From an uncultured delta proteobacterium (GTDB lineage: Bacteria; Myxococcota_A; UBA9160; SMWR01): a stretch of 64,000 nt of DNA. The stretch covers positions 128,001 to 192,000 of the forward strand of contig CAWHTE010000001.1 in assembly GCA_963832165.1 (NCBI GenBank). Reading direction: 5' to 3'. Position numbers and translations under genes: made by a program. Shown here in pieces: positions 1 through 64,000 of this stretch. The notes beneath the pieces are model-generated. The model saw only the letters and a list, made by a program, of their open reading frames with translations, was not told where the DNA came from and ran no database searches. Every line of letters begins with the position of its first letter. The first letter of the stretch is position 1.

Positions 1-1
1 G

Positions 2-850
2 CGGCCCGAGCCGACGCCGATCGGCCACGAGTTCTCCGCGGTGATCGAGCGCGTGGGCGGCGAGGTGAAGCGCTACCGCGCGGGCGCGCGCGTGGTGGTG
101 AATCCGCTCGCGGGTTCCAACCTGATCGGAAACGGCGGCGAGCTCGGCGCTTTCGGGCCCGAGCTGATCGTGCGCGAGGTCGATGCGGGCGGCGTGCTGT
201 TCCCGATTCCCGACGACCTGCCGTTCGACCGCGCGGCGCTCGCCGAGCCGCTCGGCGTGGGCATGCACGCGGTCGAGCGCGCGCAGCTCGTGCCGGGTGA
301 GAAGGTGGCGATCTTCGGCGCGGGTCCGATCGGCCTGATGTCGCTCGCGGCGCTGCGCTGGCGCGGCTTCGAAGACGTCGCGATCGTCGATCTATCGGAG
401 AAGCGCCTCGGCATCGCGCGCGAGCTGGGCGCGACGCTCGCGCTCAATGCAGGTGCGGGCGACGTGTGGGGCCCGTTGTGCGAGCTGCACGGCGTCGAGA
501 AGTGGCTCGGCATGGTTCCGTGCGCGGGCACTCACGCCTACATCGAGGCGTCCGGTGCGCCGTCGGTGATCGGCGAGATCATCGCGAAGGCGCGCCCGCG
601 CGCGCGCATCTCGGTGGTGGCGCTGCACCGCGAATCCCGGCCGGTCGATTTCCTGTCGCTGATGGCGAAGGAGATCACGCTCACGGGCTCGATGGCCTAT
701 CCCGACGACTACGCCGAGATGGTGCGCATCCTCACCGAGGTGGACCTCTCGCCCGCGATCACGCACCGCTTCCCGCTAGCGCGCTTCGAGGAGGCGTTCG
801 ATACCGCGCGCGACGCGAGCACCTCGGGCAAGGTGATCATCGAGCCGTAG
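2..850 (+). CDS. Zinc-dependent (MDR family) alcohol dehydrogenase, 5' end outside the window
   Basis: The frame stays open upstream of 41 (RPEPTPIGHEFSAV, GHE motif). It has GAGPIG nucleotide-binding, LAEPLGVG and a typical MDR C-terminus (ITHRFPL...SGKVII). Confidence 0.88.
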   Translation, partial: RPEPTPIGHEFSAVIERVGGEVKRYRAGARVVVNPLAGSNLIGNGGELGAFGPELIVREVDAGGVLFPIPDDLPFDRAALAEPLGVGMHAVERAQLVPGEKVAIFGAGPIGLMSLAALRWRGFEDVAIVDLSEKRLGIARELGATLALNAGAGDVWGPLCELHGVEKWLGMVPCAGTHAYIEASGAPSVIGEIIAKARPRARISVVALHRESRPVDFLSLMAKEITLTGSMAYPDDYAEMVRILTEVDLSPAITHRFPLARFEEAFDTARDASTSGKVIIEP

Positions 851-851
851 A

Positions 852-2024
852 TCAAGCGCCCGTGGATTGCTGCGCGGCGATGGACGCGTAGGCCGCCGAG
901 ACGAGCCGCTCCGAGCGCGGGTCGCCCGCGATGCCGAGCTGCATCTGGTTCATGACGTAGCCGAACGCGAGGCCCGCGGCGGGATCCGCGAGGCCGAGCG
1001 AGCCGCCCGCGCCCGGGTGACCGAATGCGGTGTCGGGGGCGTCGAGGGACAGCATCGGCGGCAGCGCGAAGCCCGATGCGAAGCGCGTGGGCATCAGGAT
1101 CACGCGGTCGGGGCCTTCGACCTGTGGCGCCACCGCTGCGGCCAGGGTCTCGGGCGAGAGCAGCCGCACGCCGTCGACCTCACCGATCAGCGACGCGTAG
1201 AAGCGAGCGAGCCCGCGCGCGGTGCCGATGCCGTTCGACGACGGCATTTCCGCAGCGTGCAGCGCGCGCGTGTTCCAGATCGGTCCGTAGGGCAGCACGC
1301 CCGACGGGCCCTCGAGCGCGCGACCGAGCAGCGTGTCGGGTCCCATGAACTTGTCGCGCAGCGCGCGCTGCTCGGGATCGCCGGGCTCGGGCGCGGTGTA
1401 GTTCGTGGCGACGCGCGGCTCGATCGCCTCGGGCAATCCGATCCAGAGCTCGAGCCCGAGCGGGCGCGCGGCTTCCTGCGCGAGCAGCTGCCCGACGGTC
1501 TTGCCCGTCACGCGCCGCACCACCTCGCCGAGGATCCAGCCGAACGTGCGCGCGTGGTAGCCGTGTGCGGTGCGGGGCTCCCAGTTGGGCTTCTGCGCCG
1601 CGATCGCGGCGCACACGGGGTGCCACGCGAACACGTCGTCGAGCGTGAGCTGGCCGTCCACCGCAGCGATTCCCGCGCGATGCGTGAGCACGTCGCGCAC
1701 CGTGATCGCGTGCTTGCCGTTCGCGGCGAACTCGGGCCAATAGCGCGCGACGGGTGCGTCGAGCTCGAGTCGACCCCGCTCTGCGAGCCGGTGGACGAGC
1801 GCCGCGGTCACGCCCTTCGTCGACGAGAACACGAGCGCAGCGGTGTCGCGCTGCCACGGCCGGCCCGACTCGCGATCGGCGAAGCCGCCCCACACGTCGA
1901 CGACGCGCTCGCCATTCCAGTAGACGCAGCAGGCTGCGCCCACCTCGCTGTCGGCGAGGTTCTTCGCGAACGCCTCGCGCACCCACTCGAATCCGTCCGT
2001 CCAGGCGCCGTGTACCGTCGTCAT
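852..2024 (-). CDS. Serine hydrolase, beta-lactamase/EstB family
   Basis: Start MTTVHG at 2024; SxxK motif (FSSTK), LTHRAG, HGYHARTFG, FGHPGAGGS. Confidence 0.88.
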   Translation of the reverse strand: MTTVHGAWTDGFEWVREAFAKNLADSEVGAACCVYWNGERVVDVWGGFADRESGRPWQRDTAALVFSSTKGVTAALVHRLAERGRLELDAPVARYWPEFAANGKHAITVRDVLTHRAGIAAVDGQLTLDDVFAWHPVCAAIAAQKPNWEPRTAHGYHARTFGWILGEVVRRVTGKTVGQLLAQEAARPLGLELWIGLPEAIEPRVATNYTAPEPGDPEQRALRDKFMGPDTLLGRALEGPSGVLPYGPIWNTRALHAAEMPSSNGIGTARGLARFYASLIGEVDGVRLLSPETLAAAVAPQVEGPDRVILMPTRFASGFALPPMLSLDAPDTAFGHPGAGGSLGLADPAAGLAFGYVMNQMQLGIAGDPRSERLVSAAYASIAAQQSTGA

Positions 2025-2044
2025 CGGGGGCCTCTGTAGCAGGT

Positions 2045-2923
2045 TCAGCGCCCGCGCCGCACCTCGAGCGCGACGCCGCACAGGATCGCCGTGGCGCCGA
2101 TGAGCGCGAGCGCACCCGTGCGCTCGCCGAGCCCGAGCGTGCTCGCGGCGAGGCCCACGATCGGCTGCACGAAGATCATCACGCCCATCGTACCCGCGCG
2201 CGTGCGATGCAGCGCCCAGTTCCAGAGCCACGTGACGAGCGCGGTCGAGGTCGCAGCCAGCACGAACACCCAGAGCAGCGCGGGAACCGCACGCGCGGGA
2301 TCGACGGACTCCGTGCTCGCGAGCAGCGCGAGCGGCGGCAGCGTGAGCGCGACCGCCGCGAGCGAGACGCGGCCCTCGTCGTGGCGCTCGAGCAGCGACT
2401 TGGCGCCGAGCGTGTAGATCGCCCACGCGAGATGGCCGGCCGCCATCAGCACATCGCCGAGCGCGTCGCCGAGATCGGGGCGCAGCCCGTCCTGCAGCAC
2501 GACGAGCCCCGCCCCGAGCGTGCCGAGCGCGACTGCGATCGCGCGCGTGCGCGGCAGGCCCTCGGAGAGCAGGAGCGCGCTGCCGAGCACGATGCCGATC
2601 GGTTCGAGCGGCGTGAGCAGCGCGTAGGCGACCGCGGTGGAGCGCTCGGCGCCCGTCGCGAGCAGGACCTGCGGCAGCGCGAAGCCGCCCCACGAGATCA
2701 GCAGCAGGAGTGCGATGTCGCGAGCCGTCCAGGGAGCGCGGCGGCGCGGCGCTGCGCTGCGCCCGACGTGCGCGAGCGCGAACAAGAACACGATGCCGAT
2801 CGCCTGGCGCGAGAACACGAGCGTCCAGGGCGGAAGGCCCGCGAGCGCGAGCTTGGTCCAGATCGGGGTGAGCCCGCCGAGCACCTGGGCGGCGAGTGCG
2901 GCGGCGAGCACGAGCGGCGGCAT
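2045..2923 (-). CDS. DMT/EamA family membrane transporter
   Basis: 292 aa with about 10 hydrophobic segments and a two-repeat EamA pattern (GDVLM...AWAIYT, QPIVG...LGE). Confidence 0.85.
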   Translation of the reverse strand: MPPLVLAAALAAQVLGGLTPIWTKLALAGLPPWTLVFSRQAIGIVFLFALAHVGRSAAPRRRAPWTARDIALLLLISWGGFALPQVLLATGAERSTAVAYALLTPLEPIGIVLGSALLLSEGLPRTRAIAVALGTLGAGLVVLQDGLRPDLGDALGDVLMAAGHLAWAIYTLGAKSLLERHDEGRVSLAAVALTLPPLALLASTESVDPARAVPALLWVFVLAATSTALVTWLWNWALHRTRAGTMGVMIFVQPIVGLAASTLGLGERTGALALIGATAILCGVALEVRRGR

Positions 2924-2996
2924 GGCGCGCGCACGCTAGCGCGCCCTTCTCGCCGGGCCTTCGCGCTCGCTAACCGCTCGCGCTCGGGCTCCGAGC

Positions 2997-3023
2997 CTTC
3001 GCTCGGCTACGCCTCGCTGCGCG
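2997..3023. repeat. REP-like dispersed repeat copy (CTTCGCTCG-GCTACGC-CTCGCTGCGCG)
   Basis: Same arms as the copies at 21789, 22409 and 48399; overlaps the stop of the DUF3703-like gene. Confidence 0.7.
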
Positions 3024-3384
3024 TCGGCCGACTCCGTCGGCCTCCTTGCTGGAGCAGCGCCTTCAGATCCGGCGGGATCTCCATGCGCTCGAAGAAGCCG
3101 ACGTTCGCGCCGCCCGTGTTGCCGCCGGGCGGAATGCCGAGCGCCGACCCGATCGCCGCGGCGGGCAGCCGCACGATCTGCCCCACGATCTCGCGCACGT
3201 CGCGGCGCAGCCAGCCGATGTGCAGCATCTCGACGTGCGTGCGCACGTGCGGCACGACGTACTGCTGACCCAGGATGTGCGCGCGCTCGAGGTGGCGGAA
3301 CGCGTCGTCGAGCGAGCCCGCGCGGCGCGCGGCTTCGGCCTCGCGCAGCTCGGACTCGAACGCCGAGCGCAGCTTCGGATTCAT
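3007..3384 (-). CDS. DUF3703-like protein
   Basis: Motifs AFRHLERAHILGQ, H-x3-H and P.GNTGGANV..F..M.IP.DL, as I recall for DUF3703. Confidence 0.75.
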   Translation of the reverse strand: MNPKLRSAFESELREAEAARRAGSLDDAFRHLERAHILGQQYVVPHVRTHVEMLHIGWLRRDVREIVGQIVRLPAAAIGSALGIPPGGNTGGANVGFFERMEIPPDLKALLQQGGRRSRPTRSEA

Positions 3385-4628
3385 CGCGCCGAGGATAGTC
3401 GAACCCGCAGGTGATCGGGACCGCGGAAGGCGACGCCCCGGATGCACGGGGCCCGGAAGCGCGGATCGACATGGAGCTCGGCGAAGCGATCGAGCAGCGC
3501 GCCGATCGCGACGGTCGCTTCGAGGATCGCGAGGCGCGAGCCCGCGCAGTAGTGGCGGCCGAGCCCGAACGCGAGGTGCGCCTCGCCCTGCCGATCGACG
3601 TCGAAGCGGTCCGGGTCGGGGAAGCGGGTCTCGTCGCGATTCGCGGAGCCGATCCCGAGCACGAGGTCGCGGCCGCGCGCGATGCGCGTCCCCGCGATCT
3701 CGACGTCCTCCGTCGCCGTGCGCGAAAGGATCTGGATCGGCGACTCCCAGCGCAGCGTCTCCTCGAGCAGACGGCCGATCCGGCTGCGGTCCGCGCGCAC
3801 CGACGCGAAGAGCGCCGGGTCGCGCAGCATCGCGAAGAGCGCACTCCCGAGCAGGTGATAGGTCGTCTCGGCTCCCGCGAGCACGAGCAGGTAGAGAAAG
3901 CTGATCACCTCCTCGTCGGTCAGCGCACCTCCAAGGGCGGTGGCCGAGGCGAGCTCGCTGATCAGATCGTTGCCGGGCCGGGATCGCTTCTGGGAGACGA
4001 GCGGCGCGAGCGCGGCCGCCATGTTCTTCACCGCGGCGAAGCCGCGCCCGGGATCGGTCGCGACCATCGAGAGATCGGCCGACCAGCCGTGAAACGTCCT
4101 CACGTGCTCGGGCGCAAGACCGAGGATCTCCGTGAACACGCGCAGCGGATACACGTACGTGAACTCCGCCACGAGATCGGCGGCATCCCGCTGCTCGAAC
4201 GAGTCGATCACGGCCTCGGCGATCGACGCGACGATGCGCGGAAACTCACCCGCGAGCGAGCGCGGAGCGAGCGACGGCGTGATCAGGCTGCGGTGCTTCA
4301 AGTGCTCCCGGCCGTCCATTCCGATCAGCGTCCGCCCGATCACGATGCCGATGCCGCGGTCCGTGTTCGACCGGCTCGAGAAGCGCTCGTGGTCGCGCAG
4401 GACGGCGAGTACGTCGTCGTAGCGGGACACGAAGTACGAAGTCCCGGAGAGCAGCTCGACCACGGGCGCTTCGCGGCGCGCTCGGGCATAGAGCGGGTAG
4501 GGGTTCGCGATCGGCGCGGTCGGCCCGGCCAGGAACATGTCGGGGACCGTGAGCGGCAGGATCTCGTCGGTGGACCCGATCGTTTGCAGCGAACTGATAT
4601 CGACAGCGGCGGCGGCTACATCGTGCAT
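3381..4628 (-). CDS. Cytochrome P450
   Basis: I-helix AGAETT, ExxR (ETLR) and heme motif FGLGRHYCAG. Exact start uncertain. Confidence 0.93.
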   Translation of the reverse strand: MHDVAAAAVDISSLQTIGSTDEILPLTVPDMFLAGPTAPIANPYPLYARARREAPVVELLSGTSYFVSRYDDVLAVLRDHERFSSRSNTDRGIGIVIGRTLIGMDGREHLKHRSLITPSLAPRSLAGEFPRIVASIAEAVIDSFEQRDAADLVAEFTYVYPLRVFTEILGLAPEHVRTFHGWSADLSMVATDPGRGFAAVKNMAAALAPLVSQKRSRPGNDLISELASATALGGALTDEEVISFLYLLVLAGAETTYHLLGSALFAMLRDPALFASVRADRSRIGRLLEETLRWESPIQILSRTATEDVEIAGTRIARGRDLVLGIGSANRDETRFPDPDRFDVDRQGEAHLAFGLGRHYCAGSRLAILEATVAIGALLDRFAELHVDPRFRAPCIRGVAFRGPDHLRVRLSSAR

Positions 4629-4633
4629 GGATC

Positions 4634-4662
4634 AGTCAATCGAGACGCGCCACCCCTGTCAA
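4634..4662 (-). promoter_or_regulatory. Candidate sigma70 promoter for the P450 (TTGACA-17 bp-TTGACT)
   Basis: Perfect -35 TTGACA (4662-4657), 17-bp spacer and a weak -10 lying 5 nt before the ATG at 4628. Confidence 0.35.
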
Positions 4663-4743
4663 CGAAAATCCGAGCGGCGAGACGAGCCGTTAGGCGCAAG
4701 TCGCGCGCAGGCGATGTGCAACTGCGACGCGAACAGCGCTCCG

Positions 4744-6483
4744 CTACGCGAGTCCGAGCTCCGCGAGCACGGCCATCTGCGCCAGGTCGCCGTCGATCAC
4801 GAGGCGCCGCGTGTTGAAGGCCTCCGCGCCCGAGAGATCTCCGTTCGCGATCTGCAGATAGCTCGCCGCATCGGCACGGATCGTCACCGTGGCATCGGCG
4901 CGCTCGGCGGGCGCGGTGTCGATCGTGAGCGCGCCGTCGCGCACCGCGAGGATCCACGTGCCGCCGTGCTCTCCCGTGAGCGCGTACTGCACCACGAGCT
5001 CGACGCCCGCGGCCTTCGCGGGATCGAAGCGGCTCGCCATCGCGGCGAACAGCTGCTCGACGGAGTCGACGCGGCGGGCCGCGAGCCGCGCGGCGCGCGC
5101 CCGCTCGCGCGCGAGCACGTCGGCTTCCATCGCCGCGATCGACTCGGCGAGGATCGCCGCGATCTGGTCCGCGCACGCGCGATCGATCGTGAGCGGAGGC
5201 GCGAGTCCCACCACCTCCGTCCCCATCGCGCGCACGTAGAGCCCGCGCTGCCAGGCTTCCGCTTCCACGCGTGCACAGGCCGAGTGCGGCTTCGAGAAGC
5301 CGCGCCGCGTCGCCTTGTCGGCGACGAGCTCGATGCCGATCATGAGCCCCACGCCGCGGATATCGCCCACGGAATCGAAGCCGCCGAGCATCTCGCGCAA
5401 GCGCTCGATCAGATAGGCGCCCACGTCGGCTGCGTTCTCGGCCAGGCGTTCGCGTTCGAGGATCTCGATGTTGGCGAGGGCCGCGGCGCAGCACGTGGGA
5501 TGGCCCATGTACGTGAAGCCGTGGCTGATCGGCATCTGGTTCGGCAGCTTCGCGCTGATCGTCTGGTAGATCTCCTCGGAGACCACCGACGCGCCGAGCG
5601 GCAGATAGCCGCTCGTGATCCCCTTCGCGAGCGTCACGACGTCGGGCCGCACGCGATAGCGCTCGAAGCCGAACATCGTTCCCGTGCGCCCGAAGCCCGT
5701 CACGACCTCGTCGAGGATCAACAGGATCCCGTGGCGGTCGCAGATCTCGCGGATGCGCTCGAAGTAGTCGTCGGGCGGGGGGATGATGCCGCCTGCGCCG
5801 TACACGGGCTCGGCGATGAACGCCGCGATCGTCTCGGCGCCGTCGCGCTCGATCAGGCGCTCGAGCTCGTCGGCGCACGCGAGCCGGCAGCTCGGATAGG
5901 TCTTGCCGAGCTCGCACTTGAAGCAGTAGGGTGCCGCGACGTGCGCGAAGCCGGGCGCCTCGGGTCCGAAGTTCCAGCGCAGCGGCATGATGCCCGTGGC
6001 GGTCATCGTCGCGATCGTGAGTCCGTGATAGGCATGGTGGCGAGCCACGATCGTCGTGCGCCGCTCCTCGCCGCGCAGCGCCCAGTAGAGGCGCACGAGC
6101 TTGATCGACGTCTCGTTGGCCTCCGACCCGCCCGACGAGAACATCACGTGCGAGAGGCCGTACTCGCGCGGGAACATCGAGCACAGCTTCTCGGCGAGCT
6201 CGATCGCGCGCGGGTGGGACTGGCCGTGGAAGGTCGTGAAGTACTCGAGCGTCTCCATCTGCTCGCGCACGGCCGCGATGATCTCGGGGCGCCCGTGCCC
6301 GACCGCCACGCACCAGAGCCCGGAGAACCCGTCGATCAGGCGGTGTCCGCGATCGTCGGTGATCCACCAGCCGTCGCCTTCGACGATCACGCGCGCGCCG
6401 TCGCTCTCCATCTCGCGTGGCGGCGTGAGCGGGTGGATCAGATGGGCGGCGTCGCGCTCGGCGAGCGGGGTCCGCCCGGGCAT
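4744..6483 (-). CDS. Class III PLP aminotransferase with C-terminal SCP2 (sterol carrier) domain
   Basis: GLWC..GHG, SGGSEANE, DEVVTGFGRTG and the PLP lysine in TLAKG. The C-terminal ~105 aa (FDPAKAAG...GGTW...ADATVTI...AF...L.IDGD) is SCP2-like. Confidence 0.9.
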   Translation of the reverse strand: MPGRTPLAERDAAHLIHPLTPPREMESDGARVIVEGDGWWITDDRGHRLIDGFSGLWCVAVGHGRPEIIAAVREQMETLEYFTTFHGQSHPRAIELAEKLCSMFPREYGLSHVMFSSGGSEANETSIKLVRLYWALRGEERRTTIVARHHAYHGLTIATMTATGIMPLRWNFGPEAPGFAHVAAPYCFKCELGKTYPSCRLACADELERLIERDGAETIAAFIAEPVYGAGGIIPPPDDYFERIREICDRHGILLILDEVVTGFGRTGTMFGFERYRVRPDVVTLAKGITSGYLPLGASVVSEEIYQTISAKLPNQMPISHGFTYMGHPTCCAAALANIEILERERLAENAADVGAYLIERLREMLGGFDSVGDIRGVGLMIGIELVADKATRRGFSKPHSACARVEAEAWQRGLYVRAMGTEVVGLAPPLTIDRACADQIAAILAESIAAMEADVLARERARAARLAARRVDSVEQLFAAMASRFDPAKAAGVELVVQYALTGEHGGTWILAVRDGALTIDTAPAERADATVTIRADAASYLQIANGDLSGAEAFNTRRLVIDGDLAQMAVLAELGLA

Positions 6484-6486
6484 CGG

Positions 6487-7302
6487 CTAGCGCGCACCGC
6501 GCTTCGCGCGCGCGTCGATCGTGTTGCGCTTCACCGCGCGCCGCATGAACTCGGGTGCGACCGCCTGGATCACGTAGGCGGGCGAGATCCCGCCCGGGTA
6601 GGTGATCTCGTGCTTGCCCTTCGCAAGCGCATCCATCGTCGCGTCGACGAGCGCTTCCACCTCCACCATGCCGCGCTTCGCGGCCGGCGGCATGCGCGAC
6701 AGCGCCTCCTCGTCGAAGAACGGCGTGCGGATCACGCCCGGGCACACCGTGAGCACGTGCACGCCCGCGTCCTCGACCTCGAGCGAGAGCGAGGCGGCCA
6801 GTCCGACCATCGCGAACTTCGAGGCCGCGTAGGCCGACTCCTCGGGAGGTGCGATCTTGCCCGCGACCGACGCGACGAACACGAGCCAGCCGCGCCGCTG
6901 CTCCACCATCGCAGGCAAGAGCGCCTTCGTGAAGTAGAGCGTTCCGAAGTAGTTCACGCGCATCACGCGTTCCATGTCCTCGACCGACCACTCGAGGAAG
7001 GTGCGGTGATGTCCGTAGCCCGCATTGTTCACGAGCATGTCGATGCCGCCCCAGACCTCGCGCGCGCGCGCCGCCGTGGCCGCGACCTCCGCCGCGCTGG
7101 ACACGTCGCACGGCAGCACCACGGCCTCGCTTCCGCCGGAGCGGATCTCGGCCGCGAGCTTCTCGAGCTCCTCCGCGCGGCGCGCCACGAGCGCCACGCG
7201 CGCGCCCTCGCGCGCGAGCCGCAGCGCGAGCGTGCGGCCGATGCCGCTCGAGGCGCCCGTCACGAGCGCGCGCAGCCCCTGGTAGGAGCGCAGCCGCGTC
7301 AT
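6487..7302 (-). CDS. Short-chain dehydrogenase/reductase
   Basis: TGASSGIG, NNAG, S...YAASK; ATG overlaps the TetR stop. Confidence 0.92.
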   Translation of the reverse strand: MTRLRSYQGLRALVTGASSGIGRTLALRLAREGARVALVARRAEELEKLAAEIRSGGSEAVVLPCDVSSAAEVAATAARAREVWGGIDMLVNNAGYGHHRTFLEWSVEDMERVMRVNYFGTLYFTKALLPAMVEQRRGWLVFVASVAGKIAPPEESAYAASKFAMVGLAASLSLEVEDAGVHVLTVCPGVIRTPFFDEEALSRMPPAAKRGMVEVEALVDATMDALAKGKHEITYPGGISPAYVIQAVAPEFMRRAVKRNTIDARAKRGAR

Positions 7303-7940
7303 CGCGCGTTCTCGACGAGCGCGAGGATCACCGACTGCAGGTGCTGCTTGGTGCGCTCGCGGATGCGCGGGTCGGAGAGGTCCTTTCCGAACAGCTTCTT
7401 GTAGTGCGCAGTCGACAGGATGTGGTGGTGCAAGATTCCCTCCACGGTGATCAGCAGCAGGCCCAGATCGTGTTTGGGGGCGCCGAGCCTCTGGCCCGAG
7501 AGCGACTCGTCGATGAACTGCACCCAGCTCTGCTCCTTCAGCGAGACGCCCTTCGCGAGGCCTTCGCCGAGTGTTGCGCGTACCGAGAGCGCCACCCAGC
7601 CGCGCTTCTCGAGAAAGAAATCGAACAGCTCCTCGACGACCTTCTCGACCGTCGTCGCGAGATCGCCCTGGCCCGCGACCACCGCGCCGACGCGCTTGAG
7701 GATCTCGTCGTCCCAGCGCGAGAGCACCGCCTGGTACAGGCCCGGCTTCGAGCCGAAGTGGTGCTGGATCGTGAACGGGCGCACGCCGCATGCGCGCGAG
7801 AGCTCGCGCACCGACACGCCGCGGTAGCCGCGGTTCGCGAACAGGCGCTCGGCGCGGTCGAGGATCCGGGTGCGCGTGCGCTCGGCCTCCTCCTGCGAGC
7901 GCCGGCCGGCCGGGCGCGACTGGACTTTCTTATTGGCCAT
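7299..7940 (-). CDS. TetR/AcrR family transcriptional regulator
   Basis: N-terminal HTH: RILDRAERLFANRGYRGVSVRELSRACGV...HHFGSK. Confidence 0.9.
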   Translation of the reverse strand: MANKKVQSRPAGRRSQEEAERTRTRILDRAERLFANRGYRGVSVRELSRACGVRPFTIQHHFGSKPGLYQAVLSRWDDEILKRVGAVVAGQGDLATTVEKVVEELFDFFLEKRGWVALSVRATLGEGLAKGVSLKEQSWVQFIDESLSGQRLGAPKHDLGLLLITVEGILHHHILSTAHYKKLFGKDLSDPRIRERTKQHLQSVILALVENAR

Positions 7941-7975
7941 GTGTACAGTAAAACACCGCGCGCGCTCCGAGTCAA
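7941..7975 (-). promoter_or_regulatory. Candidate leaderless promoter for tetR (TTGACT-17 bp-TTTACT-6 nt-ATG)
   Basis: -35 at 7975-7970, -10 at 7952-7947, ATG at 7940 with no room for an RBS; lies in the short divergent intergenic region. Confidence 0.5.
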
Positions 7976-8023
7976 CGCGCGCGTTCCCCGAAACCCCCCG
8001 GAATCCAGGCATCTGGAGGTCGC

Positions 8024-9271
8024 ATGCGCGCGCTCGTGATCGGCAGCGAGATGGCGCGGCTCATCGTCACCCGGTTGCTCGCCGCGCTCTCGCCGCGCGC
8101 GTTCGTGGGCCCGACCTCGACGCTGCGGCTGTGCGAAATCCCCGAGCCCACGCTGCCGGCACCCGATTGGGCGGTCGCGCGCACGCGCCTGTGCGGTCTG
8201 TGCGGCAGCGACTACAAGCAGGTGTTCATGAACGGGGCGTTCGACAGCCCGATGACCGCGATGATCTCGTGGCCGCAGGTGCTCGGGCACGAAGTGGTCG
8301 GCGTGATCGACGAGGTCGGACCCGCAGCGACGCGCCGCCGGATCGGCGAGCGCGTGGTGTTGAACCCGTGGCTGTCGTGCGAGACGCGCGGCCTGCCGCT
8401 GTGCGACTGGTGCGAGGAGGGCGACCTCGCGCAGTGCCTGAACTTCGCGCGCGGCAGCGCGGCACCCGGCATCCACACCGGCAACAGCTCGACCGCGACG
8501 GGCGGATTCGCGCAGCGCGTGCCCGCGCACGAATCGCAGTGGATCCCGATTCCCGACGAGATCAGCGACGACGCGGCCGTGCTCGCCGACCCGTTCTCGG
8601 TCTCGCTGCACGCGATCCTGCGCACGCCGCCGCCGCCGGGCGGCACCGCGCTCGTGTACGGTGCCGGCACGCTGGGTCTGTTCGCGATCGCGATCCTGCG
8701 CCTGCTCCACCCGCACGTACGCGTGCTCGCGGTGGCGCGCTTCGATCACCAGGCGCAGCTCGCGGAGAAGTTCGGTGCGGATCGCGTGTTTTCTTACCGG
8801 CCGGCGCTCGGGATCATCGAGGCCGTCGCGGAGGCGTGCGGCGCCGAGATCGCGCGCCCCTGGAGAGGGCTCCCGATGCTTCTCGGCGGTGCCGACGTGG
8901 TGTACGACACCGTGTCGTCGCCCGAGACTCTCGAGGTCGGACTCCGGATCGCGAACATCCGCGGGAGCATCGTGGCGCTCGGCGTCGAGCCGCCGCGCCG
9001 CTTCGAGTGGACGCCGCTCTACTTCAAGGAGATCTCGATCGTCGGATCGAACGGCTTCGGGATCGAGGAGTACGACGGGCGCCGGCAACACGCGATCGAG
9101 TGGTACTTCGAGTTCCTGCGCACGAAGCAGATCGATCTGACTCCGATCATCACGCACCGCTTCCCGCTCGCGGGCTACCGCGATGCCTTCATGACCTGTT
9201 ATTCGCAAGGCGACAACGGCGCCGTGAAGGTGCTGTTCGACCGCTTCACCGACGAGGAGACTTTGCGATGA
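8024..9271 (+). CDS. Zinc-dependent dehydrogenase (MDR, polyol/threonine DH-like)
   Basis: CGLCGSD, GHE, structural Zn cysteines (C..RG...CDWC...C) and GAGTLG. Confidence 0.9.
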   Translation: MRALVIGSEMARLIVTRLLAALSPRAFVGPTSTLRLCEIPEPTLPAPDWAVARTRLCGLCGSDYKQVFMNGAFDSPMTAMISWPQVLGHEVVGVIDEVGPAATRRRIGERVVLNPWLSCETRGLPLCDWCEEGDLAQCLNFARGSAAPGIHTGNSSTATGGFAQRVPAHESQWIPIPDEISDDAAVLADPFSVSLHAILRTPPPPGGTALVYGAGTLGLFAIAILRLLHPHVRVLAVARFDHQAQLAEKFGADRVFSYRPALGIIEAVAEACGAEIARPWRGLPMLLGGADVVYDTVSSPETLEVGLRIANIRGSIVALGVEPPRRFEWTPLYFKEISIVGSNGFGIEEYDGRRQHAIEWYFEFLRTKQIDLTPIITHRFPLAGYRDAFMTCYSQGDNGAVKVLFDRFTDEETLR

Positions 9272-12200
9272 GCCGCGTGCTCTTGGGAATCGATCTCGGA
9301 GGCGGCAGCGTCCACTGCACGCTGCTGGACGCCGACACGGGCGCGCGCTTCGAGGCCGCGCTCGCGATCACGAGCCAGTCGGCGGAAGGCACGAGCGGCC
9401 TCGGCTACGAGATCGCCACCGATGAGCTCTGGGCGCGCGTGGGCGAGACCACGCGCGCGGTGCTCGCTTGCGCGGGCGCCACGGGCGATGCCGTCGCGGG
9501 CGTGTCGGTGACAGCGATGCGCTTCACGTCGGTGGTGCTCGACGCGGCCGGCGAGGTGCTGTTCGCGGTGCCCAACCGCGATGCGCGCTCGGTCGGCGAG
9601 AGCATGCGGATCGCGGCCGAGCGCGGCCAGGCGGTGCTCGCGACCAGCGGCATGTGGCCGCTGCCGATCCACGCTGCGCCGCGCCTGTCGTGGCTGCGCA
9701 GCGCGCGGCCTGACGTGTTCGGGCGCGCGGTTACGCTGCTCTCGCTCTCGGACTGGCTGAACTTCCGGCTCTGCGGACGGCGGATCACCGACGAGACACA
9801 GGCGGGCTGCACGGGCCTGTTCGATCTGCGCAAACGCGAGTGGAACGCGGAGCTGATCGACGCGTTCGGGCTGCCGCGCGCGATCTTCCCCGAGGTGCGA
9901 CCGTCGGGCGAGCGGATCGGCGAGCTCGACGCGCGCGCCGCGCGCGAGCTCGGGCTCGCACCCGGCACGCCCGTGGCGCTCGGCGGCGGCGACACGCGCT
10001 GCGGACTGCTCGGCGCGGGCGCGATCGCCGACGGCGACGTGGGCCTGATTGCGGGAACCACCGCTCCGCTCGAGCTCGTGACCGACGAGCCCGTGATCGA
10101 CGGCGAGGGACGGCTGCGCAGCGGGCTTCACGCGGTGCCGGGGCGTTATGTGCTCGAGGCGAACGTGGGACCGGTCGGCGAGGGCCTGGCCTGGCTCGCG
10201 CGCCTGCTCCACCCGGACGACGCGCGGCCCGACGACCGCTTTGCGGCCGAGGCTTCGACCGCGGCGATCGGCTCGGCCGCGATGCTCGCGAACGTGGGCG
10301 CACTCGTGGCGAACGATCGCCAGCCCGCTTTCCCCGTCGGCATGTACTCGCTCTCCCACATGACGGGCACGCAGGGGCGCAGTGCGCGCGCGAGCCTCGC
10401 GCGCTCCGCGCTCGAGGGAGTGGCGTGTGCGGTGCGCGCGAACCTCGAGCAGCTCACGCGCGTCACGGGGCGCGATCTGCGCCGCATTCATCTCGCGGGC
10501 GGGCTCTCGCGCAGCGCGCTGTTCGCGCGGATCCTCGCGGGCATCACGCGCGCCGAGGTGGTGCGCGCGGCGGCGCCCGAGGCGACCGGCCTCGGCGCTG
10601 CGCTGTGCGCGGGCATCGGCGCGGGCGTGTTCGCGGACGCGCTCGACGCGGTGAGCCACGGCGTGCGCGCAGCGGAGACCTCCGCGCCGCAGGCGGCCGA
10701 GGCCGACGCGTACGAGCGGCTCTACGAGAGCTGGAGCGAGCTGCGCGACGCGGCCGAGCAGACCACGGCGCCGATCGCGATGCGCCACACGGTTCCGGCC
10801 GCGCTCGCCGCCTCGCAGCGCAACGGGCGGCGCGCCAAGGCCGCGCATCGGCCCAAGGCGCTCGTCACCGCGGCGTTCGACGACGCGTCGATCGAGCGGC
10901 TGCGCGGCTTCGCCGACGTCGAATACGCGAGCTTCCGCGACCGCATGCAGCTGCTCACGGGCGCGAGCCTGGTCTCGGCGCTCGCCGACTGCGACGTGCT
11001 GGTCACCGAGGTCGACGTCGTCGACGCGAAGGCGCTCGAAAAGCTTCCGAACCTGCGCGTGGTGGCGGCCTGCCGCGGCGACGCCGTGAACGTGGACGTG
11101 GCCGCGTGCAGCGCGTTCGGGATCCCGGTGCTGTTCGCGCCGGGCCGCAACGCCGACGCGGTGGCCGACCTCACCGTCGCGTTCCTGCTCAACCTCGCGC
11201 GGCGGCTGCCCGCGGCCACGAAGTTCCTCGCCGACCCGGCGGTGACGGCCGGCAATCTCGCGGCGATGGGCAAGGCGTTCCGGGGCCTGCAGGGCTACGA
11301 GCTCTGGTCGAAGACGGTGGGTCTGGTCGGACTCGGCGCGGTCGGGCGCGGCGTGGCGCGCCGGCTCTCGGGCTTCGGCGTGCGCCTGCTGGTCGCCGAT
11401 CCGTACGTCTCCGCGGAGGAGGCCGCGCTCGCGGGCGCCGAGAAGGTCGAGCAGGGCGAGCTCCTGCGCACGAGCGACTTCGTGAGCCTGCACGCGGCCG
11501 TCACCGACGCGACGCGCGGGCTGCTCGGCCCCGCGCAGTTCGCCGCGATGAAGCCCGGCGCGTATCTGATCAACACCGCACGCGCGGCGCTGGTCGACGA
11601 GGCCGCGCTGCTCGCGGCGCTCGACAGCGGGCACCTCGCGGGCGCTGCGCTCGACACGTTCGCGGTCGAGCCGCCCGGCGCCGATCACCCGCTCGTGCGC
11701 CACGGCAGCGTGATCCACACGCCGCACATCGGCGGCAACACGAACGAGGTCGCTGCGCACCAGGGCCGGAGTATCTCCGATGCGCTCGAGCAGCTCGTGC
11801 GCGGTGAGGCGCCGCGCTGTCTGCTCAATCCCGAGGCGCTCGCGGGCTTCAGCTGGACGGGTTCGCGCCGCGTGCCGACGGCCGACGAGCTCACCGCGCT
11901 CGCCAATCGCGCGGGCCCGGCCGTCACCGACCTGCAGCGCGACGCGCAGGCCGAGGCCCAGGAGGAGAAGCTCGAGCCGAGCGCCGCGCCCGCGGAGACG
12001 GTCGCGGCGATGAAGCGGATCCTCGAGACGTTCACGGCCGCGATGGCGCAGGACGAGCGCGTGCACGCGTTCAGCGCCGACAAGGACGTCGCGCTCTACT
12101 TCGTGCTGCCCGACATCGGCCTCGACCTCCACATCGCGCTGCGCGAGGGACGGGTCTCGGGCGGGCTCGGCAAGCCCGAGGGTGGCTCCGTGGTCCAGCT

Positions 12201-13083
12201 GCGCATGCGCGCGGCGATCCTGGACGGGATGTTCACGGGCAAGGTGAACGCGATGGAAGCCGCGATGCAGGGCGAGGTCGCGTTCACGGGCGACGCCGGC
12301 AAGGCGATGGCGATCCAGCAGCTCCAGGGCGACATGCGGCGGCTCTACAGCGCCGCGCGCGAAGAGGTGGGCGATCCGGGCGACCTCGCCGCGATTCCGC
12401 AGCCGGGCGCGGCGCCGGGCGCCGCCGCTGCGGCGAAGCCCGTCGGCTCCGACGACGTCCGCGTCGAGATCGTCTCGATCACCCAGGAGCTCTACGAGAA
12501 CCAGGTGATCACCGCGACGGGCGGCAACGTGTGCGCGCGGATCCCGGGCAAGCCGGACGAGGTCTGGATCACGCCGAGCCAGCTGTTCAAGGGCGATCTG
12601 CGGCCCGAGGTACTCGTGCGGATCGACCTCGATGGCAAGTCGCTCGACGAGGGCTCGCGCTCGGCGTCGTCCGAGTGGAGCATGCACACGCAGATCCTCA
12701 AGAAGAAGCCCGAGGCGAAGGCCGTGATCCACGCCCACGCGCCGTTCGCGACCACGCTCGCGAACACGGGGCTGCCGTTCCTGCCGATCAGCACCGAGGC
12801 CGCCTTCTTCGGCGACATCCCGCGCGTGCCGTTCATCATGCCCGGCACCGACGCGCTCGCGGAGGCGGTCTCCGAAGCGATGAAGGACAGCTGGGCCGTG
12901 TTCATGGTGAACCACGGGCTGGTCGTGTGCGGGCGCAGCCTGCGCCGCGCGGCCGACATGGTGGAGATCGTCGAGCGCTCGGCACAGCTGATCCTGGGCT
13001 GCTATGCGGTGGGCAAGGAGCCGCCGGTGCTGCCCGAGAAGACGGTCGCGATGCTGCGCAAGATGGGCGATCTGGTCGCGTAG
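9268..13083 (+). CDS. Four-domain fusion: FGGY carbohydrate kinase - D-2-hydroxyacid dehydrogenase - SCP2 - class II aldolase (1271 aa)
   Basis: One uninterrupted frame from the ATG overlapping the upstream stop. FGGY: GIDLGGGS, GGGD, AGG.SRS. Dehydrogenase: GLGAVG, INTAR, DTF..EP, TPHIGG. SCP2: GKVNAMEAAMQGEVAFTGD. Aldolase: GGNV, SSEW.MH, HAH, NHG. Confidence 0.88.
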   Translation: MSRVLLGIDLGGGSVHCTLLDADTGARFEAALAITSQSAEGTSGLGYEIATDELWARVGETTRAVLACAGATGDAVAGVSVTAMRFTSVVLDAAGEVLFAVPNRDARSVGESMRIAAERGQAVLATSGMWPLPIHAAPRLSWLRSARPDVFGRAVTLLSLSDWLNFRLCGRRITDETQAGCTGLFDLRKREWNAELIDAFGLPRAIFPEVRPSGERIGELDARAARELGLAPGTPVALGGGDTRCGLLGAGAIADGDVGLIAGTTAPLELVTDEPVIDGEGRLRSGLHAVPGRYVLEANVGPVGEGLAWLARLLHPDDARPDDRFAAEASTAAIGSAAMLANVGALVANDRQPAFPVGMYSLSHMTGTQGRSARASLARSALEGVACAVRANLEQLTRVTGRDLRRIHLAGGLSRSALFARILAGITRAEVVRAAAPEATGLGAALCAGIGAGVFADALDAVSHGVRAAETSAPQAAEADAYERLYESWSELRDAAEQTTAPIAMRHTVPAALAASQRNGRRAKAAHRPKALVTAAFDDASIERLRGFADVEYASFRDRMQLLTGASLVSALADCDVLVTEVDVVDAKALEKLPNLRVVAACRGDAVNVDVAACSAFGIPVLFAPGRNADAVADLTVAFLLNLARRLPAATKFLADPAVTAGNLAAMGKAFRGLQGYELWSKTVGLVGLGAVGRGVARRLSGFGVRLLVADPYVSAEEAALAGAEKVEQGELLRTSDFVSLHAAVTDATRGLLGPAQFAAMKPGAYLINTARAALVDEAALLAALDSGHLAGAALDTFAVEPPGADHPLVRHGSVIHTPHIGGNTNEVAAHQGRSISDALEQLVRGEAPRCLLNPEALAGFSWTGSRRVPTADELTALANRAGPAVTDLQRDAQAEAQEEKLEPSAAPAETVAAMKRILETFTAAMAQDERVHAFSADKDVALYFVLPDIGLDLHIALREGRVSGGLGKPEGGSVVQLRMRAAILDGMFTGKVNAMEAAMQGEVAFTGDAGKAMAIQQLQGDMRRLYSAAREEVGDPGDLAAIPQPGAAPGAAAAAKPVGSDDVRVEIVSITQELYENQVITATGGNVCARIPGKPDEVWITPSQLFKGDLRPEVLVRIDLDGKSLDEGSRSASSEWSMHTQILKKKPEAKAVIHAHAPFATTLANTGLPFLPISTEAAFFGDIPRVPFIMPGTDALAEAVSEAMKDSWAVFMVNHGLVVCGRSLRRAADMVEIVERSAQLILGCYAVGKEPPVLPEKTVAMLRKMGDLVA

Positions 13084-13084
13084 T

Positions 13085-13705
13085 CTACGCCGAGTCGACT
13101 CTCGCCCGGAGCGCCGTCCGTTCCGCCGCGGTGACCACGCGCGGCGCGCACACCAGCGCGCCGGTCGCGTCGAAGAACGGCCCGCGGCGGTGATCGCCGC
13201 GCAGCCGCGCGGCGAGAGCGATCCAGAAGAGCCGGAGGATCACCGACGCAGGAAAGCGGTCGTGCGCATCCAGCTGCTCGCGATGCTTCGCGAAGCGGGC
13301 GTGACCGCGGGTGCGGATCGGTCCGAGCACCTGCTCGCGCGCGCTCTCGGGCGCATCGATGCAGCTGTGGATCAGGCCCACGAACGGCACCTGCCGCGAG
13401 GCGAGCGTATTGCCGATCGGGGTGCGGCAGCACGCCGCGTACCAGCGCACGAGGCCGCCGGGTGCGAGGCGCATGCAGGCCAGGCGATCGGCGCCCGCGC
13501 TGATCTCGAGATGGGCGGGAGACATCTGGAAGATCTCGGTGCCGCCGTGTTCGTCGAGCGTCTCCTTCGCGGCGTCGAGGAAGTGCGCGAACGCCTGGCA
13601 GTCGTCGCAGTAGCAGTAGACGCGGTTCCCGAGCTCGCCCGAGACGCCGCGCGCGCTCCCGCGCAGCGCTCCGCAGCTGCATCGGATCGGGAGATCGGCG
13701 GGCAT
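13085..13705 (-). CDS. DUF6151/GFA-like Zn-binding protein
   Basis: CSCG, CYCDDCQAFA and RWYA.CC.TP.GN cysteine pattern. Confidence 0.7.
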   Translation of the reverse strand: MPADLPIRCSCGALRGSARGVSGELGNRVYCYCDDCQAFAHFLDAAKETLDEHGGTEIFQMSPAHLEISAGADRLACMRLAPGGLVRWYAACCRTPIGNTLASRQVPFVGLIHSCIDAPESAREQVLGPIRTRGHARFAKHREQLDAHDRFPASVILRLFWIALAARLRGDHRRGPFFDATGALVCAPRVVTAAERTALRARVDSA

Positions 13706-13723
13706 CGGACGTGCGCCGTACGC

Positions 13724-14956
13724 CTAGCGCGCCGGCGCGAGCTCCCAGCGCAGGGGCACGCGCTTGATGCCGCCCACGAACGACGACCGCACGCGGTCGA
13801 CCGGCCCCGCGAGCTCGGCGCGCACGAGTCGCGTGCGCAGCTCCTCGAACACGGCGCGGATCTCGAGCCGCGCGAGATGGGCACCCAGGCACACGTGCTC
13901 GCCGCGCCCGAAGCCGACATGGTCGTTGGGCTGGCGGTCGATCCGGAACACGTCGCCGTCGGGGAAGATCTGCTCGTCGCGGTTCGCCGACGGGTAGAAC
14001 AGGCACAGCGACTGTCCGGCGCGGATCGCCTGGCCGCGCAGCGAGAAATCCTCGGTCGCGGTGCGGCAGAACTGGATCACAGGCGTCGTCCAGCGCACGA
14101 TCTCCTCGATCGCGGGTGTCACGAGCGCCTCGTTCTCCTGGAGCCGCTTCCACTCGCCCGGATTCTCGAGGAACGCGAGCATGCCACCCGTCATCGCGTT
14201 GCGCGTCGTCTCGTTGCCGGCCACCACGAGCAGGAAGAGGTAGGACAGCAGCTCGACGGGGGGCAGCGCGCGCCCGTCCACAGAGGCGTTGGCCACCTCG
14301 CTCACGATGTCGTCGTTCGGCTGGCTCCGCCGGCGCTCGGCGAGCTCGTGGAAGTAGGCGAACACCTCGTGGCGCGCGCCGTCGATCGTCTTCTGCGCGT
14401 CGCCATCGCGCTGAAACTCCGGGTCTTCGGGCGCGATGACCTCGTTGGTCCAGCGGAACAAGAGCGGCCAGTCCTCGTCGGGCAGGCCCAGCATCAGCGC
14501 GATCACCGCGATCGTGATCGGCGCGGACACGTCCTTCACGAAGTCGATCTGCTCGCGCTGCGCAGCGGCGTCGAGCACGTCGCGCGTGATCCGGCGCACC
14601 TTCGACTCCCAGCCCTGCGCCGCGCGCGGCGTGAAGCGCTTGCTCGCGACCTGGCGGTACTTCGCGTGGTCGGGCGGGTCCATGTTGAGCAGATGGCGCG
14701 TCTCGCCCTCGGGCGGCGGCGGGACCTTGTTGTCGAACACCGCGAGGCGCGGCGCATTCTGGAGCGTCTTGGGGTGCTTGCCCAGCCAGACGACATCGGC
14801 GTGCTTGGTGACGACCCAGAACGGATCGAAGTTCGGCCGCTCGTACCACAACACCGGCGCGTGCTGGCGCAGGTATGCCCACTCGCGATGCGGATAGCCG
14901 TGCTGCTCGTAGTGCTCGGGGTTCATCACGTCGATCGTCGCGAGATCGAAGCTCAT
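13724..14956 (-). CDS. Cytochrome P450 (resembles CYP125/CYP142-type lipid/steroid oxidases)
   Basis: MDPPDH..YR, VAGNETTRN, EEIVRW and FGRGEHVCLG. Confidence 0.93.
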   Translation of the reverse strand: MSFDLATIDVMNPEHYEQHGYPHREWAYLRQHAPVLWYERPNFDPFWVVTKHADVVWLGKHPKTLQNAPRLAVFDNKVPPPPEGETRHLLNMDPPDHAKYRQVASKRFTPRAAQGWESKVRRITRDVLDAAAQREQIDFVKDVSAPITIAVIALMLGLPDEDWPLLFRWTNEVIAPEDPEFQRDGDAQKTIDGARHEVFAYFHELAERRRSQPNDDIVSEVANASVDGRALPPVELLSYLFLLVVAGNETTRNAMTGGMLAFLENPGEWKRLQENEALVTPAIEEIVRWTTPVIQFCRTATEDFSLRGQAIRAGQSLCLFYPSANRDEQIFPDGDVFRIDRQPNDHVGFGRGEHVCLGAHLARLEIRAVFEELRTRLVRAELAGPVDRVRSSFVGGIKRVPLRWELAPAR

Positions 14957-16251
14957 CGCGAGCCTCCGTTCGCCTTCGTCGCCACCTTCGGGAACGCGCG
15001 CGCGATCGCGAGCAGCCACTCCACGATGCGCACCACGTGCAGCGAGAGCACGGGCTTGCCGCTCGTGCACAGCGCAACCGACAGCGCGCGATCGGGGTCG
15101 GCCCACGAGAAGATGTTCGAGAATCCCAGGTGTCCGAACGCGCTCTCGCTGTCGGGCCCGAACAGCGAGAAGTTGGGGCTGCCGAGCATGAAGCCGAGCC
15201 CGTAGCGGAGCGGGAAGCCGAGCGTGAAGTCGACCTCCCACCACGCGGACTCGCCTGTGGCGTGGCGGATCGTCGCGGGGTCGAGCACGCGCACGCCGTT
15301 CTGCTCGCCGCCGTCGAGCAGGCACTGGTAGAACGCACACAGCTCGCTCGCGGTGGTGACCACGTTCGCGGACGGGATGATCCCGGTGAGGTAGCGCGGA
15401 TCGTTCGCGAGCTCGATCACGTGCTCGATGTCGGCCCCGAGCGCGTTGCGCAGGATCGCCGAGCCGGGCCACGGCACGGGCGGACCCGTCACCGCGTCGC
15501 GCGCAACGAGCGGCAGATCCTCCTTGCCCACGCCGTAGCGCATCCAGCGGTAGCCGAGCGGCTCGATCAGCTCGCGCTCGAGCACGGTGCGGATGTCGGA
15601 CCCCGTGACCCGCCGCACCACCTCGGCGAGCACGAAGCCGCCCGAGACGGCGTGATAGGCGAGCACGCGCCCGGGCCGCGACCGCAGCTCCGCGTCGCAC
15701 ATGATCTCGACCACCTTCTCGGGCTGACCGAGCAGATCGAGGTCCATCGACTCGGGCGGCAGATTCGGGATGCCGGCCTTGTGCGCGAGCAGGTGGCGCA
15801 ACGTGATGCGCTGCTTGCCGTGCTTGGCGAACTCGGGGATGAAATCGCACACGCGGTCTTCGAGGTGCAGCACGCGCTTCTCGTCGAGCTTGTGGATCAC
15901 CATCGCCGTGATCGCCTTGCTCGCCGAGAAGATGTCGAACGGGGTCTCGGTGCTGACCGAGAGCTTCGGCGCGTCGGGCGGGTCCTGCGGCGCGTTACCG
16001 CGCGCGTGGCCGATCGCGCGGTTGAGCACCACGACGCCCTGGCGCCGCACGCACAGCGACAGCGCGGGGTGTACGCCCGTGGCGTAGATCGCCTGCGTCG
16101 CGTCCCACACGCGCTCGACTTCGGCGGCCGCCACGTCCGAGCCGCCGGGATCCTCGGGGCCCACGTCGAGGTTTTCTTCGAGGTCGCGCGGGAGGCGACA
16201 CCGCTTCGTGCCGGGCAGGTTCAGCTGACCGATCCAGTGGAGGGGGTCCAT
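14953..16251 (-). CDS. Serine hydrolase, beta-lactamase family (LipE-like esterase)
   Basis: FSASK (SxxK), LLAHKAG, YHAVSGG, AFGHLG. Confidence 0.87.
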   Translation of the reverse strand: MDPLHWIGQLNLPGTKRCRLPRDLEENLDVGPEDPGGSDVAAAEVERVWDATQAIYATGVHPALSLCVRRQGVVVLNRAIGHARGNAPQDPPDAPKLSVSTETPFDIFSASKAITAMVIHKLDEKRVLHLEDRVCDFIPEFAKHGKQRITLRHLLAHKAGIPNLPPESMDLDLLGQPEKVVEIMCDAELRSRPGRVLAYHAVSGGFVLAEVVRRVTGSDIRTVLERELIEPLGYRWMRYGVGKEDLPLVARDAVTGPPVPWPGSAILRNALGADIEHVIELANDPRYLTGIIPSANVVTTASELCAFYQCLLDGGEQNGVRVLDPATIRHATGESAWWEVDFTLGFPLRYGLGFMLGSPNFSLFGPDSESAFGHLGFSNIFSWADPDRALSVALCTSGKPVLSLHVVRIVEWLLAIARAFPKVATKANGGSR

Positions 16252-16276
16252 GGGGGGATCTCTTTCTGTGGGTTGA

Positions 16277-17602
16277 CTACGACTTTTCATCATCCTCGTT
16301 CACGGCGCCCGCGCCCAGGTAGACGTCGAGACCCGTGATCGAAGCGTTGCGGTAGGTGCGCGCCATCGCGGCTTCACAGTTCGATTGGCCGCGCCAGAAC
16401 GGGAAGCCGCCGAGCCGCGCCACGATCGCGCCGGGCTTGCGCGGGATGCGCACCTCGATCGCCTCGTCGCGGCTGCGCACGGCGCCGCCCCAGAACACCT
16501 CGGGATCCTCCGGGAGCGGCTCGTCGGGAATCACGCGCTCGGGCGGCGGCTCGATCACGGCGATGTTCGGCGCCACGAACGGCTCGCCCTCGTCCCCTTC
16601 GAGCAGCTCGCCGTCGGCTCCGTACGTGGGCTCGGAAGACGATGGCGGCATCGGCGCCCGCGGGATCGCCGCGGGTCCGAGCGCCGCGAGCAGCTCGCTG
16701 CGCTCCATGCCGCGAAGCTGGAAGATCAGGAACGGATCGCGGTCGAACTCCTCGCCGAGCAGGTAGTAGACGGCCGCCACGTGCTTGCATGGGTTCGCGT
16801 TGTCGGGGCACGAGCACGCGGCCTTGAGATCGCCGCTCGCGTTGGGGAAGAGCGACAGGCGCTGCTCTTCGAACACGCTCTCGATGCTTTCGGGGATGGT
16901 CCCCATGCCGAGTTCGACGGCGATGTCGGGGCGCTGCGCGAGCGCGCGCGTGAGCTTCTTCCAATCGGTGCTCGACAGCATCGAGAAGTGCATGCGCACG
17001 AGATACGGTGCGTCGCGCGAGCCCTGAACGTGCGCGGTGACGAAGCCCTTGCCGATCTCGATGTCGACGATGTGGCCCTGGCGCGCGTAGTTGCGGCCGC
17101 GTCCGAGCCGACGCCCGACCGCGAACCGCTCGAGCACTTCCACCCAGCGCCGCGCCCACCAGTTCTCACCGGTGCGCCCGCGCCGCGGGCGTCCGCGTTG
17201 ATTGTTGTTGCGCTGCGGTCGCCCTTGTCCGCGCCCGCGCCGGTTCCGGCCGCCGCTCTTGCCGCGCTGCTGGCCCTGCCAGCCGCCGCCGCCATTCCCG
17301 CCGCGCTGCGCACCATCGCCGTCGTCGCCGTCGTCGTGGAACACCTCGAGGTCGCGGAACAGCTCGGGCGGCCTCGCCGCGACGTCTGCGCCGCTCGCGC
17401 CCTCCACGCCCGGCGCGGCCGTCGGCGCGGCGTTCCAGGATCCGTTTCCGCCCGCGCCGCCGTTCTGCGCGTTCGGATCGACCGGGCCGCTCGGACCGCC
17501 GGGACCGCGCCCGCCGCGCCGGCGCCGCGGCCGTCGCCGCCGGCGGCGGGGTTCTCCGCCGCCTCCGCCGACTTGTCCGCCGCCCGGGCCTTCTTCGCTC
17601 AT
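16277..17602 (-). CDS. SWIM zinc-finger protein with long Gly/Arg-rich N-terminal extension
   Basis: WWARRW, RLGRGRNYARQG, CSCPD...PCKH (SWIM), FDRDPF.IF.LRG; start 2 nt after the helicase stop. Confidence 0.85.
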   Translation of the reverse strand: MSEEGPGGGQVGGGGGEPRRRRRRPRRRRGGRGPGGPSGPVDPNAQNGGAGGNGSWNAAPTAAPGVEGASGADVAARPPELFRDLEVFHDDGDDGDGAQRGGNGGGGWQGQQRGKSGGRNRRGRGQGRPQRNNNQRGRPRRGRTGENWWARRWVEVLERFAVGRRLGRGRNYARQGHIVDIEIGKGFVTAHVQGSRDAPYLVRMHFSMLSSTDWKKLTRALAQRPDIAVELGMGTIPESIESVFEEQRLSLFPNASGDLKAACSCPDNANPCKHVAAVYYLLGEEFDRDPFLIFQLRGMERSELLAALGPAAIPRAPMPPSSSEPTYGADGELLEGDEGEPFVAPNIAVIEPPPERVIPDEPLPEDPEVFWGGAVRSRDEAIEVRIPRKPGAIVARLGGFPFWRGQSNCEAAMARTYRNASITGLDVYLGAGAVNEDDEKS

Positions 17603-17604
17603 CG

Positions 17605-20600
17605 CTAGTCCCGCACCGCGTCCTTGCGCAGCGAGAACACCTCGTGCAGCTCCGCGTTGGAGAGCTCGGTGATCCACTGCTCGCCGGTGCCCACGATGTC
17701 CTCGGCGATCGATCTGCTTGCGCTCGATCATCTCGTCGATGCGCTCTTCGAGCGTTCCGACGCACACGAACTTGTGTACCTGCACGTTGCGCGTCTGGCC
17801 GATGCGGAACGCGCGGTCGGTGGCCTGGTTCTCGACGGCGGGGTTCCACCAGCGATCGAAGTGGAACACGTGGTTGGCGCCGGTCAGGTTGAGACCGAGG
17901 CCGCCCGCCTTGAGCGAGAGCACGAACACGGGCGGCGCATCCGAGCCGCCGGCCTGGAAGCGCTCGACCATCTGATCGCGTCGCTTCTTGGGCGTGCCGC
18001 CGTGCAGGAAGTACACCTCGCGACCGAGCTCGTCCTGCAGATGCTCCTGGAGCAGCTTGCCCATCTCGGCGAACTGCGTGAACACGAGCGTGCGATCGCC
18101 CGCGAGCGTGACCTCCTCGAGCATCTCGGAGAGGCGCGTGAGCTTGCCCGATCGCTTGGGCAGCTCGGAGCCGTCGCCGAGGAAGTGCGCCGGGTGGTTG
18201 CACACCTGCTTGAGCTTCACGAGCGTCGCGAGGATCACGCCGCGCCGCTCGATGCCCTCGGCGTCCTCGAGCTTGCGCTCCGCCTCCTTCACGACCTGCT
18301 CGTAGAGCGTGCCCTGCTCGCCCGTGAGCGTGCAGAACACCTTCATCTCGAGCTTGTCGGGCAGGTCGGAGATGATCGCGCGGTCGGTCTTCAGGCGGCG
18401 CATGATGAACGGCTTGGTGATGTGCGCGAGCTTCTCGACCGCGTCGGGATCGCGGTGGGCCTGGATCGGCACCAGGAAGTCGCGGCGGAACTGCTCCTGG
18501 CTGCCGAGGAAGTCGGGGTTCAGGAAGTCCATGATCGACCACAGGTCGCCCACGTGGTTCTCGACCGGCGTGCCCGTGAGCGCCGCGCGGTAGTCGGCCA
18601 TCACGGCGCGCACTGCCATCGACTGCTTCGTGTCCGGGTTCTTGATGTTCTGCGCCTCGTCGAGGATCACGCCCGCCCAGCGCATCGAGCGCAGGTCTTC
18701 GAGATCGCGCTGGACGAGCGCATAGCTCGTGAGCACGAGCGCGTGGTCCTGCGCATCGGAGACGAATTCGTAGCCCTTCTTCCGCTGCGGGCCGTGGTGG
18801 ATCATCGTGCGCAGGTCCGGCGTGAAGCGCGCGGCCTCGCGCTCCCAGTTCGCGAGCACCGAGGTGGGGCACACGAGCAGCACGGGGCGGTCCTCGCCGT
18901 TGTTCCGCTCGCGCTCGATCAGCGCGAGCGTCTGGATCGTCTTGCCGAGACCCATGTCGTCGGCGAGACAGGCGCCGAGCTCCCAGCGGCGCAGGAACTC
19001 GAGCCAGGCGAAGCCCTTCTCCTGATAGGGCCGCAGCGCGCCGATGAAACCGGGCGGTGTCGCGAGCGGCTCGATCGCGTTCTTGTCCGAGAGCCGCTCG
19101 AGCAGCGCGCCGAGCCAGCCCGTGGCCCGCACGCCCTCGAAGTGGATGCCCGCCGACGAGTCGGCGGCGCCGAGCGCCATGCGCACGATCTCGCGCGCGG
19201 TCACCTCGCCGCCGCGGCGGTTCTTGTAGAACTCGAGCGCTGCGTGGATCTCCTCGACGCTCGTCTGCACCCAGTGGCCGCGCACGCGCTGGAGCGGCTC
19301 CTTGAGGCGCGCGAGGTCCTCGAGGTCGCGGCCCGAGAGCGGGTTGCCCGCGAGACACACCTCCCAGTCGAACGCGACCGTTTCGTCGAGACGCGGCTCG
19401 TAGTCGAGCTCGGTCTGCTCGGGCGTGCGTACGCGCGCGCGCACCGAGAGCCGATGGCGCGTGCTGCCGCCGGTCCACCACTCGGGCAGGATCGTGCCGA
19501 AGCCCGCCTGCTCGAGCGCGGGCGCGGTCTGGGTCAGGAACTCGTGCGCGCCGCGCGCGTCGAGCGAATAACCCGACGGTTTGCGCGAGCGCAGGCTCAT
19601 CTCGATCTTCGGGCACACCCCGGCCGCCTGCGCGAGCGAGAGCAGGAGCGTCTGGTGCACGTCGCTGCCGGAGCGCTGCAGCGCGGCCGCCTTCCGGCCG
19701 CGCAGGATCCACGCGTCGGCGGTCGGCACGAGCAGCGACGGGTCGTCGGTGCCCTGGAGCAGGTAGCGCACGTACCAGCGGCGCTGACCCGGGCCGCATC
19801 GCCTCGCGCGTGCGCGCCTTGTTGTTGCGCTTGCCGTACGGTCGCTTGCCCCGCTGCGGCTCCTCGCGCGGCGGTGCGGGCTCCTCGAGCCGGAAGCAGA
19901 GCCGGAACGGCGCGCCGATCGTGACGTCGAGCGGCTTGCGCCACTCGCGGATCTGCTCGCTTGAGGTCTTCGAGCTCGGTGTCCTTGCCGCGCAGCACGG
20001 GCTGCTCGGCGCAGAGCGCCGCGAGCCAGCGGTCGTGCACCGTGGCGTCGGGCGCGTCCTCGCCCGCGAACAGGCTCGCGGAGACCGAGACGATGCCGTC
20101 TTCGGCCTCGGGCTCGCGGTGCGTGCGAACGATGTGGTCGACGAGCTGATCCACGAAGCGCTGCACGACCTTGACGCCGGGCCGTCTGCGGCGCGGCGGC
20201 GCCGTTCGTCACGAGCGCGCGCGCGGCTGCGGGCATCGCGCTCGCGAGGTCGTCGAGATAGCGCAGGTCGTCGGTGATCCAGACCGGCTTCCAGCACGCG
20301 AGCGAGCTTGCCTTCGGCGTCGACCTCGGTACCGGGCAGATAGCGCTGGCGCGCCACGAGCGACCCGGCGAGCCGCACCGCGCGGATCCAGAACCGCAGG
20401 TCGGGCCCGCCCACCACGCCGTGGAGCATCCCCCCGCGCTGCCCGTAGCCCGAGAGCAGATCGAGCGCCTCCGCGGTGGTGAGCGAGATGCCCTCCACGC
20501 GCCAGGGCGCGGCCGCGATCGGGTCGGTGGAGTCGGGCGCCTCGCCGATCAGCGCGCTCGAGGGCAGCGGGTGATCGCCGCGCGTGGGCAGCCAGGCCGT

Positions 20601-20804
20601 GGCCTCGGTCTTGCGGCGCGCAGTGGGCCGGAACGCGATCGGCAGATCGCGCGCGGCGCGCGTGACGGCCTCGGCCCCGGCGTCGTAGGGGTAGGGCGCC
20701 GGGCGCTCGCCGCGGCGGCCCTTGCTCGATGCGGCGCCCTCGGCCGGCGACTCTCCCCAGAGGAAGAGCGCGTCGTCTAGGAGCGCGCCGTGCAGGATGA
20801 TCAT
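17605..20804 (-). CDS. SNF2-family (DEAD/DEAH-box) helicase, reading frame broken by about 5 indels
   Basis: LRPYQ, LADDMGLGKT, DEAQ, LTGTP.EN, SLKAGG.GLNL, QATDRAFRIGQ. Homologous sequence switches frame near 20300, 20180, 19960, 19790 and 17712. Confidence 0.88.
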
Positions 20805-21220
20805 TGCGCTTTGTGTTCTCGCGTCTTACGCGGGGCGCGGTGTTGGCGCCCGGACTAGCGGCGTGTCGTTCGTTCCCGCCGCGGCGGCTCAATCCGCCCA
20901 GCGGGACCGCGCGGTGGCTGTACGCCCATCAGCTCGTTCCGCTCTACCAGCGTCATCAGCTTTGGCATCACTTTCGCACGGGTTGCCCGCGCGGTGATGC
21001 ATGCTCACCTAATAGTGACCTACTGCGAGGACCTGGGGCCTCGAGCGCCGACTGTCAAGTAACAGCCATCTGCCAGCGCCTGCGGAGGGTGCAGACCGCG
21101 CTCGTCGTATCCTCGCCCTACTGGGGGGAGTGAACACGATCGGGGTGCGATTCCGCAAGCCCCTTTTTTTCAGTCTTTCGGCCGCGTGCCGCGGCTTCTG
21201 TACCGGCAAAACGGTGAATT

Positions 21221-21772
21221 TCAGGCCGGGTCGTCCTCCAGCAGGCGCTCCAGCCGCGCGCGCGCGCGATCGAACGGATCGCGCGCCGGCTCGCCCGGTT
21301 GCTGCGCGGCCCCGCCGATCAGGAAATAGCCGCTCTGCACCAGGAAGTAGCCCCAGACCGCGAGACACAGCGCGAAGAGACCCCCGCGCGCAGCGAAATC
21401 CGCAGCGGCGAGCCCGGCCACGCCCAGCATCGCCTCGATCGCGAACGCCCGCAGCGTGCGCGTCTCGGGAAGCAGGACACCTCGCGCGAACGCGACGATG
21501 CCCGCCGCACCCACTGCGGTGGTTTGCAGGTCGAACGGCAGCAGTGCGAGCAGCGTTCCCGCGAGCGCAGCGAATGCGAGCGCGGCGACGCGGCGGCTGC
21601 GATCTCCGCACAGGCCGATCGCATAGAGGCCGGCCGCCGCGATCACGTACAGCCGCGCCGCGCCCTCGCCGCCGAATAGCGCGCCCGCGAACGTCACGGC
21701 CACGGGCAGGCCCGCCGCTGCGAGCGCGGCGAACGCGAGCGATCGCGCGAAGCTGTCCCAGCGCAACATCAC
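21221..21772 (-). CDS. Hypothetical multi-pass membrane protein
   Basis: Several hydrophobic helices and a DPFDRARARLERLL tail; overlaps the pspA stop. Confidence 0.7.
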   Translation of the reverse strand: MMLRWDSFARSLAFAALAAAGLPVAVTFAGALFGGEGAARLYVIAAAGLYAIGLCGDRSRRVAALAFAALAGTLLALLPFDLQTTAVGAAGIVAFARGVLLPETRTLRAFAIEAMLGVAGLAAADFAARGGLFALCLAVWGYFLVQSGYFLIGGAAQQPGEPARDPFDRARARLERLLEDDPA

Positions 21773-22350
21773 CGGCCCTCCTTATGGTCTTCGCTCGCCT
21801 GCGGCTCGCTGCGCGAAACTTGCTCTTGCGCGTGCGCGACCTGGCGGCGCATGAGCTCGAGCTCGACCTCCTCGTCCGCGGCCGGAGCCGGGCGCGCGAA
21901 CGCGTCACCACCCGCATAGCGAGCGGCGGCGATGCGCGTGCGCACCTGGGCGCCGAGCTCCTCGAACTGGCGCTCCTGCACCGCGAGCGTCTCGGCGAGC
22001 CGAGCGCGTTCCTGCTCGAGCTCGGCGGTGCGCCGGCGCGCGGCTTCGGCCGCGCGTCGCATCGGCAGGAGCTTGCGCACCGAGAAGCGCGCGAGGTCCT
22101 CCTTGCCGCCCGCGATCGCGAGCTCGACGTCGGAATCGAGCGATGTGATCTCGCGCTCGAGCTGGTTCGCCTCTTCTCCGATCCGGCGCGACTCCTCGGC
22201 GCACGCGTGGATCTGTGCGCGCTTGCGATCGAGCTCGAGCTCGGCCTCGCGCAGGTGCTGCTTCGCGAGCAGCGTGCGCTCTTCGAGCTGTTCGAGCACG
22301 CCATGGGCGTCGGCTTTGAGCAGCAGGGTCAGTCGGTCGATGAACTTCAC
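21769..22350 (-). CDS. PspA/IM30 family protein
   Basis: F.DRL..L.KA..H..LE.LE, long coiled coil, G.EDLAR and V..EL motifs; RBS AAGGAG upstream of GTG. Confidence 0.85.
   Translation of the reverse strand: MKFIDRLTLLLKADAHGVLEQLEERTLLAKQHLREAELELDRKRAQIHACAEESRRIGEEANQLEREITSLDSDVELAIAGGKEDLARFSVRKLLPMRRAAEAARRRTAELEQERARLAETLAVQERQFEELGAQVRTRIAAARYAGGDAFARPAPAADEEVELELMRRQVAHAQEQVSRSEPQASEDHKEGR
21789..21823. repeat. REP-like repeat, 35-bp copy identical to 22409-22443, inside the pspA 3' end
   Basis: CTTCGCTCGCCTGCGGCTCGCTGCGCGAAACTTGC is present at both positions. Confidence 0.9.
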
Positions 22351-22370
22351 GGTCTACTCCTTGGATGTAA

Positions 22371-22477
22371 ATCCACCTGTTCGATCTTCGCTCGGCCCAC
22401 CTCATGGGCTTCGCTCGCCTGCGGCTCGCTGCGCGAAACTTGCAGCTCGCTGCGCGCCGGCCTGCGGCCGGCTTGCC
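22371..22477. repeat. Nested REP-like repeat (outer copy interrupted by an inner copy at 22409-22443)
   Basis: The outer arms ATCCACCTgTtCGATCTTCGCTCG and CTCGCTGCGCG-hairpin-CTTGCC match 48384-48444. Confidence 0.85.
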
Positions 22478-23898
22478 TACTTCTTGGCGCCGGCGCGCTG
22501 GTCGTCTCGCCCGCGCTCGAGCAGCTCCTTGCCGAGCCGGCTCGCGCCTTCGGGTGCGGCCGCGGCGGGAGCGCTCACCTGCGCACTCAGGTCGTCGAGC
22601 GCGCGCGACACGCCGCCGTCGATGTAGCCGAGCGAGCGCAGCTGCTCGAGCTCTTTGTCCGCGCGGAACGCCCGCACCTCGTTCACGGCGTCCGCCTGCT
22701 GCCCGGCCGCGACCTTGCGCGCGACGCGCTGCTTCAGCTCGCCGAGTGAATCGGTGCGATTGGCGCGGTTGTAGTGCTCGGCGTCGAACGACGCGGTGTA
22801 GGCGGCGTCGTCCGCCACGCAGCGGAGCGCGGGCAGCGCTGCGAGCTCGACGCGCTCGCGCTCGCCGCCGAGCGACCCGAATTCGACCGCCGCGCTGCCG
22901 AGCGCCACCGCGCCGGCCGCGCCCGTGGGCGCGTGCAGCGTGATCCACACGCGGCGCTCCTGGCCCGCGAACAGGTCGCCGGGGTGGAACATCACGGAGC
23001 CGTCCGACGTGGTTTCGAGCGGATAGCCGCCCGCGGACGCCACGCGCACACCGGCACCCGGCGCGATCCGCACCGCGAGACCGCGCGCGACCGTCTCGCG
23101 CGCGGCTGCGAACTCGCCCGCGAACACGCCCGCGAGCCGCGTCGCGTCGGGCAGGTAGTGGAAGTTGCCGCCGCCCGCGTCTGCGAGCGTGCTCATCACG
23201 TTCTCGTCGAAGCCATCGCCGATTCCGACCGCCGACAGCACGTACTCGCGTTCGCGGGCGCGGCCTGCGCGCGCCCGCAGGCCGTCGAGGCTCCAGTCGC
23301 CCTCGTTCGCGTGCCCGTCCGAGAGCACGACGAGCCGCCCGGCCGAGCCCGCGCGGACTGCGTCCGCGAGCACATCGTGGCCGAGGTCGATCCCCGCCGA
23401 CATCGCCGTGCCGCCGTCCGCCAGGGTCGCGCCGATCACCCGGCTCCAGCGCTCGCGCGCCGCGCCGGTCGCGGTCTCGAGCGGGACATCGACGCGCGCG
23501 TCCGATGCATAGCTCACGAGCGCGAAGCGATCGCCGTCCGCGAGACCGCCCACGAGCTCGCGCAACGCCGCGGCCGCGGTGCCGATCGGCTCGCCTCTCA
23601 TCGAGCCCGATCGGTCGAGCACCACCACGAGATCGGTCGGGACGCGCACTGCGCTGGTGCCCTGGCCGCCGCGCAGCACCAGCTCCATGCGCACGAGCCC
23701 GTCTCCGCCGCGCAGCACCGCACTGCGGTCGAGCCCGGCCGTGAGAGAGAGGGCGGTCTTGCCGAGTGCGACGTGCGGCAGTGTCGGCTCCGGCGCGCCG
23801 ATGCGGCGCGCGGCCGCGCCGAATGCGACGGTTCCGGCGAGCAGCAGGCCGAAGATCAGCGCGCGATGGAGCGAGGGGCGGGGAGTCGAGCCGGTCAT
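22477..23898 (-). CDS. von Willebrand factor A (MIDAS) domain protein with N-terminal signal/anchor (YfbK-like)
   Basis: DLVVVLDRSGSM, GGT.M..G, VLSDGHAN, GGGNFHY; hydrophobic N-terminus. Confidence 0.87.
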   Translation of the reverse strand: MTGSTPRPSLHRALIFGLLLAGTVAFGAAARRIGAPEPTLPHVALGKTALSLTAGLDRSAVLRGGDGLVRMELVLRGGQGTSAVRVPTDLVVVLDRSGSMRGEPIGTAAAALRELVGGLADGDRFALVSYASDARVDVPLETATGAARERWSRVIGATLADGGTAMSAGIDLGHDVLADAVRAGSAGRLVVLSDGHANEGDWSLDGLRARAGRAREREYVLSAVGIGDGFDENVMSTLADAGGGNFHYLPDATRLAGVFAGEFAAARETVARGLAVRIAPGAGVRVASAGGYPLETTSDGSVMFHPGDLFAGQERRVWITLHAPTGAAGAVALGSAAVEFGSLGGERERVELAALPALRCVADDAAYTASFDAEHYNRANRTDSLGELKQRVARKVAAGQQADAVNEVRAFRADKELEQLRSLGYIDGGVSRALDDLSAQVSAPAAAAPEGASRLGKELLERGRDDQRAGAKK

Positions 23899-23953
23899 GG
23901 GATTCTCCTTGCGACTTCGCGAGCGAGTGTCTCCCGCGGCCGGGTCCGGCGCC

Positions 23954-24000
23954 GTCAAAGCGCGGTAAAGTCGCGCGCGCGCGCTTTACATTGGCTTTAC
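23954..24000. promoter_or_regulatory. Paired CTTTAC/GTAAAG boxes, candidate response-regulator binding sites
   Basis: GTCAAAG(23954), GTAAAG(23965), CTTTAC(23984), CTTTAC(23995); about one helical turn spacing, located between divergent operons. Confidence 0.6.
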
Positions 24001-24036
24001 GGCGCGCGTCCGCGTGCCGATCTAGGCTCGAGTGCG

Positions 24037-24738
24037 ATGTCGGTGAACGCCAAAACCGCAGTGCTGGTCGTGGAGGACGAGGAGTCGATCCGCCGCGGCC
24101 TGTGCGACGTGCTCGCCTATCGCGGCTATGCGCCCGAGGGCGTCGAGCGCGGAGACGACGGCCTGCGCCGCGGGCTCTCGCGCGAGCACGCGCTGGTGCT
24201 GCTCGACGTGATGTTGCCGGGCAAGAACGGGTTCGACGTCTGCCGCGAGCTGCGCGGTGCGCTGCCGCAGCTGCCGATCCTCATGCTCACCGCACGCGGC
24301 GCCGAGCAGGACGTGCTCGACGGGTTTCGCGCAGGCGCCGACGACTACGTCACCAAGCCGTTCTCGGTCGCGGAGCTGATCGCGCGGATCGAGGCGCTTT
24401 TGCGGCGTTCGGGCGCCGCAGCGCCCGAGCAGGACGCGCCGCCGTTCGCGTTCGGCCCGTGGCAGATCGACCGCCAGATGCGCGTCGCGCGGCGCGACGC
24501 GGAGAGCATCGAGCTCACCGCGCTCGAGGCCGGGCTCGCGGCACTGTTCGCGCGCGAGCCCGGGCGGATCCTCTCGCGGCGGCGCCTGCTCCGCGAAGTC
24601 TGGGACGTGGCGAATCCCGAGCGGATCGAGACGCGCACGGTCGACATGCACGTGGCGAAGCTGCGCAAGAAGCTCGGCGCGTCCGGAGACGCGCTGATCC
24701 AGACCGTGCGCGGCGAGGGATACCGGTTCTCGTCATGA
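24037..24738 (+). CDS. OmpR/PhoB family response regulator
   Basis: VLVVEDE, LLDVMLP, GADDYVTKPF, RTVDMHV.KLRKKL, TVRGEGYRF. Confidence 0.95.
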   Translation: MSVNAKTAVLVVEDEESIRRGLCDVLAYRGYAPEGVERGDDGLRRGLSREHALVLLDVMLPGKNGFDVCRELRGALPQLPILMLTARGAEQDVLDGFRAGADDYVTKPFSVAELIARIEALLRRSGAAAPEQDAPPFAFGPWQIDRQMRVARRDAESIELTALEAGLAALFAREPGRILSRRRLLREVWDVANPERIETRTVDMHVAKLRKKLGASGDALIQTVRGEGYRFSS

Positions 24739-26675
24739 GGCGGATCCGGATCGCGCTGCTGTTCTCGTCGCTGGCCGCGCTGGGTCTCGTGGCGCTGCTC
24801 GCGTGGCGCGCGAATCAGGGCCTCGCGGCCGAGCGCGCCGTGCGCCATCAGGCGGTGGCAGAGCGCGCGTTCGAGGAGATGGAGCGCGCGCTCTCGGAGT
24901 TCCTCGCGCGCGAAGAGGCGCGCCCCTTCGACCACTACGCCTACACCTCGCCCGTCTCCGGAGAGCGCTCTCCGCTGGCATCGGGACTCGAGCCGTTCGT
25001 GATCGGCGCGTTCCAGGTCGATCCCGAGAGCGCCTTCACGACGCCGCTCGAGCCCGGGGACGTCGCGGTCGCACGCGTGCGCTCGGTGGTCGACGGCTTG
25101 TGGGCGCGCAGCGACAAGGACGATCTCTCGCGCGCACACAACGAGCTCGGCAAGCTCCGGTCGCTCGGCTACGTCGATGGCGGCGTCCGCGCCGACGAGA
25201 GCGCGGATCAAGCGCGCCAGGCGCCCGGCACGACGCGTGCGCTCTCGGGGCCCGACGCGAAACCAGCACCCGCGATCGCTCCGCAGCAGGAGCTCCGCGA
25301 CGCCACGCGCGAGCGCGAGGAGATCGGCGCGTTCGACGCGCTGCAGAGCTTGAATCGCGCCGCCGACGACCGCGCCGAGCGCAAGCAGAAGGTGGCGCGC
25401 GTGTCGCCGAAGGAGGTCTACGGCGCGAGCGCAGCGGAGTCGGACGCGCTGAGCGCCGCGAAGCCCGCGGCTCCGCCCGCACCGCTCGGCGAGTCGTTCG
25501 CCGCGGAGCCGGTTCCCGAAGCGAGCGCGGTGGCGCGGCTTTCGGCCGCGAAGGCGTACGAGAGTCCGCGCGCTGCGCAGCTCCGGATCGCGTTCGACCC
25601 GATGGTCGGTGTGGCCGCGGGCGATGCGCTCGTGGTCTACCGCACCGTGATCGTCGATCAGCGCGGCTATCGCCAGGGCCTCGTGCTCGACCGCGCGGCG
25701 CTCGGCGCATGGCTCGAGGACCGCGTGATCCGCTCGAGCGGGCTCACGCGTGTGGCGCAGCTCGCGTTCGGCGGCAGCCCGGACGCTCCTGCGCCCGACG
25801 GCCGTTATGTCTTCGCGCACCGCTTCGCCGAGCCGTTCGACGACCTGCACGCGACGCTCGCGCTCGCGGCGCTGCCGGGCCGCGAGTCGCCGGGCGCGCT
25901 CTACGCACTCGCGGGGGTGCTGCTCGCGCTCGGCGCGGCGGGTCTCTACGCCGTGCACCGGACCGCAGCCGTGGTGATGCATTACGCCGAGCGCCGCAGC
26001 AACTTCGCCGCAGCCGTCACCCACGAGCTCAAGACACCGCTCACGGCGATCCGCATGTACGCGGAGATGCTGCGCGACGGCCTCGTGGCCAGCGAGGCGA
26101 AGCGCCAGGAGTACTACGCGACGATCACGGGCGAGTCGGAGCGCTTGTCGCGGCTCGTCGACAACGTGCTCGAGTTCTCGAAGCTCGAGGGCGGGCGCCG
26201 CGACCTCGCGATCGCGGTCGGGATGGTGGGCCCCGTGCTCACGGACGCGGCCGAGAAGCTCGCGCCGCACGCGGCTCGCGAAGGCTTCTCGCTCGCGGTG
26301 CGCGTCGAGGACGATCTGCCCGCAGTGCGATTCGACCGCGACGCCCTGCTCCAGGTGCTGTTCAACCTCGTCGACAACGCGATGAAGTACGCGAAGGGCT
26401 CGGATCGGCGCACGGTCGAGCTCGAGGCGCGCCGCGATGGCGAGGCCGTCACGGTGGCGGTGCGCGACTTCGGCCCCGGTGTCGCGCGCGGGCAGCTCGA
26501 GCGCGTATTCGAGCCGTTCTACCGCGTCGAGTCGGAGCTCACGCGCACGACCAAGGGCACCGGCATCGGTCTCGCACTCGTGAAGGAGCTCGCCGAGCGG
26601 ATGGGCGCGGCCGTTTCGGGCGCCAACGCCGACGGCGGCGGCTTCCGCGTGCGCCTCGCGTTCCCGGTGGCCTGA
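24735..26675 (+). CDS. Sensor histidine kinase
   Basis: Two TM segments flank a large extracytoplasmic region; THELKTPLT, NLVDNAMKY, DFGPG, FEPFYR, GTGIGL. Confidence 0.95.
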   Translation: MRRIRIALLFSSLAALGLVALLAWRANQGLAAERAVRHQAVAERAFEEMERALSEFLAREEARPFDHYAYTSPVSGERSPLASGLEPFVIGAFQVDPESAFTTPLEPGDVAVARVRSVVDGLWARSDKDDLSRAHNELGKLRSLGYVDGGVRADESADQARQAPGTTRALSGPDAKPAPAIAPQQELRDATREREEIGAFDALQSLNRAADDRAERKQKVARVSPKEVYGASAAESDALSAAKPAAPPAPLGESFAAEPVPEASAVARLSAAKAYESPRAAQLRIAFDPMVGVAAGDALVVYRTVIVDQRGYRQGLVLDRAALGAWLEDRVIRSSGLTRVAQLAFGGSPDAPAPDGRYVFAHRFAEPFDDLHATLALAALPGRESPGALYALAGVLLALGAAGLYAVHRTAAVVMHYAERRSNFAAAVTHELKTPLTAIRMYAEMLRDGLVASEAKRQEYYATITGESERLSRLVDNVLEFSKLEGGRRDLAIAVGMVGPVLTDAAEKLAPHAAREGFSLAVRVEDDLPAVRFDRDALLQVLFNLVDNAMKYAKGSDRRTVELEARRDGEAVTVAVRDFGPGVARGQLERVFEPFYRVESELTRTTKGTGIGLALVKELAERMGAAVSGANADGGGFRVRLAFPVA

Positions 26676-26678
26676 CGC

Positions 26679-28034
26679 CTAACCCGCCTCGACCAGCGCC
26701 GAGAGCTCCTCGCGCATCATGCGCCGCAGCACGCGCAGCTCCGCGGCGCGGTGCGGGACCGCGCGCAGCGTGAGGTAGGCGAGCGCCTCGTTCCAGAAGC
26801 TCTCGTAGTGCTCGAAGAAGCGCAGCGAGATCCAGCCCGTCACAGGCGCGAGTACGGCCACCGCGAGCGCGCCCGGCGTGCCCCACAGACCTCCTGCAGC
26901 CAGCGCCTCGAGCGTCCACGTGATCGGAAACAGGAAGAAGCCCGCGAGCACCTTGTAGGTCGCGGGCTGATCGCCCTCGTCCTCGAAGAACGACGCGATC
27001 CGCGCGACGACGTGATAGGGCAGTGCGTTGAGCGCGTAGCCGACCACCGCGATCGGAAGCCGTGCCAGGAGCGCCGGAATGCGGCCGCTCACATAGCTCA
27101 CGACGTGGGCCCACGGGTAGTTCGCCGTCACGTGGTCGTCGCGCAGCCGGAACGCCTCGAGCAGGAGCTCGTAGCGGCGCGCCATCGCCTCGAGCGACTC
27201 GACGCGCACGGGCTGCGCGGCGCGCGCCGCCTCGTAGCCCGCACCGAAGGCATGGCGCAGCGAGAAGCGCTCGGCGAGCGCAGCGACGCCCGGCATCTCG
27301 CGCGCGGGGTCTCCGCCGTAGATCTCGGCCGCGCGCTCGAGGAGCTGCGCGGTGTGCCACGAGTCGGTGTTCAGCGTCACCGCGCGCAGGCCTTCGTCGA
27401 TCGCGTCGGTGAGCGCGCGCGCGGCCTCCGTGTCGTCCGACGCGGAGGCCTCCACGGGGATCGGCTCGCCCACGCACAGGAGCAGGCGCGAGCGGAACAG
27501 CCGCTTGTTCTCGAACGTGAGACCCACGGGCGCGATCACGACCTTCCCGGGCGCCGAGGCGGCCGCTCCGAGCGCGATCCGCGCGGCGCCCGTGCGCAGC
27601 GGCTGCAGCGCGGGGCGGTCGTGACTGATGCCCTCTGGAAACAGCGCCACCGCGCCGCCTCCCGCGAGCTCCTCGAAGCAGCGCGTGAACGTCTCCTGGT
27701 TGCGCGACGTGTCGCCCTCGCTCGCGCGGTAGACGGGAACGGCTCCCGCGAGCTGGAGCAGCGGCCAGACCGCCGGGTTGCTCCACAGCGTGTGCTTGGC
27801 GAGGAAGCGCGGCAGCCGCGGCAGCAGCGCCACGAGCACCATCGGATCGATCAGCGCGTTGCCGTGATTGGCGACGAAGAGCACGGCTCCCGTGCGCGGG
27901 ACGCGCTCGAGTCCCTGCACTTCGGTGCTGCGGAAGAACACCGCGACGAGCAGGCGCGCGAGCCCGCGCGCCCCGCGGTCGAGCAGCCCGCGCACGGTGG
28001 TCGGGCGAGCCGGCTCGTGCTCGTTCGAACTCAC
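26679..28034 (-). CDS. Lysophospholipid/glycerol-3-phosphate acyltransferase family protein
   Basis: NHGNALID (HxxxxD), FPEG and C-terminal TM helices; probable GTG start at 28034. Confidence 0.85.
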   Translation of the reverse strand: MSSNEHEPARPTTVRGLLDRGARGLARLLVAVFFRSTEVQGLERVPRTGAVLFVANHGNALIDPMVLVALLPRLPRFLAKHTLWSNPAVWPLLQLAGAVPVYRASEGDTSRNQETFTRCFEELAGGGAVALFPEGISHDRPALQPLRTGAARIALGAAASAPGKVVIAPVGLTFENKRLFRSRLLLCVGEPIPVEASASDDTEAARALTDAIDEGLRAVTLNTDSWHTAQLLERAAEIYGGDPAREMPGVAALAERFSLRHAFGAGYEAARAAQPVRVESLEAMARRYELLLEAFRLRDDHVTANYPWAHVVSYVSGRIPALLARLPIAVVGYALNALPYHVVARIASFFEDEGDQPATYKVLAGFFLFPITWTLEALAAGGLWGTPGALAVAVLAPVTGWISLRFFEHYESFWNEALAYLTLRAVPHRAAELRVLRRMMREELSALVEAG

Positions 28035-28090
28035 GCCGGGATCGTAACGCGCCGCGCCTGGCGTAACGCAGCCGACCGCGAGCGCGACGA

Positions 28091-28276
28091 CTACGGGCAG
28101 GCCGTGCTGTCCGAGACGCAGTCCGCGATGTTGGTGAGCGCGGTGTCGATGTCTTCCTTGAGCGTGCTCCAGAGCAGCGCGCCGGCGATCGCGAACACCA
28201 CGCCCACGATCGACCACTCGACCATCTCCATGCCCGCGTCCTCGCGGACCAGACGCGCGATCACCTGCCCGAACAT
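28091..28276 (-). CDS. Flp/Fap (type IVb/Tad) pilin
   Basis: 61 aa; RED.G|MEMVEW followed by a hydrophobic helix; GGAG RBS. Confidence 0.75.
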   Translation of the reverse strand: MFGQVIARLVREDAGMEMVEWSIVGVVFAIAGALLWSTLKEDIDTALTNIADCVSDSTACP

Positions 28277-28421
28277 TGCGTTCTCCGATTTCCGCGGCGC
28301 GACGATGGCCGCCTTCTGCCCGGTTCAGTCGCCGTTCGGGCGCTCGCGGTTACACCGATGCGGATTGCGGCATGAGGCGAAACGCCCCGTGTGATGCCGA
28401 CCTGCGCCAGTTACTTGCGCG

Positions 28422-29543
28422 TCAGCTGCGCCCGCCCAGGCCGAGCGCCTGTTTGGCCACTACCCCGCGCATCACTTCCGACGTGCCGCCGCCGATCGTC
28501 TCCCAGAGACTCTGGCGCCACAAGAGCTCGACGCGCTCCCCCGAGACCAGCGCGGCGGGTCCTCCGAAGTCGAGCGCGGCGCGCGCGATCTCCTGACACA
28601 CGACGGTGTGAAGCACCTTGTTTGCGGCCGCCTCGGCCGCGGCGCCGGTACCGCGCAGCATCGCGTCGAGCACGCGCAGCCCCGAGGCCTCCGCCTCCGC
28701 CACGCGCACCGCGAGGTCGGCGAGCACCGCGCGCACTCGCGCATCGGCCACGAGCCCGCGCGCGCGCGCCCACTCGATCACCTCTTCCAGATCGCGGCGC
28801 ACGCGCCCGGGCGGGAACTGGATGTGCCGCTCGTCCGCGAGCGCCTCGGCCATGATTCCCCACGCGCCGTTCTCGGGGCCGATCCGCTGCGCGGCGGGCA
28901 CGCGCACGCCGTCGAAGAACACCTCGTTGAGCTGGTCGCCGTCGAGCGTGGGCAGCGGATTCACGACAACGCCCGGGCTGTGCTTCTCGATGATCAGCAG
29001 CGTGAGTCCGCGCCCGCGACTCTCCTGGCTGCCCGTGCGCACGAGCGTCCAGAAGTAGTCCATGTCCTGCGCGTAGGACTGCCAGCACTTCTGCCCCGAG
29101 ACGACGTACTCGTCGCCGCGCAGCTCGGCACGGCAGCGCGCCGACGCGAGGTCGGAGCCGGCCTCCGGCTCGGAATAGGCGAGCGAGAAGTGGATCTCGC
29201 CGCGCTGGATCGGGGGCAGCCAGCGCTCGCGCTGCTGCGTATCGCCGTGGCGCGCGATCGTCTTCGCGACGATGCCCGACGCGAGCGGCGGCCGCGCCGC
29301 GCGCGCATAGCCGATCTCGTCCCAGAGGATGTACTCGTACGTGAGCGGCTTTCCGCTGCCGCCCGCGGCGATCGGCCAGCCCAGCGAGAGCCAGCCCCGC
29401 TCCGCCATCGCGGCGAAGAACGCCTTCACGCGCGGCCAGTGGTGACCCTGCAGGAAGAATGCGTCGAGGTCGCGGTAGTCGGCGAGGAACCCCACCACCT
29501 CGGCGCGGAACGCCTCCTCCTCGGGCGCAAACGCGGGATTCAA
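28422..29543 (-). CDS. Acyl-CoA dehydrogenase
   Basis: F..EEEAFRAEV, YSEPEAGSDL, GQKCW, NEVFFD, TIGGGTSEV; TTG start overlapping the upstream stop. Confidence 0.9.
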   Translation of the reverse strand: MNPAFAPEEEAFRAEVVGFLADYRDLDAFFLQGHHWPRVKAFFAAMAERGWLSLGWPIAAGGSGKPLTYEYILWDEIGYARAARPPLASGIVAKTIARHGDTQQRERWLPPIQRGEIHFSLAYSEPEAGSDLASARCRAELRGDEYVVSGQKCWQSYAQDMDYFWTLVRTGSQESRGRGLTLLIIEKHSPGVVVNPLPTLDGDQLNEVFFDGVRVPAAQRIGPENGAWGIMAEALADERHIQFPPGRVRRDLEEVIEWARARGLVADARVRAVLADLAVRVAEAEASGLRVLDAMLRGTGAAAEAAANKVLHTVVCQEIARAALDFGGPAALVSGERVELLWRQSLWETIGGGTSEVMRGVVAKQALGLGGRS

Positions 29544-30382
29544 CTCTTGCTCCTCGCGTTCGGATTCGGGTCCCAGCGCGCGGGTCGCTTCTCCGCGAAC
29601 GCGCGCGGTCCCTCGACGAAGTCCGGGTGGGCCCAGTGCGCGCGCAGGAGGCCCCACGCCTGCTCGAGCGCCGCCGAATAACCCTGCTCGAGACTGCCCC
29701 AGACCGCCTGCTTCGAGAGCGCCATCGCCTGCGGTGAGTTCTGCAGCATCTGCTCCGCCATCGCGAGCGCGGCAGGCAGCGCGTCGCCCGGCCCAGCGAC
29801 GAGCTCGTCGACGAGGCCGAGCTCGTAGGCGCGGCGCGCGGGCATCCGGTAGTGGCGTCCGAGCAGCGTCATGCGCAGCGCGGAGCCGAGCGGCAGACGC
29901 CTGGCGAGGCCGATGTTCTCGAGCGCGCCCACGAAGCCGACGTTCACGTGGGTGTCCATGAACGCGGCGTTCTCGCTCGCGATCACGATGTCCGCGTCGA
30001 CCACGAAGTGCAATCCCCCGCCCGCGCACAGACCCTGCACCGCGCACAGCACGGGCTTCCAGACGCGGTTCTGGTGCGGCGACCAGTGCACGGCTTCCGC
30101 GAGCGGGCGGTTGTTGAACACCGTGTCGGCGTCGTCGCTCTCGGCCTCGCCGACGTCGAAGCCCGTGCAGAAGTGGCGCTCCCCCGCGGCCGTCACGATC
30201 GCGACGCGCACTGCGTCGTCGTCCCGCACCTCGCTCCAGATCGCGCGCATCACGGGCTGCATGTTCGGCGCGAGTGCGTTGCCGCGCGCGGGGCGGTCCA
30301 GCGTGATCACGGCGATGCCATCGGGCCGGCGCTCGTAGCGGATGCCGGGCAGCGCGCCGCGCAGGTCGATCGATTTCGTCAT
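29540..30382 (-). CDS. Enoyl-CoA hydratase/isomerase (crotonase)
   Basis: ITLDRP..GNA, FCTGFD, KPV.CAV.G.C.GGG, EGPRAFAEKR. Confidence 0.9.
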   Translation of the reverse strand: MTKSIDLRGALPGIRYERRPDGIAVITLDRPARGNALAPNMQPVMRAIWSEVRDDDAVRVAIVTAAGERHFCTGFDVGEAESDDADTVFNNRPLAEAVHWSPHQNRVWKPVLCAVQGLCAGGGLHFVVDADIVIASENAAFMDTHVNVGFVGALENIGLARRLPLGSALRMTLLGRHYRMPARRAYELGLVDELVAGPGDALPAALAMAEQMLQNSPQAMALSKQAVWGSLEQGYSAALEQAWGLLRAHWAHPDFVEGPRAFAEKRPARWDPNPNARSKS

Positions 30383-31332
30383 GAGGCCTCCAGGGCTTTC
30401 AGGCCGTACTGCGCGAGCAGCGCGTCGCGCGCGGCATCGGCCGGCGGGGGCTGCGAGGCGAGCTGGCGGATCCGGCGAGACACGTGGAACACCGGGCCTT
30501 CGAGCGTGATGCCCTGCGCGCCGAACAGCTGGTGGGCGGTGTGCGCGGCGTCGAGCGCAGCGCGCGCGGCCGACAGGCGCGCGGCTGCGGCGCGCGCGCG
30601 CAGGTCGGCGGCGTCCGTGTCCCACGCGTGCGCGGCGATCCGCGCGAGTGTCGCCGCGGCTGCGAGTCGCACGTGCGCATCGGCGAGCGGGTGGGCCACG
30701 GCCTGAAAATCGCCGATCGCGCGCCCGAACTGCTGGCGCGCGCGCGCATGCGCGGCCGTGGCGGAGACGAGCGCGCTGCCTGCGGCGGCCGTGTAGGCCG
30801 CGAACGCGAGGTCGTGCAGCGCCCACGCGCGCGCGTCTGCGTTCAGCGCGGCGCCGAGCTCGAGCTCGACGCGTCCCCAGGGCTCGCCGCCGAGCGTCTC
30901 GACCTCGGTGACGGCGCCGCGCGGCTGCGCGCGTCGCAGTGCCCCGCCCTCGAGCGCGAGGAAGCAATCGGCCACGGGCGCGAACGGAAAGAGCGGCGGC
31001 GTTCCGAGCGCCACGATCCACTCGCCCTGCGCGACCTTCGTGGACTCCTTCTCGTCGAGCACCTGCGTGGCGAGAAAGGTCGCCGCGAGCGGGCCCGGAA
31101 ACGCGGCCGCGCCGAGCGACTCGAGCGCGGCGACGAGCTCGCGCGCACCGCCGTCTCCTTCCGGTGTCGCGAGCGCGAGCACGCCGAGCTCGGCCAGCTC
31201 GCGCCACAGAGCGCGCGGCAGGGTGCCCGCGGTCTGCCGCACGACCGCCTCGGGGCAGCGCTCGGCGCAGAACTTCGCGACGGCGTCGGCGATCGCCTGC
31301 TCGGAATCGTCGAGCGCGAGGTCGAGGCTCAA
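30379..31332 (-). CDS. Acyl-CoA dehydrogenase, short (beta-type) subunit
   Basis: LWRELAELG, RQQFGRAIGDFQAV.H.LAD, QLFGA.GIT.E; lacks the SEP.AGSD motif. Confidence 0.85.
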   Translation of the reverse strand: MSLDLALDDSEQAIADAVAKFCAERCPEAVVRQTAGTLPRALWRELAELGVLALATPEGDGGARELVAALESLGAAAFPGPLAATFLATQVLDEKESTKVAQGEWIVALGTPPLFPFAPVADCFLALEGGALRRAQPRGAVTEVETLGGEPWGRVELELGAALNADARAWALHDLAFAAYTAAAGSALVSATAAHARARQQFGRAIGDFQAVAHPLADAHVRLAAAATLARIAAHAWDTDAADLRARAAAARLSAARAALDAAHTAHQLFGAQGITLEGPVFHVSRRIRQLASQPPPADAARDALLAQYGLKALEAS

Positions 31333-32264
31333 GTGCGCTGGATCCAGCGCTGCGCCGTGATCGCGCGCCGGTGGGCCGACGCGCCGCCGAGCTCGAGGCG
31401 CAGCGCCTGGAGCCGCATGCTGAACACGTGCAGGTCGTGCTCGCGCGTGAAGCCCATCGCACCCGTGAGCTGGTGGGTCTCGCGAAACAGCTGATTCGCG
31501 GCTTCGGCCGCGTGAGCGGCCGCGGTGGCGGACGCCTCGCCGGCCCCTCCGCGCGCCGCGGCTTCGAGCGTGAGCCAGCGCGTGCCCTCGACGAGCACCG
31601 TGCACATCGCGAGCCGGTGTTGGAGCGCCTGGAACGAGCCGATCGCGCGGCCGAACTGGCGGCGCCGCTTCACGTACGCGACGGTGATGTCGAGCGCGGC
31701 CTGCATCGTGCCGTAGAGCTCGGCCGCGAGCGCGACGCGCCACCAGTTGCGCAGCTTCTCACCCGAGCCCGCGCCGAGCGATTCGCCCGAACGCGCGTCG
31801 AGCGCGAGCGCGCCGACGGGCAGCATGAAGTTCGAGCGCACGGGTGTTCCGTCGCCGGGCGCGAGCGAGACGAGCCGCGCCTCGTCGCCGCAATCGACGA
31901 GCGCGGTGCGCGCCTGCGCGCCGAAGCGCACCGGGCCGGGATGCGCGAGCGACACGAGCGCGACGGGGGCGGGCAGCACGCGCCCGACGAGCGCGGGCGC
32001 CACGAGCACCTGCGCGCCGATCGGCAGTGTGCCCGCATGCCGGGCCACCTCGGCCACGACCAGCGCGGCCTCGAGCGTGCCCGTCTCCGGGCCGCCCAGC
32101 GCGATCTCGGCGAAGCCCGCCTCCGAGAGCGCGGCGTCGAGCGGCTCGTCCCAGGCGGCCTTCGCGTCGAGCTCGATCGCGCGCGCGGGCCCCGCATGCT
32201 GCGCACACAGGGAATCCACTGCGGCGAGGATCGCGCGCTGATCGTCGTTCCACTCGAAGTCCAT
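31329..32264 (-). CDS. Acyl-CoA dehydrogenase, short (beta-type) subunit
   Basis: MDFEWNDDQ, RRQFGRAIGSFQALQHRLA, HQLTGAMGFT.EH. Confidence 0.87.
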   Translation of the reverse strand: MDFEWNDDQRAILAAVDSLCAQHAGPARAIELDAKAAWDEPLDAALSEAGFAEIALGGPETGTLEAALVVAEVARHAGTLPIGAQVLVAPALVGRVLPAPVALVSLAHPGPVRFGAQARTALVDCGDEARLVSLAPGDGTPVRSNFMLPVGALALDARSGESLGAGSGEKLRNWWRVALAAELYGTMQAALDITVAYVKRRRQFGRAIGSFQALQHRLAMCTVLVEGTRWLTLEAAARGGAGEASATAAAHAAEAANQLFRETHQLTGAMGFTREHDLHVFSMRLQALRLELGGASAHRRAITAQRWIQRT

Positions 32265-32268
32265 TCGA

Positions 32269-33414
32269 CTACTCGCGCGGCAGATCGAGCCAGCGGCTCG
32301 CGATCAGGTTCAGGTTGATCTCGGTGGTGCCGACGGCGACGCCCGCGGTCATCGCGAGGCGCCAGTACGACTCGGCGAAGTTCCCGTACGCGAGCGCCTC
32401 GGCGCCGTAGATCTCGAGCGCGAGGTCGGAGACCGCGTTCTCGCACCACGTGCCCGCGACGCGCGCGATGTTCGTGTCGGCGGTCGGCTCGCTGCCCTTC
32501 GCGCGCAGATCGATCACGCGGTACGAGAGCAGCCGCGACGCCTCCACCGCCGTGCGCGCCGCGCCGAGCTTCTCCTGGATCACGGGGTCGTCGAGCTTGC
32601 CGCGCTCGCGCGCGGCCTCGGCGAGCGCGTCGAGCGTGAGCGCGGCGCGCGCATAGCGCATCGCGCCGACGCGCTCGAACGCGAGCGCGTACGACACGAC
32701 GCCCCAGCCTTCGCCCTCGGGTCCGAGCTGGCACGACGCCGGGATCCGCGCGTCGTCGAAGAACAGCTCGTGGAAGTAGCGCTCGCCGATCACCGCGGGC
32801 ACCTCGCGCACCTCGATCCCGGGGGCGTCCATCGGTGCGAGCAGCACGGTGATGCCCTGATGGCGTTTCGAGTTCGGATCGGTGCGCACGAGCAGGAAGC
32901 AGTACTCGGCGCCAGCCACGTACGACGTCCAGATCTTCGAGCCGTTCACCACGTAGTCGTCGCCGTCACGCACGGCCGCCGTGCGCAGCGAGACGAGATC
33001 GCTGCCGGCCTCGGGCTCCGAAAAGCCCTGACACCAGAGCACGTTGCCCGCTGAGATCTTTGGAAGATGAAACTTCTTCTGGTCTTCGCTGCCGTACTTC
33101 ATGATCGTGGGGCCGATCCAGTTGACGTTCATGTACTGCGAGCCGCGCGGCTCGCCGACGCGCCACATCTCCTCGGACAGGATCGCGTGGCGCCACGGCG
33201 TGGCGTCGGCACCGCCGTAGGCCTTGGGCCAGCTCTGGGTGAGCCAGCCGCGCTGCGCGAGCGCGCCGCAGAATTCGCGCGAGAACGCCGCCTGGGCGTC
33301 GCTACCGGGACCGTGCACCGAAATCTCGGCCCAGTTGCTCGGCAGTCCCGCGTCGAGAAACGCGCGCAGCTCGTGGCGGTACGCCGCGTCGCCTTCGGAC
33401 CATTCGAATTCCAA
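32269..33414 (-). CDS. Acyl-CoA dehydrogenase
   Basis: WCQGFSEPEAGSDL, NGSKIWTS, HQGIT, GTTEI; TTG start inferred. Confidence 0.9.
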   Translation of the reverse strand: MEFEWSEGDAAYRHELRAFLDAGLPSNWAEISVHGPGSDAQAAFSREFCGALAQRGWLTQSWPKAYGGADATPWRHAILSEEMWRVGEPRGSQYMNVNWIGPTIMKYGSEDQKKFHLPKISAGNVLWCQGFSEPEAGSDLVSLRTAAVRDGDDYVVNGSKIWTSYVAGAEYCFLLVRTDPNSKRHQGITVLLAPMDAPGIEVREVPAVIGERYFHELFFDDARIPASCQLGPEGEGWGVVSYALAFERVGAMRYARAALTLDALAEAARERGKLDDPVIQEKLGAARTAVEASRLLSYRVIDLRAKGSEPTADTNIARVAGTWCENAVSDLALEIYGAEALAYGNFAESYWRLAMTAGVAVGTTEINLNLIASRWLDLPRE

Positions 33415-33486
33415 AGCAACTCTCCCGAGCCAGGGGGCCGCCAGTCTACGCTTTCCTCGACGGCGCGGCTGCGGTAGCTCTATCGC

Positions 33487-35121
33487 GTGGCAGCCCCGCG
33501 CTTTCCCGACTACGAGCCGACGGTTCCGGTGTTCCTCGCGCAGGTGAACAAGCGCTACGGCGCGAACCCGCTGATCCTGCTCGGCGAGCGGCGCATCACC
33601 TACGCCGAGGCCGAGCGCGCCTCCGCGCGGCTCGCGCGCGGCCTCGTCGCGCGCGGCTTCGGCAAGGGCAGCCGGATCGCCGTGCTCGCGCCGAACGGGC
33701 CCGACTGGGTGGTGTGGTGGCTCGCCGTGACGCGGATCGGCGCCGTGATGGTGCCGCTCAACACCTTCTACAAGCCGCGCGAGCTCGGCTACGTGCTGCG
33801 CCACTCCGACGCCGCGGCGCTCGTGACGGTCGCGCGCTTCCTCGGCAACGACTACCTCGAGCGCCTCGAGACCTGCGCGCCCGGGCTCGCGGGCCAGCGC
33901 GGTGCACTCCATGCGCGCGAGCTGCCCTTCCTGCGCCACGTGTTCGCATCGGGCGACACCGGTGGCCGCAGCTGGGCCGAGCCGATCTCCGCACTCGAGG
34001 CGGCCGCCGATGCGGCGCCCGCGATCGACGGCGCGTTCCTCGCCGAAGTGGAGGCGTGCGTCACGCCGGCCGACCCGATGCTCGTGATCTACAGCTCGGG
34101 CAGCACCGCCGATCCCAAGGGCGCCGTGCACAGCCAGGGTGCGCCTCTTCGACATGCCTGCAACACCAATCAGTTTCGCGACTTCGAGCCGACCGACCGG
34201 ATCTTCTCGCCGCTTCCGTTCTTCTGGGTGGGCGGGTTCGTGTTCTCGCTGCTCGCCACGATGCACGCGGGCGCGTTCCTGCTCTGCGAGGAGGTGTTCG
34301 AGCCCGGCGCGACGCTCGCGCTGCTCGAGCGCGAACGGGCCACGATCGCCGCGGGCTGGCCGCACTACTCGAAGGCGTTGATCGAGCATCCGAGCTTCGC
34401 CTCACGAGATCTGTCGTCGATCCGCGCGGGCAACATGTACGCGGTGCTGCCCGACTCGGCGCGCCCGGCCGATCCCGAGCTGCGCTCGAACTCGCTCGGC
34501 ATGACCGAGACGTGCGGCCCGCACACCTACGACCGCATGGACGTCGATCTGCCCGAGCGCCTGCGCGGCTCGTTCGGCCACGCGGTGCCGGGCGTGGAGC
34601 ACAAGGTGGTCGATCCAGAGACGGGCGCGACGCTGCCGCCGGGCGAGGTCGGCGAGATCTGCGTGCGCGGCTACAGCCTCATGCTCGGACTGCACAAGCA
34701 GGAGCGCGAGGACGTGTTCGACCGCGACGGCTACTACCACACGGGCGACGCGGGCTATTTCGACGCCGACGGCGTGCTCTTCTTCCAGGCGCGCCTCGGC
34801 GAGATGATCAAGACCGCGGGCGCGAACGTGACGCCGCGCGAGGTCGAGGTGGTGATCGAGACCTTCCCGGAGGTCGTGTCCGCGTTCGTGGTCGGCCTGC
34901 CCGATCCCGTGCGCGGCCAGAACGTGGCGGCGGCCGTCGTGCTCAAGCGCGGCGCCGAGCTCGACGCGGATACCGCGCGCGCGCGGCTGCGCGAGCAGCT
35001 CTCGAGCTACAAGGTGCCGCGCCAGTGGCTGTTCGCGGCGAAGGAAGAGCTGCCGTTCACCGACAGCGGCAAGATCGACAAGAAGCGGCTCGCCGCGCTT
35101 CTCGCGGCGCGACTCGGCTAG
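33487..35121 (+). CDS. Acyl-CoA synthetase (class I adenylate-forming enzyme)
   Basis: YSSGSTADPKG, GMTET, TGD and YKVP. Confidence 0.92.
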   Translation: MAAPRFPDYEPTVPVFLAQVNKRYGANPLILLGERRITYAEAERASARLARGLVARGFGKGSRIAVLAPNGPDWVVWWLAVTRIGAVMVPLNTFYKPRELGYVLRHSDAAALVTVARFLGNDYLERLETCAPGLAGQRGALHARELPFLRHVFASGDTGGRSWAEPISALEAAADAAPAIDGAFLAEVEACVTPADPMLVIYSSGSTADPKGAVHSQGAPLRHACNTNQFRDFEPTDRIFSPLPFFWVGGFVFSLLATMHAGAFLLCEEVFEPGATLALLERERATIAAGWPHYSKALIEHPSFASRDLSSIRAGNMYAVLPDSARPADPELRSNSLGMTETCGPHTYDRMDVDLPERLRGSFGHAVPGVEHKVVDPETGATLPPGEVGEICVRGYSLMLGLHKQEREDVFDRDGYYHTGDAGYFDADGVLFFQARLGEMIKTAGANVTPREVEVVIETFPEVVSAFVVGLPDPVRGQNVAAAVVLKRGAELDADTARARLREQLSSYKVPRQWLFAAKEELPFTDSGKIDKKRLAALLAARLG

Positions 35122-35167
35122 TTCGCCGCGATAGGCTGCTAACGTTTCCGCTCATCCTGAGGTGATC

Positions 35168-35712
35168 ATGAAATTCCTCCCGTACTCCGTCTCCTTGCTC
35201 ACTACCGCCGTGCTCCTCGCGGCTCCGCTCGCTGCGCGAGCGGAGGAGAAGGCGCCGCGAAGGCTCCCGCGAAAGCTCCCGCTGCGGCGCACAGCGTCGT
35301 CGAGAAGGGCAGCAAGGTCTCGATCGAGTACACGCTCACCGAGGGCGGCAAGGTCATCGACACCAATTCCGGAAAGGCGCCGCTCACCTACGAGCAGGGC
35401 GCCGGGAAGATGCTGCCCGGGTTCGAAGCGCAGATGAACGGGCTCAAGTCCGGCGCGACGAAGGAGTTCGATCTCGCGCCGGAGCAGGCCTACGGTCCGG
35501 TGCGCAAGGAGCTGTACCAGACCGTCGACGCCGCGCAGATCCCCGCCGATGCGCGCAAGGTGGGCACGATGCTGACGGCGCAAGCAGAGACCGGCCAGCA
35601 GCGTCCGGTTCGCGTGCACGAGATCAAAGGCGACAAGATCGTGCTCGACATGAACCACCCGCTCGCGGGCAAGAAGCTGCACTTCGCAGTGAAGGTCATC
35701 TCGATCGAGTAG
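35168..35712 (+). CDS. FKBP-type peptidyl-prolyl isomerase (SlyD/SlpA-like) with signal peptide; one frameshift near 35250
   Basis: Signal peptide MKFL...AARA, then in another frame V.IEYTL...G.GKMLPGFE, PEQAYG and DMNHPLAGK.L.F.V.V. Confidence 0.85.
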
Positions 35713-35727
35713 CGCGCTCGCGCGCAA

Positions 35728-36246
35728 CTACTTCCGCGAACGGCCGCGCGCGACGAGCAGAGCTCCCGCGCTGATCGCGATCCCGAGCGCGCGGCCCGGC
35801 TCGGGCAGCTCCTCGACCACGGTGTAGCTCCAGAAGCAGATCGTGCCGTCCGTGTTCGCGATCCAGCGCTCGACGTCCTGCTCGACGTAGCCGGGCCAGC
35901 CGTCGCAGAGCTCGATCGCGAAGTCTCCGAAGCCCTCGAACGACGTCTGGTGCCACGACCAGAGCGGCTCGCCCGGAGCGCGCACGTCGCGGTTCCGGCC
36001 ATCCGCACCCGCCGCGATCTTGACCACGGCGATCGTCGCCCCGGCCGCGGCGCCCTTCTCGATCAGCGCGCGCGCGTGAGCGATGTCGGCCGGCTCCTGG
36101 AGCATGAGCACGTACGAATCGCCGTGCGGCGGGTGCTGGCCCGACTCCGCGACGAGGAACTCGATCGATTCGGCCGCCGCGGGGGCGGTCGCTGCCGCGG
36201 CGATCAGGACCGCCGCGGCGAGCGCGCGAAGCGCCGTTCTCCTCAT
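35728..36246 (-). CDS. Secreted BP74-like protein with PEP-CTERM sorting signal
   Basis: Signal peptide; WSWH...F.IELCDG.P.YVE...C.W; C-terminal LPEP-hydrophobic-RGRSRK. Confidence 0.7.
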   Translation of the reverse strand: MRRTALRALAAAVLIAAAATAPAAAESIEFLVAESGQHPPHGDSYVLMLQEPADIAHARALIEKGAAAGATIAVVKIAAGADGRNRDVRAPGEPLWSWHQTSFEGFGDFAIELCDGWPGYVEQDVERWIANTDGTICFWSYTVVEELPEPGRALGIAISAGALLVARGRSRK

Positions 36247-36878
36247 TCCGGCGCCTCGCCGGCGAGCAGCGCGAAGCCGTGCCAGCGCCAGACGCAGTCG
36301 ACGTTGCGCAGACCGGCCGCGCGCATCCAGTCGAGCTGGGGCTCGATCGCGGCGAGCCGATCTTCCGGATCACCGTCGGGGCGACCGATCGCGTCGCAAA
36401 AGCGCCGCTGGAGCTCTGCCGTGGCGCACTGCAAGACTTCGAGGTTCGCGAACAGCCCGCCCGGTCGCAGCATGCGCGCGGCCTCGGCGAACAGCTGCTG
36501 CTTGCGCGGGTGCTCGAGATGGTGGATCGCAAATCCCGACACGATCACATCGAACGAACCCAGGCGTGCGATCGGATCGGCGAGATCGTGCCGCGACACC
36601 GAGACGCGCGGGTCGCCGGCGAATCGCGTACGCGCGGCTTCGAGCATCGGCTCGGAGCGATCGACGGCGACCACCGACGCGACCGAATCGCGCGCGGCCA
36701 TCACGAGCCCGGCCAGACGGCCGTCGCCGCACCCGAGATCGAGCACCGACGCGGGCGCAGCCGGCAGGATCTCGACGAGCACGCCCTCGCCCGCGATCCG
36801 GCCCGGGAGTCCGCCCACGCGCGCGAGGTATTCCTCGACCTTCTCGCGGGACTGCCAGGTCGTGGGGTCGTCCGGCAC
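36243..36878 (-). CDS. Class I SAM-dependent methyltransferase
   Basis: VLDLGCGDG, FDVIVS..AIHH, LRPGG. Confidence 0.87.
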   Translation of the reverse strand: MPDDPTTWQSREKVEEYLARVGGLPGRIAGEGVLVEILPAAPASVLDLGCGDGRLAGLVMAARDSVASVVAVDRSEPMLEAARTRFAGDPRVSVSRHDLADPIARLGSFDVIVSGFAIHHLEHPRKQQLFAEAARMLRPGGLFANLEVLQCATAELQRRFCDAIGRPDGDPEDRLAAIEPQLDWMRAAGLRNVDCVWRWHGFALLAGEAPE

Positions 36879-36885
36879 GGCGCCG

Positions 36886-37302
36886 CTATTCCTCGACGAG
36901 CGCCGCGAGCTTGGTCGGCGCGATCCGGCGGTACGCCTCCCGCACGAGCGCCGCGACCATCTCCCAGTCGGGCTTCGTGTCGAGCACCACGCCGACCCAG
37001 CCCTTGTGTCCCACGTAGGGCGGCCGGAAGAACCGCTTCGGATCCCCCGCGATCAGCGCCTCCTGTGCCTCGATCGCCGCGGGCAGCCAGACTGCGCAGT
37101 GCGGCGACCCGTGATGGTAGTCGTCGAGCTGCGCGAACATCTTGTCCTTCACGCGCCAGGTCGGCTCGCTCCAGGCCTCCTTCTCGGTAGCCTCGGGCAG
37201 CGCGAGACAGATCTTGCGCAAGCGCTCGATGATTCGGCGGCTCGCGGCGGTGCGCTCGCGGACGAGCTTCGGGGTGCTTCGGGTCTTCTTGCGCTTCGGC
37301 AC
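36886..37302 (-). CDS. MmcQ/YjbR family protein
   Basis: LR.ICLALPE..E, P.WRV.DK.FA, FFRPPYVG..GW. Confidence 0.85.
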   Translation of the reverse strand: MPKRKKTRSTPKLVRERTAASRRIIERLRKICLALPEATEKEAWSEPTWRVKDKMFAQLDDYHHGSPHCAVWLPAAIEAQEALIAGDPKRFFRPPYVGHKGWVGVVLDTKPDWEMVAALVREAYRRIAPTKLAALVEE

Positions 37303-37324
37303 TTCGTGCTCGCGCGCCGCGTCG

Positions 37325-38089
37325 CTAGAAGCCCTCGACGCGGTGCAGGTTCCACCAGGTGATGCGCGGCCAGTGACGGCGCGCCCACACGCTGAACGCC
37401 GCGAAGCGATCCGGGTAGACCATGAGCTTTCCGCGCTCGAGGTCGCGCTCGATCGCGTCAAGCACGCGCTCGGGCTTGATCGGCGGCAGCTCCTTCAAGA
37501 TCTTGGGCTGCGACTTGGCCTGATCGAGCAGCGGCGTGGCGACGGGCGGCGGACACACGCACGCGAAGCGCACGCCGCGGCGGCGGTTCTCGTGGTAGAG
37601 CACTTCGGTGAACGCCACGACCGCGAACTTCGATGCGTTGTAGGCGCCGAAGTGCAGCGTCGGCAGCCAGCCCGCGACCGAGGCGAAGTTGACGAGGTCG
37701 CCCGATCCGCGCTGGAGCATGCCCGGAAGCACCGCGAGCGTGACGTTCACGGTGCCGCCGTAGTTGATGTCCATGATCCGGTTCACGAGGTCGGCGTCCT
37801 GATTCAGGAGCAGATCGGTCGGCATGATCGCGGCGGCGTTCATCACGCGGTCGATCGGGCCGAGCTCGCTCTCGATCTGGCGCACCAGGGTCGACACCGC
37901 GCGGGCGTCGGTGACGTCGATCGGATACGCGCGCACGTTCGCGAGATCGCCCCTCGTCTCGCGCAGGCCGGCCTCGTTCACGTCGAGGATCGCCACCTGC
38001 GCGCCCGCGGCGGCGAGCCTCCGCGCCGAGAGCCGACCCATTCCACTCGCTCCACCCGTCACCAGGGCTACTTTGCCGCGAAACGCCAT
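37325..38089 (-). CDS. Short-chain dehydrogenase/reductase
   Basis: VTGGASGMG and YNASK. Confidence 0.9.
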   Translation of the reverse strand: MAFRGKVALVTGGASGMGRLSARRLAAAGAQVAILDVNEAGLRETRGDLANVRAYPIDVTDARAVSTLVRQIESELGPIDRVMNAAAIMPTDLLLNQDADLVNRIMDINYGGTVNVTLAVLPGMLQRGSGDLVNFASVAGWLPTLHFGAYNASKFAVVAFTEVLYHENRRRGVRFACVCPPPVATPLLDQAKSQPKILKELPPIKPERVLDAIERDLERGKLMVYPDRFAAFSVWARRHWPRITWWNLHRVEGF

Positions 38090-38114
38090 CGCGCGTTCTC
38101 CTCTTCGAGCTCGA

Positions 38115-39254
38115 CTAACGAATTGCACCCGCTTCGCGCAGCTTCGCGATCTCGGGCGCTGCGAATCCCCAATCGGCGAGCGCCGCGTCGGTGTGCTCAC
38201 CTGCGTGCGCGGGCGCGCTCCCGATCTGCGGCGGCGTGCGGGAGAAGCGCGGCGCGGGCGCCGGGTGCGTCTTGCCCGCGAACTCGACGAACGTCTGGCG
38301 CGCCTTGTTGTGGGGGTGATGCGGCGCCTCGCTCATCTCCAGCACGGGCGCGAAGCAGACGTCGCTGCCCTCCATGATCTCGCACCACTGCGCGCGCGTC
38401 TTGGTCTTGAAGATCTTCTCGATCCGCTCCTTCATCGCGGGCCACTGAGCGCGGTCGCTCTGGCGCGGCAGATCCTCGCCTGCGAGCCCGATCTTCTCGA
38501 TCAGCTCCGCGTAGAACTGCGGCTCGATCGAGCCGATCGAGACGTACTTGCCGTCGGCGGTCTCGAACGTGTCGTAGAAGTGCGCGCCCGTGTCGATCAG
38601 GTTCGCGGCGCGCTCCTCCTTCCAGAGTCCCGCCTGGCGCATCGAGTGGATCATCGTCATGAGGATGGCGGCGCCGTCGACCATCGCGGCGTCCACCACC
38701 TGGCCCTTGCCCGACGTGGCGCGCTCGGTGAGTGCGCACGCGATGCCGAACGCGAGCAGCATGCCGCCGCCGCCGAAGTCGCCGACGAGGTTCAGCGGCG
38801 GCGTCGGCCTCTGGCCGCGCCGGCCGATCGGCGCGAGCGTGCCCGCGAGCGCGATGTAGTTGATGTCGTGGCCGGCCGCGTGCGCGATCGGCCCTTCCTG
38901 GCCCCAGCCCGTCATGCGGCCGTAGACGAGGCGCGGGTTGCGCGCGAGGCACACGTCGGGGCTGAGCCCGAGGCGCTCCATCACGCCGGGCCGGAAGCCC
39001 TCGATCAGCGCGTCGGCGCGCTCGATCATGCGCAGCGCCGTGGCGACGGCTTCGGGGTTCTTCAAGTCGAGAGCCACGCTGCGCCGGCCGCGCTGCATGA
39101 TGTCCCAGTGCGGCTCGTCGGTCGCACCCGTCACGGCGCCTGCGCGGTCGATACGCAGCACCTCGGCACCCATGTCCGCGAGCATCATCGCGCAGAACGG
39201 ACCGGGGCCGATGCCCGCGAATTCGAGGATCCGGATCCCACTCAGCGGGCCCAT
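38115..39254 (-). CDS. CaiB/BaiF family CoA-transferase, alpha-methylacyl-CoA racemase-like
   Basis: [45 protein letters not shown]. Confidence 0.92.
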
Positions 39255-39282
39255 GGCATCGTCTCCGTTCGAGGAGGCCGCA

Positions 39283-40749
39283 TCATATCGCACGCGGTGC
39301 CGCGGATGGCGTTTCCGTCTCCGCGATCGCGGCCAGGAGCGAGTGCAGCTTCGCGCGCGTCTCGGCGTACTCGGCGGCCGGCTCGGAATCGGCCACGATG
39401 CCGCCGCCCGCGTGCAGGTAGGCGCGGCCGCCGCGCATGAACGCGCTGCGGATCACCACGGCGAGATCCGCGCCGCCGCGCACGTCGAGGTAGCCGAGCG
39501 CACCCGAGTAGAAGCCGCGTCGCAAGGTCTCGAGCCGATCGAGCGAGCGCATGGCGGCGATCTTCGGCGCGCCCGTCATCGAGCCGGGCGGGAACGCGGC
39601 CGCGATCGCGTCGAGCGCATCGCAGTCGGGGCGCAGCTGGCCCGTGACCGTCGACACGAGCTGGAATACCGAGGCGTAGGACTCGACCGCGAACAGCTCG
39701 GGAACCGCGATGCTGCCCGCGGTGCACACGCGGCCGAGGTCGTTGCGCACGAGATCGACGATCATGAGGTTCTCGGCGCGATCCTTCTCGGAGGCCGCGA
39801 GCGCGCGGCGCGCGACCGCGTCCTGCGCGGGATCGCCGCCGCGCGGCGCGGTGCCCTTGATCGGCCGGCTCTCGACGCGGCCCGACTCGTCGACGCGCAG
39901 AAAGCGCTCGGGCGAGCTGCCCGCGACCGCGACCTCGGGCAGCTCGAGATAGGCCGCGAACGGCGCGGGGTCGCGCCGCCGCAGCGCGCGGTAGAGCTGC
40001 CACGGATCGCCCGCGAACGCGCGATCGATGCGGTAGGTGAGGCACGCCTGGTAGAGCTCGCCCGCGGCGATCTCCTCGGCGATCGCCTCGACGGCCTTGC
40101 GATAGGCGGCGACGTCTAGCTCGGAATGGACACCGGGCGCCGCGGCGGGCGCAGTCACGCCCGCGACCGGGCGCGGGTGCGCGAGCCGCTCTTCGAGCAC
40201 TCGCGCGGAGCGCTCGGCGCGTTCGCGCGCCGCCGCGGGATCGCCCGCGAAGCCGAGCCCGACGATCTCGGTGCATCCGCGCTCGTGGTCGAAGCCGATC
40301 AGCGCGTCGACGAACAACCACACGGCGTCGGGCAGCGCGAGGTCGTTCGCACCGTGCAGCCGGTGCACGTCGAGCTGCTCGGCGAGCTCGTAGCCGAGCG
40401 CGCCGACCGCTCCGCCGCAGAACGGCAGCGCGCAGGGCTCGGCCGGCGCCGCGGGCAGATGCGCGCGCAGCGCTGCGAGAGCGGGGCCGCGCTCGCGCGT
40501 CGTTCCGACGGTGAGCCCCTCGTAGACCGCGCGGCGGCATTCGATCTCCACGTCGAGTCCGCGGCTGCGCACGATCAGGTACGGATCGGCGCCCGCGAAC
40601 GAGAAGCGCCCGATCCCGGGCGAAGGCGCGGCGCTCTCGAGCAGCCACGGCGCGCCGGCCGAGCGCAGGCGCTCGAGCGCACCGGCCGGGTCGAGCTCGG
40701 CCGGAGCCGGAATCGTCACGAGGGCGGTGCAGCGCGGGGGGCGGGCCAC
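39283..40749 (-). CDS. Chorismate-binding enzyme (aminodeoxychorismate synthase I / anthranilate synthase I family)
   Basis: LLESA, SSPERF, RPIKGT (PabB-like), [32 protein letters not shown]. Confidence 0.88.
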
Positions 40750-40804
40750 GGGGCAACCGTATCGCAGCGCGGCCCCGCACAGTGCTTGAGCTAGCTTTCG
40801 CGCG

Positions 40805-41656
40805 GTGGATCGCGTCGTCTACTTCCATGCTGGCTGTCCCGACGGATTCGGCGCGGCCTGGTCCGTCTGGAAGGCCTGGGGCGAAGACGCGCGTTACGTA
40901 CCGCGCAGCCACGACGCCGACCCGCCGCGCAAGCCGCACGTGGGTGGCACGGTGGTGTTCGTCGACATCGCCCCCGACAACGAATACCTGCGCCAGCTCG
41001 CCGACCAAGCTGCGCACGTGATCGTGCTCGATCACCACTGGACCGCGCTCGAGCGCTACACGTCCGACCCCGGCGTCGAGAACATGATCAGCGACGGCGG
41101 ACACCGCGTGGTGTTCGATCTCGGCTACTCGGGCGCGGTGCTCGCGTGGCAGCACTTCCATCCCGACCAGCCGGTCCCGCCGCTGCTCGCGTACGTGCAG
41201 GACCAGGACCTGTGGCATTGGGCGCTGCCGCGCTCGGAAGAAGTCAACGCGGCGATCGGATCCCACGCGCGCGAGTTCGCGGTGTGGGACGCGCTCGCCG
41301 CGCGCAGCCCCGACGAGCTCGCGCGCGAGGGCGAGCCGATCCTGCGCGCGCAGCGGATCGAGATCCAGCGCGCGCTCGCCAACGCGCATCCGATCACGGT
41401 CGCCGACCGGCGGATCGAGGCCGTGAACGCGCTGCAGAATCGCAGCCACATCGGCCACGAGCTCGCCAAGCGCTGCGCGTTCGGCCATCCGATCGGAATC
41501 GTGTATCGCGTTTCGGGCCGCACCGTGGATGCCTCGATCTACTCGATCGGCGACGCCGACGTCTCGGCGATCGCGCGTCGCTACGGCGGAGGCGGACACC
41601 GGAACGCGTCGGGCTTCAGCCTGTCGCTGCGCCGCTGGCTCGACGAGTTCTGTTAG
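40805..41656 (+). CDS. DHH/DHHA1 family phosphoesterase
   Basis: H..C.DG, VD, DHH and GGGH..ASG. Confidence 0.87.
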   Translation: MDRVVYFHAGCPDGFGAAWSVWKAWGEDARYVPRSHDADPPRKPHVGGTVVFVDIAPDNEYLRQLADQAAHVIVLDHHWTALERYTSDPGVENMISDGGHRVVFDLGYSGAVLAWQHFHPDQPVPPLLAYVQDQDLWHWALPRSEEVNAAIGSHAREFAVWDALAARSPDELAREGEPILRAQRIEIQRALANAHPITVADRRIEAVNALQNRSHIGHELAKRCAFGHPIGIVYRVSGRTVDASIYSIGDADVSAIARRYGGGGHRNASGFSLSLRRWLDEFC

Positions 41657-41934
41657 TCGCGCTCGATCTCCCACTCGGACGGCGTGAACGTGCGCAGCGC
41701 GAGCGCATGGATCTCGCCCCTCATCTCCGCGGCGAGCGCGCCATACACGAGGCGCTGGCGTGCCACGCGCGAGAGGCCCTCGAAGCGCTCCGAGACGATC
41801 GTGGCGCGGAAGTGCCCGCCGCCCGACGCCGCTCCCGCGTGACCCACGTGCAGGTGGCTCTCGTCGGCCACGTCGACGTGCGCGGGCGCGAGCTCGGCGC
41901 GCAGGCGCGCTTCGATGTGGCTGCGGCGATCCAT
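41653..41934 (-). CDS. bolA: BolA family protein
   Basis: DESHLH.GH, HF...IVS..FEG, RQRLVY, IHAL. Confidence 0.9.
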   Translation of the reverse strand: MDRRSHIEARLRAELAPAHVDVADESHLHVGHAGAASGGGHFRATIVSERFEGLSRVARQRLVYGALAAEMRGEIHALALRTFTPSEWEIERD

Positions 41935-41960
41935 CTCGCGTGCCAAGATAGCTCCGGCAC

Positions 41961-42650
41961 ATGGCTGGCATCGACTGGAAGCGCGTCGCGGGCGAGATCG
42001 ACCGCTGGGGCTTCGCGCGCCTCCCGCGCGTACTGGGTGCGCGCGAATGCGCACAGCTCGCCGGGCTCTACGGGCGCGACGAGGCGTTTCGCAAGACGAT
42101 CTCGATGGACGCGCACCGCTTCGGCAGCGGCGAGTACCGCTACTTCACGTACCCGCTTCCCGCGCGCGTGGAGCGGCTGCGCGCGGCGCTCTACCCGAAG
42201 CTCGCGCGGATCGCGAACGCGTGGCAGGAGCGGCTCGGCGACCCCGCGCGCTTCGAGCCCACGCTCGAGGGCTTCCTGCGCCGCTGTCACGCGCAGGGAC
42301 AGCGCCGTCCGACACCGCTCCTGCTCCATTACGAGGCGGGCGGCTTCAACAACCTGCACCAGGACCTGTATGGACCGATCGCGTTCCCGCTCCAGGTCAC
42401 GATCCAGCTCTCGCGGCCCGGCGTCGACTTCGAGGGCGGCGAGTTCCTGCTCGTCGAGCAGCGCCCGCGCCAGCAGTCGCGCGGCAGCGCGATCGCACTC
42501 GCGCAGGGCGAAGCCATCGTGTTCGCGACGCGCGAGCGCCCCGTGGACGGAACGCGCGGCGTCTATCGCGCGGCGCTGCGCCACGGCGTGAGCCCGCTCA
42601 CCGCAGGCTCACGCACGGCGCTGGGAATCATCTTCCACGACGCGGCGTAG
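41961..42650 (+). CDS. 2OG-Fe(II) oxygenase (DUF2086-like)
   Basis: HQD, GGEF, EQRPR.QSR, RHGVS, R..LGIIFHDA. Confidence 0.87.
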   Translation: MAGIDWKRVAGEIDRWGFARLPRVLGARECAQLAGLYGRDEAFRKTISMDAHRFGSGEYRYFTYPLPARVERLRAALYPKLARIANAWQERLGDPARFEPTLEGFLRRCHAQGQRRPTPLLLHYEAGGFNNLHQDLYGPIAFPLQVTIQLSRPGVDFEGGEFLLVEQRPRQQSRGSAIALAQGEAIVFATRERPVDGTRGVYRAALRHGVSPLTAGSRTALGIIFHDAA

Positions 42651-42696
42651 GGTGGGCAGGCTTGCTCGCCTGCCCACCCGCGCTCGTCGCGTCGCG

Positions 42697-43158
42697 TCAG
42701 GAGCCAGCCGTTACCGGGATGCTCCGCGCCTTCGCCGCCGGAGCCTTCGGCAGCGTCACGGTGAGGATGCCATTGCGATACGTCGCCTTGACGGCGTCGC
42801 CATCCACTTCCGACGGCAGCCGCAGCGAACGCTCGTACTTGCCGTAGAAGCTCTCGACGTGGCGGACTTCCTTGCCGTCCTCGTCCTTCGTCTCGGAATT
42901 GCGCTCACCGCGGATCGTGAGCACGCCGTCCTCGAGCGACACCTGGATGTCCTTCTCCTCGAGTCCGGGCAGCTCTGCGGCGATGCGGAGCTCGGCCTCG
43001 GTCTCCGTGAAGTCGATGCGCGGTGCCCAGGCCGCTACGCCGTTGCGGGCGGTCGATCCGACTCCATTCCAGAGCTCGTCGAATACGCGATCGAAATCGC
43101 GCCAGCCGTACGACGCGAGCGCGTTGCGTCGGGGTACCAAAAGGTGGGTGGTAATCAT
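42697..43158 (-). CDS. Hsp20/alpha-crystallin small heat-shock protein
   Basis: P..D..E, ELPG, L.I.GE, YGK.ERS..LP, A.Y.NG.L.V.LPK; AAGGAG RBS. Confidence 0.93.
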   Translation of the reverse strand: MITTHLLVPRRNALASYGWRDFDRVFDELWNGVGSTARNGVAAWAPRIDFTETEAELRIAAELPGLEEKDIQVSLEDGVLTIRGERNSETKDEDGKEVRHVESFYGKYERSLRLPSEVDGDAVKATYRNGILTVTLPKAPAAKARSIPVTAGS

Positions 43159-43387
43159 TGCGGTCTTCTCCTTGTGGCGGACGAGGATCACCCGGTGGCT
43201 TCCGGTTCGAGCGCCGTGCCCGTGCGGGGCGCTCCTGCTTGGGCCGGCCTGCTGCCGGCCACTCGTCCGATGCTCGAACCCTAAGCGGGGGTCCCCGGGC
43301 GTCAAGCCGGGGTTTGAAAAAAGATGCCAAGCCAAGCAGAGTCGGGGGGTTCCGAGCTTCTCGGACGATTCCCGCGGAGGACCCCCC

Positions 43388-44872
43388 ATGATCGAACCGC
43401 CGAGCTCCGACGAACTGCGCGAGCTCGCGCGCGATCTCGGCATCGAGCTCGGGGCCGCGGAAGCGGATCTGTACCGCAACCTCATGGCGGGCTCGCTAGG
43501 CGCGTTCGCGGTGATCGATGCGGCGCCCTCCGCGTTGCCGCCCGTTCCGCCCGACCGCCGCTACTTCGAGCCGCGCGAGAACCCGCACGGCGCGTGGTTC
43601 GTGCGCTGCGAGATCCGCACGCGCGATGACGGTCCGCTCGCGGGGCTGCGCTTCGCGGTGAAGGACAACGTGATGGTGGCGGGCCTGCCTCTCTTGAACG
43701 GCTCGCCGATCCTCGAGGGCTACATCGCCGAGGTCGACGCGACGGTCGTCACGCGGCTCCTGGATGCGGGCGCGACGCTGCTCGGCAAGGCGCACTGCGA
43801 GAATCTCTGCCTCTCGGGCGGCAGCCACACGAACACGCGCGGTCCCGTGCACAACCCGCGCCGGCACGGCCACTCCGCGGGCGGATCGTCGTCGGGCTCG
43901 GCCGCGGTCGTCGCGGCGGGCGACGTCGAGCTCGCGATCGGCGGCGATCAGGGCGGGTCGATCCGGGTGCCCGCAGCGCTGTGCGGCGTGGTCGGCATGA
44001 AGCCCACCTGGGGGCTCGTGCCCTACACGGGGATCGCGCCGATCGAGCCCAGCCTCGATCACACGGGCCCGATCACCGCGAACGTGCGCGACAACGCGCG
44101 TATGCTCGCGGCGATCGCGGGTCCCGACGGTATCGACGTGCGCTCGGCGGGCGCGGCCGCGGGCGACTACCTCTCCGCGCTCGAGCGCGGTGTCGACGGG
44201 CTGCGCGTGGCCGTGATCGCCGAGGGCTTCACGGCGCCGGGCATGCAGGCGCCCGTGGCGCAGTCGGTGCGCGCGGCGGCGGATCGCCTCGCGAAGCTCG
44301 GCGCGCACGTGGACGAGGTCTCGATCCCCGAGCACGCGAAGGCGAATGCGCTCACGTTCCCGCTGCTCGTGCAGGGCATGTACCGCACGGTGCTATGCGA
44401 AGGCGGGCAGGGCAGCGGACGCCCCGACGTCTACCTGCCCGACTTCTACGACCGGATGGCGCGCTGGCGCGAGCACGCGCACGAGTTCACGCCGCTGCTC
44501 AAGCTCATGGCGCTCGTCGGCGCGCACGTCGAGCGCAGCGCCGGCACGCGCTACTACGGGCTCGCCGCGAACCAGGCACGGCGCCTGCGCGCGTGCTACG
44601 ACCGCGCGCTCGCGGACGCAGACGTGCTGCTCATGCCGACGTGTCCCGTGGTCGCGCCGCGGCTGCCGGCCGCGAGCGCATCGATCGCGGAGCAGTTCGT
44701 GGCCGCCTCGCAGGCGACGCCGAACACGATGCCCTTCGACGCCACGCACCATCCCGCGATCAGCGTGCCGTGCGGCGAGGTTGACGGGCTGCCCGTGGGC
44801 ATGATGCTCGTCGGCCGCCACTTCGACGAGGCGACGCTCTACCGCGGCGCGTACGCGTTCGAGCAGGCGTGA
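43388..44872 (+). CDS. Amidase signature family enzyme
   Basis: KD, GGSSSGS, GDQGGSIR.PA. Confidence 0.92.
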   Translation: MIEPPSSDELRELARDLGIELGAAEADLYRNLMAGSLGAFAVIDAAPSALPPVPPDRRYFEPRENPHGAWFVRCEIRTRDDGPLAGLRFAVKDNVMVAGLPLLNGSPILEGYIAEVDATVVTRLLDAGATLLGKAHCENLCLSGGSHTNTRGPVHNPRRHGHSAGGSSSGSAAVVAAGDVELAIGGDQGGSIRVPAALCGVVGMKPTWGLVPYTGIAPIEPSLDHTGPITANVRDNARMLAAIAGPDGIDVRSAGAAAGDYLSALERGVDGLRVAVIAEGFTAPGMQAPVAQSVRAAADRLAKLGAHVDEVSIPEHAKANALTFPLLVQGMYRTVLCEGGQGSGRPDVYLPDFYDRMARWREHAHEFTPLLKLMALVGAHVERSAGTRYYGLAANQARRLRACYDRALADADVLLMPTCPVVAPRLPAASASIAEQFVAASQATPNTMPFDATHHPAISVPCGEVDGLPVGMMLVGRHFDEATLYRGAYAFEQA

Positions 44873-44873
44873 A

Positions 44874-45941
44874 TCAGAACAGCACGACCGGGTCGTAGCG
44901 CGGCAGCGTCTGGATCCGGATCTCCGGATGGTCGATCCCCTTCTGCTGCAGGAAGGCGAGCAGCTGGTCGCTTCCGGGCGACAGGATGCTCTCTGCGCGC
45001 AGCGCCCCGCGGAACGGGCCCTCGATCGGAGCGGTCAGGCTGTCCCAGTGGATCGGAATCACGCGCGTGGGATGCGTGCGCCCGACCGTCTTCGGGTCGG
45101 TCTCGCGGGTGACCCGGCCGACCGTCTCGCGCCAGTAGGTCTCGCGATAGGCGTCGGTCTGCGAGCCCAGCCCGCCGACGCCCAGGAACACCGCGTCCGC
45201 GGCATATCCCTCGAGCGCGGCCTCGAGATAGCCCGCGCTACCGACCACGAGCCACGAACCCTTCGGATGCGCGACGTGCAGCACCCACGCCACGCCGACC
45301 TTGTACGCAAACGCGTTCGCGGGCGGCACGAGCGGCTCGGTGATGTCGGGATCGCCGAGCGCGCGCTCGCGGACGCGCGGGTCGGGGAACTCGAAGTGGC
45401 GAGCCGCGATCGGCGTGATCAGGAACTTCCCGACCAGGATCAGCTCGCGATCGCGCACGACGCGGATCTGGCGCTCGGAAAGGCCCCAGCCGCGCGCGAT
45501 GTTTGCGGTGGACTCGGAGCCCAGCAGCAAGGCGCCCGTGCGGCGCGCGACCTCGGGCGCGTCCATCGCGTGGTCGTAGTGCGAGTGCACGGGGAACACC
45601 GCGGCGAGCTGCGCGACCTCGTTGCGCGCGAGCCCGCGCTCGATCGCGTCGACGTCGGGCGCGATCGTGCCGAAGAGCAGCGAGAGCGGCCCCGGGCGCG
45701 AGAACCAGCCGTCGGTCATCCAGGTGGTCTCGCCGTCGGAGAACACGAGCGTGGTCGTGCCCGTCCAGCGCACCGTCACCGATCCGGCGGGGATCGACGC
45801 GCTCGCGGGCATCGCCCAGTCCGGATCCACGGGCGGCGGGTCGTAGGTCTCGAGCAGGTAGAACGCGGCGGCGCCGACCGCCGCGAGCAGTACGGCGAGC
45901 GGGATCGCGGCGCGCCGCAGCCACGGACGCGAAGCGCTCAC
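44874..45941 (-). CDS. Metallo-beta-lactamase fold hydrolase, N-terminally anchored
   Basis: HSHYDH, IPIHWD and an N-terminal TM/signal segment. Confidence 0.85.
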   Translation of the reverse strand: MSASRPWLRRAAIPLAVLLAAVGAAAFYLLETYDPPPVDPDWAMPASASIPAGSVTVRWTGTTTLVFSDGETTWMTDGWFSRPGPLSLLFGTIAPDVDAIERGLARNEVAQLAAVFPVHSHYDHAMDAPEVARRTGALLLGSESTANIARGWGLSERQIRVVRDRELILVGKFLITPIAARHFEFPDPRVRERALGDPDITEPLVPPANAFAYKVGVAWVLHVAHPKGSWLVVGSAGYLEAALEGYAADAVFLGVGGLGSQTDAYRETYWRETVGRVTRETDPKTVGRTHPTRVIPIHWDSLTAPIEGPFRGALRAESILSPGSDQLLAFLQQKGIDHPEIRIQTLPRYDPVVLF

Positions 45942-46786
45942 TGCGCGCGCTCGCCCACGAGCAGGCGCACGGGGAAGTCGACGCGGTCGGTCGCGACGGC
46001 GAAGCCGTGCTCGCCGAGCCACGCGGGCGCGTCGCGGCGGTGCCATTCGGCGGCGAACGGCTCGTGGATCGCGCGCGCGAGGATGCGGAAGTAGGCCGCA
46101 AGCGGACCGTGGCGCGCGACGAGCCGCAACGCGCCGAGCTGATACTGCTCGGCGGCGGGCTCCACGATCGCGAGCCGCCCGCGCGGTCGCAGGATGCGCG
46201 CGAACTCCGCGATCGCCTGCTCGGCGGCGCGCGGCGGCAGCTCGTGGAACACGAAGCAGCATGCGATGCCGTCGAAGCGGCCCGCGCCGAAGCCGGTCTG
46301 CTCGGCGATCCCCTGCACGAAGTGCGCGCGCGGAACCCGCGCGTCGGCGCAGCGCAGGAGATACGGCGACGGATCGAGCCCCCAGACCTCCTCGATGCCC
46401 TGCGCCACGAGCACCTCGGTGGACGCGCCGCCACCGCAGCCGACGTCGAGCACGCTGCGGCAATCCGCGAGCGCGCGCGCCATCGCAGCGCGCGCCGGGC
46501 GCATCCGGCCCAGCATCGCGAGATCGAATCCGGTCGAGTAGCCGCGCGTGAGCCGATTGGAGTAGTTCCCGTTCGGGATGTTGTGGAACTCCTGGAGCAC
46601 ATAGCGCGGGATCTCCGCCGAAAGCGTCAGATTCGCGGGCAGCTCGACGCGCGCGCGGCGCCCGCCGAGCGCGTGACGCACGAGTCGCCACGCACCGCGC
46701 ACGCCCTTTGCCTCGCGATCAGCCCACGCGTCCGGGAGCTCGATCTCGGACCAGCGCAACGGCACCGGATCGCGATGGCTCTCCAT
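45938..46786 (-). CDS. Class I SAM-dependent methyltransferase
   Basis: P.Y.LQ.FH..PNG, VLDVGCGGG, FHELP. Confidence 0.85.
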   Translation of the reverse strand: MESHRDPVPLRWSEIELPDAWADREAKGVRGAWRLVRHALGGRRARVELPANLTLSAEIPRYVLQEFHNIPNGNYSNRLTRGYSTGFDLAMLGRMRPARAAMARALADCRSVLDVGCGGGASTEVLVAQGIEEVWGLDPSPYLLRCADARVPRAHFVQGIAEQTGFGAGRFDGIACCFVFHELPPRAAEQAIAEFARILRPRGRLAIVEPAAEQYQLGALRLVARHGPLAAYFRILARAIHEPFAAEWHRRDAPAWLGEHGFAVATDRVDFPVRLLVGERAQ

Positions 46787-46803
46787 GCGGCGGGTCGCGT
46801 CGG

Positions 46804-47166
46804 TCAGGGGAGCCGGATCACCGCGACCAGCGCGAGCACGTTGCCGACGAGTGCTGTGCCGTACAAGAGCGGCGCCACGACCACGTCGCGCGAGAGCCCG
46901 CCCATGTCGAGCGAGAGGTGGCGCACGTGGTGCGCTCCCTTCCACATCGGCAGCGCGATCAGCCCGAACAGCACGACGCGCCCGATCAGGTTGCCGCCGA
47001 GCGCGAGTGCGCGGTCGTAGGCGAGCGCGTCCGCGGGGACGATCCCGAGCGGAATCGCGAGGCCCACGATCGCGAGGTAGGCCGTGAGCAGCATCGTGCC
47101 GATCATGATCCCCTGGCCGAACAGCAGCCAGATCACGGGCTCGAGCTTGAGCAGCAGGTGGCGCAT
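46804..47166 (-). CDS. frdD: Fumarate reductase subunit D (membrane anchor)
   Basis: EP..W.LF..G and LPMW.G.H...H...D; position after frdC. Confidence 0.8.
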   Translation of the reverse strand: MRHLLLKLEPVIWLLFGQGIMIGTMLLTAYLAIVGLAIPLGIVPADALAYDRALALGGNLIGRVVLFGLIALPMWKGAHHVRHLSLDMGGLSRDVVVAPLLYGTALVGNVLALVAVIRLP

Positions 47167-47606
47167 CAGAAGATCACCCCGGCCATGATCAGGGCGAGTC
47201 CGCCCGACACGGCGATCCACGCCGCGTAGAGCCCCGCGTGCAGGATCGGGCGCGGCGGCGGCTTCACGGGCCCGATCTTGGCCGGCTGTGCCTTCGGGAA
47301 CAGCGCGAAGAAGCGCACGCCCACGAAGATCACCGCGGCGAGGCAGACCGCGTGCAACGCGATCAGCCCCGGCTGCGCATACTCGGCCTGGAACGCCGCC
47401 CACGCGGTCGGACCGCTGCCGAGCATCCACACCGCGCGCAGCGCGCCGAAGCCGCATAGCAGGTAGAGGATTCCCGTCATGCCGAACAGCGTGTAGCTGA
47501 AGTAGCGCCCGTGCGTCGGGTACTGCGCGGGCATCATCGGCGGCGCCGTGCGCGTGCGCCCGGGCCGGTGGGGCGCCATCGCGTCGGGGTGGGCCGGTCG
47601 CGCCAT
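47166..47606 (-). CDS. frdC: Fumarate reductase subunit C (membrane anchor)
   Basis: Three TM helices, G..AW..F and F.L.PK; position in the operon. Confidence 0.75.
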   Translation of the reverse strand: MARPAHPDAMAPHRPGRTRTAPPMMPAQYPTHGRYFSYTLFGMTGILYLLCGFGALRAVWMLGSGPTAWAAFQAEYAQPGLIALHAVCLAAVIFVGVRFFALFPKAQPAKIGPVKPPPRPILHAGLYAAWIAVSGGLALIMAGVIF

Positions 47607-47608
47607 GG

Positions 47609-48370
47609 CTACTTCCCTCCCTTGTGGTCTTCGCTCGATCGCGGCACGACGAAGCTGGTCGCCCAGTCGATCACCGCATTGATCTTGCTCTGGTTCACCG
47701 CGGCAGCGGGGTCGACGTTCTTGGGGCACACCTCGCTGCACTCGTTCGCGTACGAGCACGCGAATACGGTGCCCTCGCCGCGGAAGATCTCGTTGCGCTC
47801 GCGCTGTCCCTCGTCGCGCGAGTCCATGTTGTAGCGGTGGCCGAGCGCGATCGCGGCCGGCCCGATGAAGTCGGGCTCGTTGCCGACCACGGGGCAGGCC
47901 GAATAGCAGAGCATGCAGTTGATGCACATGCTGAACTGCTTGAAGTGCTCGAGCTCTTCGGGCGACTGGCGGTAGGTGCCCTCTTCGACCGCGCGCTCCT
48001 TGGCCACCATGATCCAGGGCTTCACGGACTTGAGCTTCTCCATGAAGCCGTCCATTTCGACCACGAGATCGCGCACGACCGGGAAGTTCGCGAGCGGCGT
48101 CACCTCGACCTTGTCGCCGTAGTCGGAGAGCGGATCCTTGCAGGTGAGCGACGGCTCGCCGTTGACCATCATCCCGCAGCTGCCGCACACCGCCATCCGG
48201 CACGACCAGCGGTGCGAGAGCGAGCCGTCGAGCTCGTCTTTGATGTAGTTGAGCGCGTCGAGGACCTTCCAGTCCGGCTGGACGGGCACCTCGTAGGTCT
48301 GCTGGCGCGGCGCCTGATCCCTGTCCGGGTCGAAGCGCGTGACGACGAACGTCTTCTTCTGTTCACTCAT
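47609..48370 (-). CDS. frdB: Fumarate reductase/succinate dehydrogenase iron-sulfur subunit
   Basis: WSCRMAVCGSCG, CINCMLCYSACP, C.....CSEVCPK. Confidence 0.92.
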   Translation of the reverse strand: MSEQKKTFVVTRFDPDRDQAPRQQTYEVPVQPDWKVLDALNYIKDELDGSLSHRWSCRMAVCGSCGMMVNGEPSLTCKDPLSDYGDKVEVTPLANFPVVRDLVVEMDGFMEKLKSVKPWIMVAKERAVEEGTYRQSPEELEHFKQFSMCINCMLCYSACPVVGNEPDFIGPAAIALGHRYNMDSRDEGQRERNEIFRGEGTVFACSYANECSEVCPKNVDPAAAVNQSKINAVIDWATSFVVPRSSEDHKGGK

Positions 48371-48383
48371 CGCTTGTTTGACT

Positions 48384-48444
48384 ATCCACCTTTCCGATCT
48401 TCGCTCGCCTTCGGCTCGCTGCGCGCGCCCTTCGGGCGCTTGCC
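48384..48444. repeat. REP-like repeat, complete copy in the frdA-frdB spacer
   Basis: ATCCACCTTTCCGATCTTCGCTCG-CCTTCGG-CTCGCTGCGCG-CGCCCTTCGGGCG-CTTGCC. Confidence 0.85.
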
Positions 48445-50163
48445 CTAATACTTCCGCTCTTCCGGCACCCATTTGCCGAGCTTCACTTCCTTCTTGCCGA
48501 GCCGCGGGCCTGCGGGTCCGTAGTAGGCGAGCGTGTGGTAGAGGAAGTTGTTGTCGTCGCGCTTCGGCGCGTCGCGCCGCGTGTGGGCGCCGCGCGACTC
48601 GCGGCGATGCGCGGCCGACACCGCGAGCGACTCCGCCACCTCGAGCATGTTGTCGAGCTCGAGCGCCGCGACGATCTCGGTGTTGAACACCGCGCTCGAG
48701 TCCTCGAGTCGCACGTCGCTCATGCGCTGCTTGAGCTGGGCCACCGTGCGCACCGTATCGTCCATCGACGCCTGCTCGCGGTACACGCCGCAGCCGCTCT
48801 CCATCGTCTGGTTGAGCTCGCGGCGCAGCTGCGAGAGCCGCTCGCTGCCGCGCTGCGTGGCGCGCGCGGCTTCGAGTCGTCCCGACTCTTCTTCCGCGGC
48901 GCTCTGCGCGATCGCATCGTTGCCCGCGTCGGTACCCGCCACGTACTGCACCGCGACGCGGCCGGCGCGCGCGCCGAACACGAGACACTCGGTGAGCGAG
49001 TTCGAGCCGAGCCGGTTGGCGCCGTTCAGCGACACGCACGCGGTCTCGCCGGCCGCGTAGAGGCCGGGGATCGACGTGGCGCCGTCGATGTCGGTGTCGA
49101 CGCCGCCCATCATGTAGTGCACGACCGGGCGGATCGGGATCGGCTCGTAGACGGGATCGACCCCGCCGTAGACCTTCGAGAGCTCGCGCACCATCGGCAG
49201 GCGCTTGTCGATGATCTCCTGGCCGAGATGCGTGAGATCGAGGTGGACGTAGTCGCCGTAGATTCCCTTGAACCCGCGCCCCGCCTCGATCTCCTGCACG
49301 ATCGCGCGCGAGATCATGTCGCGCGGTCCGAGCTCCGCCTTGCTGCCCACGCCGTAGTCGCGCGTGACGAGAAAGCGCTCGCCCTGCGAATTCTTCACGT
49401 GGCCGCCCTCGCCGCGCGTGGCCTCGGTGATCAGGATGCCCGTGCCCGGCAGTCCGGTGGGGTGGTACTGCACGAACTCCATGTCCTTGAGCGCCACGCC
49501 CTCGCGATAGGCGAGCGCCATGCCGTCGCCGGTCTTGATGTTGCCGTTGGTCGTGAACGGAAAGATCTTGCCCGCGCCACCGGTCGCGAGGATCACCGCG
49601 CGGCCCAGGATCGCGCGCACGGCGCCGGTGCGGATGTCGAGCGCGGCCACGCCGCGGCACGCGCCGCCGTCGACGATGAGCTTGGTGACGAAGTGCTCGT
49701 CGTAGCGCACGATGCGGTCGAAGCGCAGCGAGTGCTGGAACAGCGCGTGCAGCATGTGGAAGCCGACCTTGTCGGTGGCGTACCAGGTGCGCTTCGTGCT
49801 CATGCCGCCGAACGCGCGCGTGGCGACCGTGCCGTCCTCGTTGCGGCTCCACGGGCAGCCCCAGTGCTCGAGCCGGATCAGCTCCTTGGGCGCCTCCTCC
49901 ACGAAGTACTGGATCACATCCTGATCGCCGAGGAAGTCGGAGCCCTTCACGGTGTCGAAGCCGTGCATCTCGAAGTTGTCGTCGTCGCGCGCGACCGCCG
50001 CGGCGCCGCCCTCCGCCGAGACGGTGTGGCTCCGCATCGGATAGACCTTCGAGACCATGGCGACGGACGCGCTCGGGGAGGCCTCGACCGCCGCGATGGC
50101 CGCGCGAATGCCCGCGCAGCCGCCGCCGACGATCACGATGTCGTGACGGAAGATCTCGATCAC
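48445..50163 (-). CDS. frdA: Fumarate reductase flavoprotein subunit
   Basis: GGG.AG, PMRSHTVSAEGG (covalent FAD His), QYHPTG, HY.MGG, GANRLGSNSL, ESRGAH. Confidence 0.93.
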   Translation of the reverse strand: MIEIFRHDIVIVGGGCAGIRAAIAAVEASPSASVAMVSKVYPMRSHTVSAEGGAAAVARDDDNFEMHGFDTVKGSDFLGDQDVIQYFVEEAPKELIRLEHWGCPWSRNEDGTVATRAFGGMSTKRTWYATDKVGFHMLHALFQHSLRFDRIVRYDEHFVTKLIVDGGACRGVAALDIRTGAVRAILGRAVILATGGAGKIFPFTTNGNIKTGDGMALAYREGVALKDMEFVQYHPTGLPGTGILITEATRGEGGHVKNSQGERFLVTRDYGVGSKAELGPRDMISRAIVQEIEAGRGFKGIYGDYVHLDLTHLGQEIIDKRLPMVRELSKVYGGVDPVYEPIPIRPVVHYMMGGVDTDIDGATSIPGLYAAGETACVSLNGANRLGSNSLTECLVFGARAGRVAVQYVAGTDAGNDAIAQSAAEEESGRLEAARATQRGSERLSQLRRELNQTMESGCGVYREQASMDDTVRTVAQLKQRMSDVRLEDSSAVFNTEIVAALELDNMLEVAESLAVSAAHRRESRGAHTRRDAPKRDDNNFLYHTLAYYGPAGPRLGKKEVKLGKWVPEERKY

Positions 50164-50240
50164 CTACGGAACCTCGGGAGATGTGGGGAAGCGCGGCCCC
50201 GCAGGCTCCGCGGGGCGGCGAAGGGGCAGACGGTAGTCAA

Positions 50241-51230
50241 TCAGGCCGGCTCCTGCTGCGACAGGCAGTGGATCGCCCCGAGGCCCAGGACGAGCGTCCG
50301 GCACGGGATGCCGATCACTTCGCGCCCGGGCAGCACGTCGCGCAACACCGCGAGCGCGCGCGCGTCCGAGGCGGCCCCGAACGTGGGCACGAGTGCGACC
50401 CCGTTTGCGAGGTAGAAATTCGCGTAGCTCGCGGGACAGGCTTCGCCGCCGACGCGATGGATCGGCGGCATCGGCAGATCGTGCACCGCGAGGCCCGCGG
50501 CGACGAGGCGCCGCCGGTTCTCTGCGAGGATCGGCTCGTCGGGGCCCGCATCCGCGCTCGCCGCGACCACGACTCCGGGCGCGACGAAGCGCGCACAGTC
50601 GTCGATGTGTCCATCGGTGTCGTCGGCCGAGATTCCCTCGCCGAGCCAGATCACGCGCCGCCCGCCGAGCCACTGCCCGAGGCGCTGCTCCATGTGCGCG
50701 CGCGTGCGCGGTGCCGCTTCGCGGTTCGGATTGAGCAGGCACGACTCGGTGGTCAGGATCACGCCTGCGCCGTCGCCGTCGATCGAGCCGCCCTCGAGCA
50801 CGAAGGACAGCTCTTCACGCGGGAGTCCCGCGAGCTCCGCGATCGCCGAGCCGATGCCGTCGTCGAGATCCCACGGCGGATACTTGCCGCCCCACGCGTT
50901 GAAGCCGAACGCGAGCGCGCAGCGCATGCCGGAGTCGTCTTCGACGAAGATCGGGCCCGTATCGCGCAGCCATGAATCGTTGGTGGGGATGCGGTGGAAG
51001 CGGATCCCGCGATCGGGGTCGACGCCCGCGGACGCGAGCAACTTTCGTGCGGCCTCCTCCATCGCCTCGTCGCCGACCAGGAGCTCCACGATCTCGCGGC
51101 CCTGCAGCGCGCGCACGATCTCGGTGTACTCGGCCTGCGCCTCGGCGAGATGCCCCGGCCACGTGGTCGGCGCGTGCGGCCACGCGAGCCAGGTCGCGCG
51201 GTGGGGCTCCCACTCGGCAGGCCATCTCAC
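50241..51230 (-). CDS. aguA: Agmatine deiminase (PAD_porph family)
   Basis: PAEWEPH, W.RD.GP, EGGSI, DTDGHIDD, SYANF, G.IHC..QQ.P. Confidence 0.9.
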   Translation of the reverse strand: MRWPAEWEPHRATWLAWPHAPTTWPGHLAEAQAEYTEIVRALQGREIVELLVGDEAMEEAARKLLASAGVDPDRGIRFHRIPTNDSWLRDTGPIFVEDDSGMRCALAFGFNAWGGKYPPWDLDDGIGSAIAELAGLPREELSFVLEGGSIDGDGAGVILTTESCLLNPNREAAPRTRAHMEQRLGQWLGGRRVIWLGEGISADDTDGHIDDCARFVAPGVVVAASADAGPDEPILAENRRRLVAAGLAVHDLPMPPIHRVGGEACPASYANFYLANGVALVPTFGAASDARALAVLRDVLPGREVIGIPCRTLVLGLGAIHCLSQQEPA

Positions 51231-51236
51231 GATCGA

Positions 51237-52101
51237 CTAATCCCGGATGCGCTTCGTGATCTCGGCGTATGCGTCGATCCGCCGGTCGCGCAGGAACGGC
51301 CAGTTGCGGCGCACCGCTTCGATCGCGCCGAGATCGCAGTCGACGAGCAGCGTCTCCTCGCGGTCCGACGCCGCGCGCGCGATCACGCGCCCGAACGGGT
51401 CGGCCACGAACGACTGACCCCAGAAGCGGATGCCGTCCTCGAGCCCGACGCGGTTGGTCGCCGCCACGAACACGCCGTTTGCGATCGCGTGCCCGCGCTG
51501 CACCGTCTCCCAGGCGTCGTGCTGTGCGGTGTCGGTGGCGGAGCCCTCGTCGAACTGCCAGCCGATCGCGGTCGGGTAGAACAGGATCTGCGCGCCGGCG
51601 AGCGCGGTGAGGCGCGCCGCTTCGGGGAACCACTGGTCCCAACACACGAGCGTGCCGATCGTCGCGGGCCGCATCGCGAACGCGCGGAAGCCGGTGTCGC
51701 CGGGCGCGAAGTAGAACTTCTCGTAGTAGAGCGGATCGTCCGGGATGTGCATCTTGCGATACATCCCGAGCGGTGCGGCCATCGGCGTCGAGCATGACCG
51801 CGGTGTTGTGGTAGACGCCCTCGGCGCGGCGCTCGAACAGCGACGCGATGATTGCGATTTCGCGCTCCGCGGCGAGCTTCGCGAGCGCCTCGGTGCTCTC
51901 GCCCGGGATCGGCTCGGCCAGGTCGAACTTCTGCGTGTCCTCGCTCTGGCAGAAATACCGGGAGCGGAACAGCTCGGGCAGGCACGCGATGCGCGCGCCC
52001 TGCTGTGCCGCGGCGTCGATCTTCTCGAGCGCGCGCGCGAGGTTCGCAGCCGGGTCTTCCTCCACCCGCATCTGGATCAGCGCGATCTTCACGCCCGCCA
52101 T
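51237..52101 (-). CDS. aguB: N-carbamoylputrescine amidase (nitrilase family); frameshift near 51775
   Basis: PELF...YFCQ in one frame; YRKMHIP, CWDQWFPE and YPTAIG in the next; adjacent to aguA. Confidence 0.87.
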
Positions 52102-52193
52102 TCGGGTTGCGTAGGCCAGCGGGAAGGGGGAGGCAAGACCTTTGCCAGGCCCTGTGACCGGATCCGTCACGCGCCCGCCCGATACCCCCCGAC

Positions 52194-52742
52194 ATGGAAA
52201 CCATCCGATCGTTCGCAAAAGGGGTGTTCGAGGCCGCCTGCGTGGTGGCGCTGTTCCTCGTGGGAGGGCTCGCCTTCGCGGCCGTGCTCGGCGGCGGTGC
52301 GCTGCCTGCGGGCAGCTCTGCGCTCTACCTTCCCCCCGACATGGAACCGCAATCGCCCGCGGACGCGCCGCGCGTGTGGCTCGTCGACGGCTACAACGTG
52401 CTGAATGTCGGCCTGCTCGCGGGCCGCGTGCGCGAGGGCTGGTGGACCGGGCCGTTCCGGGACGAGCTGCTCGGACGCGCGGATGGCTTCGAGCTGGAAG
52501 ACGCGGAGGTCTGGGTGGTCTTCGACGGCGCAACCCCACCCGATTCCGAGCGCGCCGGACGGGCGCGCTCCGTGTTCGCGCCGAGCGCCGACGAATGGCT
52601 GCTCGCGCGGATCCGCGAGCGCGATCCCGCGCAGGTCGCGCTCGTCACGGCCGACCGCCGCCTCGCCGCGCGCGCGCGCAGCCGCGGAGTCGAGGTCGTC
52701 GCGCCCGCGGCGTTCCTCGCGCGCTGCCGCGCGCTGAGTTGA
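52194..52742 (+). CDS. NYN/YacP-like (PIN-fold) domain protein; true start may be 52341
   Basis: LVDGYNV, VVFDG, SADEW, VTADR.L. Confidence 0.75.
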   Translation: METIRSFAKGVFEAACVVALFLVGGLAFAAVLGGGALPAGSSALYLPPDMEPQSPADAPRVWLVDGYNVLNVGLLAGRVREGWWTGPFRDELLGRADGFELEDAEVWVVFDGATPPDSERAGRARSVFAPSADEWLLARIRERDPAQVALVTADRRLAARARSRGVEVVAPAAFLARCRALS

Positions 52743-52743
52743 G

Positions 52744-52782
52744 CGGTGACCCGCCCGGCGCTCGGCGCCGAGCGGGTCACCG
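52744..52782. terminator. Strong hairpin between convergent genes
   Basis: CGGTGACCCGC...GCGGGTCACCG 11-bp inverted repeat with a further inner stem. Confidence 0.65.
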
Positions 52783-52791
52783 GGAATTCGC

Positions 52792-53043
52792 CTAGCGGCG
52801 GCCCTTGGACTCCGCCTCGTTCACGCGCAGAGACCGACCGCCGACATCACGGCCGTCGAGCGCAGCGATCGCGGTGTCCGCGCTCGCCGTATCCATTTCG
52901 ACGAAGCCGAAGCCGCGTGAGCGGCCCGACTCGCGGTCCATGACCACCGAGGCCGAAGTCACCTCGCCGTGCGTTGTGAACAGCTGGCGCAGGTCCGCGT
53001 CGGTGGTGGTGAAGGGAAGGTTTCCAACATAGATCTTCTTCAA
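52792..53043 (-). CDS. RRM (RNP-1) RNA-binding protein
   Basis: KIYVGNL (RNP2), RGFGFVEM (RNP1), GR.LRVNEA; AGGAG RBS before TTG. Confidence 0.93.
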   Translation of the reverse strand: MKKIYVGNLPFTTTDADLRQLFTTHGEVTSASVVMDRESGRSRGFGFVEMDTASADTAIAALDGRDVGGRSLRVNEAESKGRR

Positions 53044-53319
53044 GAGAGAACTCCTGGGTTCGAGCGTCGCTCGAATCGCATTGATGAGCCGTCGTGCGGG
53101 CCGTGGGGCCTCAGTTCTTGTCGCTGCGGCTCCGCGCCGCGCGTCGGCAGGTTGGCCACGGGAGCTCCATGCTCGCGTGGCTGTTTCAAACGAACGCTGC
53201 CGACCTTCAGACTGAGACGAAACTCGGAGTGGAGTACCGGGCTGGCTTGCTTGAGACGCGCGTAGAGTACAACACTTCCCGTACAAGCGCTGACGGGGTG
53301 GATCAGCGACACTCGACAC

Positions 53320-53763
53320 GTGGCCGCTTCTTCTGCTGTTCGGGTGTTTCTGAGCTTCGATGTCGACCACGACGCGGATCTCGGTGATCGACTGTCCGAG
53401 CAATCGCGGCGAGGTGGATTCTCGGTTGCGTCGCGCTCGGAACGCGGAGCGATGACGGATCGCTGGCACGCAGGCGTGCGACGCCGAATGCGCGATGCCG
53501 ACGAGATCATCGTGATCTGTGGCGAGCACACCGGCGCATCCGATCGCGTGAGCGCGGAGATGCGCATCGCGCAGGAAGAGCAGAAGCCCTACCTCCTGCT
53601 CTGGGGGCGTCCCGAGCGGATGTGCTCGATGCCGCTCGGGGTCAAGCGGACGGCGTGCATGTACCGCTGGACCCGCGAGAGTTTGATGATGCTCGTGGCA
53701 CAGACGCTCCGCGACGCACAGCCGCTCGTGATCCCGGAGAATTGCAAGCGCCCGTACGGCTGA
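53320..53763 (+). CDS. TIR-like protein (MTH538/DUF1863, ThsB-like)
   Basis: VFLSFDVDHD, IVICGEHT..S..V..E..IA, KPY.LL; about 147 aa. Confidence 0.72.
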   Translation: MAASSAVRVFLSFDVDHDADLGDRLSEQSRRGGFSVASRSERGAMTDRWHAGVRRRMRDADEIIVICGEHTGASDRVSAEMRIAQEEQKPYLLLWGRPERMCSMPLGVKRTACMYRWTRESLMMLVAQTLRDAQPLVIPENCKRPYG

Positions 53764-53770
53764 GGTGGCA

Positions 53771-54568
53771 TCACGGTCGGCCGATCTGCCCGCGGAGCAG
53801 CTCGGAGACCGTCACGCACTCGAGCCCGCGCTTGCGCAGGGCCGAGAGGATCTGCGGCAGCGCTTCCACGCACGCATCCCGTCGGGCCCCCGGCAGATCG
53901 TGTCCGTCGTGCATCACCACGATGTCGCCGGGGCGGATCCGGCGCAGCACGCGCGCGGCGACCACCGCGGGATCGGCCCCGATGCGGTCGCGGCTGTGCA
54001 GTGACCAGGCCACGACCGCGAGCCGCTTCTCGCGTGCCGCGACCGCAAACGGCGGGCTCTTCACGCCGAACGGCGCGCGATAGAGCGGCGGCGCGCCATT
54101 TCCCGCAATCGCCGCGATGGCGCGCTCGCCGCGCTCGATCTCTGCGAGCTGCTTCCCGACCAGGGCGAAGCCGCCCCAGCGCGAATGCCCGAACGTGTGA
54201 TTGCCGAGCTCGTGGCCCTCGGCGACCGCGCGCCGTGCGATCTCGGGATGCGCCTCGAGCGCACGGCCGATCGAGAAGAAGGTCGCGCGCGCGCCGTGCT
54301 TCGCGAGCGCGTCGAGCACGGCCGGCGTCACCTCGGGATCCGGCCCGTCGTCGAAGGTCAGCGCGACGCGTTTGCCGTCGCGCGGGCCGTGGCGCCAGGT
54401 CGGATAGAGCACGCTCGAGTCCGGCCGCATCATGCCGTCCATGAACAGCGCGAGAAAGAGCGCGGGCAGTCCGAGCGTCGCCGCCGACACCCCGAACACG
54501 AGAGCCGCGCCCGCGGTGGTCGCCGCCCAGGCGAGCAGGAGCAATCGCGCGCGAGAGAACGAGAACAT
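53771..54568 (-). CDS. Polysaccharide deacetylase (CE4) with N-terminal membrane anchor
   Basis: LTFDDGP, GNHT..H, R.PFG, V.MHD. Confidence 0.92.
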   Translation of the reverse strand: MFSFSRARLLLLAWAATTAGAALVFGVSAATLGLPALFLALFMDGMMRPDSSVLYPTWRHGPRDGKRVALTFDDGPDPEVTPAVLDALAKHGARATFFSIGRALEAHPEIARRAVAEGHELGNHTFGHSRWGGFALVGKQLAEIERGERAIAAIAGNGAPPLYRAPFGVKSPPFAVAAREKRLAVVAWSLHSRDRIGADPAVVAARVLRRIRPGDIVVMHDGHDLPGARRDACVEALPQILSALRKRGLECVTVSELLRGQIGRP

Positions 54569-54597
54569 CGACCCGAGATCCACGACTGTTTTCGCTG

Positions 54598-55609
54598 TCA
54601 GGTCCGGTCTCCGGGCCAGAAGTCGAAGAAGTTGAACCACTGATACGGCGCGCTCATGCAAGTCTTCTCGAGCGCGTGCGCATAGCGCTGAGCGAGCTCT
54701 TCGGCGTACTTGCGGCGGTCGCTGCGCGGGACCACGCCGGCCGGCGCGAACGGCACCGCGCTCGCGCGGTAGCGCCCCGGGCCGGTGCGCACGCAGCCGG
54801 TCAGGATGATGGGGCAGCCGATCACGGCGTGGAGCAGGAACGGACCGAGCGGGAAGCGCGCGCGACGGCCGAGGAACGTCGCCGGTACCGAGCGCTCCCC
54901 CTCGGTTTCCCAGACGCGGTCGCACATCATCGCCACGTGCTCACCGCGCGCGAGCGCGGCCTTCATGTCGAACACGGGGCGGATCGAGCCCGGCTCGAAC
55001 GGGATCATGCGCAGCTTCAAACCCGGGTGGAGCCGCTCGAAGAATTCGTTGATGCGCTCCGCGTTGGCCATGAAGATCAACACGTTGATCGTGACGCCGG
55101 TCTGCTCCGCCACCGAGCGCAGGAGATCGCTGCTGCCGAGATGGGAGCCGAGCAGGATCGCACCGCGCCCCTGCTGAGCGAGCTCGAGCAGGATCTCGGT
55201 GCCGTCGTAATCGACCTGGATGATTTCGGTGTCGCCGCTCCAGACGATCATGCGGTCGACGCATCTGCTCGGCGAACTCGTGCAGGTGGCGGAAGGCGTG
55301 GCGCGAGGTGGGCGGCTCGCCGAGCGCTGCGCGGCCGCCGGGTGCGGCCCACAGCGTGCGCAGGTAGTCGAGCGATGCGCGGCGCACCCCGCGTCCGGTC
55401 GTGAAGAAGTACGCGACGACGGGCGTGAGGAAGGCGATCGTCGCGCGTCGACCGAAGGTCCGATAGACCCAGCGGATGAAGCGCAGCGCGCCCATCGAGC
55501 CGCGCTCCGCGATGCCCGACCACTTGGGCCGGTTCCTGCGCTCCTGCGGCGGAGCGATCGCGCCCACGCCGCTCGCGGTCTCCGTGCTGTTTGCGATCGG
55601 CTCGCTCAT
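54598..55609 (-). CDS. LpxL/LPLAT-family acyltransferase; frameshift near 55260
   Basis: W....ERGS in the first frame; [21 protein letters not shown] and [11 protein letters not shown] in the second. Confidence 0.8.
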
Positions 55610-55637
55610 CCGGCGCAGGCTCCCGATCCCTCGGAGA

Positions 55638-56465
55638 TTACTCCGCTTCCTCGATCAGGCGCAGGATGCGCGCGGCGTTCTCCTCCGCGGCGCGCCCGCT
55701 GATGTCGACCACCTGCCAGCCGTGCTCGCGGTACAGGCGGCGCGCGCGGCGTACCTCCTCGATCAGCGCCTCCGGATCGGCGTAGGTGGAGTAGGGCGGC
55801 GCGCCGAGCGCGCGCACGCGCGCCTGGCGGATCGTGAGCAGGATCGACGGATCGATCGTGAGCGCGAACACCTTCTTCGGATCGAGCTCGAGCAGCGCGC
55901 GCGGCGGCTCGATGCCCGGCACGATCGGCACGTTGCCGGTCTTGTAGCCGCGCTGGGCCAGGTACATCGAGAGCGGCGTCTTCGAGGTGCGCGACACGCC
56001 CGTGAGCACGAGATCGGCGCGCGACAGCGTGTGCAGGTTCGCGCCGTCGTCGTGGCGCACCGCGAACTCGACCGCCTCGATGCGCTTGAAGTAGTCGTCC
56101 GAGAAGCCGTGCAACAGGCCCGGCTCGGAGCGCGGCTCGGCTTTCACGTGCTCGGCGATCTTCGCGATCATGCCGCCGAGCACGTCGAGCGTGGGGACGC
56201 CGCGCACGGCGGCCTCCTCGAGCAGTCCCTGCGCGACGCGGCGGTCGACCAGCGTGAACAGCACGAGCGCGCCGACGCGCTCTGCCTCCGCGACGACGCG
56301 CCGCGCGAGCGACGGCTGCCGGATCCCGCCAAAGCGGCGCAGCTTGCACTCGACCTGGAACTGCGCGAGCGCGGCCCTCGCCACCGCGGCGCCCGTGTCA
56401 CCGGTGCCGTCCGAAACGATGAAGATCGGCCGCGACACCGCCAGCGGCTTGTTGTCTTCGCTCAC
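55638..56465 (-). CDS. PPDK/PEP synthase regulatory protein (DUF299 kinase/pyrophosphorylase)
   Basis: SDGTG.T, YF.RIEA.EF...[17 protein letters not shown]. Confidence 0.93.
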
Positions 56466-56570
56466 GCTGGGAGCTTGCCGACTCCCGACCCCGAAGTCGA
56501 TCGATTAGATTTCCCGCCGCAAGCGGTCCCCCGCGCGCAGCGAGGCGGAGCCGAGCGGAGTCCAAAAGGC

Positions 56571-59184
56571 GTGCCGTACGATCCCGCAACGATCGAAGCG
56601 AAGTGGCAGGCCTGGTGGCGAGAGAACGAGGTCTTCCGCAGCCAGCTCGACCCGAGCAAGCCCAAGTTCTACGTGCTCGACATGTTCCCGTACCCGTCGG
56701 GCGCCGGGCTGCACGTGGGGCATCCCAAGGGCTACATCGCCACCGACGTCGTGTCGCGCTACAAGCGCATGCGCGGCTTCAACGTGCTGCATCCGATGGG
56801 CTGGGACGCGTTCGGTCTGCCGGCCGAGCAGTACGCGATCGAGACCGGCACCCACCCGCGCGAGACCACCGCGAAGAACATCGCGACGTTCAAGCGCCAG
56901 CTCCAATCGCTCGGCCTCGACTACGACTGGTCGCGCGAGATCGACACCACCGATCCGGGCTACGTCAAATGGACGCAGTGGATCTTCAGACGCCTCTACG
57001 AGATGGGCCTCGCCTATCTCGCCGAGGTGCCCGTGAACTGGTGTCCCGCGCTCGGAACCGTGCTCGCGAACGAAGAGGTGATCGACGGCAAGAGCGAGCG
57101 CGGCGGACACCCCGTGGTGCGCGTGCCGATGCGGCAGTGGATGCTCCGGATCACCGCCTACGCCGACCGCCTGATCGAGGATCTCGATCTCATCGACTGG
57201 CCCGAGTCGATCAAGAAGATGCAGCGCGACTGGGTGGGGCGGTCGGTGGGCGCGCGGATCGAGTTCGACGTGGAGGGCTCCTCGAAGAAGATCGAGGTGT
57301 TCACGACGCGGCCCGACACGCTGTTCGGCGCCACCTATCTCGTGCTCGCGCCCGAGCACCCGCTCGTCGCCGAGCTCACGGCGCCGGACCGGCGCAGCGC
57401 CGTCTCGACCTACGCCGTGCAGGCCGCGCGCCGAAGCGAGCGCACGCGGATCGCGGGCGGTCGCGGAGAAGACGGGCGCGGCGATCGGTGCCCACGCGCT
57501 CCACCCCGTGACCGGGGCACGGATCCCGATCTGGGTCGCCGACTACGTGCTCGCGAGCTACGGCACCGGCGCGATCATGGCCGTGCCCGGCCACGACACG
57601 CGCGACTGGGAGTTCGCGCGCGCGATGGACCTGCCGATCGTCGAGGTGGTCGCGGGCGGCGACGTCGCCGCGGCCGCGTACGAAGGCGACGGCACGAACA
57701 TCAATTCGGATTTCCTGAACGGCCTCGCGACGGAGCCCGCCAAGGAGCGCATGTGCGCGTGGCTCGAAGAGCACGGCCGCGGCCAGCGCGCGGTGAGCTA
57801 CAAGCTGCGCGATTGGCTGTTCTCGCGGCAGCGCTACTGGGGCGAGCCGCTTCCGGTCGTGCACCGCAAGGACGGCAGCACGGCGCTCGTGCCCGAGTCG
57901 GCGCTGCCGGTGCTCCTGCCCGAGCTCGACGACTTCCAGCCGTCGGGAGAATTCGAGACGCCGCTCGCGCGCACCAAGGATTGGATCGAGACGCGCGACC
58001 CCGAGACCGGCGAGCCCGCGCGCCGCGACGCCAACACGATGCCGCAGTGGGCCGGCAGCTGTTGGTACTACCTGCGCTTCTGCGATCCCCGCAACGACAC
58101 GGCGCCGTTCTCGCCCGAGGCCGAGCGCTACTGGATGCCCGTCGATCTCTACGTGGGCGGCGCCGAGCACGCCGTGCTGCATCTCCTTTATGCGCGCTTT
58201 TGGCACAAAGTGCTCTACGACCTCGGCCTCGTGCACACGCTGGAGCCGTTCCAGAAGCTGCTCAATCCGGGCATGGTGCTCGGCTACAGCTACCGCTTCT
58301 ACGACGACGATCCGAGCGACCAGCGCGCAAAGCGCGCGATCCATCCCGCGTCGGCGGTCGTGCTCGACGGGGAAACTCCGCGCCACGCCGAGACCGGCGT
58401 AGAGCTCAAGGAGCGCTGGCTGAACGCCCCCGAGGTGCGCTGGATCGACGAACAGCCCTACCACCCGACCGCCGACGTGCTGCTCGAGACCGTGACCGAG
58501 AAGATGTCGAAGAGCCGCGGCAACGTGGTGAATCCAGACGAGGTGATCGCGCGCTTCGGGACCGACGCCATGCGGCTCTACGAGATGTTCATGGGGCCGA
58601 TCGAGAAGGGCGCGCCGTGGTCGGATGAGGCGATCCCGGGCCTGCACCGCTTTCTACAACGCTCCCATCGCCTGATCACGGGAGACGATGGGGGCGGCGA
58701 GCTCGCGCCCGGCGAAGGCAGCGACGATCAGGCGCGGCTGCTCGCGGAGACGATCGCGGGCGTCACGGACGACGTCGAGCACATGCGCTTCAACACCGCG
58801 ATCTCGAAGCTCATGGTGTTCGTGCGCGACATCGCGCGCGACGCCGCGCTGCCGCGCGAGGGGGCGGACGCGTTCGTGCGCCTGCTGGGTCCGTTCGCGC
58901 CGCACCTCGCCGAGGAGCTCTGGCGCCAGCTCGGCCACACCACTTCGGTCGCGCTCGCGGCCTGGCCCGAGGCCGACCCGGCCCGGCTCGTGCGCGCCGT
59001 GGTCCGGCTCGCCGTGCAGGTGAACGGCAAGCGCCGCGACGAGATCGAGGTGCCAGCCGACGCCGACGAGCCCGCAATCCGAGCCGCCGCCCTGGCATCT
59101 GAGAATGTGCAGCGGCACCTGAACGGGCGATCGCCGAAAAAGGTGATCGTGGTCCCGGGGCGCCTCGTGAACGTGGTCGGCTGA
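56571..59184 (+). CDS. leuS: Leucine--tRNA ligase; frameshift near 57455
   Basis: [49 protein letters not shown]. Confidence 0.95.
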
Positions 59185-59209
59185 AGTCCAGCGGCCTCCG
59201 CTGGTTTTC
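59183..59209 (+). terminator. Probable intrinsic terminator after leuS
   Basis: CCAGCGG-CCT-CCGCTGG followed by TTTT. Confidence 0.6.
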
Positions 59210-59332
59210 GGACCACGTCCGGCGATTTTCGTCCCCGCGGGTCTGTAATTCTTCCACGATCGGCCGATCTAAAGGGTGAGCGGCTGGCGATGGCATCGCC
59301 CATGCAGGGATGTCTCGTAGAAGGAGCTAATC

Positions 59333-59599
59333 GTGGCCCGGAACACTGCTGAAGCGGAAGAGGCCCCCAAAGTTGGAGAAGTGGAAGGGGCAAAACTGGA
59401 CCCGATCAGGGTGGTGAAGCGCTCGCTGACCCGCCCGGACGGCTCCACCGTGGTCGTCGAGGTGCCGGTCTACCCGCCGTTCCGTCTCGCGGAGCGGCCC
59501 ACGAGCCGGAAGCCCCCCGCACGGATGCGGTCTGCACCGTCGCTCAAGCGCAAGCGCACGAGCTCGGGGCAGAAGCAGAGCGAAGCCTCGGAGGACTGA
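59333..59599 (+). CDS. Small hypothetical protein (88 aa), basic C-terminus
   Basis: AAGGAG RBS before GTG; core R.L.RPDG..V.VEVPVYPPF; no family recognised. Confidence 0.6.
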   Translation: MARNTAEAEEAPKVGEVEGAKLDPIRVVKRSLTRPDGSTVVVEVPVYPPFRLAERPTSRKPPARMRSAPSLKRKRTSSGQKQSEASED

Positions 59600-59605
59600 G
59601 CCCGG

Positions 59606-60526
59606 CTAGAGGGCGAGGTCGACGAGCATCGCCAGGAACAGCGCGAACAGGTAGACGAGCGACACGCCGAACGTGCGCCGCGCTGCCGCGTCGCTGCGCT
59701 CCCGCAGCACGCGCACGACGTGCCAGAGGAACCAGGCGTCGAGCGCGATCGCGCAGGCCAGGTAGAACGGTCCGAGCAGGCCCAGCGGCGTCGGTGCGAG
59801 CGTGAACGGCACCAGCGCGATCGCGTAGAGAAGCATGCGCCGGCGCGTGGGCTGATCGCCGATCACGTTCGGGAGCATGGGAATGCCCGCTTTCGCGTAG
59901 TCGTCCTTGCGGAACAGCGCGATCGCCCAGACGTGCGGCGGCTGCCAGAAGAAGATGATCGCGAACAGGAGCCAACCCGCGGCGCCGACGTGCCCGTTCG
60001 CGGCCGCGTCGGCGATCAGCGGCGCCGCTGCGCCGGCCGCGCCGCCGATCACCGCGTTCCACGACGAGCGCGGCTTGAGCCACACCGTGTACACGAACAC
60101 GTAGAACAGGATGCTCGCAACGCCGAGCGCAGCCGCGAGTGGCCCCGCCACGACCTGGAGCAGGAGCGCCGACACGATCGCGAGCGCGAGGCCGAACGCG
60201 AGCGCGGGCGCCGGCGAGATCTCGTGCGCCGGAAGCGGGCGCGTGCGCGTGCGCTCCATCAGCGCGTCGCGGTCGCGCTCGATGTAGCAGTTGAAGGTGT
60301 TCGCGGCGGCCGCAGCAAGCGCGATCCCGAGCAGGGTCGCGGCCACGAACGACGGCGCGGGCCAGCCGCCCGCTGCCATCCCCATCGCGGGCAGCCCCGT
60401 GAAGATCACGAGCAGGAGGATGCGCGGCTTGGTCAGCGCGACGTAGCCGCGGACACTCCCCGCCGTCTGGCGCGCAGCGACGCGGAGCCGAGCGGAGATC
60501 GGTGACGGGAGGGCTGCCTGGGCCAT
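59606..60526 (-). CDS. cyoE: Protoheme IX farnesyltransferase (heme O synthase)
   Basis: LTKPRI, N...ERD.D..M.RT..RP, YT..LK, FFWQPPH, DY..AG.PM. Confidence 0.95.
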   Translation of the reverse strand: MAQAALPSPISARLRVAARQTAGSVRGYVALTKPRILLLVIFTGLPAMGMAAGGWPAPSFVAATLLGIALAAAAANTFNCYIERDRDALMERTRTRPLPAHEISPAPALAFGLALAIVSALLLQVVAGPLAAALGVASILFYVFVYTVWLKPRSSWNAVIGGAAGAAAPLIADAAANGHVGAAGWLLFAIIFFWQPPHVWAIALFRKDDYAKAGIPMLPNVIGDQPTRRRMLLYAIALVPFTLAPTPLGLLGPFYLACAIALDAWFLWHVVRVLRERSDAAARRTFGVSLVYLFALFLAMLVDLAL

Positions 60527-60597
60527 GGCGGGTCGGGGCAGGGGGTAGCACTTGACCCCGTGGCGGTCGACCGAGCCCGCCCCGTCGTCCGGGTATC

Positions 60598-61488
60598 TTG
60601 CGCGCGGTGCCGGTCACCGACCTCGCGCTGGTGCTCCTGTCCGCGTTCCTGCACGCGGTCTGGAGCGTCTCGATCAAGCAGAGCGGCGACCCGCTCTGCT
60701 TCAACCTGCTCCAGGTCTGGATCGCGGCGTGCGGCATGGCCTTCGTGCTGCCGTGGATCCCGTGGCACGCGATCCCCTTGCAGGTCTGGGTGCTCGTGAT
60801 GCTGACCGGGCCCACGCACGCGATCTATCTCTATTGGATGAGCCGCGCGTACGAGCACGGCGACCTCACGCTCGTGTATCCGATCGCGCGCTCGACGCCG
60901 GCGTTCCTGCCGCTCGTGGCGGTGCCGCTGTTCGGCGAGGTGCTCCATCCCATCGGCGGGCTGGGCATCGCGGTGGTGGTGATGGGGATCTGGCTCGTGC
61001 ACCTGGGCCCCGGGTTCGATCGCCCGCGCCTGGTCGGCACGGCGACGCGCTTCGCGCTTCTCACGCTGCTCACGACGGTCGTCTACTCGCTGATCGACAA
61101 GGCCGCGATGGCGCAGCTGGCGGCGGGCGCGTGGCCGAGCCTGCTGCCGCGCGCGATCGCCTACTCGGTACTGCTCCAGCTCGCCCACGCGATCGCGTTC
61201 ACGCCGCTGTTCTTCCGCGCGCGCGATCTCGCCGCGCTGCGCGTGGCCGCGCGCGAGCAGTTCGCGCGCGCAGGCGCCGCGGCGTTGGTCTCGTTCGCGG
61301 GATATGCGCTGATCCTGCGCGCGTTCGAGACCTCGCTCGCGAGCTACGTGGTCGCGGTGCGCCAGTCGAGCGTGCTGTTCGCGGTGGTGCTCGGCGCATT
61401 CTGGCTGCGCGAGCGCCCGAGCCGCCCGCGCATGCTCGGTGCGGCGGCGACGGTGATCGGCGTCGCGCTGATCGCGTGGTTCAGCTAG
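60598..61488 (+). CDS. DMT/EamA family transporter
   Basis: LVL.SA.LHA.W, AY..GD...VYP.AR, A.RQ.S; start possibly GTG 60607. Confidence 0.85.
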   Translation: MRAVPVTDLALVLLSAFLHAVWSVSIKQSGDPLCFNLLQVWIAACGMAFVLPWIPWHAIPLQVWVLVMLTGPTHAIYLYWMSRAYEHGDLTLVYPIARSTPAFLPLVAVPLFGEVLHPIGGLGIAVVVMGIWLVHLGPGFDRPRLVGTATRFALLTLLTTVVYSLIDKAAMAQLAAGAWPSLLPRAIAYSVLLQLAHAIAFTPLFFRARDLAALRVAAREQFARAGAAALVSFAGYALILRAFETSLASYVVAVRQSSVLFAVVLGAFWLRERPSRPRMLGAAATVIGVALIAWFS

Positions 61489-61490
61489 GG

Positions 61491-63980
61491 CTACCGCCGC
61501 GAGCCGACCCGCCGTTCCTCGCGCGGCTGCAGCTCGGCCTCGACGATCGGGCGCAGCCACGGCCCGATGTCGGGATGATCGACCAGGCCCGCACGCAGCA
61601 GGCGATCCGCGCCGATCGCGCGCACTTCCCTCGCGGTACCGGCCTCGCGCGCGCGCCGCGCGTCGCTCTCGGCGTCGCGCTGGTCGAGCGCGTGGATGAT
61701 CTCCTTCACGATCGGCACTGCGCTCGGCGTCACGGAGAGCTCACCGATGCCGAGCCCGACCAGGATCGGCACCGCGAGCGGGTTGCTCGCCATCTCGCCG
61801 CACACCGACACCGGGATGCCCGCGCGCAGCGCGCCGCGCGCGCTGCGGTCGAGCAGCGACAGGACCGCCGGGTGCAGCGGATCGAAGAGATGCGCGATGT
61901 GCTCGTTGCCGCGGTCGACCGCGAGCGTGTACTGGGTGAGGTCGTTGGTGCCGATGCTGAAGAAATCGCACTCTCGCGCGAGCGCGTCCGCGATCAGCGC
62001 CGCGGACGGCACCTCGATCATGATGCCCACGGGCAGCTCGGGGTCGAACGGCCGGCCCGCGGCGCGCATCCCTTCCTTCGTCTCCTCGAGGATCTCGCGC
62101 GCGCGCCGCAGCTCCTCGAGCGACGAGATCATGGGCAGGAGCAGCCGCACGTTTCCGACCGAGCTCGCGCGCAGGATCGCGCGCAGCTGGGCGCGGAACG
62201 CGTCGAGATGGGTGAACGAGAGCCGGATCGAGCGGCAGCCGAGCTGCGGGTTGTCCTCGTGCGGCAGCGCGAGGTTTGCCACCTCCTTGTCGCCGCCGAG
62301 GTCGAGCGTGCGGATCGTGACGGACCGCGGCGCGAGCAGCGTGGCGACGCGCTCGTAGAGCTGCTCCTGCTCCTCTTCCTCGGGGAAGCCGCGGTGTGCC
62401 ACCGCGAGCATCTCGGTCCGGAACAGGCCCACGCCCTCCGCGCCGTGCTGTTCGACCAGGCGCAGGTCGGAGACGAGCCCGCAGTTGGCGGTCAGCGCGA
62501 TGCGCCGGCCGTCGCGCGTCTCGGCCGGCAGCGCGCGCAGTGCGTCAAGGTGTTCGGCCGCGATCTCGAAGCGCTCGCGCGCGCGCTCGTACTCGGCCAC
62601 GAGCCGCTCGTCGGGCGAGAGGAACACCGTGCCTTCACCGCCGTCCACGATCGCGAGCTCGCCGGACCGGATCGCCGCGATCAGCCCCGGCACGCCCGTC
62701 ACCGCGGGGATCTCGAGCGTGCGCGCGAAGATCGCGCCGTGCGAGGTCGGTCCGCCGTGCTCCGAAACGATCGCGGCCACGCGGTCGATGTCGAACCGCG
62801 CGAAGTGTCCCGGCAGCATGTTGTCGGTCACTACGATCGAGCCGCGCTCCATCGTGGGCCGTACGTGGCGGTCGCCGAGCAGCTGCTCCATCACGCGCCG
62901 CCCGATGTCCTCCACGTCCATCATGCGGTCGCGGAAGTAGGGGTCCTGGATCCGGCTGAACGTCTTGCGATAGGCGGAGAGCACGTCGACGAGCGCGCTG
63001 TGCGCGTTACCGGTCTCGTGCACTGCCTTGCGCAGCTTCGTGACGAAGCCCTTGTCTTCGAGGATCTGGATGTGGGTGTGGAAGACCGCCGAGAAGTCGG
63101 GCCCGAACCGGTCGCCGAGCTCCTCGCGGTTGTCGTCGAGGTCGCGGCGCACGAACTGGATCGCCTGGAGAAGGTCGTTCTCCTCGTCGTCGGCGCTTTC
63201 CCGCGGCGCGTACTCGAGCACCGCGAGGTCGAGCGGATTCTCCATGCGATAGATCGGCCCGATCGCGATCCCGCGCGCGGTGCCGATCCCGCGGAACTCG
63301 ACGTTGTGATCGGCGCGCGGCCGCGGGACGCCCGCGATGCGGACGCCGCGGGCCGCGAGCTCAGGTGCGAGCTCTGCGGTGCTGCGCTGGATCGACTCCT
63401 CCGACTCGTCCACGAGCGACAAGAGCCGCGCGTTCATCACGATCGGCGAGATCAGCTGCGCGCAGGTCTGGAACAGGTCGATGTCGTAGGGCTCGAAGGT
63501 GCGGCGCTCGACGGTCTGGATCACGAGCACGCCGATCGTCACGTTGCGCATCAGGAGCGGAACCGCCACGAGCGTCGTGAATCGCTCCTCGCCGGTCTCC
63601 GGGAAGTACTTGTAGTGCGGGTGGTTCTGGGCGTCGTCGCTGACCACGGGCGCGCGCCGCAGCGCGGCCAGACCGACCAGGCCCTCGCCGAGCGGGAGCG
63701 TGACGCGCCCGATCGACTCGCGGTGGAGTCCGTTCGTGGCCGACAGCGTCAGACGCTTGAGGTCGGCCTCCACCAGGTAGATCGAGCACGCGTCCGCATC
63801 CAGGCGCTTGCCGACCAGATCCACCACGTTGCCGAGCGTCTCGTGCAGGTCGTGCGAGCGCGCGACGACCTCAGCGACGTCCGCAAGCAGTGTGACGCGA
63901 TCCGAAATGGACGAAGTCCCCCGCGGCGCGGGTTCGCGGTCGGGGCCCCTCTGCGCGAACCGATCCGGGGATGTTACCAC
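61491..63980 (-). CDS. ptsP: Phosphoenolpyruvate-protein phosphotransferase with N-terminal GAF domain (EI-Ntr)
   Basis: GAF (CSIYL...EGLVG...HP.YKYFPETGEE), GG.TSH.AI, GVGLFRTE, RTLD.GGDK, SIGTNDL.QY, CGE.A. Exact start uncertain. Confidence 0.93.
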   Translation of the reverse strand: MVTSPDRFAQRGPDREPAPRGTSSISDRVTLLADVAEVVARSHDLHETLGNVVDLVGKRLDADACSIYLVEADLKRLTLSATNGLHRESIGRVTLPLGEGLVGLAALRRAPVVSDDAQNHPHYKYFPETGEERFTTLVAVPLLMRNVTIGVLVIQTVERRTFEPYDIDLFQTCAQLISPIVMNARLLSLVDESEESIQRSTAELAPELAARGVRIAGVPRPRADHNVEFRGIGTARGIAIGPIYRMENPLDLAVLEYAPRESADDEENDLLQAIQFVRRDLDDNREELGDRFGPDFSAVFHTHIQILEDKGFVTKLRKAVHETGNAHSALVDVLSAYRKTFSRIQDPYFRDRMMDVEDIGRRVMEQLLGDRHVRPTMERGSIVVTDNMLPGHFARFDIDRVAAIVSEHGGPTSHGAIFARTLEIPAVTGVPGLIAAIRSGELAIVDGGEGTVFLSPDERLVAEYERARERFEIAAEHLDALRALPAETRDGRRIALTANCGLVSDLRLVEQHGAEGVGLFRTEMLAVAHRGFPEEEEQEQLYERVATLLAPRSVTIRTLDLGGDKEVANLALPHEDNPQLGCRSIRLSFTHLDAFRAQLRAILRASSVGNVRLLLPMISSLEELRRAREILEETKEGMRAAGRPFDPELPVGIMIEVPSAALIADALARECDFFSIGTNDLTQYTLAVDRGNEHIAHLFDPLHPAVLSLLDRSARGALRAGIPVSVCGEMASNPLAVPILVGLGIGELSVTPSAVPIVKEIIHALDQRDAESDARRAREAGTAREVRAIGADRLLRAGLVDHPDIGPWLRPIVEAELQPREERRVGSRR

Positions 63981-64000
63981 CCGGACCGGGAGGATCGGTG

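Follow-up and report, generated by a model that had tools for sequence, protein, structure and literature searches.

Which compound is broken down by two divergent operons of an uncultured delta proteobacterium in which two different enzymes carry an SCP2 domain is the question raised by this locus. The window, i.e., the whole stretch of 64,000 nucleotides that was analysed, holds all five genes that the earlier note had placed at 4744..13083, and they form two divergent operons as it had claimed. The minus-strand arm has the order tetR, SDR, and aminotransferase:SCP2, with the tetR and SDR reading frames overlapping by 4 nt and a gap of 3 nt between SDR and aminotransferase; the plus-strand arm comprises a Zn-dependent MDR and then a 1271-aa kinase-dehydrogenase-SCP2-aldolase fusion, the two reading frames again overlapping by 4 nt. 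A cytochrome P450 (3381-4628), which lies 115 nt past the aminotransferase on the same (minus) strand and was outside the span first considered, probably belongs to the locus as well. Relatives of this P450 (45-48%) occur near the fusion in six Halieaceae loci and at L254, and a search with the Halieaceae P450 against the source genome returned the same gene as the best match. The features are as follows.

3381..4628, minus strand: cytochrome P450 (Pfam p450), probable distal gene of the tetR-SDR-aminotransferase operon
4744..6483, minus strand: class III omega-transaminase with C-terminal SCP2, 579 aa (Pfam Aminotran_3 31-447, SCP2 486-574)
4762..5028, minus strand: SCP2 domain of the aminotransferase (Pfam SCP2, PF02036, 45.7 bits, cut-off 21.3)
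6487..7302, minus strand: classical SDR, 271 aa (Pfam adh_short)
7299..7940, minus strand: TetR-family regulator, 213 aa (Pfam TetR_N)
7941..8023, no strand: divergent promoter region, 83 nt (block at about 7943-7961 conserved in three relatives by DNA alignment)
8024..9271, plus strand: Zn-dependent MDR, polyol-dehydrogenase type, 415 aa (Pfam ADH_N/ADH_zinc_N)
9268..13083, plus strand: fusion of FGGY kinase, D-2-hydroxyacid-dehydrogenase fold, SCP2, and class II aldolase, 1271 aa (Pfam FGGY_N/C, 2-Hacid_dh/_C, SCP2, and Aldolase_II in one frame)
9280..10620, plus strand: FGGY kinase domains of the fusion (Pfam; nearest solved LsrK, 5ya0, E 9e-51)
10873..11817, plus strand: NAD dehydrogenase domain of the fusion (triad R772/E801/H820, family-specific R603)
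12100..12324, plus strand: SCP2 domain of the fusion (Pfam SCP2, 31.8 bits, cut-off 21.3)
12466..12993, plus strand: class II (FucA-type) aldolase domain of the fusion (nearest solved DrdA, 6btd, E 5e-26)

The fusion enzyme and its characterised counterparts

The genes and their domains are established, and the catalytic residues are intact. Neither the four-domain fusion nor aminotransferase:SCP2 is an artefact, since the same enzyme domains recur in the best 120 listed homologues of the former and most of the best 120 listed homologues of the latter pair Aminotran_3 with SCP2; in an AlphaFold model, the last three domains of the fusion have a mean pLDDT of 86.5. Both proteins exceed the Pfam PF02036 cut-off for SCP2, and the fusion SCP2 weakly matches mammalian SCP2 (1c44, E 0.0036). 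When compared, the two SCP2 domains give no significant match (best 21.5% over 65 aa, E 0.41), in line with the earlier proposal that two enzymes gained SCP2 independently. Invariant across 46 relatives are D9, R85, and D242 of the kinase, R772, E801, and H820 of the dehydrogenase, and E1136, H1155, H1157, H1216, T1082-N1087, and S1134-S1135 of the aldolase. The dehydrogenase domain has the Arg-Glu-His triad and Rossmann fold of D-2-hydroxyacid dehydrogenases (Z 30-32 to McyI and PHGDH); SerA phosphoglycerate dehydrogenase was ruled out (208.5 vs cut-off 454 bits, NCBIfam), and at the glycine-rich anion loop, a SerA trait, R603 aligns to a glycine of human PHGDH. The aldolase domain possesses the metal histidines, catalytic glutamate, and phosphate loop of the class II (FucA-type) fold when aligned to DrdA and FucA (fold match Z 27.6 to 4c25). 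In the MDR, the catalytic C60/H89 and four structural cysteines align with those of xylitol dehydrogenase (7y9p, E 7e-24).

The L-fucose route (FucK-FucA) is alike in combining an FGGY kinase with a FucA-type aldolase of the same metal and catalytic residues, although the fusion lies far below the FucK and FucA cut-offs and has an extra dehydrogenase and SCP2; assignment as L-fuculose-phosphate aldolase was rejected (110.9 vs 264 and 88.5 vs 400 bits, NCBIfam). Two FucA pocket positions are replaced: of 120 homologues, 118 have proline instead of F131 and 119 have Thr/Ser instead of Y113, and mutation F131A makes FucA accept bulky aldehydes (PMC3962088). The DHAP shunt (DrdK-DrdI-DrdA) likewise employs a class II aldolase on a 5-substituted ribulose-1-phosphate to give DHAP and an aldehyde, DrdA cleaving 5-deoxyribulose-1-phosphate to DHAP and acetaldehyde (PMC6079011), whereas the fusion has an FGGY kinase and an NAD dehydrogenase for the MTR-type kinase and isomerase, in one chain with SCP2. 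Membership in the Drd pathway was rejected, as the kinase is FGGY and the locus has no isomerase. LsrK is the nearest solved kinase to the FGGY domains, but autoinducer-2 processing was also rejected, with a score below the cut-off (230.5 vs 528 bits, NCBIfam) and no lsr genes among the annotated neighbours.

Kinase-oxidation-aldol chemistry on a hydrophobic polyol is, in our estimation, probable. The mechanism sketched in the earlier note survives in part: the kinase, aldolase, and SCP2 that it invoked are present, but it had left out the 2-hydroxyacid dehydrogenase domain. Gene context suggests that this domain may act as a polyol-phosphate 2-dehydrogenase; in the part of PMC6303947 drawn on here, no characterised polyol-phosphate-oxidising member of the D-2-hydroxyacid dehydrogenase fold was found.

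Unfused relatives of the dehydrogenase (36-43% identical) carry R603 in six of six cases and, in five of the seven plasmid regions read, have both a class II aldolase-fold gene and an FGGY kinase as neighbours, such trios occurring on Klebsiella, Paracoccus, Burkholderia, Streptomyces, and Halomarina plasmids. These clusters have three activities in common with the fusion but consist of separate genes without SCP2, adjoin sugar ABC or MFS transporters and sugar regulators, and are uncharacterised. B. subtilis yoaDC is presumably similar to the unfused kinase and dehydrogenase-fold clusters. For the function of yoaDC, PMC2885750 gives a guess only. The third gene of the Klebsiella trio is MtnB (332.9 bits vs cut-off 226), an enzyme whose substrate is a 5-substituted ribulose-1-phosphate. 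The sugar setting of the trios, together with the insertion of the Klebsiella gene block that contains mtnB within the methionine-salvage cluster (PMC3228920), would suit a 5-substituted pentitol that is small and soluble (methylthio-, amino-, or aryl-ribitol type) as the substrate of the fusion, with SCP2 as a structural or membrane-tethering insert, as would natural variants without SCP2, Atlas clusters of kinase-dehydrogenase-only proteins having 246 and 56 members. SCP2 and aldolase can both be lost: among 56 loci, six encode kinase-dehydrogenase only, one has a separate aldolase, and two are without aldolase. Nevertheless, SCP2 is retained in most fusion members and duplicated in four proteins, the four-domain form has no recurrent sugar-transporter neighbour in annotated loci, and lipid-enzyme partners accompany it in two phyla; a small pentitol strikes us as unlikely.

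Distribution and gene partners

The widespread unit is the fusion, not the five-gene block. Conservation of the five-gene neighbourhood, a check proposed in the earlier note, was not borne out: of 92 other loci, a single one, from an 84%-identical relative, has the aminotransferase next to the fusion, and upstream DNA extends far enough to show it in 64 of the 92. Two of the 193 genomes of the order have the aminotransferase (the source genome and G004), and the same-genus locus L048 keeps SDR-tetR-MDR-fusion with the aminotransferase missing. The fusion itself occurs in 36 of 60 uncultured Myxococcota relatives, in 41 of 301 genomes of the marine Halieaceae, and in the Mycobacterium kansasii complex, with single positives in the family of a Novosphingobium record (1/351 genomes) and the order of a Spongiibacteraceae record (1/51); a search of viral contigs yielded no relative. 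In many genomes of one family (f1), it is placed among housekeeping genes. Genes in the related loci were called with a simple caller, and some were missed or split. The MDR co-occurs with the fusion, being found in 24 of 36 fusion-positive and 4 of 24 fusion-negative relatives, counts that include kin and are thus not independent. SDR relatives (58-74%) lie near MDR orthologues in five other loci, and an SDR relative (54%) fused to an M28 hydrolase adjoins the fusion in two Halieaceae loci. Of 91 loci, only 2 have a TetR orthologue next to the fusion, and a scan of the divergent promoter (7941-8023) gave no convincing operator palindrome.

The gene partners are likewise observed directly, the commonest in two phyla being a CasG-like ligase, its closest family being the steroid-24-oyl-CoA synthetase CasG (30 of 91 loci, usually directly downstream), and a KshA-like Rieske oxygenase (29 of 91). 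For each of seven fusion-adjacent ligases, CasG is the best NCBIfam family, scoring 626-693 bits where the next family reaches 370 at most; everywhere, the ligase stays below the CasG cut-off of 750 (NF052580), and eight other ligases score at most 315 bits. The adjacent ligase is the top CasG match genome-wide in five of five genomes, which were chosen for having it. A CasG-like ligase is also present in 13 of 24 fusion-negative relatives, and the source genome (best CasG score 517 bits) and G004 lack a top-tier one at 89% and 71% completeness, respectively. In 15 of 91 loci, the fusion has a thiolase-like protein nearby, frequently accompanied by a ChsH2-type one, two P450 families recur (9 and 8 of 91), and heteromeric acyl-CoA dehydrogenases recur too; generic lipid neighbours of this kind are expected by chance, since the source genome is so rich in them (44 P450, 45 ligase, and 17 thiolase-like hits).

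The CasG-like ligase, acyl-CoA dehydrogenase pairs, and thiolase-like/ChsH2-type genes resemble those of bile-acid side-chain catabolism (CasG/StdA1, heteromeric ACADs, ChsH-Ltp2; PMC8399759), but bile-acid routes start from an acid and have no kinase-dehydrogenase-aldolase step, and the partner ligase is below cut-off and does not occur in the window. CasG and KshA being steroid enzymes (PMC8399759), and P450, ACAD, and ChsH2-type partners recurring beside them, the fusion might instead trim a steroid polyol, such as a bile alcohol or side-chain-hydroxylated sterol, leaving a C24 aldehyde that the CasG-like ligase would channel into bile-acid catabolism. The common C27 side chains, however, are branched at C25 and so, by our own reasoning, cannot yield DHAP through FucA chemistry, and neither ketosteroid dehydrogenase nor 9,10-seco ring-cleavage dioxygenase was seen among the annotated neighbours, the scope of that search; we therefore place little weight on a steroid polyol.

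A hopanoid side chain as candidate substrate

Wherever both could be observed, kinase and dehydrogenase go together, so the fusion most likely acts on a 1,2,3,4-tetrol, by phosphorylation, oxidation, and aldol cleavage. Our best reading, to which we give about an even chance, is that it is a self-contained tail-cleaving enzyme for a hopanoid ring-lipid, the hopanoid being the polyol substrate; the substrate is most likely a ring-lipid with a terminal tetrol of this kind, bacteriohopane-32,33,34,35-tetrol (BHT). In the reaction order that we infer, the FGGY domain would phosphorylate the C35 terminal hydroxyl of BHT, the NAD domain would oxidise C34 to give a 5-substituted ribulose-1-phosphate analogue, and the Zn aldolase would split C32-C33 into DHAP and a C32 aldehyde, with the putative role of SCP2 being to grip the hopane end. 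In most hosts, the C32 aldehyde may then become a C32 acid that the CasG-like ligase would activate for steroid-type side-chain oxidation. The C32 hopanoic acid side chain, ring-CH(CH3)CH2CH2COOH, is the same as the bile-acid chain activated by CasG. In substrate selection by CasG, the C5 side chain counts for more than the ring system (PMC8399759).

Hopanoids had been named second in the earlier note, and the ring-lipid partners (CasG-like ligase, KshA-like oxygenase, and P450s) speak for them. Its idea of an undescribed catabolic route for a hydrophobic polyol is supported as to FucA-type aldol cleavage into DHAP and a lipid aldehyde, but not as to phytosphingosine as the lead. The fusion does not track hopanoid synthesis among the relatives (9/36 vs 9/24, p 0.39), and a hopanoid cyclase was found in none of five Halieaceae, so the substrate would have to be a scavenged lipid; the source genome itself carries hpnE, hpnH, and a cyclase gene split in two. 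Turnover of the organism's own hopanoid, or a role of the MDR as the missing ribosylhopane reductase, was rejected for the same absence of correlation, and a riboflavin-type ribityl substrate was rejected because, by our own reasoning, its stereochemistry would suit a FucA-type aldolase poorly.

More tentatively, the locus may represent an entry to hopanoid catabolism, in which transaminase and reductase would make BHT, the fusion would release DHAP and the C32 aldehyde, and CasG-like, acyl-CoA dehydrogenase, ChsH2, and Ltp2-like partners would proceed via C32 and C30 acids to a C27 21-ketone, sedimentary C32/C27 biomarkers then being enzymatic products of identifiable bacteria. Soils and sediments everywhere contain BHT, and side-chain cleavage of BHT has been named as the source of hopanoids above C30 in sediments (PMC8600536); no enzyme named for this cleavage was found in the literature covered, which mostly excluded subscription work on hopanoid diagenesis. 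Literature searches likewise returned nothing relevant on Rv0727c/Rv0728c/Rv0729, on the combination of dehydrogenase, FGGY, aldolase, and YoaD, or on bacterial catabolism of phytosphingosine. If correct, the hopanoid reading would provide the first known breakdown route for very abundant hopanoids and a genomic marker of their degraders among marine Halieaceae, uncultured Myxococcota, and the Mycobacterium kansasii complex, and a single expressible gene with a defined lipid makes the question of hopanoid cleavage directly testable. Whatever the substrate, neither the dehydrogenase subfamily nor its many unfused small-molecule clusters have been characterised, and biocatalysis could profit from an aldolase made for bulky aldehydes.

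The aminotransferase and its possible substrates

The aminotransferase has the hallmarks of class III omega-transaminases, with K287 (the PLP lysine), D258, Y152, and W57 invariant and R418, the switching arginine, nearly invariant across 46 relatives, and its nearest solved proteins are omega/polyamine transaminases. The putrescine-pyruvate transaminase-like families PRK07480 and PRK07481 were rejected (475.3 vs 510 and 500.3 vs 575 bits, respectively, NCBIfam), and SCP2-less relatives adjoin a MaoC-like gene and an acyl-CoA synthetase, not agmatinase. Amino-polyol lipids are broken down by the sphingosine-1-phosphate lyase route and by the fumonisin aminotransferase FumI, which belongs to class III and has a sphingoid-like amine as its substrate. 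Locus annotations include no sphingoid kinase or PLP lyase family, and FumI is absent from the best 60 of 129 solved matches to the aminotransferase.

Phytosphingosine, the lead substrate of the earlier note, would be converted by the transaminase to a 2-keto-1,3,4-triol and then by kinase and aldolase to DHAP and pentadecanal. D-ribo-phytosphingosine has a stereochemistry that, worked out by hand, would fit an aldolase of the FucA type; in the source genome the genes are tightly coupled, and the M28 hydrolase of the SDR fusion noted above is a possible amidase. Nevertheless, transamination would give the 2-keto-triol directly and leave the invariant dehydrogenase without a role, a straight-chain aldehyde needs no CasG-like, KshA-like, or P450 partners, the conserved partners being ring-lipid rather than amine enzymes, and the aminotransferase, besides its rarity next to the fusion and in the order, has no SCP2-bearing copy in five of five fusion-positive Halieaceae checked. 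The fusion is also absent from the two independent aminotransferase:SCP2 contexts read (L148; L149/L150), the aldolase and dehydrogenase near L149 being distant paralogues (34-35%) without R603. We accordingly think phytosphingosine very improbable.

Under the hopanoid reading, the SCP2-tagged omega-transaminase of the source genome would strip the terminal amine from 35-aminobacteriohopanetriol, and the MDR or SDR might reduce the resulting aldehyde to BHT or dispose of the C32 aldehyde. A terminal-amine omega type fits, since the C35 amine needs such an enzyme, and in biosynthesis an aminotransferase converts ribosylhopane and aminotriol into each other (PMC12583986). The proposed reaction is that of HpnO (ribosylhopane to aminotriol) reversed, but the parts of PMC12583986 drawn on describe no SCP2 for HpnO, and no HpnO model appears among the best 25 of 69 NCBIfam rows. 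That the aminotransferase, with the reductases, feeds 35-aminotriol into the same route is accordingly a doubtful extension.

A chance only slightly short of even is given to aminotransferase:SCP2 being a separate long-chain amine/aldehyde module with another substrate, inserted beside the fusion once in the genus, which would be compatible with the fusion acting on a hopanoid. Its scarcity in the order and absence from L048 argue for this, as does its own SDR-tetR-aminotransferase operon elsewhere; the SCP2-transaminase side is thinly sampled, since a metagenome scan with the transaminase alignment found SCP2 in only 3 of 80 loci listed, two of them nearly identical. Against it, the SDR to which the aminotransferase is coupled turns up repeatedly near the MDR and the fusion, and the SDR of the other operon is 52-59% identical to the SDR adjoining an MDR relative.

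Organization and conservation of the locus

The five genes and their divergent operon anatomy lie where the earlier note had placed them, with the 4-nt overlaps and the 3-nt gap evident, and a P450 gene continues the leftward strand:

3381-4628, minus strand: P450, directly past the aminotransferase gene on the same strand
4744-6483, minus strand: class III aminotransferase with a C-terminal SCP2 domain, 3-nt gap to the SDR gene
6487-7302, minus strand: SDR, 4-nt overlap with tetR
7299-7940, minus strand: tetR
8024-9271, plus strand: Zn-dependent MDR, 4-nt overlap with the fusion gene
9268-13083, plus strand: the fusion (1271 aa), comprising FGGY kinase, D-2-hydroxyacid-dehydrogenase fold, SCP2, and class II aldolase

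The divergent tetR and MDR genes are separated by 83 nt, and sequence comparison of the two SCP2 domains, from the aminotransferase and the fusion, revealed no significant similarity. Among named relatives, a Myxococcota record is the closest. As orthologues of the P450 recur near the fusion in Halieaceae loci and at one further locus (L254), the locus probably extends to the left of its originally drawn boundary. On the other side, 13085-16293 (minus strand) carries a DUF6151 gene, a second P450, and a LipE-like esterase convergent with the fusion, an arrangement that probably represents synteny only, since it is kept in one other locus (L021) and not elsewhere. The adjoining SNF2 helicase/SWIM-domain region (16277-20804, minus strand) is seemingly broken over several frames, the helicase reading on in frame into the SWIM protein while its N-terminal part lies in other frames, possibly because of assembly errors.

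The five genes had been proposed to form a conserved neighborhood, a claim that did not survive comparison with 92 other fusion loci (49 from Myxococcota and 43 from Proteobacteria, two genomes being counted twice owing to genes split over contigs). Only one of the 92, an 84%-identical relative, had a class III aminotransferase of whatever type (one locus went unscored, and upstream DNA was long enough to show such a gene in 64). The aminotransferase:SCP2 gene occurs in 2/193 genomes of the order, and a locus of the same genus (L048) retains SDR, tetR, MDR, and fusion without it. The MDR is more closely bound to the fusion than the aminotransferase is: at 48% identity or more, it is present in 24/36 fusion-positive and 4/24 fusion-negative relatives, which as kin are not independent, and it adjoins the fusion in only 4/91 loci.

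The fusion and its predicted chemistry

The fusion is genuine and widespread. The same enzyme domains are present in the best 120 homologues listed, among which Halioglobus, Spongiibacteraceae, Myxococcota, and Mycobacterium kansasii are named. By our own count, an orthologue, whole or partial, occurs in 36/60 relatives (19 as a single full-length frame, the remainder split, shortened, or truncated at contig ends), in 22/251 genomes of the phylum, and in 41/301 of the Halioglobus family (Halieaceae); it is scarce in two further groups sampled, the family of a Novosphingobium record (1/351) and the order of a Spongiibacteraceae record (1/51). All three enzyme domains keep their catalytic residues unchanged across 46 relatives, and the dehydrogenase, SCP2, and aldolase domains are modeled with confidence (mean pLDDT 86.5). 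Across 56 loci, kinase and dehydrogenase occur together wherever both are visible; natural truncations comprise six loci that stop after the dehydrogenase (L044, L045, L047, L056, L057, and L059), two that lack the aldolase (L258 and L260), and one that encodes it separately and without SCP2 (L058). Kinase-dehydrogenase-only clusters are also present in the Atlas, and four homologues (P0013, P0014, P0015, and P0102) carry two tandem SCP2 domains.

Residue R603 of the dehydrogenase domain, a glycine in human PHGDH, follows a pattern matched by 115 of the 120 best fusion homologues listed and is also arginine in all six unfused relatives. In 5/7 plasmid regions, the unfused dehydrogenase has an FGGY kinase and a gene of the class II aldolase fold next to it, the exceptions being Mesorhizobium and Halapricum. 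The third member of the Klebsiella trio scores above the cut-off for MtnB, and a published account places this mtnB within a block inserted into a methionine-salvage cluster (PMC3228920); the kinase and dehydrogenase would thus yield a 5-substituted ribulose-1-phosphate. The Klebsiella plasmid operon (L269:4788-7930), in which mtnB, the FGGY kinase, and the R603-type dehydrogenase adjoin a sugar ABC transporter and a molybdopterin oxidoreductase, is a candidate route for bringing a methylthio-pentitol into methionine salvage. A Paracoccus denitrificans plasmid (L270:4025-14457) holds the unfused trio with CoA transferases and acetolactate-synthase-like and molybdopterin enzymes, an uncharacterized pathway in a model organism.

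Among solved aldolases, the closest match is DrdA, which is reported to cleave 5-deoxyribulose-1-phosphate (PMC6079011). Of the FucA pocket residues, F131 is replaced by proline in 118 and Y113 by Thr/Ser in 119 of the 120 best homologues listed, and the F131A substitution is reported to let FucA accept bulky aldehydes (PMC3962088). The predicted route of the fusion most likely runs from a polyol through its 1-phosphate to a ketose 1-phosphate, which would be cleaved to DHAP and an aldehyde; the accessible portion of a 2-hydroxyacid dehydrogenase survey names no member oxidizing a polyol phosphate (PMC6303947). Although its working principle resembles that of the DHAP shunt and of the fucose route, the fusion belongs to neither, differing in kinase class, in the replacement of isomerization by oxidation, in its single chain, and in its SCP2 domain. 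Assignment as LsrK, SerA, or FucA was rejected, all three cut-offs being missed. Literature searches, mostly outside subscription journals, turned up no published enzyme or pathway of this kind.

Ring-lipid partners and the hopanoid reading

In Halieaceae, a recurrent block places an amidohydrolase and a KshA-like Rieske oxygenase on one side and the fusion, a glyoxalase-fold gene, and an acyl-CoA synthetase (the ligase) on the other, often continuing with paired acyl-CoA dehydrogenases and a P450. In Myxococcota, too, the fusion is flanked by this ligase (49-54%) and this Rieske family (42-47%).

Genes near the fusion, with the number of loci
Ligase: 30/91
Rieske: 29/91
Glyoxalase-fold: 19/91
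Amidohydrolase: 18/91
Thiolase-like: 15/91
Carotenoid/stilbene oxygenase: 10/91
One P450 family: 9/91
P450 family of the window: 8/91
SDR: 4/91
tetR: 2/91
Aminotransferase: 1/91

Ten Halieaceae loci (L307:4226-5635 and nine others) carry, on the upstream side of the fusion, an oxygenase of the lignostilbene/carotenoid-cleavage type together with a TonB receptor. In two Halieaceae loci (L304:14092-16158 and L303), an M28 hydrolase-SDR fusion, whose SDR part is 54% identical to the SDR of the window, immediately follows the fusion and ligase on their downstream side, and M28 genes stand beside MDR orthologues in two other loci.

The best NCBIfam family of the ligase is the steroid-24-oyl-CoA synthetase CasG, which is reported to be selective for C5 side chains and less so for the ring system (PMC8399759). 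Of seven fusion-adjacent ligases scored, all reach 626-693 bits on this model, always below its cut-off (next family at most 370; eight other ligases at most 315 bits), and the adjacent ligase is the top match genome-wide in 5/5 genomes, which were picked for having one. The nearest solved relatives of the Rieske protein are KshA.

C32-C33 cleavage of bacteriohopanetetrol would release DHAP and a C32 aldehyde, the acid of which has a ring-CH(CH3)CH2CH2COOH chain, as in a C24 bile acid, and we know of no other abundant natural ring-lipid with a linear terminal 1,2,3,4-tetrol. As the tetrol is ribose-derived, the aldol substrate would be a 5-hopanyl analogue of the DrdA substrate. Ribosylhopane is the reported bacteriohopanetetrol precursor (PMC12583986).

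Several observations count against a hopanoid substrate. Neither the genome of the window (best 517 bits, genome-wide) nor the second genome with the aminotransferase has a top-tier CasG-like ligase, which by hand tally occurs in 32/36 fusion-positive and 13/24 fusion-negative relatives. As the former genome encodes P450, ligase, and thiolase-like genes by the dozen, generic lipid neighbors carry little weight, and the partner argument thus hinges on orthologous partners common to phyla. A single ancestral block may be the common origin of the Halieaceae loci, the fusion lies amid housekeeping genes in many genomes of family f1, and unfused kinase/dehydrogenase/aldolase trios accompany sugar transporters. 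The fusion shows no association with hopene cyclase (9/36 fusion-positive versus 9/24 fusion-negative relatives; 0/5 Halieaceae with a cyclase), so the substrate would be scavenged. The genome of the window itself carries a hopanoid synthesis cluster (L274, G000:C4:286000-303000) of hpnE, a cyclase in two pieces, hpnG-like, and hpnH, in which the break may be a sequencing error.

On balance, the fusion probably represents an as yet undescribed variant of polyol catabolism by kinase and aldolase, one suited to a hydrophobic substrate. A hopanoid tail is the likeliest such substrate, at about even odds. The undescribed hydrophobic-polyol route of the earlier note and its hopanoid alternative are supported; its conserved five-gene unit and its preference for phytosphingosine are not.

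Sphingoid bases and the aminotransferase

The phytosphingosine scheme is chemically possible; nevertheless, it gives the dehydrogenase, which is the best conserved domain, nothing to do and fails to account for the ring-lipid partners, and a sphingoid base is a very improbable substrate. The aminotransferase carries omega-transaminase residues, and its nearest solved relatives are terminal-amine enzymes. This fits 35-aminobacteriohopanetriol because its amine is terminal, reportedly put on ribosylhopane by an aminotransferase (PMC12583986). The transaminase would deaminate this compound, and the MDR, which is of the polyol-dehydrogenase type, or the SDR would reduce the product to the tetrol; with such an accessory feed, the fusion would need no aminotransferase in most hosts. 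Equally, the aminotransferase may instead aminate the product aldehyde or work on an unrelated long-chain amine. It is best seen as a lineage-specific add-on, and its possible role of feeding in amino-hopanoids is a tentative, rather doubtful proposal.

The aminotransferase:SCP2 protein constitutes a distinct family whose named members include Acidimicrobiia. Among 80 loci listed from a metagenome scan, the three that bear SCP2 (L148-L150) lie in actinobacterial-type contigs; each shows an SDR-tetR-aminotransferase operon, in one case adjoining a wax-ester synthase and a patatin, and none has the fusion within 10 kb. L149 and L150 have an aldolase and a dehydrogenase close to the transaminase, both of them distant paralogues. 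SCP2-less aminotransferase relatives (48-50%) at L128, L130, L134, and L140 accompany a MaoC-like gene and an acyl-CoA synthetase beside tilS-ftsH.

Follow-up and report, generated by a model that had tools for sequence, protein, structure and literature searches.

A conserved four-domain protein joining an FGGY kinase, a 2-hydroxyacid dehydrogenase, an SCP2 domain and a class II aldolase, with a possible role in the breakdown of lipid-anchored polyols

A conserved protein that carries an FGGY kinase, a D-2-hydroxyacid dehydrogenase, an SCP2 domain and a class II aldolase on one polypeptide is encoded in the window (the whole stretch of 64,000 nucleotides analysed here); the protein is real and the identities of its domains are established. 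We give about an even chance (probability roughly 0.5) that its gene encodes a genuine multifunctional catabolic enzyme, whose substrate, step order and products we infer, and that this enzyme attacks the polyol end of a hydrophobic molecule, probably a polycyclic one (hopanoid- or steroid-like), to release dihydroxyacetone phosphate (DHAP) and a lipid aldehyde. Each domain is ordinary by itself, and it is the combination that lacks a reported function: the original prediction knew of no characterised protein with all four domains, and literature searches likewise found none, nor any paper on the function of the four-domain protein or any function reported for the four-domain set or the SCP2-aldolase pair. 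The features of the locus are collected in Table 1.

Table 1 Features of the four-domain gene and its surroundings in the window
Feature	Position	Strand	Basis or remark
Cytochrome P450	3381..4631	-	Pfam p450
Class III (omega-type) aminotransferase fused to a second SCP2	4744..6486	-	Pfam Aminotran_3 + SCP2
Short-chain dehydrogenase	6487..7299	-	Pfam adh_short
TetR-family regulator, divergent from the ADH-fusion pair	7299..8012	-	Pfam TetR_N
GC-rich inverted repeat, 10 bp arms	7957..7983	.	Terminator scan; between TetR and ADH starts
Zn-dependent alcohol dehydrogenase, polyol-dehydrogenase type	8024..9271	+	Pfam ADH_N, ADH_zinc_N; ATGA overlap with fusion start
Four-domain ORF (P0001)	9268..13083	+	1271 aa, stop-free; full-length relatives at 50-86% identity
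FGGY kinase domain, residues 5-451	9280..10620	+	Pfam FGGY_N + FGGY_C
D-2-hydroxyacid dehydrogenase domain, residues 536-850	10873..11817	+	Pfam
SCP2 domain, residues ~909-1034	11992..12369	+	Pfam 32.4 bits, AF2, Foldseek
Class II aldolase domain, residues 1067-1242	12466..12993	+	Pfam 155.1 bits
DUF6151 / GFA-like protein, convergent with fusion	13085..13705	-	Pfam DUF6151, 126.7 bits
Second cytochrome P450	13724..14959	-	Pfam p450
Beta-lactamase-fold esterase, LipE-like	14953..16293	-	Pfam Beta-lactamase

Integrity and conservation of the reading frame

The translation is uninterrupted, and its ATG shares bases with the stop codon of the alcohol dehydrogenase gene upstream (cgATGAgc). Every domain scores above its Pfam cut-off: FGGY_N at residues 5-249 (140.3 bits, cut-off 28.8), FGGY_C at 260-451 (75.6, cut-off 27), 2-Hacid_dh at 536-850 (51.7, cut-off 24.6), 2-Hacid_dh_C at 638-822 (175.5, cut-off 25.1), SCP2 at 945-1019 (32.4, cut-off 21.3; profile positions 26-99 of 101) and Aldolase_II (cut-off 22.2). 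The continuous four-domain frame that had been predicted is thus borne out, with domain boundaries correct to about 30 nt.

Among the 120 best matches, more than 100 are full-length relatives with the same domains at 50-86% identity; nearly all of the 120 measure 1264-1480 aa with the same Pfam set, and most relatives carry a precomputed PF02036 match. Their source names include Myxococcota, Halioglobus, Spongiibacteraceae and Mycobacterium kansasii. Within the phylum, 16 of the 201 genomes sampled hold the four-domain fusion; nine of the 15 other matching genomes give a single full-length match in one frame and free of stops, and three more (G122, G137 and G102) have one open frame through to the aldolase, as seen by Pfam for the first two and by a full-length match for the third. 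It is scarcely credible, then, that the fusion is an artefact of separate genes joined by assembly indels, even though indels had been noticed in this assembly at the first reading, a match to hopene cyclase in another part of the genome is broken across two frames, and split or truncated relatives do exist (G188, and G128 with an in-frame TGA). Against such an origin stand the same single frame in the independent assemblies of these relatives from several phyla, the unbroken matches within the phylum and the invariant residues in the inter-domain linkers (P884, D888, L889, G1035, P1037, G1038 and L1040). A search for raw reads of this assembly found none: the best sequencing runs contained at most 14% of the words and yielded only short contigs of relatives. 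It is the intact relatives, not raw reads, that answer the worry over indels.

Residue invariance was scored over 40 homologues at 50-86% identity, and it extends to each of the three active sites and to the hydrophobic core of SCP2. SCP2 always accompanies the aldolase, even where the fusion is split: contigs of 8.6-19.8 kb encode stand-alone SCP2-aldolase proteins of about 350-370 aa, both SCP2 and aldolase are covered by about 40 of the 150 best 50%-identity representatives, and kinase-dehydrogenase proteins of about 900 aa cluster separately. Two genomes with the kinase-dehydrogenase part only (G057 and G183) showed no matching SCP2-aldolase, the best aldolase elsewhere in them being 34% identical and without SCP2.

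Functional annotation of the kinase and dehydrogenase domains

Both actin-fold halves of the first domain exceed the gathering scores of the FGGY carbohydrate kinases (PF00370/PF02782). D9, G11, G12 and D242, the motif residues, are invariant in 40/40 sequences, as are T264 and T265; we take GxDxG to be the N-terminal phosphate loop and the Asp of the GGxD motif to be catalytic. The best PDB match is LsrK (5ya0, E 4.7e-50), which is also the best NCBIfam match (NF008187 equivalog), at 231.5 bits, well short of the cut-off of 528; fuculokinase and related equivalog models are all far below their cut-offs. The domain had been compared with FucK and RhaB, and while its assignment as an FGGY kinase stands, these are not its closest kin, LsrK being closest among solved structures. 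LsrK phosphorylates a terminal primary alcohol adjoining a secondary alcohol.

The second domain belongs to the D-isomer 2-hydroxyacid dehydrogenases (PF00389/PF02826), with both domains, the Arg-Glu-His set, GxGxxG and the acidic NAD residue in place. The predicted catalytic residues are present as R772, E801 and H820 and invariant in the 40 homologues, together with R603, N628 and the NAD-site residues G685, G688, G690 and D711. Its best matches are SerA/PHGDH, glyoxylate reductase and McyI, the best in the PDB being phosphoglycerate dehydrogenases (PGDHs; E about 4e-47), with the triad and NAD site kept; the PGDH equivalog TIGR01327 scores 209.3 bits against a cut-off of 454. Compared with PGDH, the substrate-loop Arg is shifted, an extra invariant Arg627 is present, the stretch 655-676 contains a family-specific loop insertion of about 8 residues (relative to human PHGDH), and ACT or ASB domains are lacking. 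PGDH oxidises a CHOH adjoining CH2-O-phosphate, and the usual substrates of the wider family are 2-hydroxy acids (or phosphite, formate). A polyol phosphate that lacks a carboxylate would be a novel substrate for this family, which counts against our best reading.

Functional annotation of the SCP2 and aldolase domains

That the third domain is SCP2, as had been predicted, is agreed upon by Pfam (PF02036), an AF2 model of residues 890-1050 with the alpha/beta sterol-carrier fold (pLDDT 87.4, pTM 0.81) and Foldseek against the PDB. Among the Foldseek matches listed, 41 have E <= 0.001 and all are SCP2 domains (SCP2, MFE-2 SCP2L, UbiJ, the alkylsulfatase C-terminal domain) except ranks 48-50, which are acetyltransferases with E above 0.02. 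F945, G987, M988, G991, G1002, F1006, G1008, D1009 and K1012 are invariant in the 40 homologues, and the conserved hydrophobic core comprises F945, L978, M988, M1000, F1006 and M1014.

The fourth domain is a class II aldolase/adducin protein (PF00596) by its profile, three His ligands, Glu and the phosphate-binding Asn, Ser-Ser and Thr. The zinc-binding His residues that had been proposed are found as H1155, H1157 and H1216, with E1136; these, S1134-S1135, N1087 and T1102 are invariant in the homologues and align with residues of FucA and DrdA (the Glu with FucA Glu73). DrdA is the best PDB match (6btd, E 5.8e-26) with FucA next, and Foldseek gives TM 0.87-0.90 to the two (0.87-0.88 to E. coli FucA). 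The alignment places Ile1174 opposite Tyr113 of E. coli FucA, which we take to be its second catalytic residue, and as judged from this alignment the second catalytic residue differs from that of FucA. The earlier likening to FucA and RhaD thus holds for kinship, DrdA and FucA being closest, and fails for the Tyr113 equivalent. On the equivalog models, FucA (PRK06833) reaches 105.8 bits against a cut-off of 264 and the 3-oxo-tetronate 4-phosphate decarboxylase OtnC (NF043034) 94.2 bits against 250.

Two known routes resemble the fusion in part. In the L-fucose/D-arabinose (FucK and FucA) and RhaB/RhaD routes an FGGY kinase is likewise followed by a class II aldolase, whereas the fusion has the residue and score differences given above, lacks an isomerase (no such Pfam domain was found in the protein or among the scanned window neighbours) and carries a dehydrogenase and SCP2 in addition. 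The DHAP shunt (DrdK-DrdI-DrdA) runs from phosphorylation through a ketose-1-phosphate with a non-polar group beyond C4 to a class II aldolase that yields DHAP and an aldehyde, DrdA splitting 5-deoxyribulose-1-phosphate (non-polar C5) into DHAP and acetaldehyde (PMC6079011). The fusion differs in that its kinase is FGGY, a 2-hydroxyacid-type dehydrogenase replaces the isomerase, SCP2 is added and all parts are on one polypeptide; it is not a member of the shunt (DrdK/MtnK, DrdI/MtnA, DrdA), of which only the aldolase is related. A dehydrogenase in place of an isomerase would imply an alditol, not an aldose, as the starting point.

The kinship to LsrK and DrdA could be read as processing of a signal resembling AI-2 (DPD), or of a deoxy-ketose, in which a 4,5-dihydroxy-2,3-dione would be phosphorylated, reduced to 5-deoxy-pentulose-1-phosphate and cleaved into DHAP and acetaldehyde, and many members indeed bear the JGI label 'autoinducer 2 kinase'. 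We hold this to be highly improbable, as the LsrK score lies far under its cut-off, no Lsr-type family (LsrR, LsrG, LsrF, transporter) was matched among the scanned window neighbours or the recurrent neighbour families, and SCP2 and the lipid-type partners would be left unexplained.

Genomic neighbourhood

Neighbours within 6 kb were surveyed at 100 loci, equal to 83 groups at 90% identity; many contigs are short, 64 of the 83 groups having 3 kb or more of flanking sequence on one side, and genes were called by a crude in-house ORF/GC3 heuristic. Acyl-CoA synthetases were the commonest neighbours (24/83 groups; in 10 of them the next gene downstream and co-oriented), followed by cytochromes P450 (13; in 6 of them immediately upstream and co-oriented), TetR regulators (11), acyl-CoA dehydrogenases (ACADs; 11), KshA-like Rieske oxygenases (10, of which 5 directly downstream and 4 divergent upstream; best PDB match KshA, E 1.7e-50), short-chain dehydrogenases (9), Amidohydrolase_2 (8), Ltp-type thiolases with DUF35 (6) and enoyl-CoA hydratases (5). 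Any one given neighbour is missing from most of the groups, and an aldehyde dehydrogenase was not found as a conserved neighbour, one being present in L003 only.

The four downstream synthetases tested all scored 626-692 bits on the steroid-24-oyl-CoA synthetase CasG model (NF052580; cut-off 750), the next family reaching about 355 bits, and a synthetase at least 45% identical to these four is present in 18/83 groups. By these scores the neighbouring ligases are close CasG relatives, not equivalogs; since they fall just below the cut-off, the acid is probably a related one and not a bile acid. CasG is described as activating the C5 side chains of bile acids largely irrespective of the nucleus (PMC8399759), and the families of that degradation (CasG/StdA1, ACADs, hydratase, Ltp2/Sal aldolase with DUF35) are the same as those beside the fusion in many genomes, whereas the bile-acid pathway of that text is itself without kinase, 2-hydroxyacid dehydrogenase and class II aldolase. 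Judged from gene content, the neighbours point to polycyclic-lipid breakdown.

Some loci are devoid of any lipid context (e.g. Halioglobus L004), which would suit an enzyme for soluble sugars or sugar acids (C4-C6 aldonates such as erythronate and threonate, or pentitols) with SCP2 as a structural spacer, the kinase and 2-hydroxyacid oxidation leading to OtnC-like decarboxylation or aldol cleavage to DHAP. Enzymes of the dehydrogenase family use hydroxy acids, and phospho-hydroxy acids in the case of PGDH and the NCBIfam PdxB family, the aldolase scores nearly as well on the OtnC model as on FucA (both below cut-off), and tetronates follow a logic of kinase, dehydrogenase and class II 'aldolase' decarboxylase; the tetronate kinases and dehydrogenase of that source, however, come from other families, Ltn3D being an SDR (PMC12994016). 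We regard a soluble substrate as unlikely: the SCP2 core is conserved like the active sites and never found apart from the aldolase, it is P450, TetR, CasG-like ligase, ACADs, KshA-like oxygenase and Ltp thiolases that recur beside the gene, and neither a sugar transporter nor a sugar-type regulator was seen among the labelled recurrent neighbour families.

In the window, the alcohol dehydrogenase gave a generic Zn-dependent oxidoreductase as its top NCBIfam match, with threonine 3-dehydrogenase, scyllo-inosose 3-dehydrogenase, idonate 5-dehydrogenase and galactitol-1-phosphate 5-dehydrogenase also matched, all below cut-off. The TetR protein has weak FasR/PsrA-like matches, and the inverted repeat is a candidate operator in the divergent promoter region. 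The esterase reaches 410 bits on the NCBIfam lipase LipE (cut-off 750) and is syntenic in L001. The SCP2-fused aminotransferase, which matches NCBIfam omega-aminotransferase families below their cut-offs, lies near the four-domain gene in 4/83 groups (the window, L001, L033 and the distant L075). Its presence is compatible with a biosynthetic role, in which DHAP made from glycerol or dihydroxyacetone by the kinase and dehydrogenase would be joined by the aldolase to a lipid aldehyde bound on SCP2, and the aminotransferase would complete an aminopolyol (sphingoid-like) lipid, the expected head being a 2-amino-1,3,4-triol; aldolase reactions are reversible (PMC6079011). Such a role appears quite improbable, for the most frequent neighbours are of catabolic type (CoA ligase, ACADs, hydratase, thiolase, TetR repressor), the aminotransferase is missing from 79/83 groups, and neither an acyl-reductase nor a phosphatase is among the conserved partners.

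Proposed mechanism and substrate

In the catabolic reading that we prefer, the LsrK-like domain would use ATP to phosphorylate the terminal primary alcohol (CH2OH), and the PGDH-like NAD domain would oxidise the adjoining secondary alcohol to a ketose-1-phosphate-type head, R-CHOH-CHOH-CO-CH2OP. The DrdA/FucA-like metal-dependent aldolase would then, through an enediolate, cleave C3-C4 into DHAP and R-CHO, while SCP2 would hold the greasy tail. The aldehyde would become an acid, and the CasG-like CoA ligase whose gene adjoins the fusion in many genomes may activate this acid for side-chain removal resembling beta-oxidation. The original prediction had the protein phosphorylating, oxidising or reducing, and cleaving a sugar-like head on a hydrophobic tail; invariant active sites, the SCP2 core and lipid/steroid-type neighbours favour this, and beyond domain identity it stays a proposal. 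Besides the substrate habits of the dehydrogenase family, several observations weigh against the preferred reading: Ile1174 at the FucA Tyr113 position, the want of an aldehyde dehydrogenase among the conserved neighbours, the loci devoid of lipid genes, the absence of any one given neighbour from most groups, and the two kinase-dehydrogenase genomes in which no matching SCP2-aldolase was found. Brucella erythritol catabolism has the same order, the polyol being phosphorylated by the FGGY kinase EryA and the adjoining carbon then oxidised by the dehydrogenase EryB; it differs in that EryB is a flavoprotein, aldolase and SCP2 are absent and the substrate is soluble.

Bacteriohopanetetrol (BHT) is tentatively put forward as the best-fitting substrate, a possibility well short of even odds, and with it the family as the missing enzyme that opens hopanoid catabolism. 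In hopane numbering, C35 would be phosphorylated, C34 oxidised and C32-C33 cleaved to give DHAP and a C32 hopanal; at the window locus, 35-aminobacteriohopanetriol might also be taken, after the SCP2-aminotransferase and a reductase. The derived C32 hopanoic acid has the chain -CH(CH3)CH2CH2COOH, the same as that of a bile acid. The CasG-like ligase encoded alongside could activate it, after which the ACAD, hydratase and Ltp-type aldolase set would shorten it.

Significance

Hopanoids are among the most abundant sediment lipids, and literature searches turned up no enzyme for their catabolism. The four-domain family spans several phyla of soil and marine bacteria. The protein could also be a useful biocatalyst where C-C bonds are to be formed between DHAP and hydrophobic aldehydes. 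If the proposal is true, the ketose-1-phosphate kinase-aldolase logic of fucose, rhamnose and 5-deoxyribose would extend to lipid-anchored polyols, with a dehydrogenase replacing the isomerase and a built-in lipid carrier added. The family would also provide the first genetic handle on bacterial hopanoid side-chain breakdown. Should the hopanoid reading hold as well, there would be an enzymatic origin for the C32 hopanoic acids and nor-hopanones known from the geochemistry of soils and sediments.

Domain composition and fold of the fusion protein

As predicted from the sequence, the fusion protein (P0001) is encoded by a single continuous frame with four domains, open over 1271 codons at 9268–13083 (+) of the window. 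Its ATG overlaps the stop of an upstream Zn-dependent alcohol dehydrogenase (ADH) gene (8024–9271; cgATGAgc), and because of this overlap the two genes are probably translationally coupled. Six Pfam models scored above their gathering thresholds, in ranges that agree with the domain boundaries drawn in the original prediction (see table). None of the NCBIfam equivalog cut-offs was reached by the fusion, the best scores against cut-off being LsrK (autoinducer-2 kinase) 231/528, XylB 211/380, PGDH 209/454 and FucA 106/264 bits; the domains are therefore members of superfamilies and not of any named enzyme. The closest solved structures were LsrK for the kinase (5ya0, E 4.7e-50), human and mycobacterial PGDH, glyoxylate reductase and McyI for the dehydrogenase (E about 1e-44 to 1e-47), and 6btd followed by FucA for the aldolase (E 5.8e-26 for 6btd; Foldseek TM 0.87–0.90 against the two). 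A processor of AI-2/DPD type stays among the rival explanations.

SCP2, the weakest of the domain calls, was checked separately by modelling. The AlphaFold2 model of residues 890–1050 (38-row alignment) reached a pLDDT of 87.4 and a pTM of 0.81 with the helix and strand order of SCP2, and a Foldseek search of the PDB gave 41 matches at E <= 0.001. The matches listed were all SCP2 domains except ranks 48–50 (acetyltransferases, all above E 0.02), and included rabbit and human SCP2, MFE-2 SCP2L, UbiJ, insect SCP2s and the alkylsulfatase C-terminal domain. The Pfam score, the model and the structural matches together confirm the third domain as SCP2. The two-domain model of SCP2 and aldolase had a pLDDT of 90 but a pTM of 0.72, with a low-confidence linker.

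Conservation was scored on a 40-sequence alignment of fusion homologues, and residues invariant in 40/40 were found in every domain: D9, G11, G12, D242, T264 and T265 in the kinase; the glycine-rich NAD loop, D711, the catalytic R772, E801 and H820, and the substrate-loop residues R603, R627 and N628 in the dehydrogenase; F945, L978, G987, M988, G991, M1000, G1002, F1006, G1008, D1009, K1012, A1013 and M1014 in SCP2; and N1087, T1102, S1134, S1135, E1136, H1155, H1157 and H1216 in the aldolase. The linkers also hold invariant residues, namely P884, D888 and L889 between dehydrogenase and SCP2 and G1035, P1037, G1038 and L1040 before the aldolase. Alignment with E. coli FucA and 6btd assigns the invariant aldolase residues to the phosphate site, to the catalytic Glu and to the three ligands of the metal. 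Opposite FucA Tyr113 the fusion has Ile1174, which adjoins an invariant Ser1175, followed by Thr and then Glu in both P0001 and the family consensus. The residue roles are those given in the FucA literature and in PMC6079011.

Occurrence of the fusion and its variants

In a search of a 5.8-billion-protein collection, 741 of the 8000 candidates scored matched the fusion. The best 120 matches were nearly all 1264–1480 residues long with the same Pfam set and 50–86% identity, the exception being a 767-aa fragment from a 2.5-kb contig. The names attached to the matches by their sources include Halioglobus, Spongiibacteraceae, Mycobacterium kansasii (36 cluster members, on 115 contigs), Myxococcota and 'Deltaproteobacteria', with Chloroflexota names on shorter matches; genome contigs add Novosphingobium and a Haliea MAG to the carriers. 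In a sample of 201 genomes drawn from the window's phylum, a match at E <= 1e-100 was present in 16, and 9 of the 15 other than the window's own had a single full-length match in one frame without stops. The fusion is thus intact in independent genomes. Among the raw-read runs, none contained more than 14% of the sampled words, and no RNA run was among those listed. Contigs built from four soil runs were short, none longer than 478 nt, and are pieces of relatives; two of them cross the SCP2–aldolase junction without a frame-breaking indel, which is weak evidence. An assembly artefact is one of the rivals that remain, but the full-length relatives suffice to exclude it.

Shorter forms were also encountered. 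Kinase–dehydrogenase proteins of about 900 aa lack the C-terminal half (loci L027:8010–10685 and L029:8130–10895), and the ESM Atlas, which also confirms the fusion family, has clusters of 56 and 246 members of this shorter kind. The fusion query detected no SCP2–aldolase partner in the two genomes concerned (G057, G183); at L029 an SDR and an Ltp-type thiolase follow the kinase–dehydrogenase gene in its place. Stand-alone SCP2–aldolase proteins of about 350–370 aa occur on contigs up to 19.8 kb, and in a whole-library HMMER search with the SCP2–aldolase part 93 representatives reached E <= 1e-30; of the 150 listed, about 40 cover both domains. One genome (G188) has a copy split inside the dehydrogenase and another (G128) a truncated copy with an in-frame TGA. 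The SCP2 domain is always accompanied by the aldolase.

Gene neighbourhood

The arrangement in the window is syntenic at 84% identity in the genome-contig locus L001. The ADH matched NCBIfam models only below cut-off, a generic Zn-dependent oxidoreductase at the top and threonine, scyllo-inosose, idonate and galactitol-1-phosphate dehydrogenases among the others. A GC-rich inverted repeat with 10-bp arms (7957–7983) lies between the divergent TetR and ADH starts and is a possible TetR operator; since the annotated starts are only 11 bp apart, the true TetR and/or ADH start is probably further in. The SCP2–aminotransferase is a second SCP2 fusion of the same TetR-centred cluster and also lies near the fusion in L001, L033 and the distant L075, where the fusion is only 48% identical. 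Beside it in L075 are a TPP-dependent enzyme of acetolactate-synthase/2-hydroxyacyl-CoA-lyase type (18577–20346, -) and a 3beta-HSD/epimerase-like protein. The large helicase that adjoins the cluster is likewise syntenic in L001, split in two there by the gene call, and is probably unrelated to the fusion.

Positions and gene order of protein domains, neighbouring genes and related loci
Feature	Position	Strand	Remark
FGGY_N	P0001 residues 5–249		Pfam, above gathering score
FGGY_C	P0001 residues 260–451		Pfam, above gathering score
2-Hacid_dh	P0001 residues 536–850		Pfam, above gathering score
2-Hacid_dh NAD domain	P0001 residues 638–822		Pfam, above gathering score
SCP2	P0001 residues 945–1019		Pfam, 32.4 bits vs cut-off 21.3
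Aldolase_II	P0001 residues 1067–1242		Pfam, above gathering score
P450	window 3381–4631		behind TetR
Class III (omega-type) aminotransferase fused to second SCP2 domain	window 4744–6486	-	behind TetR
SDR	window 6487–7299		behind TetR
TetR	window 7299–8012	-	divergent from ADH–fusion pair
DUF6151/GFA-like gene	downstream of fusion		convergent
Second P450	downstream of fusion		convergent
LipE-like beta-lactamase-fold esterase	downstream of fusion		convergent
SNF2-family helicase with DUF3670 and SWIM zinc finger	window 16277–20548	-	adjoins cluster
Operon	L065		TetR-P450-fusion-KshA-like-ligase
Operon	L074, L035		fusion-VOC-ligase
Operon	L040		SDR-TetR-DUF35-thiolase-TetR-P450-fusion-ligase-SDR
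VOC protein	L074:6045–6557, L035:8985–9449, L034:4161–4625, L083:13193–13657
Hopene cyclase and HpnH	G000:C4:294102–295936 and 296548–297501		475 and 534 bits; window's own genome

Neighbours were counted over 100 loci (the window, L001–L004 from genome contigs, 15 phylum-sample and 80 metagenome loci), which fall into 83 groups when loci with fusions at 90% identity are merged. Left out were L005–L007, on short contigs, and L008–L015, being the window's own copy (L008) and paralogous single-domain matches in its genome. Genes were called by a simple ORF/GC3 rule, and neighbours within 6 kb were clustered by BLASTP and labelled with Pfam; a flank of at least 3 kb was present upstream in 47 groups, downstream in 60 and on either side in 64. 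The neighbours comprised acyl-CoA synthetase (24/83 groups; first downstream same-strand gene in 10, second in 5), P450 (13; directly upstream on the same strand in 6), TetR (11), acyl-CoA dehydrogenase (11), a Rieske oxygenase whose best PDB match is KshA at E 1.7e-50 (10; 5 directly downstream on the same strand, 4 divergent upstream), SDR (9), Ser/Thr kinase (9, the synteny of one lineage), Amidohydrolase_2 (8), Ltp/SCPx-type thiolase with DUF35 proteins (6), enoyl-CoA hydratase (5), a small VOC protein (5; 4 directly downstream), SCP2–aminotransferase (4) and RPE65 (3). Each partner by itself is absent from the majority of groups, the Halioglobus locus L004 has none of these lipid-type neighbours, and aldehyde dehydrogenase is not conserved among the neighbours.

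The VOC/glyoxalase-fold protein of about 154 aa stands between fusion and CasG-like ligase in four groups and has no NCBIfam match; our guess is that it may be an acyl-CoA epimerase-type enzyme. In a lake-type metagenome lineage (L105:2576–9991, L107:3–7346), two RPE65 carotenoid-cleavage-type oxygenases precede the fusion on the same strand, together with a GH31 glycosidase, a 3-hydroxyisobutyrate-dehydrogenase-like protein and a CMD-family protein, a gene set that hints at a glycosylated isoprenoid substrate.

The ligases downstream of the fusion in L017, L065, L074 and L040, loci whose fusions are each only about 52–54% identical to the window's, all had steroid-24-oyl-CoA synthetase CasG (NF052580) as top NCBIfam model, at 626–692 bits vs a cut-off of 750 and about 355 bits for the next family. 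CasG acceptance is set by chain length and not by the nucleus, according to PMC8399759; on these scores and this specificity, the four ligases are, by sequence, near relatives of an enzyme recognising a polycyclic acid ending in -CH(CH3)CH2CH2COOH. In 18 of the 83 groups a ligase matched one of the four with 45% identity or more across 250 residues or more; six groups had only a second type, roughly 30% identical and mostly upstream. In the phylum sample a CasG-like ligase was carried by 13/16 fusion genomes vs 29/185 others; this co-occurrence is mostly a clade effect, because 27/33 genomes of the same order carry such a ligase, and it was dropped as support for a hopanoid substrate.

Proposed reaction and comparison with known pathways

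The order of the three catalytic domains appears to follow a chemically coherent route. PGDH oxidises a CHOH next to CH2-O-phosphate. The FGGY kinase would phosphorylate a terminal primary alcohol and the PGDH-like dehydrogenase would oxidise the adjacent CHOH, giving a ketose-1-phosphate of the type that FucA and DrdA use as substrate. The aldolase would then split this compound at the C3–C4 bond into DHAP and an aldehyde. Conceivably the dehydrogenase acts before the kinase. Such a substrate would need hydroxyls on C1 to C4, a terminal tetrol, and the remainder is probably large and hydrophobic, because SCP2 is welded to the aldolase and the partners are of lipid type. The strongest of the four rival readings, an enzyme of soluble sugar acids or alditols, rests on the normal substrate range of 2-hydroxyacid dehydrogenases. 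Against it stand the conserved SCP2 domain and the gene neighbours.

Every domain of the fusion is of a known kind, and kinase and aldolase are coupled by the same logic as in FucK/FucA and the DHAP shunt. The shunt starts from an aldose with kinase and isomerase, whereas kinase and dehydrogenase acting on an alditol would reach the same intermediate. In M. tuberculosis, fucA, serA2 and xylB are neighbours (Rv0727c–Rv0729), and no functional study of them was found in literature listings. The ATP-dependent 25-hydroxysteroid kinase of Sterolibacterium was considered as possibly FGGY-type. It was rejected as a precedent, being a 43-kDa enzyme of the phosphotransferase family (PMC8449060). PMC6079011 describes 6BTD as DrdA, the 5-deoxyribulose-1-phosphate aldolase of 5-deoxyribose salvage, yielding DHAP and acetaldehyde. 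A tetronate pathway variant (PMC12994016) has analogous logic but enzyme families other than those of the fusion, and was discarded as a counterpart. The 2HADH classification (PMC6303947) does not contain 'FGGY', 'aldolase' or 'fused', its only mentions of 'fusion' or 'kinase' being a Trx-VanH reference title and an ACT domain name. In line with the earlier statement that no characterised protein with all four domains is known, the literature searches found no paper on the fusion; nor did they turn up a described counterpart for a dehydrogenase standing in for the isomerase, for SCP2 as an obligatory part or for the linkage to steroid-type side-chain genes.

Bacteriohopanetetrol as candidate substrate

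Bacteriohopanetetrol (BHT) is a candidate substrate that has exactly such a terminal tetrol, C32–C35 and ribitol-derived; the FucA-type (3R,4R) stereochemistry fits a D-ribo chain, and C32 hopanoic acids are abundant in sediments. Cleavage at C32–C33 would leave a C32 aldehyde; the C32 acid would end in a C5 chain like that of bile acids, which a CasG-like ligase would be expected to take. The chain could then be shortened further in the manner of steroid side-chain degradation, by ACADs, a hydratase and an Ltp-type aldolase. No described hopanoid-catabolic enzyme was found in the literature searches.

The window's genome makes extended hopanoids, as squalene-hopene cyclase and HpnH genes lie side by side on another of its contigs. 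The match to the cyclase runs across two overlapping frames (294102–294845 and 294836–295936), owing perhaps to a frameshift or an assembly indel. HpnH occurs in 9/201 genomes of the phylum sample and the fusion in 16/201; only 3 carry both, so the coupling is not tight, and a tie of the fusion to the organism's own extended-hopanoid synthesis was rejected. This loose coupling argues against a biosynthetic or remodelling role; on scavenging it has no bearing. A biosynthetic aldol-addition route to aminopolyol lipids stays among the rivals. The absence of a conserved aldehyde dehydrogenase neighbour, the loose HpnH coupling and the clade effect of the ligase are of no help to the hopanoid idea.

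Overall, the function proposed for the four-domain fusion is that of a catabolic enzyme acting on a lipid-anchored polyol, and if BHT is the substrate, the window's aminotransferase–SCP2 protein could feed 35-aminobacteriohopanetriol into the same route.
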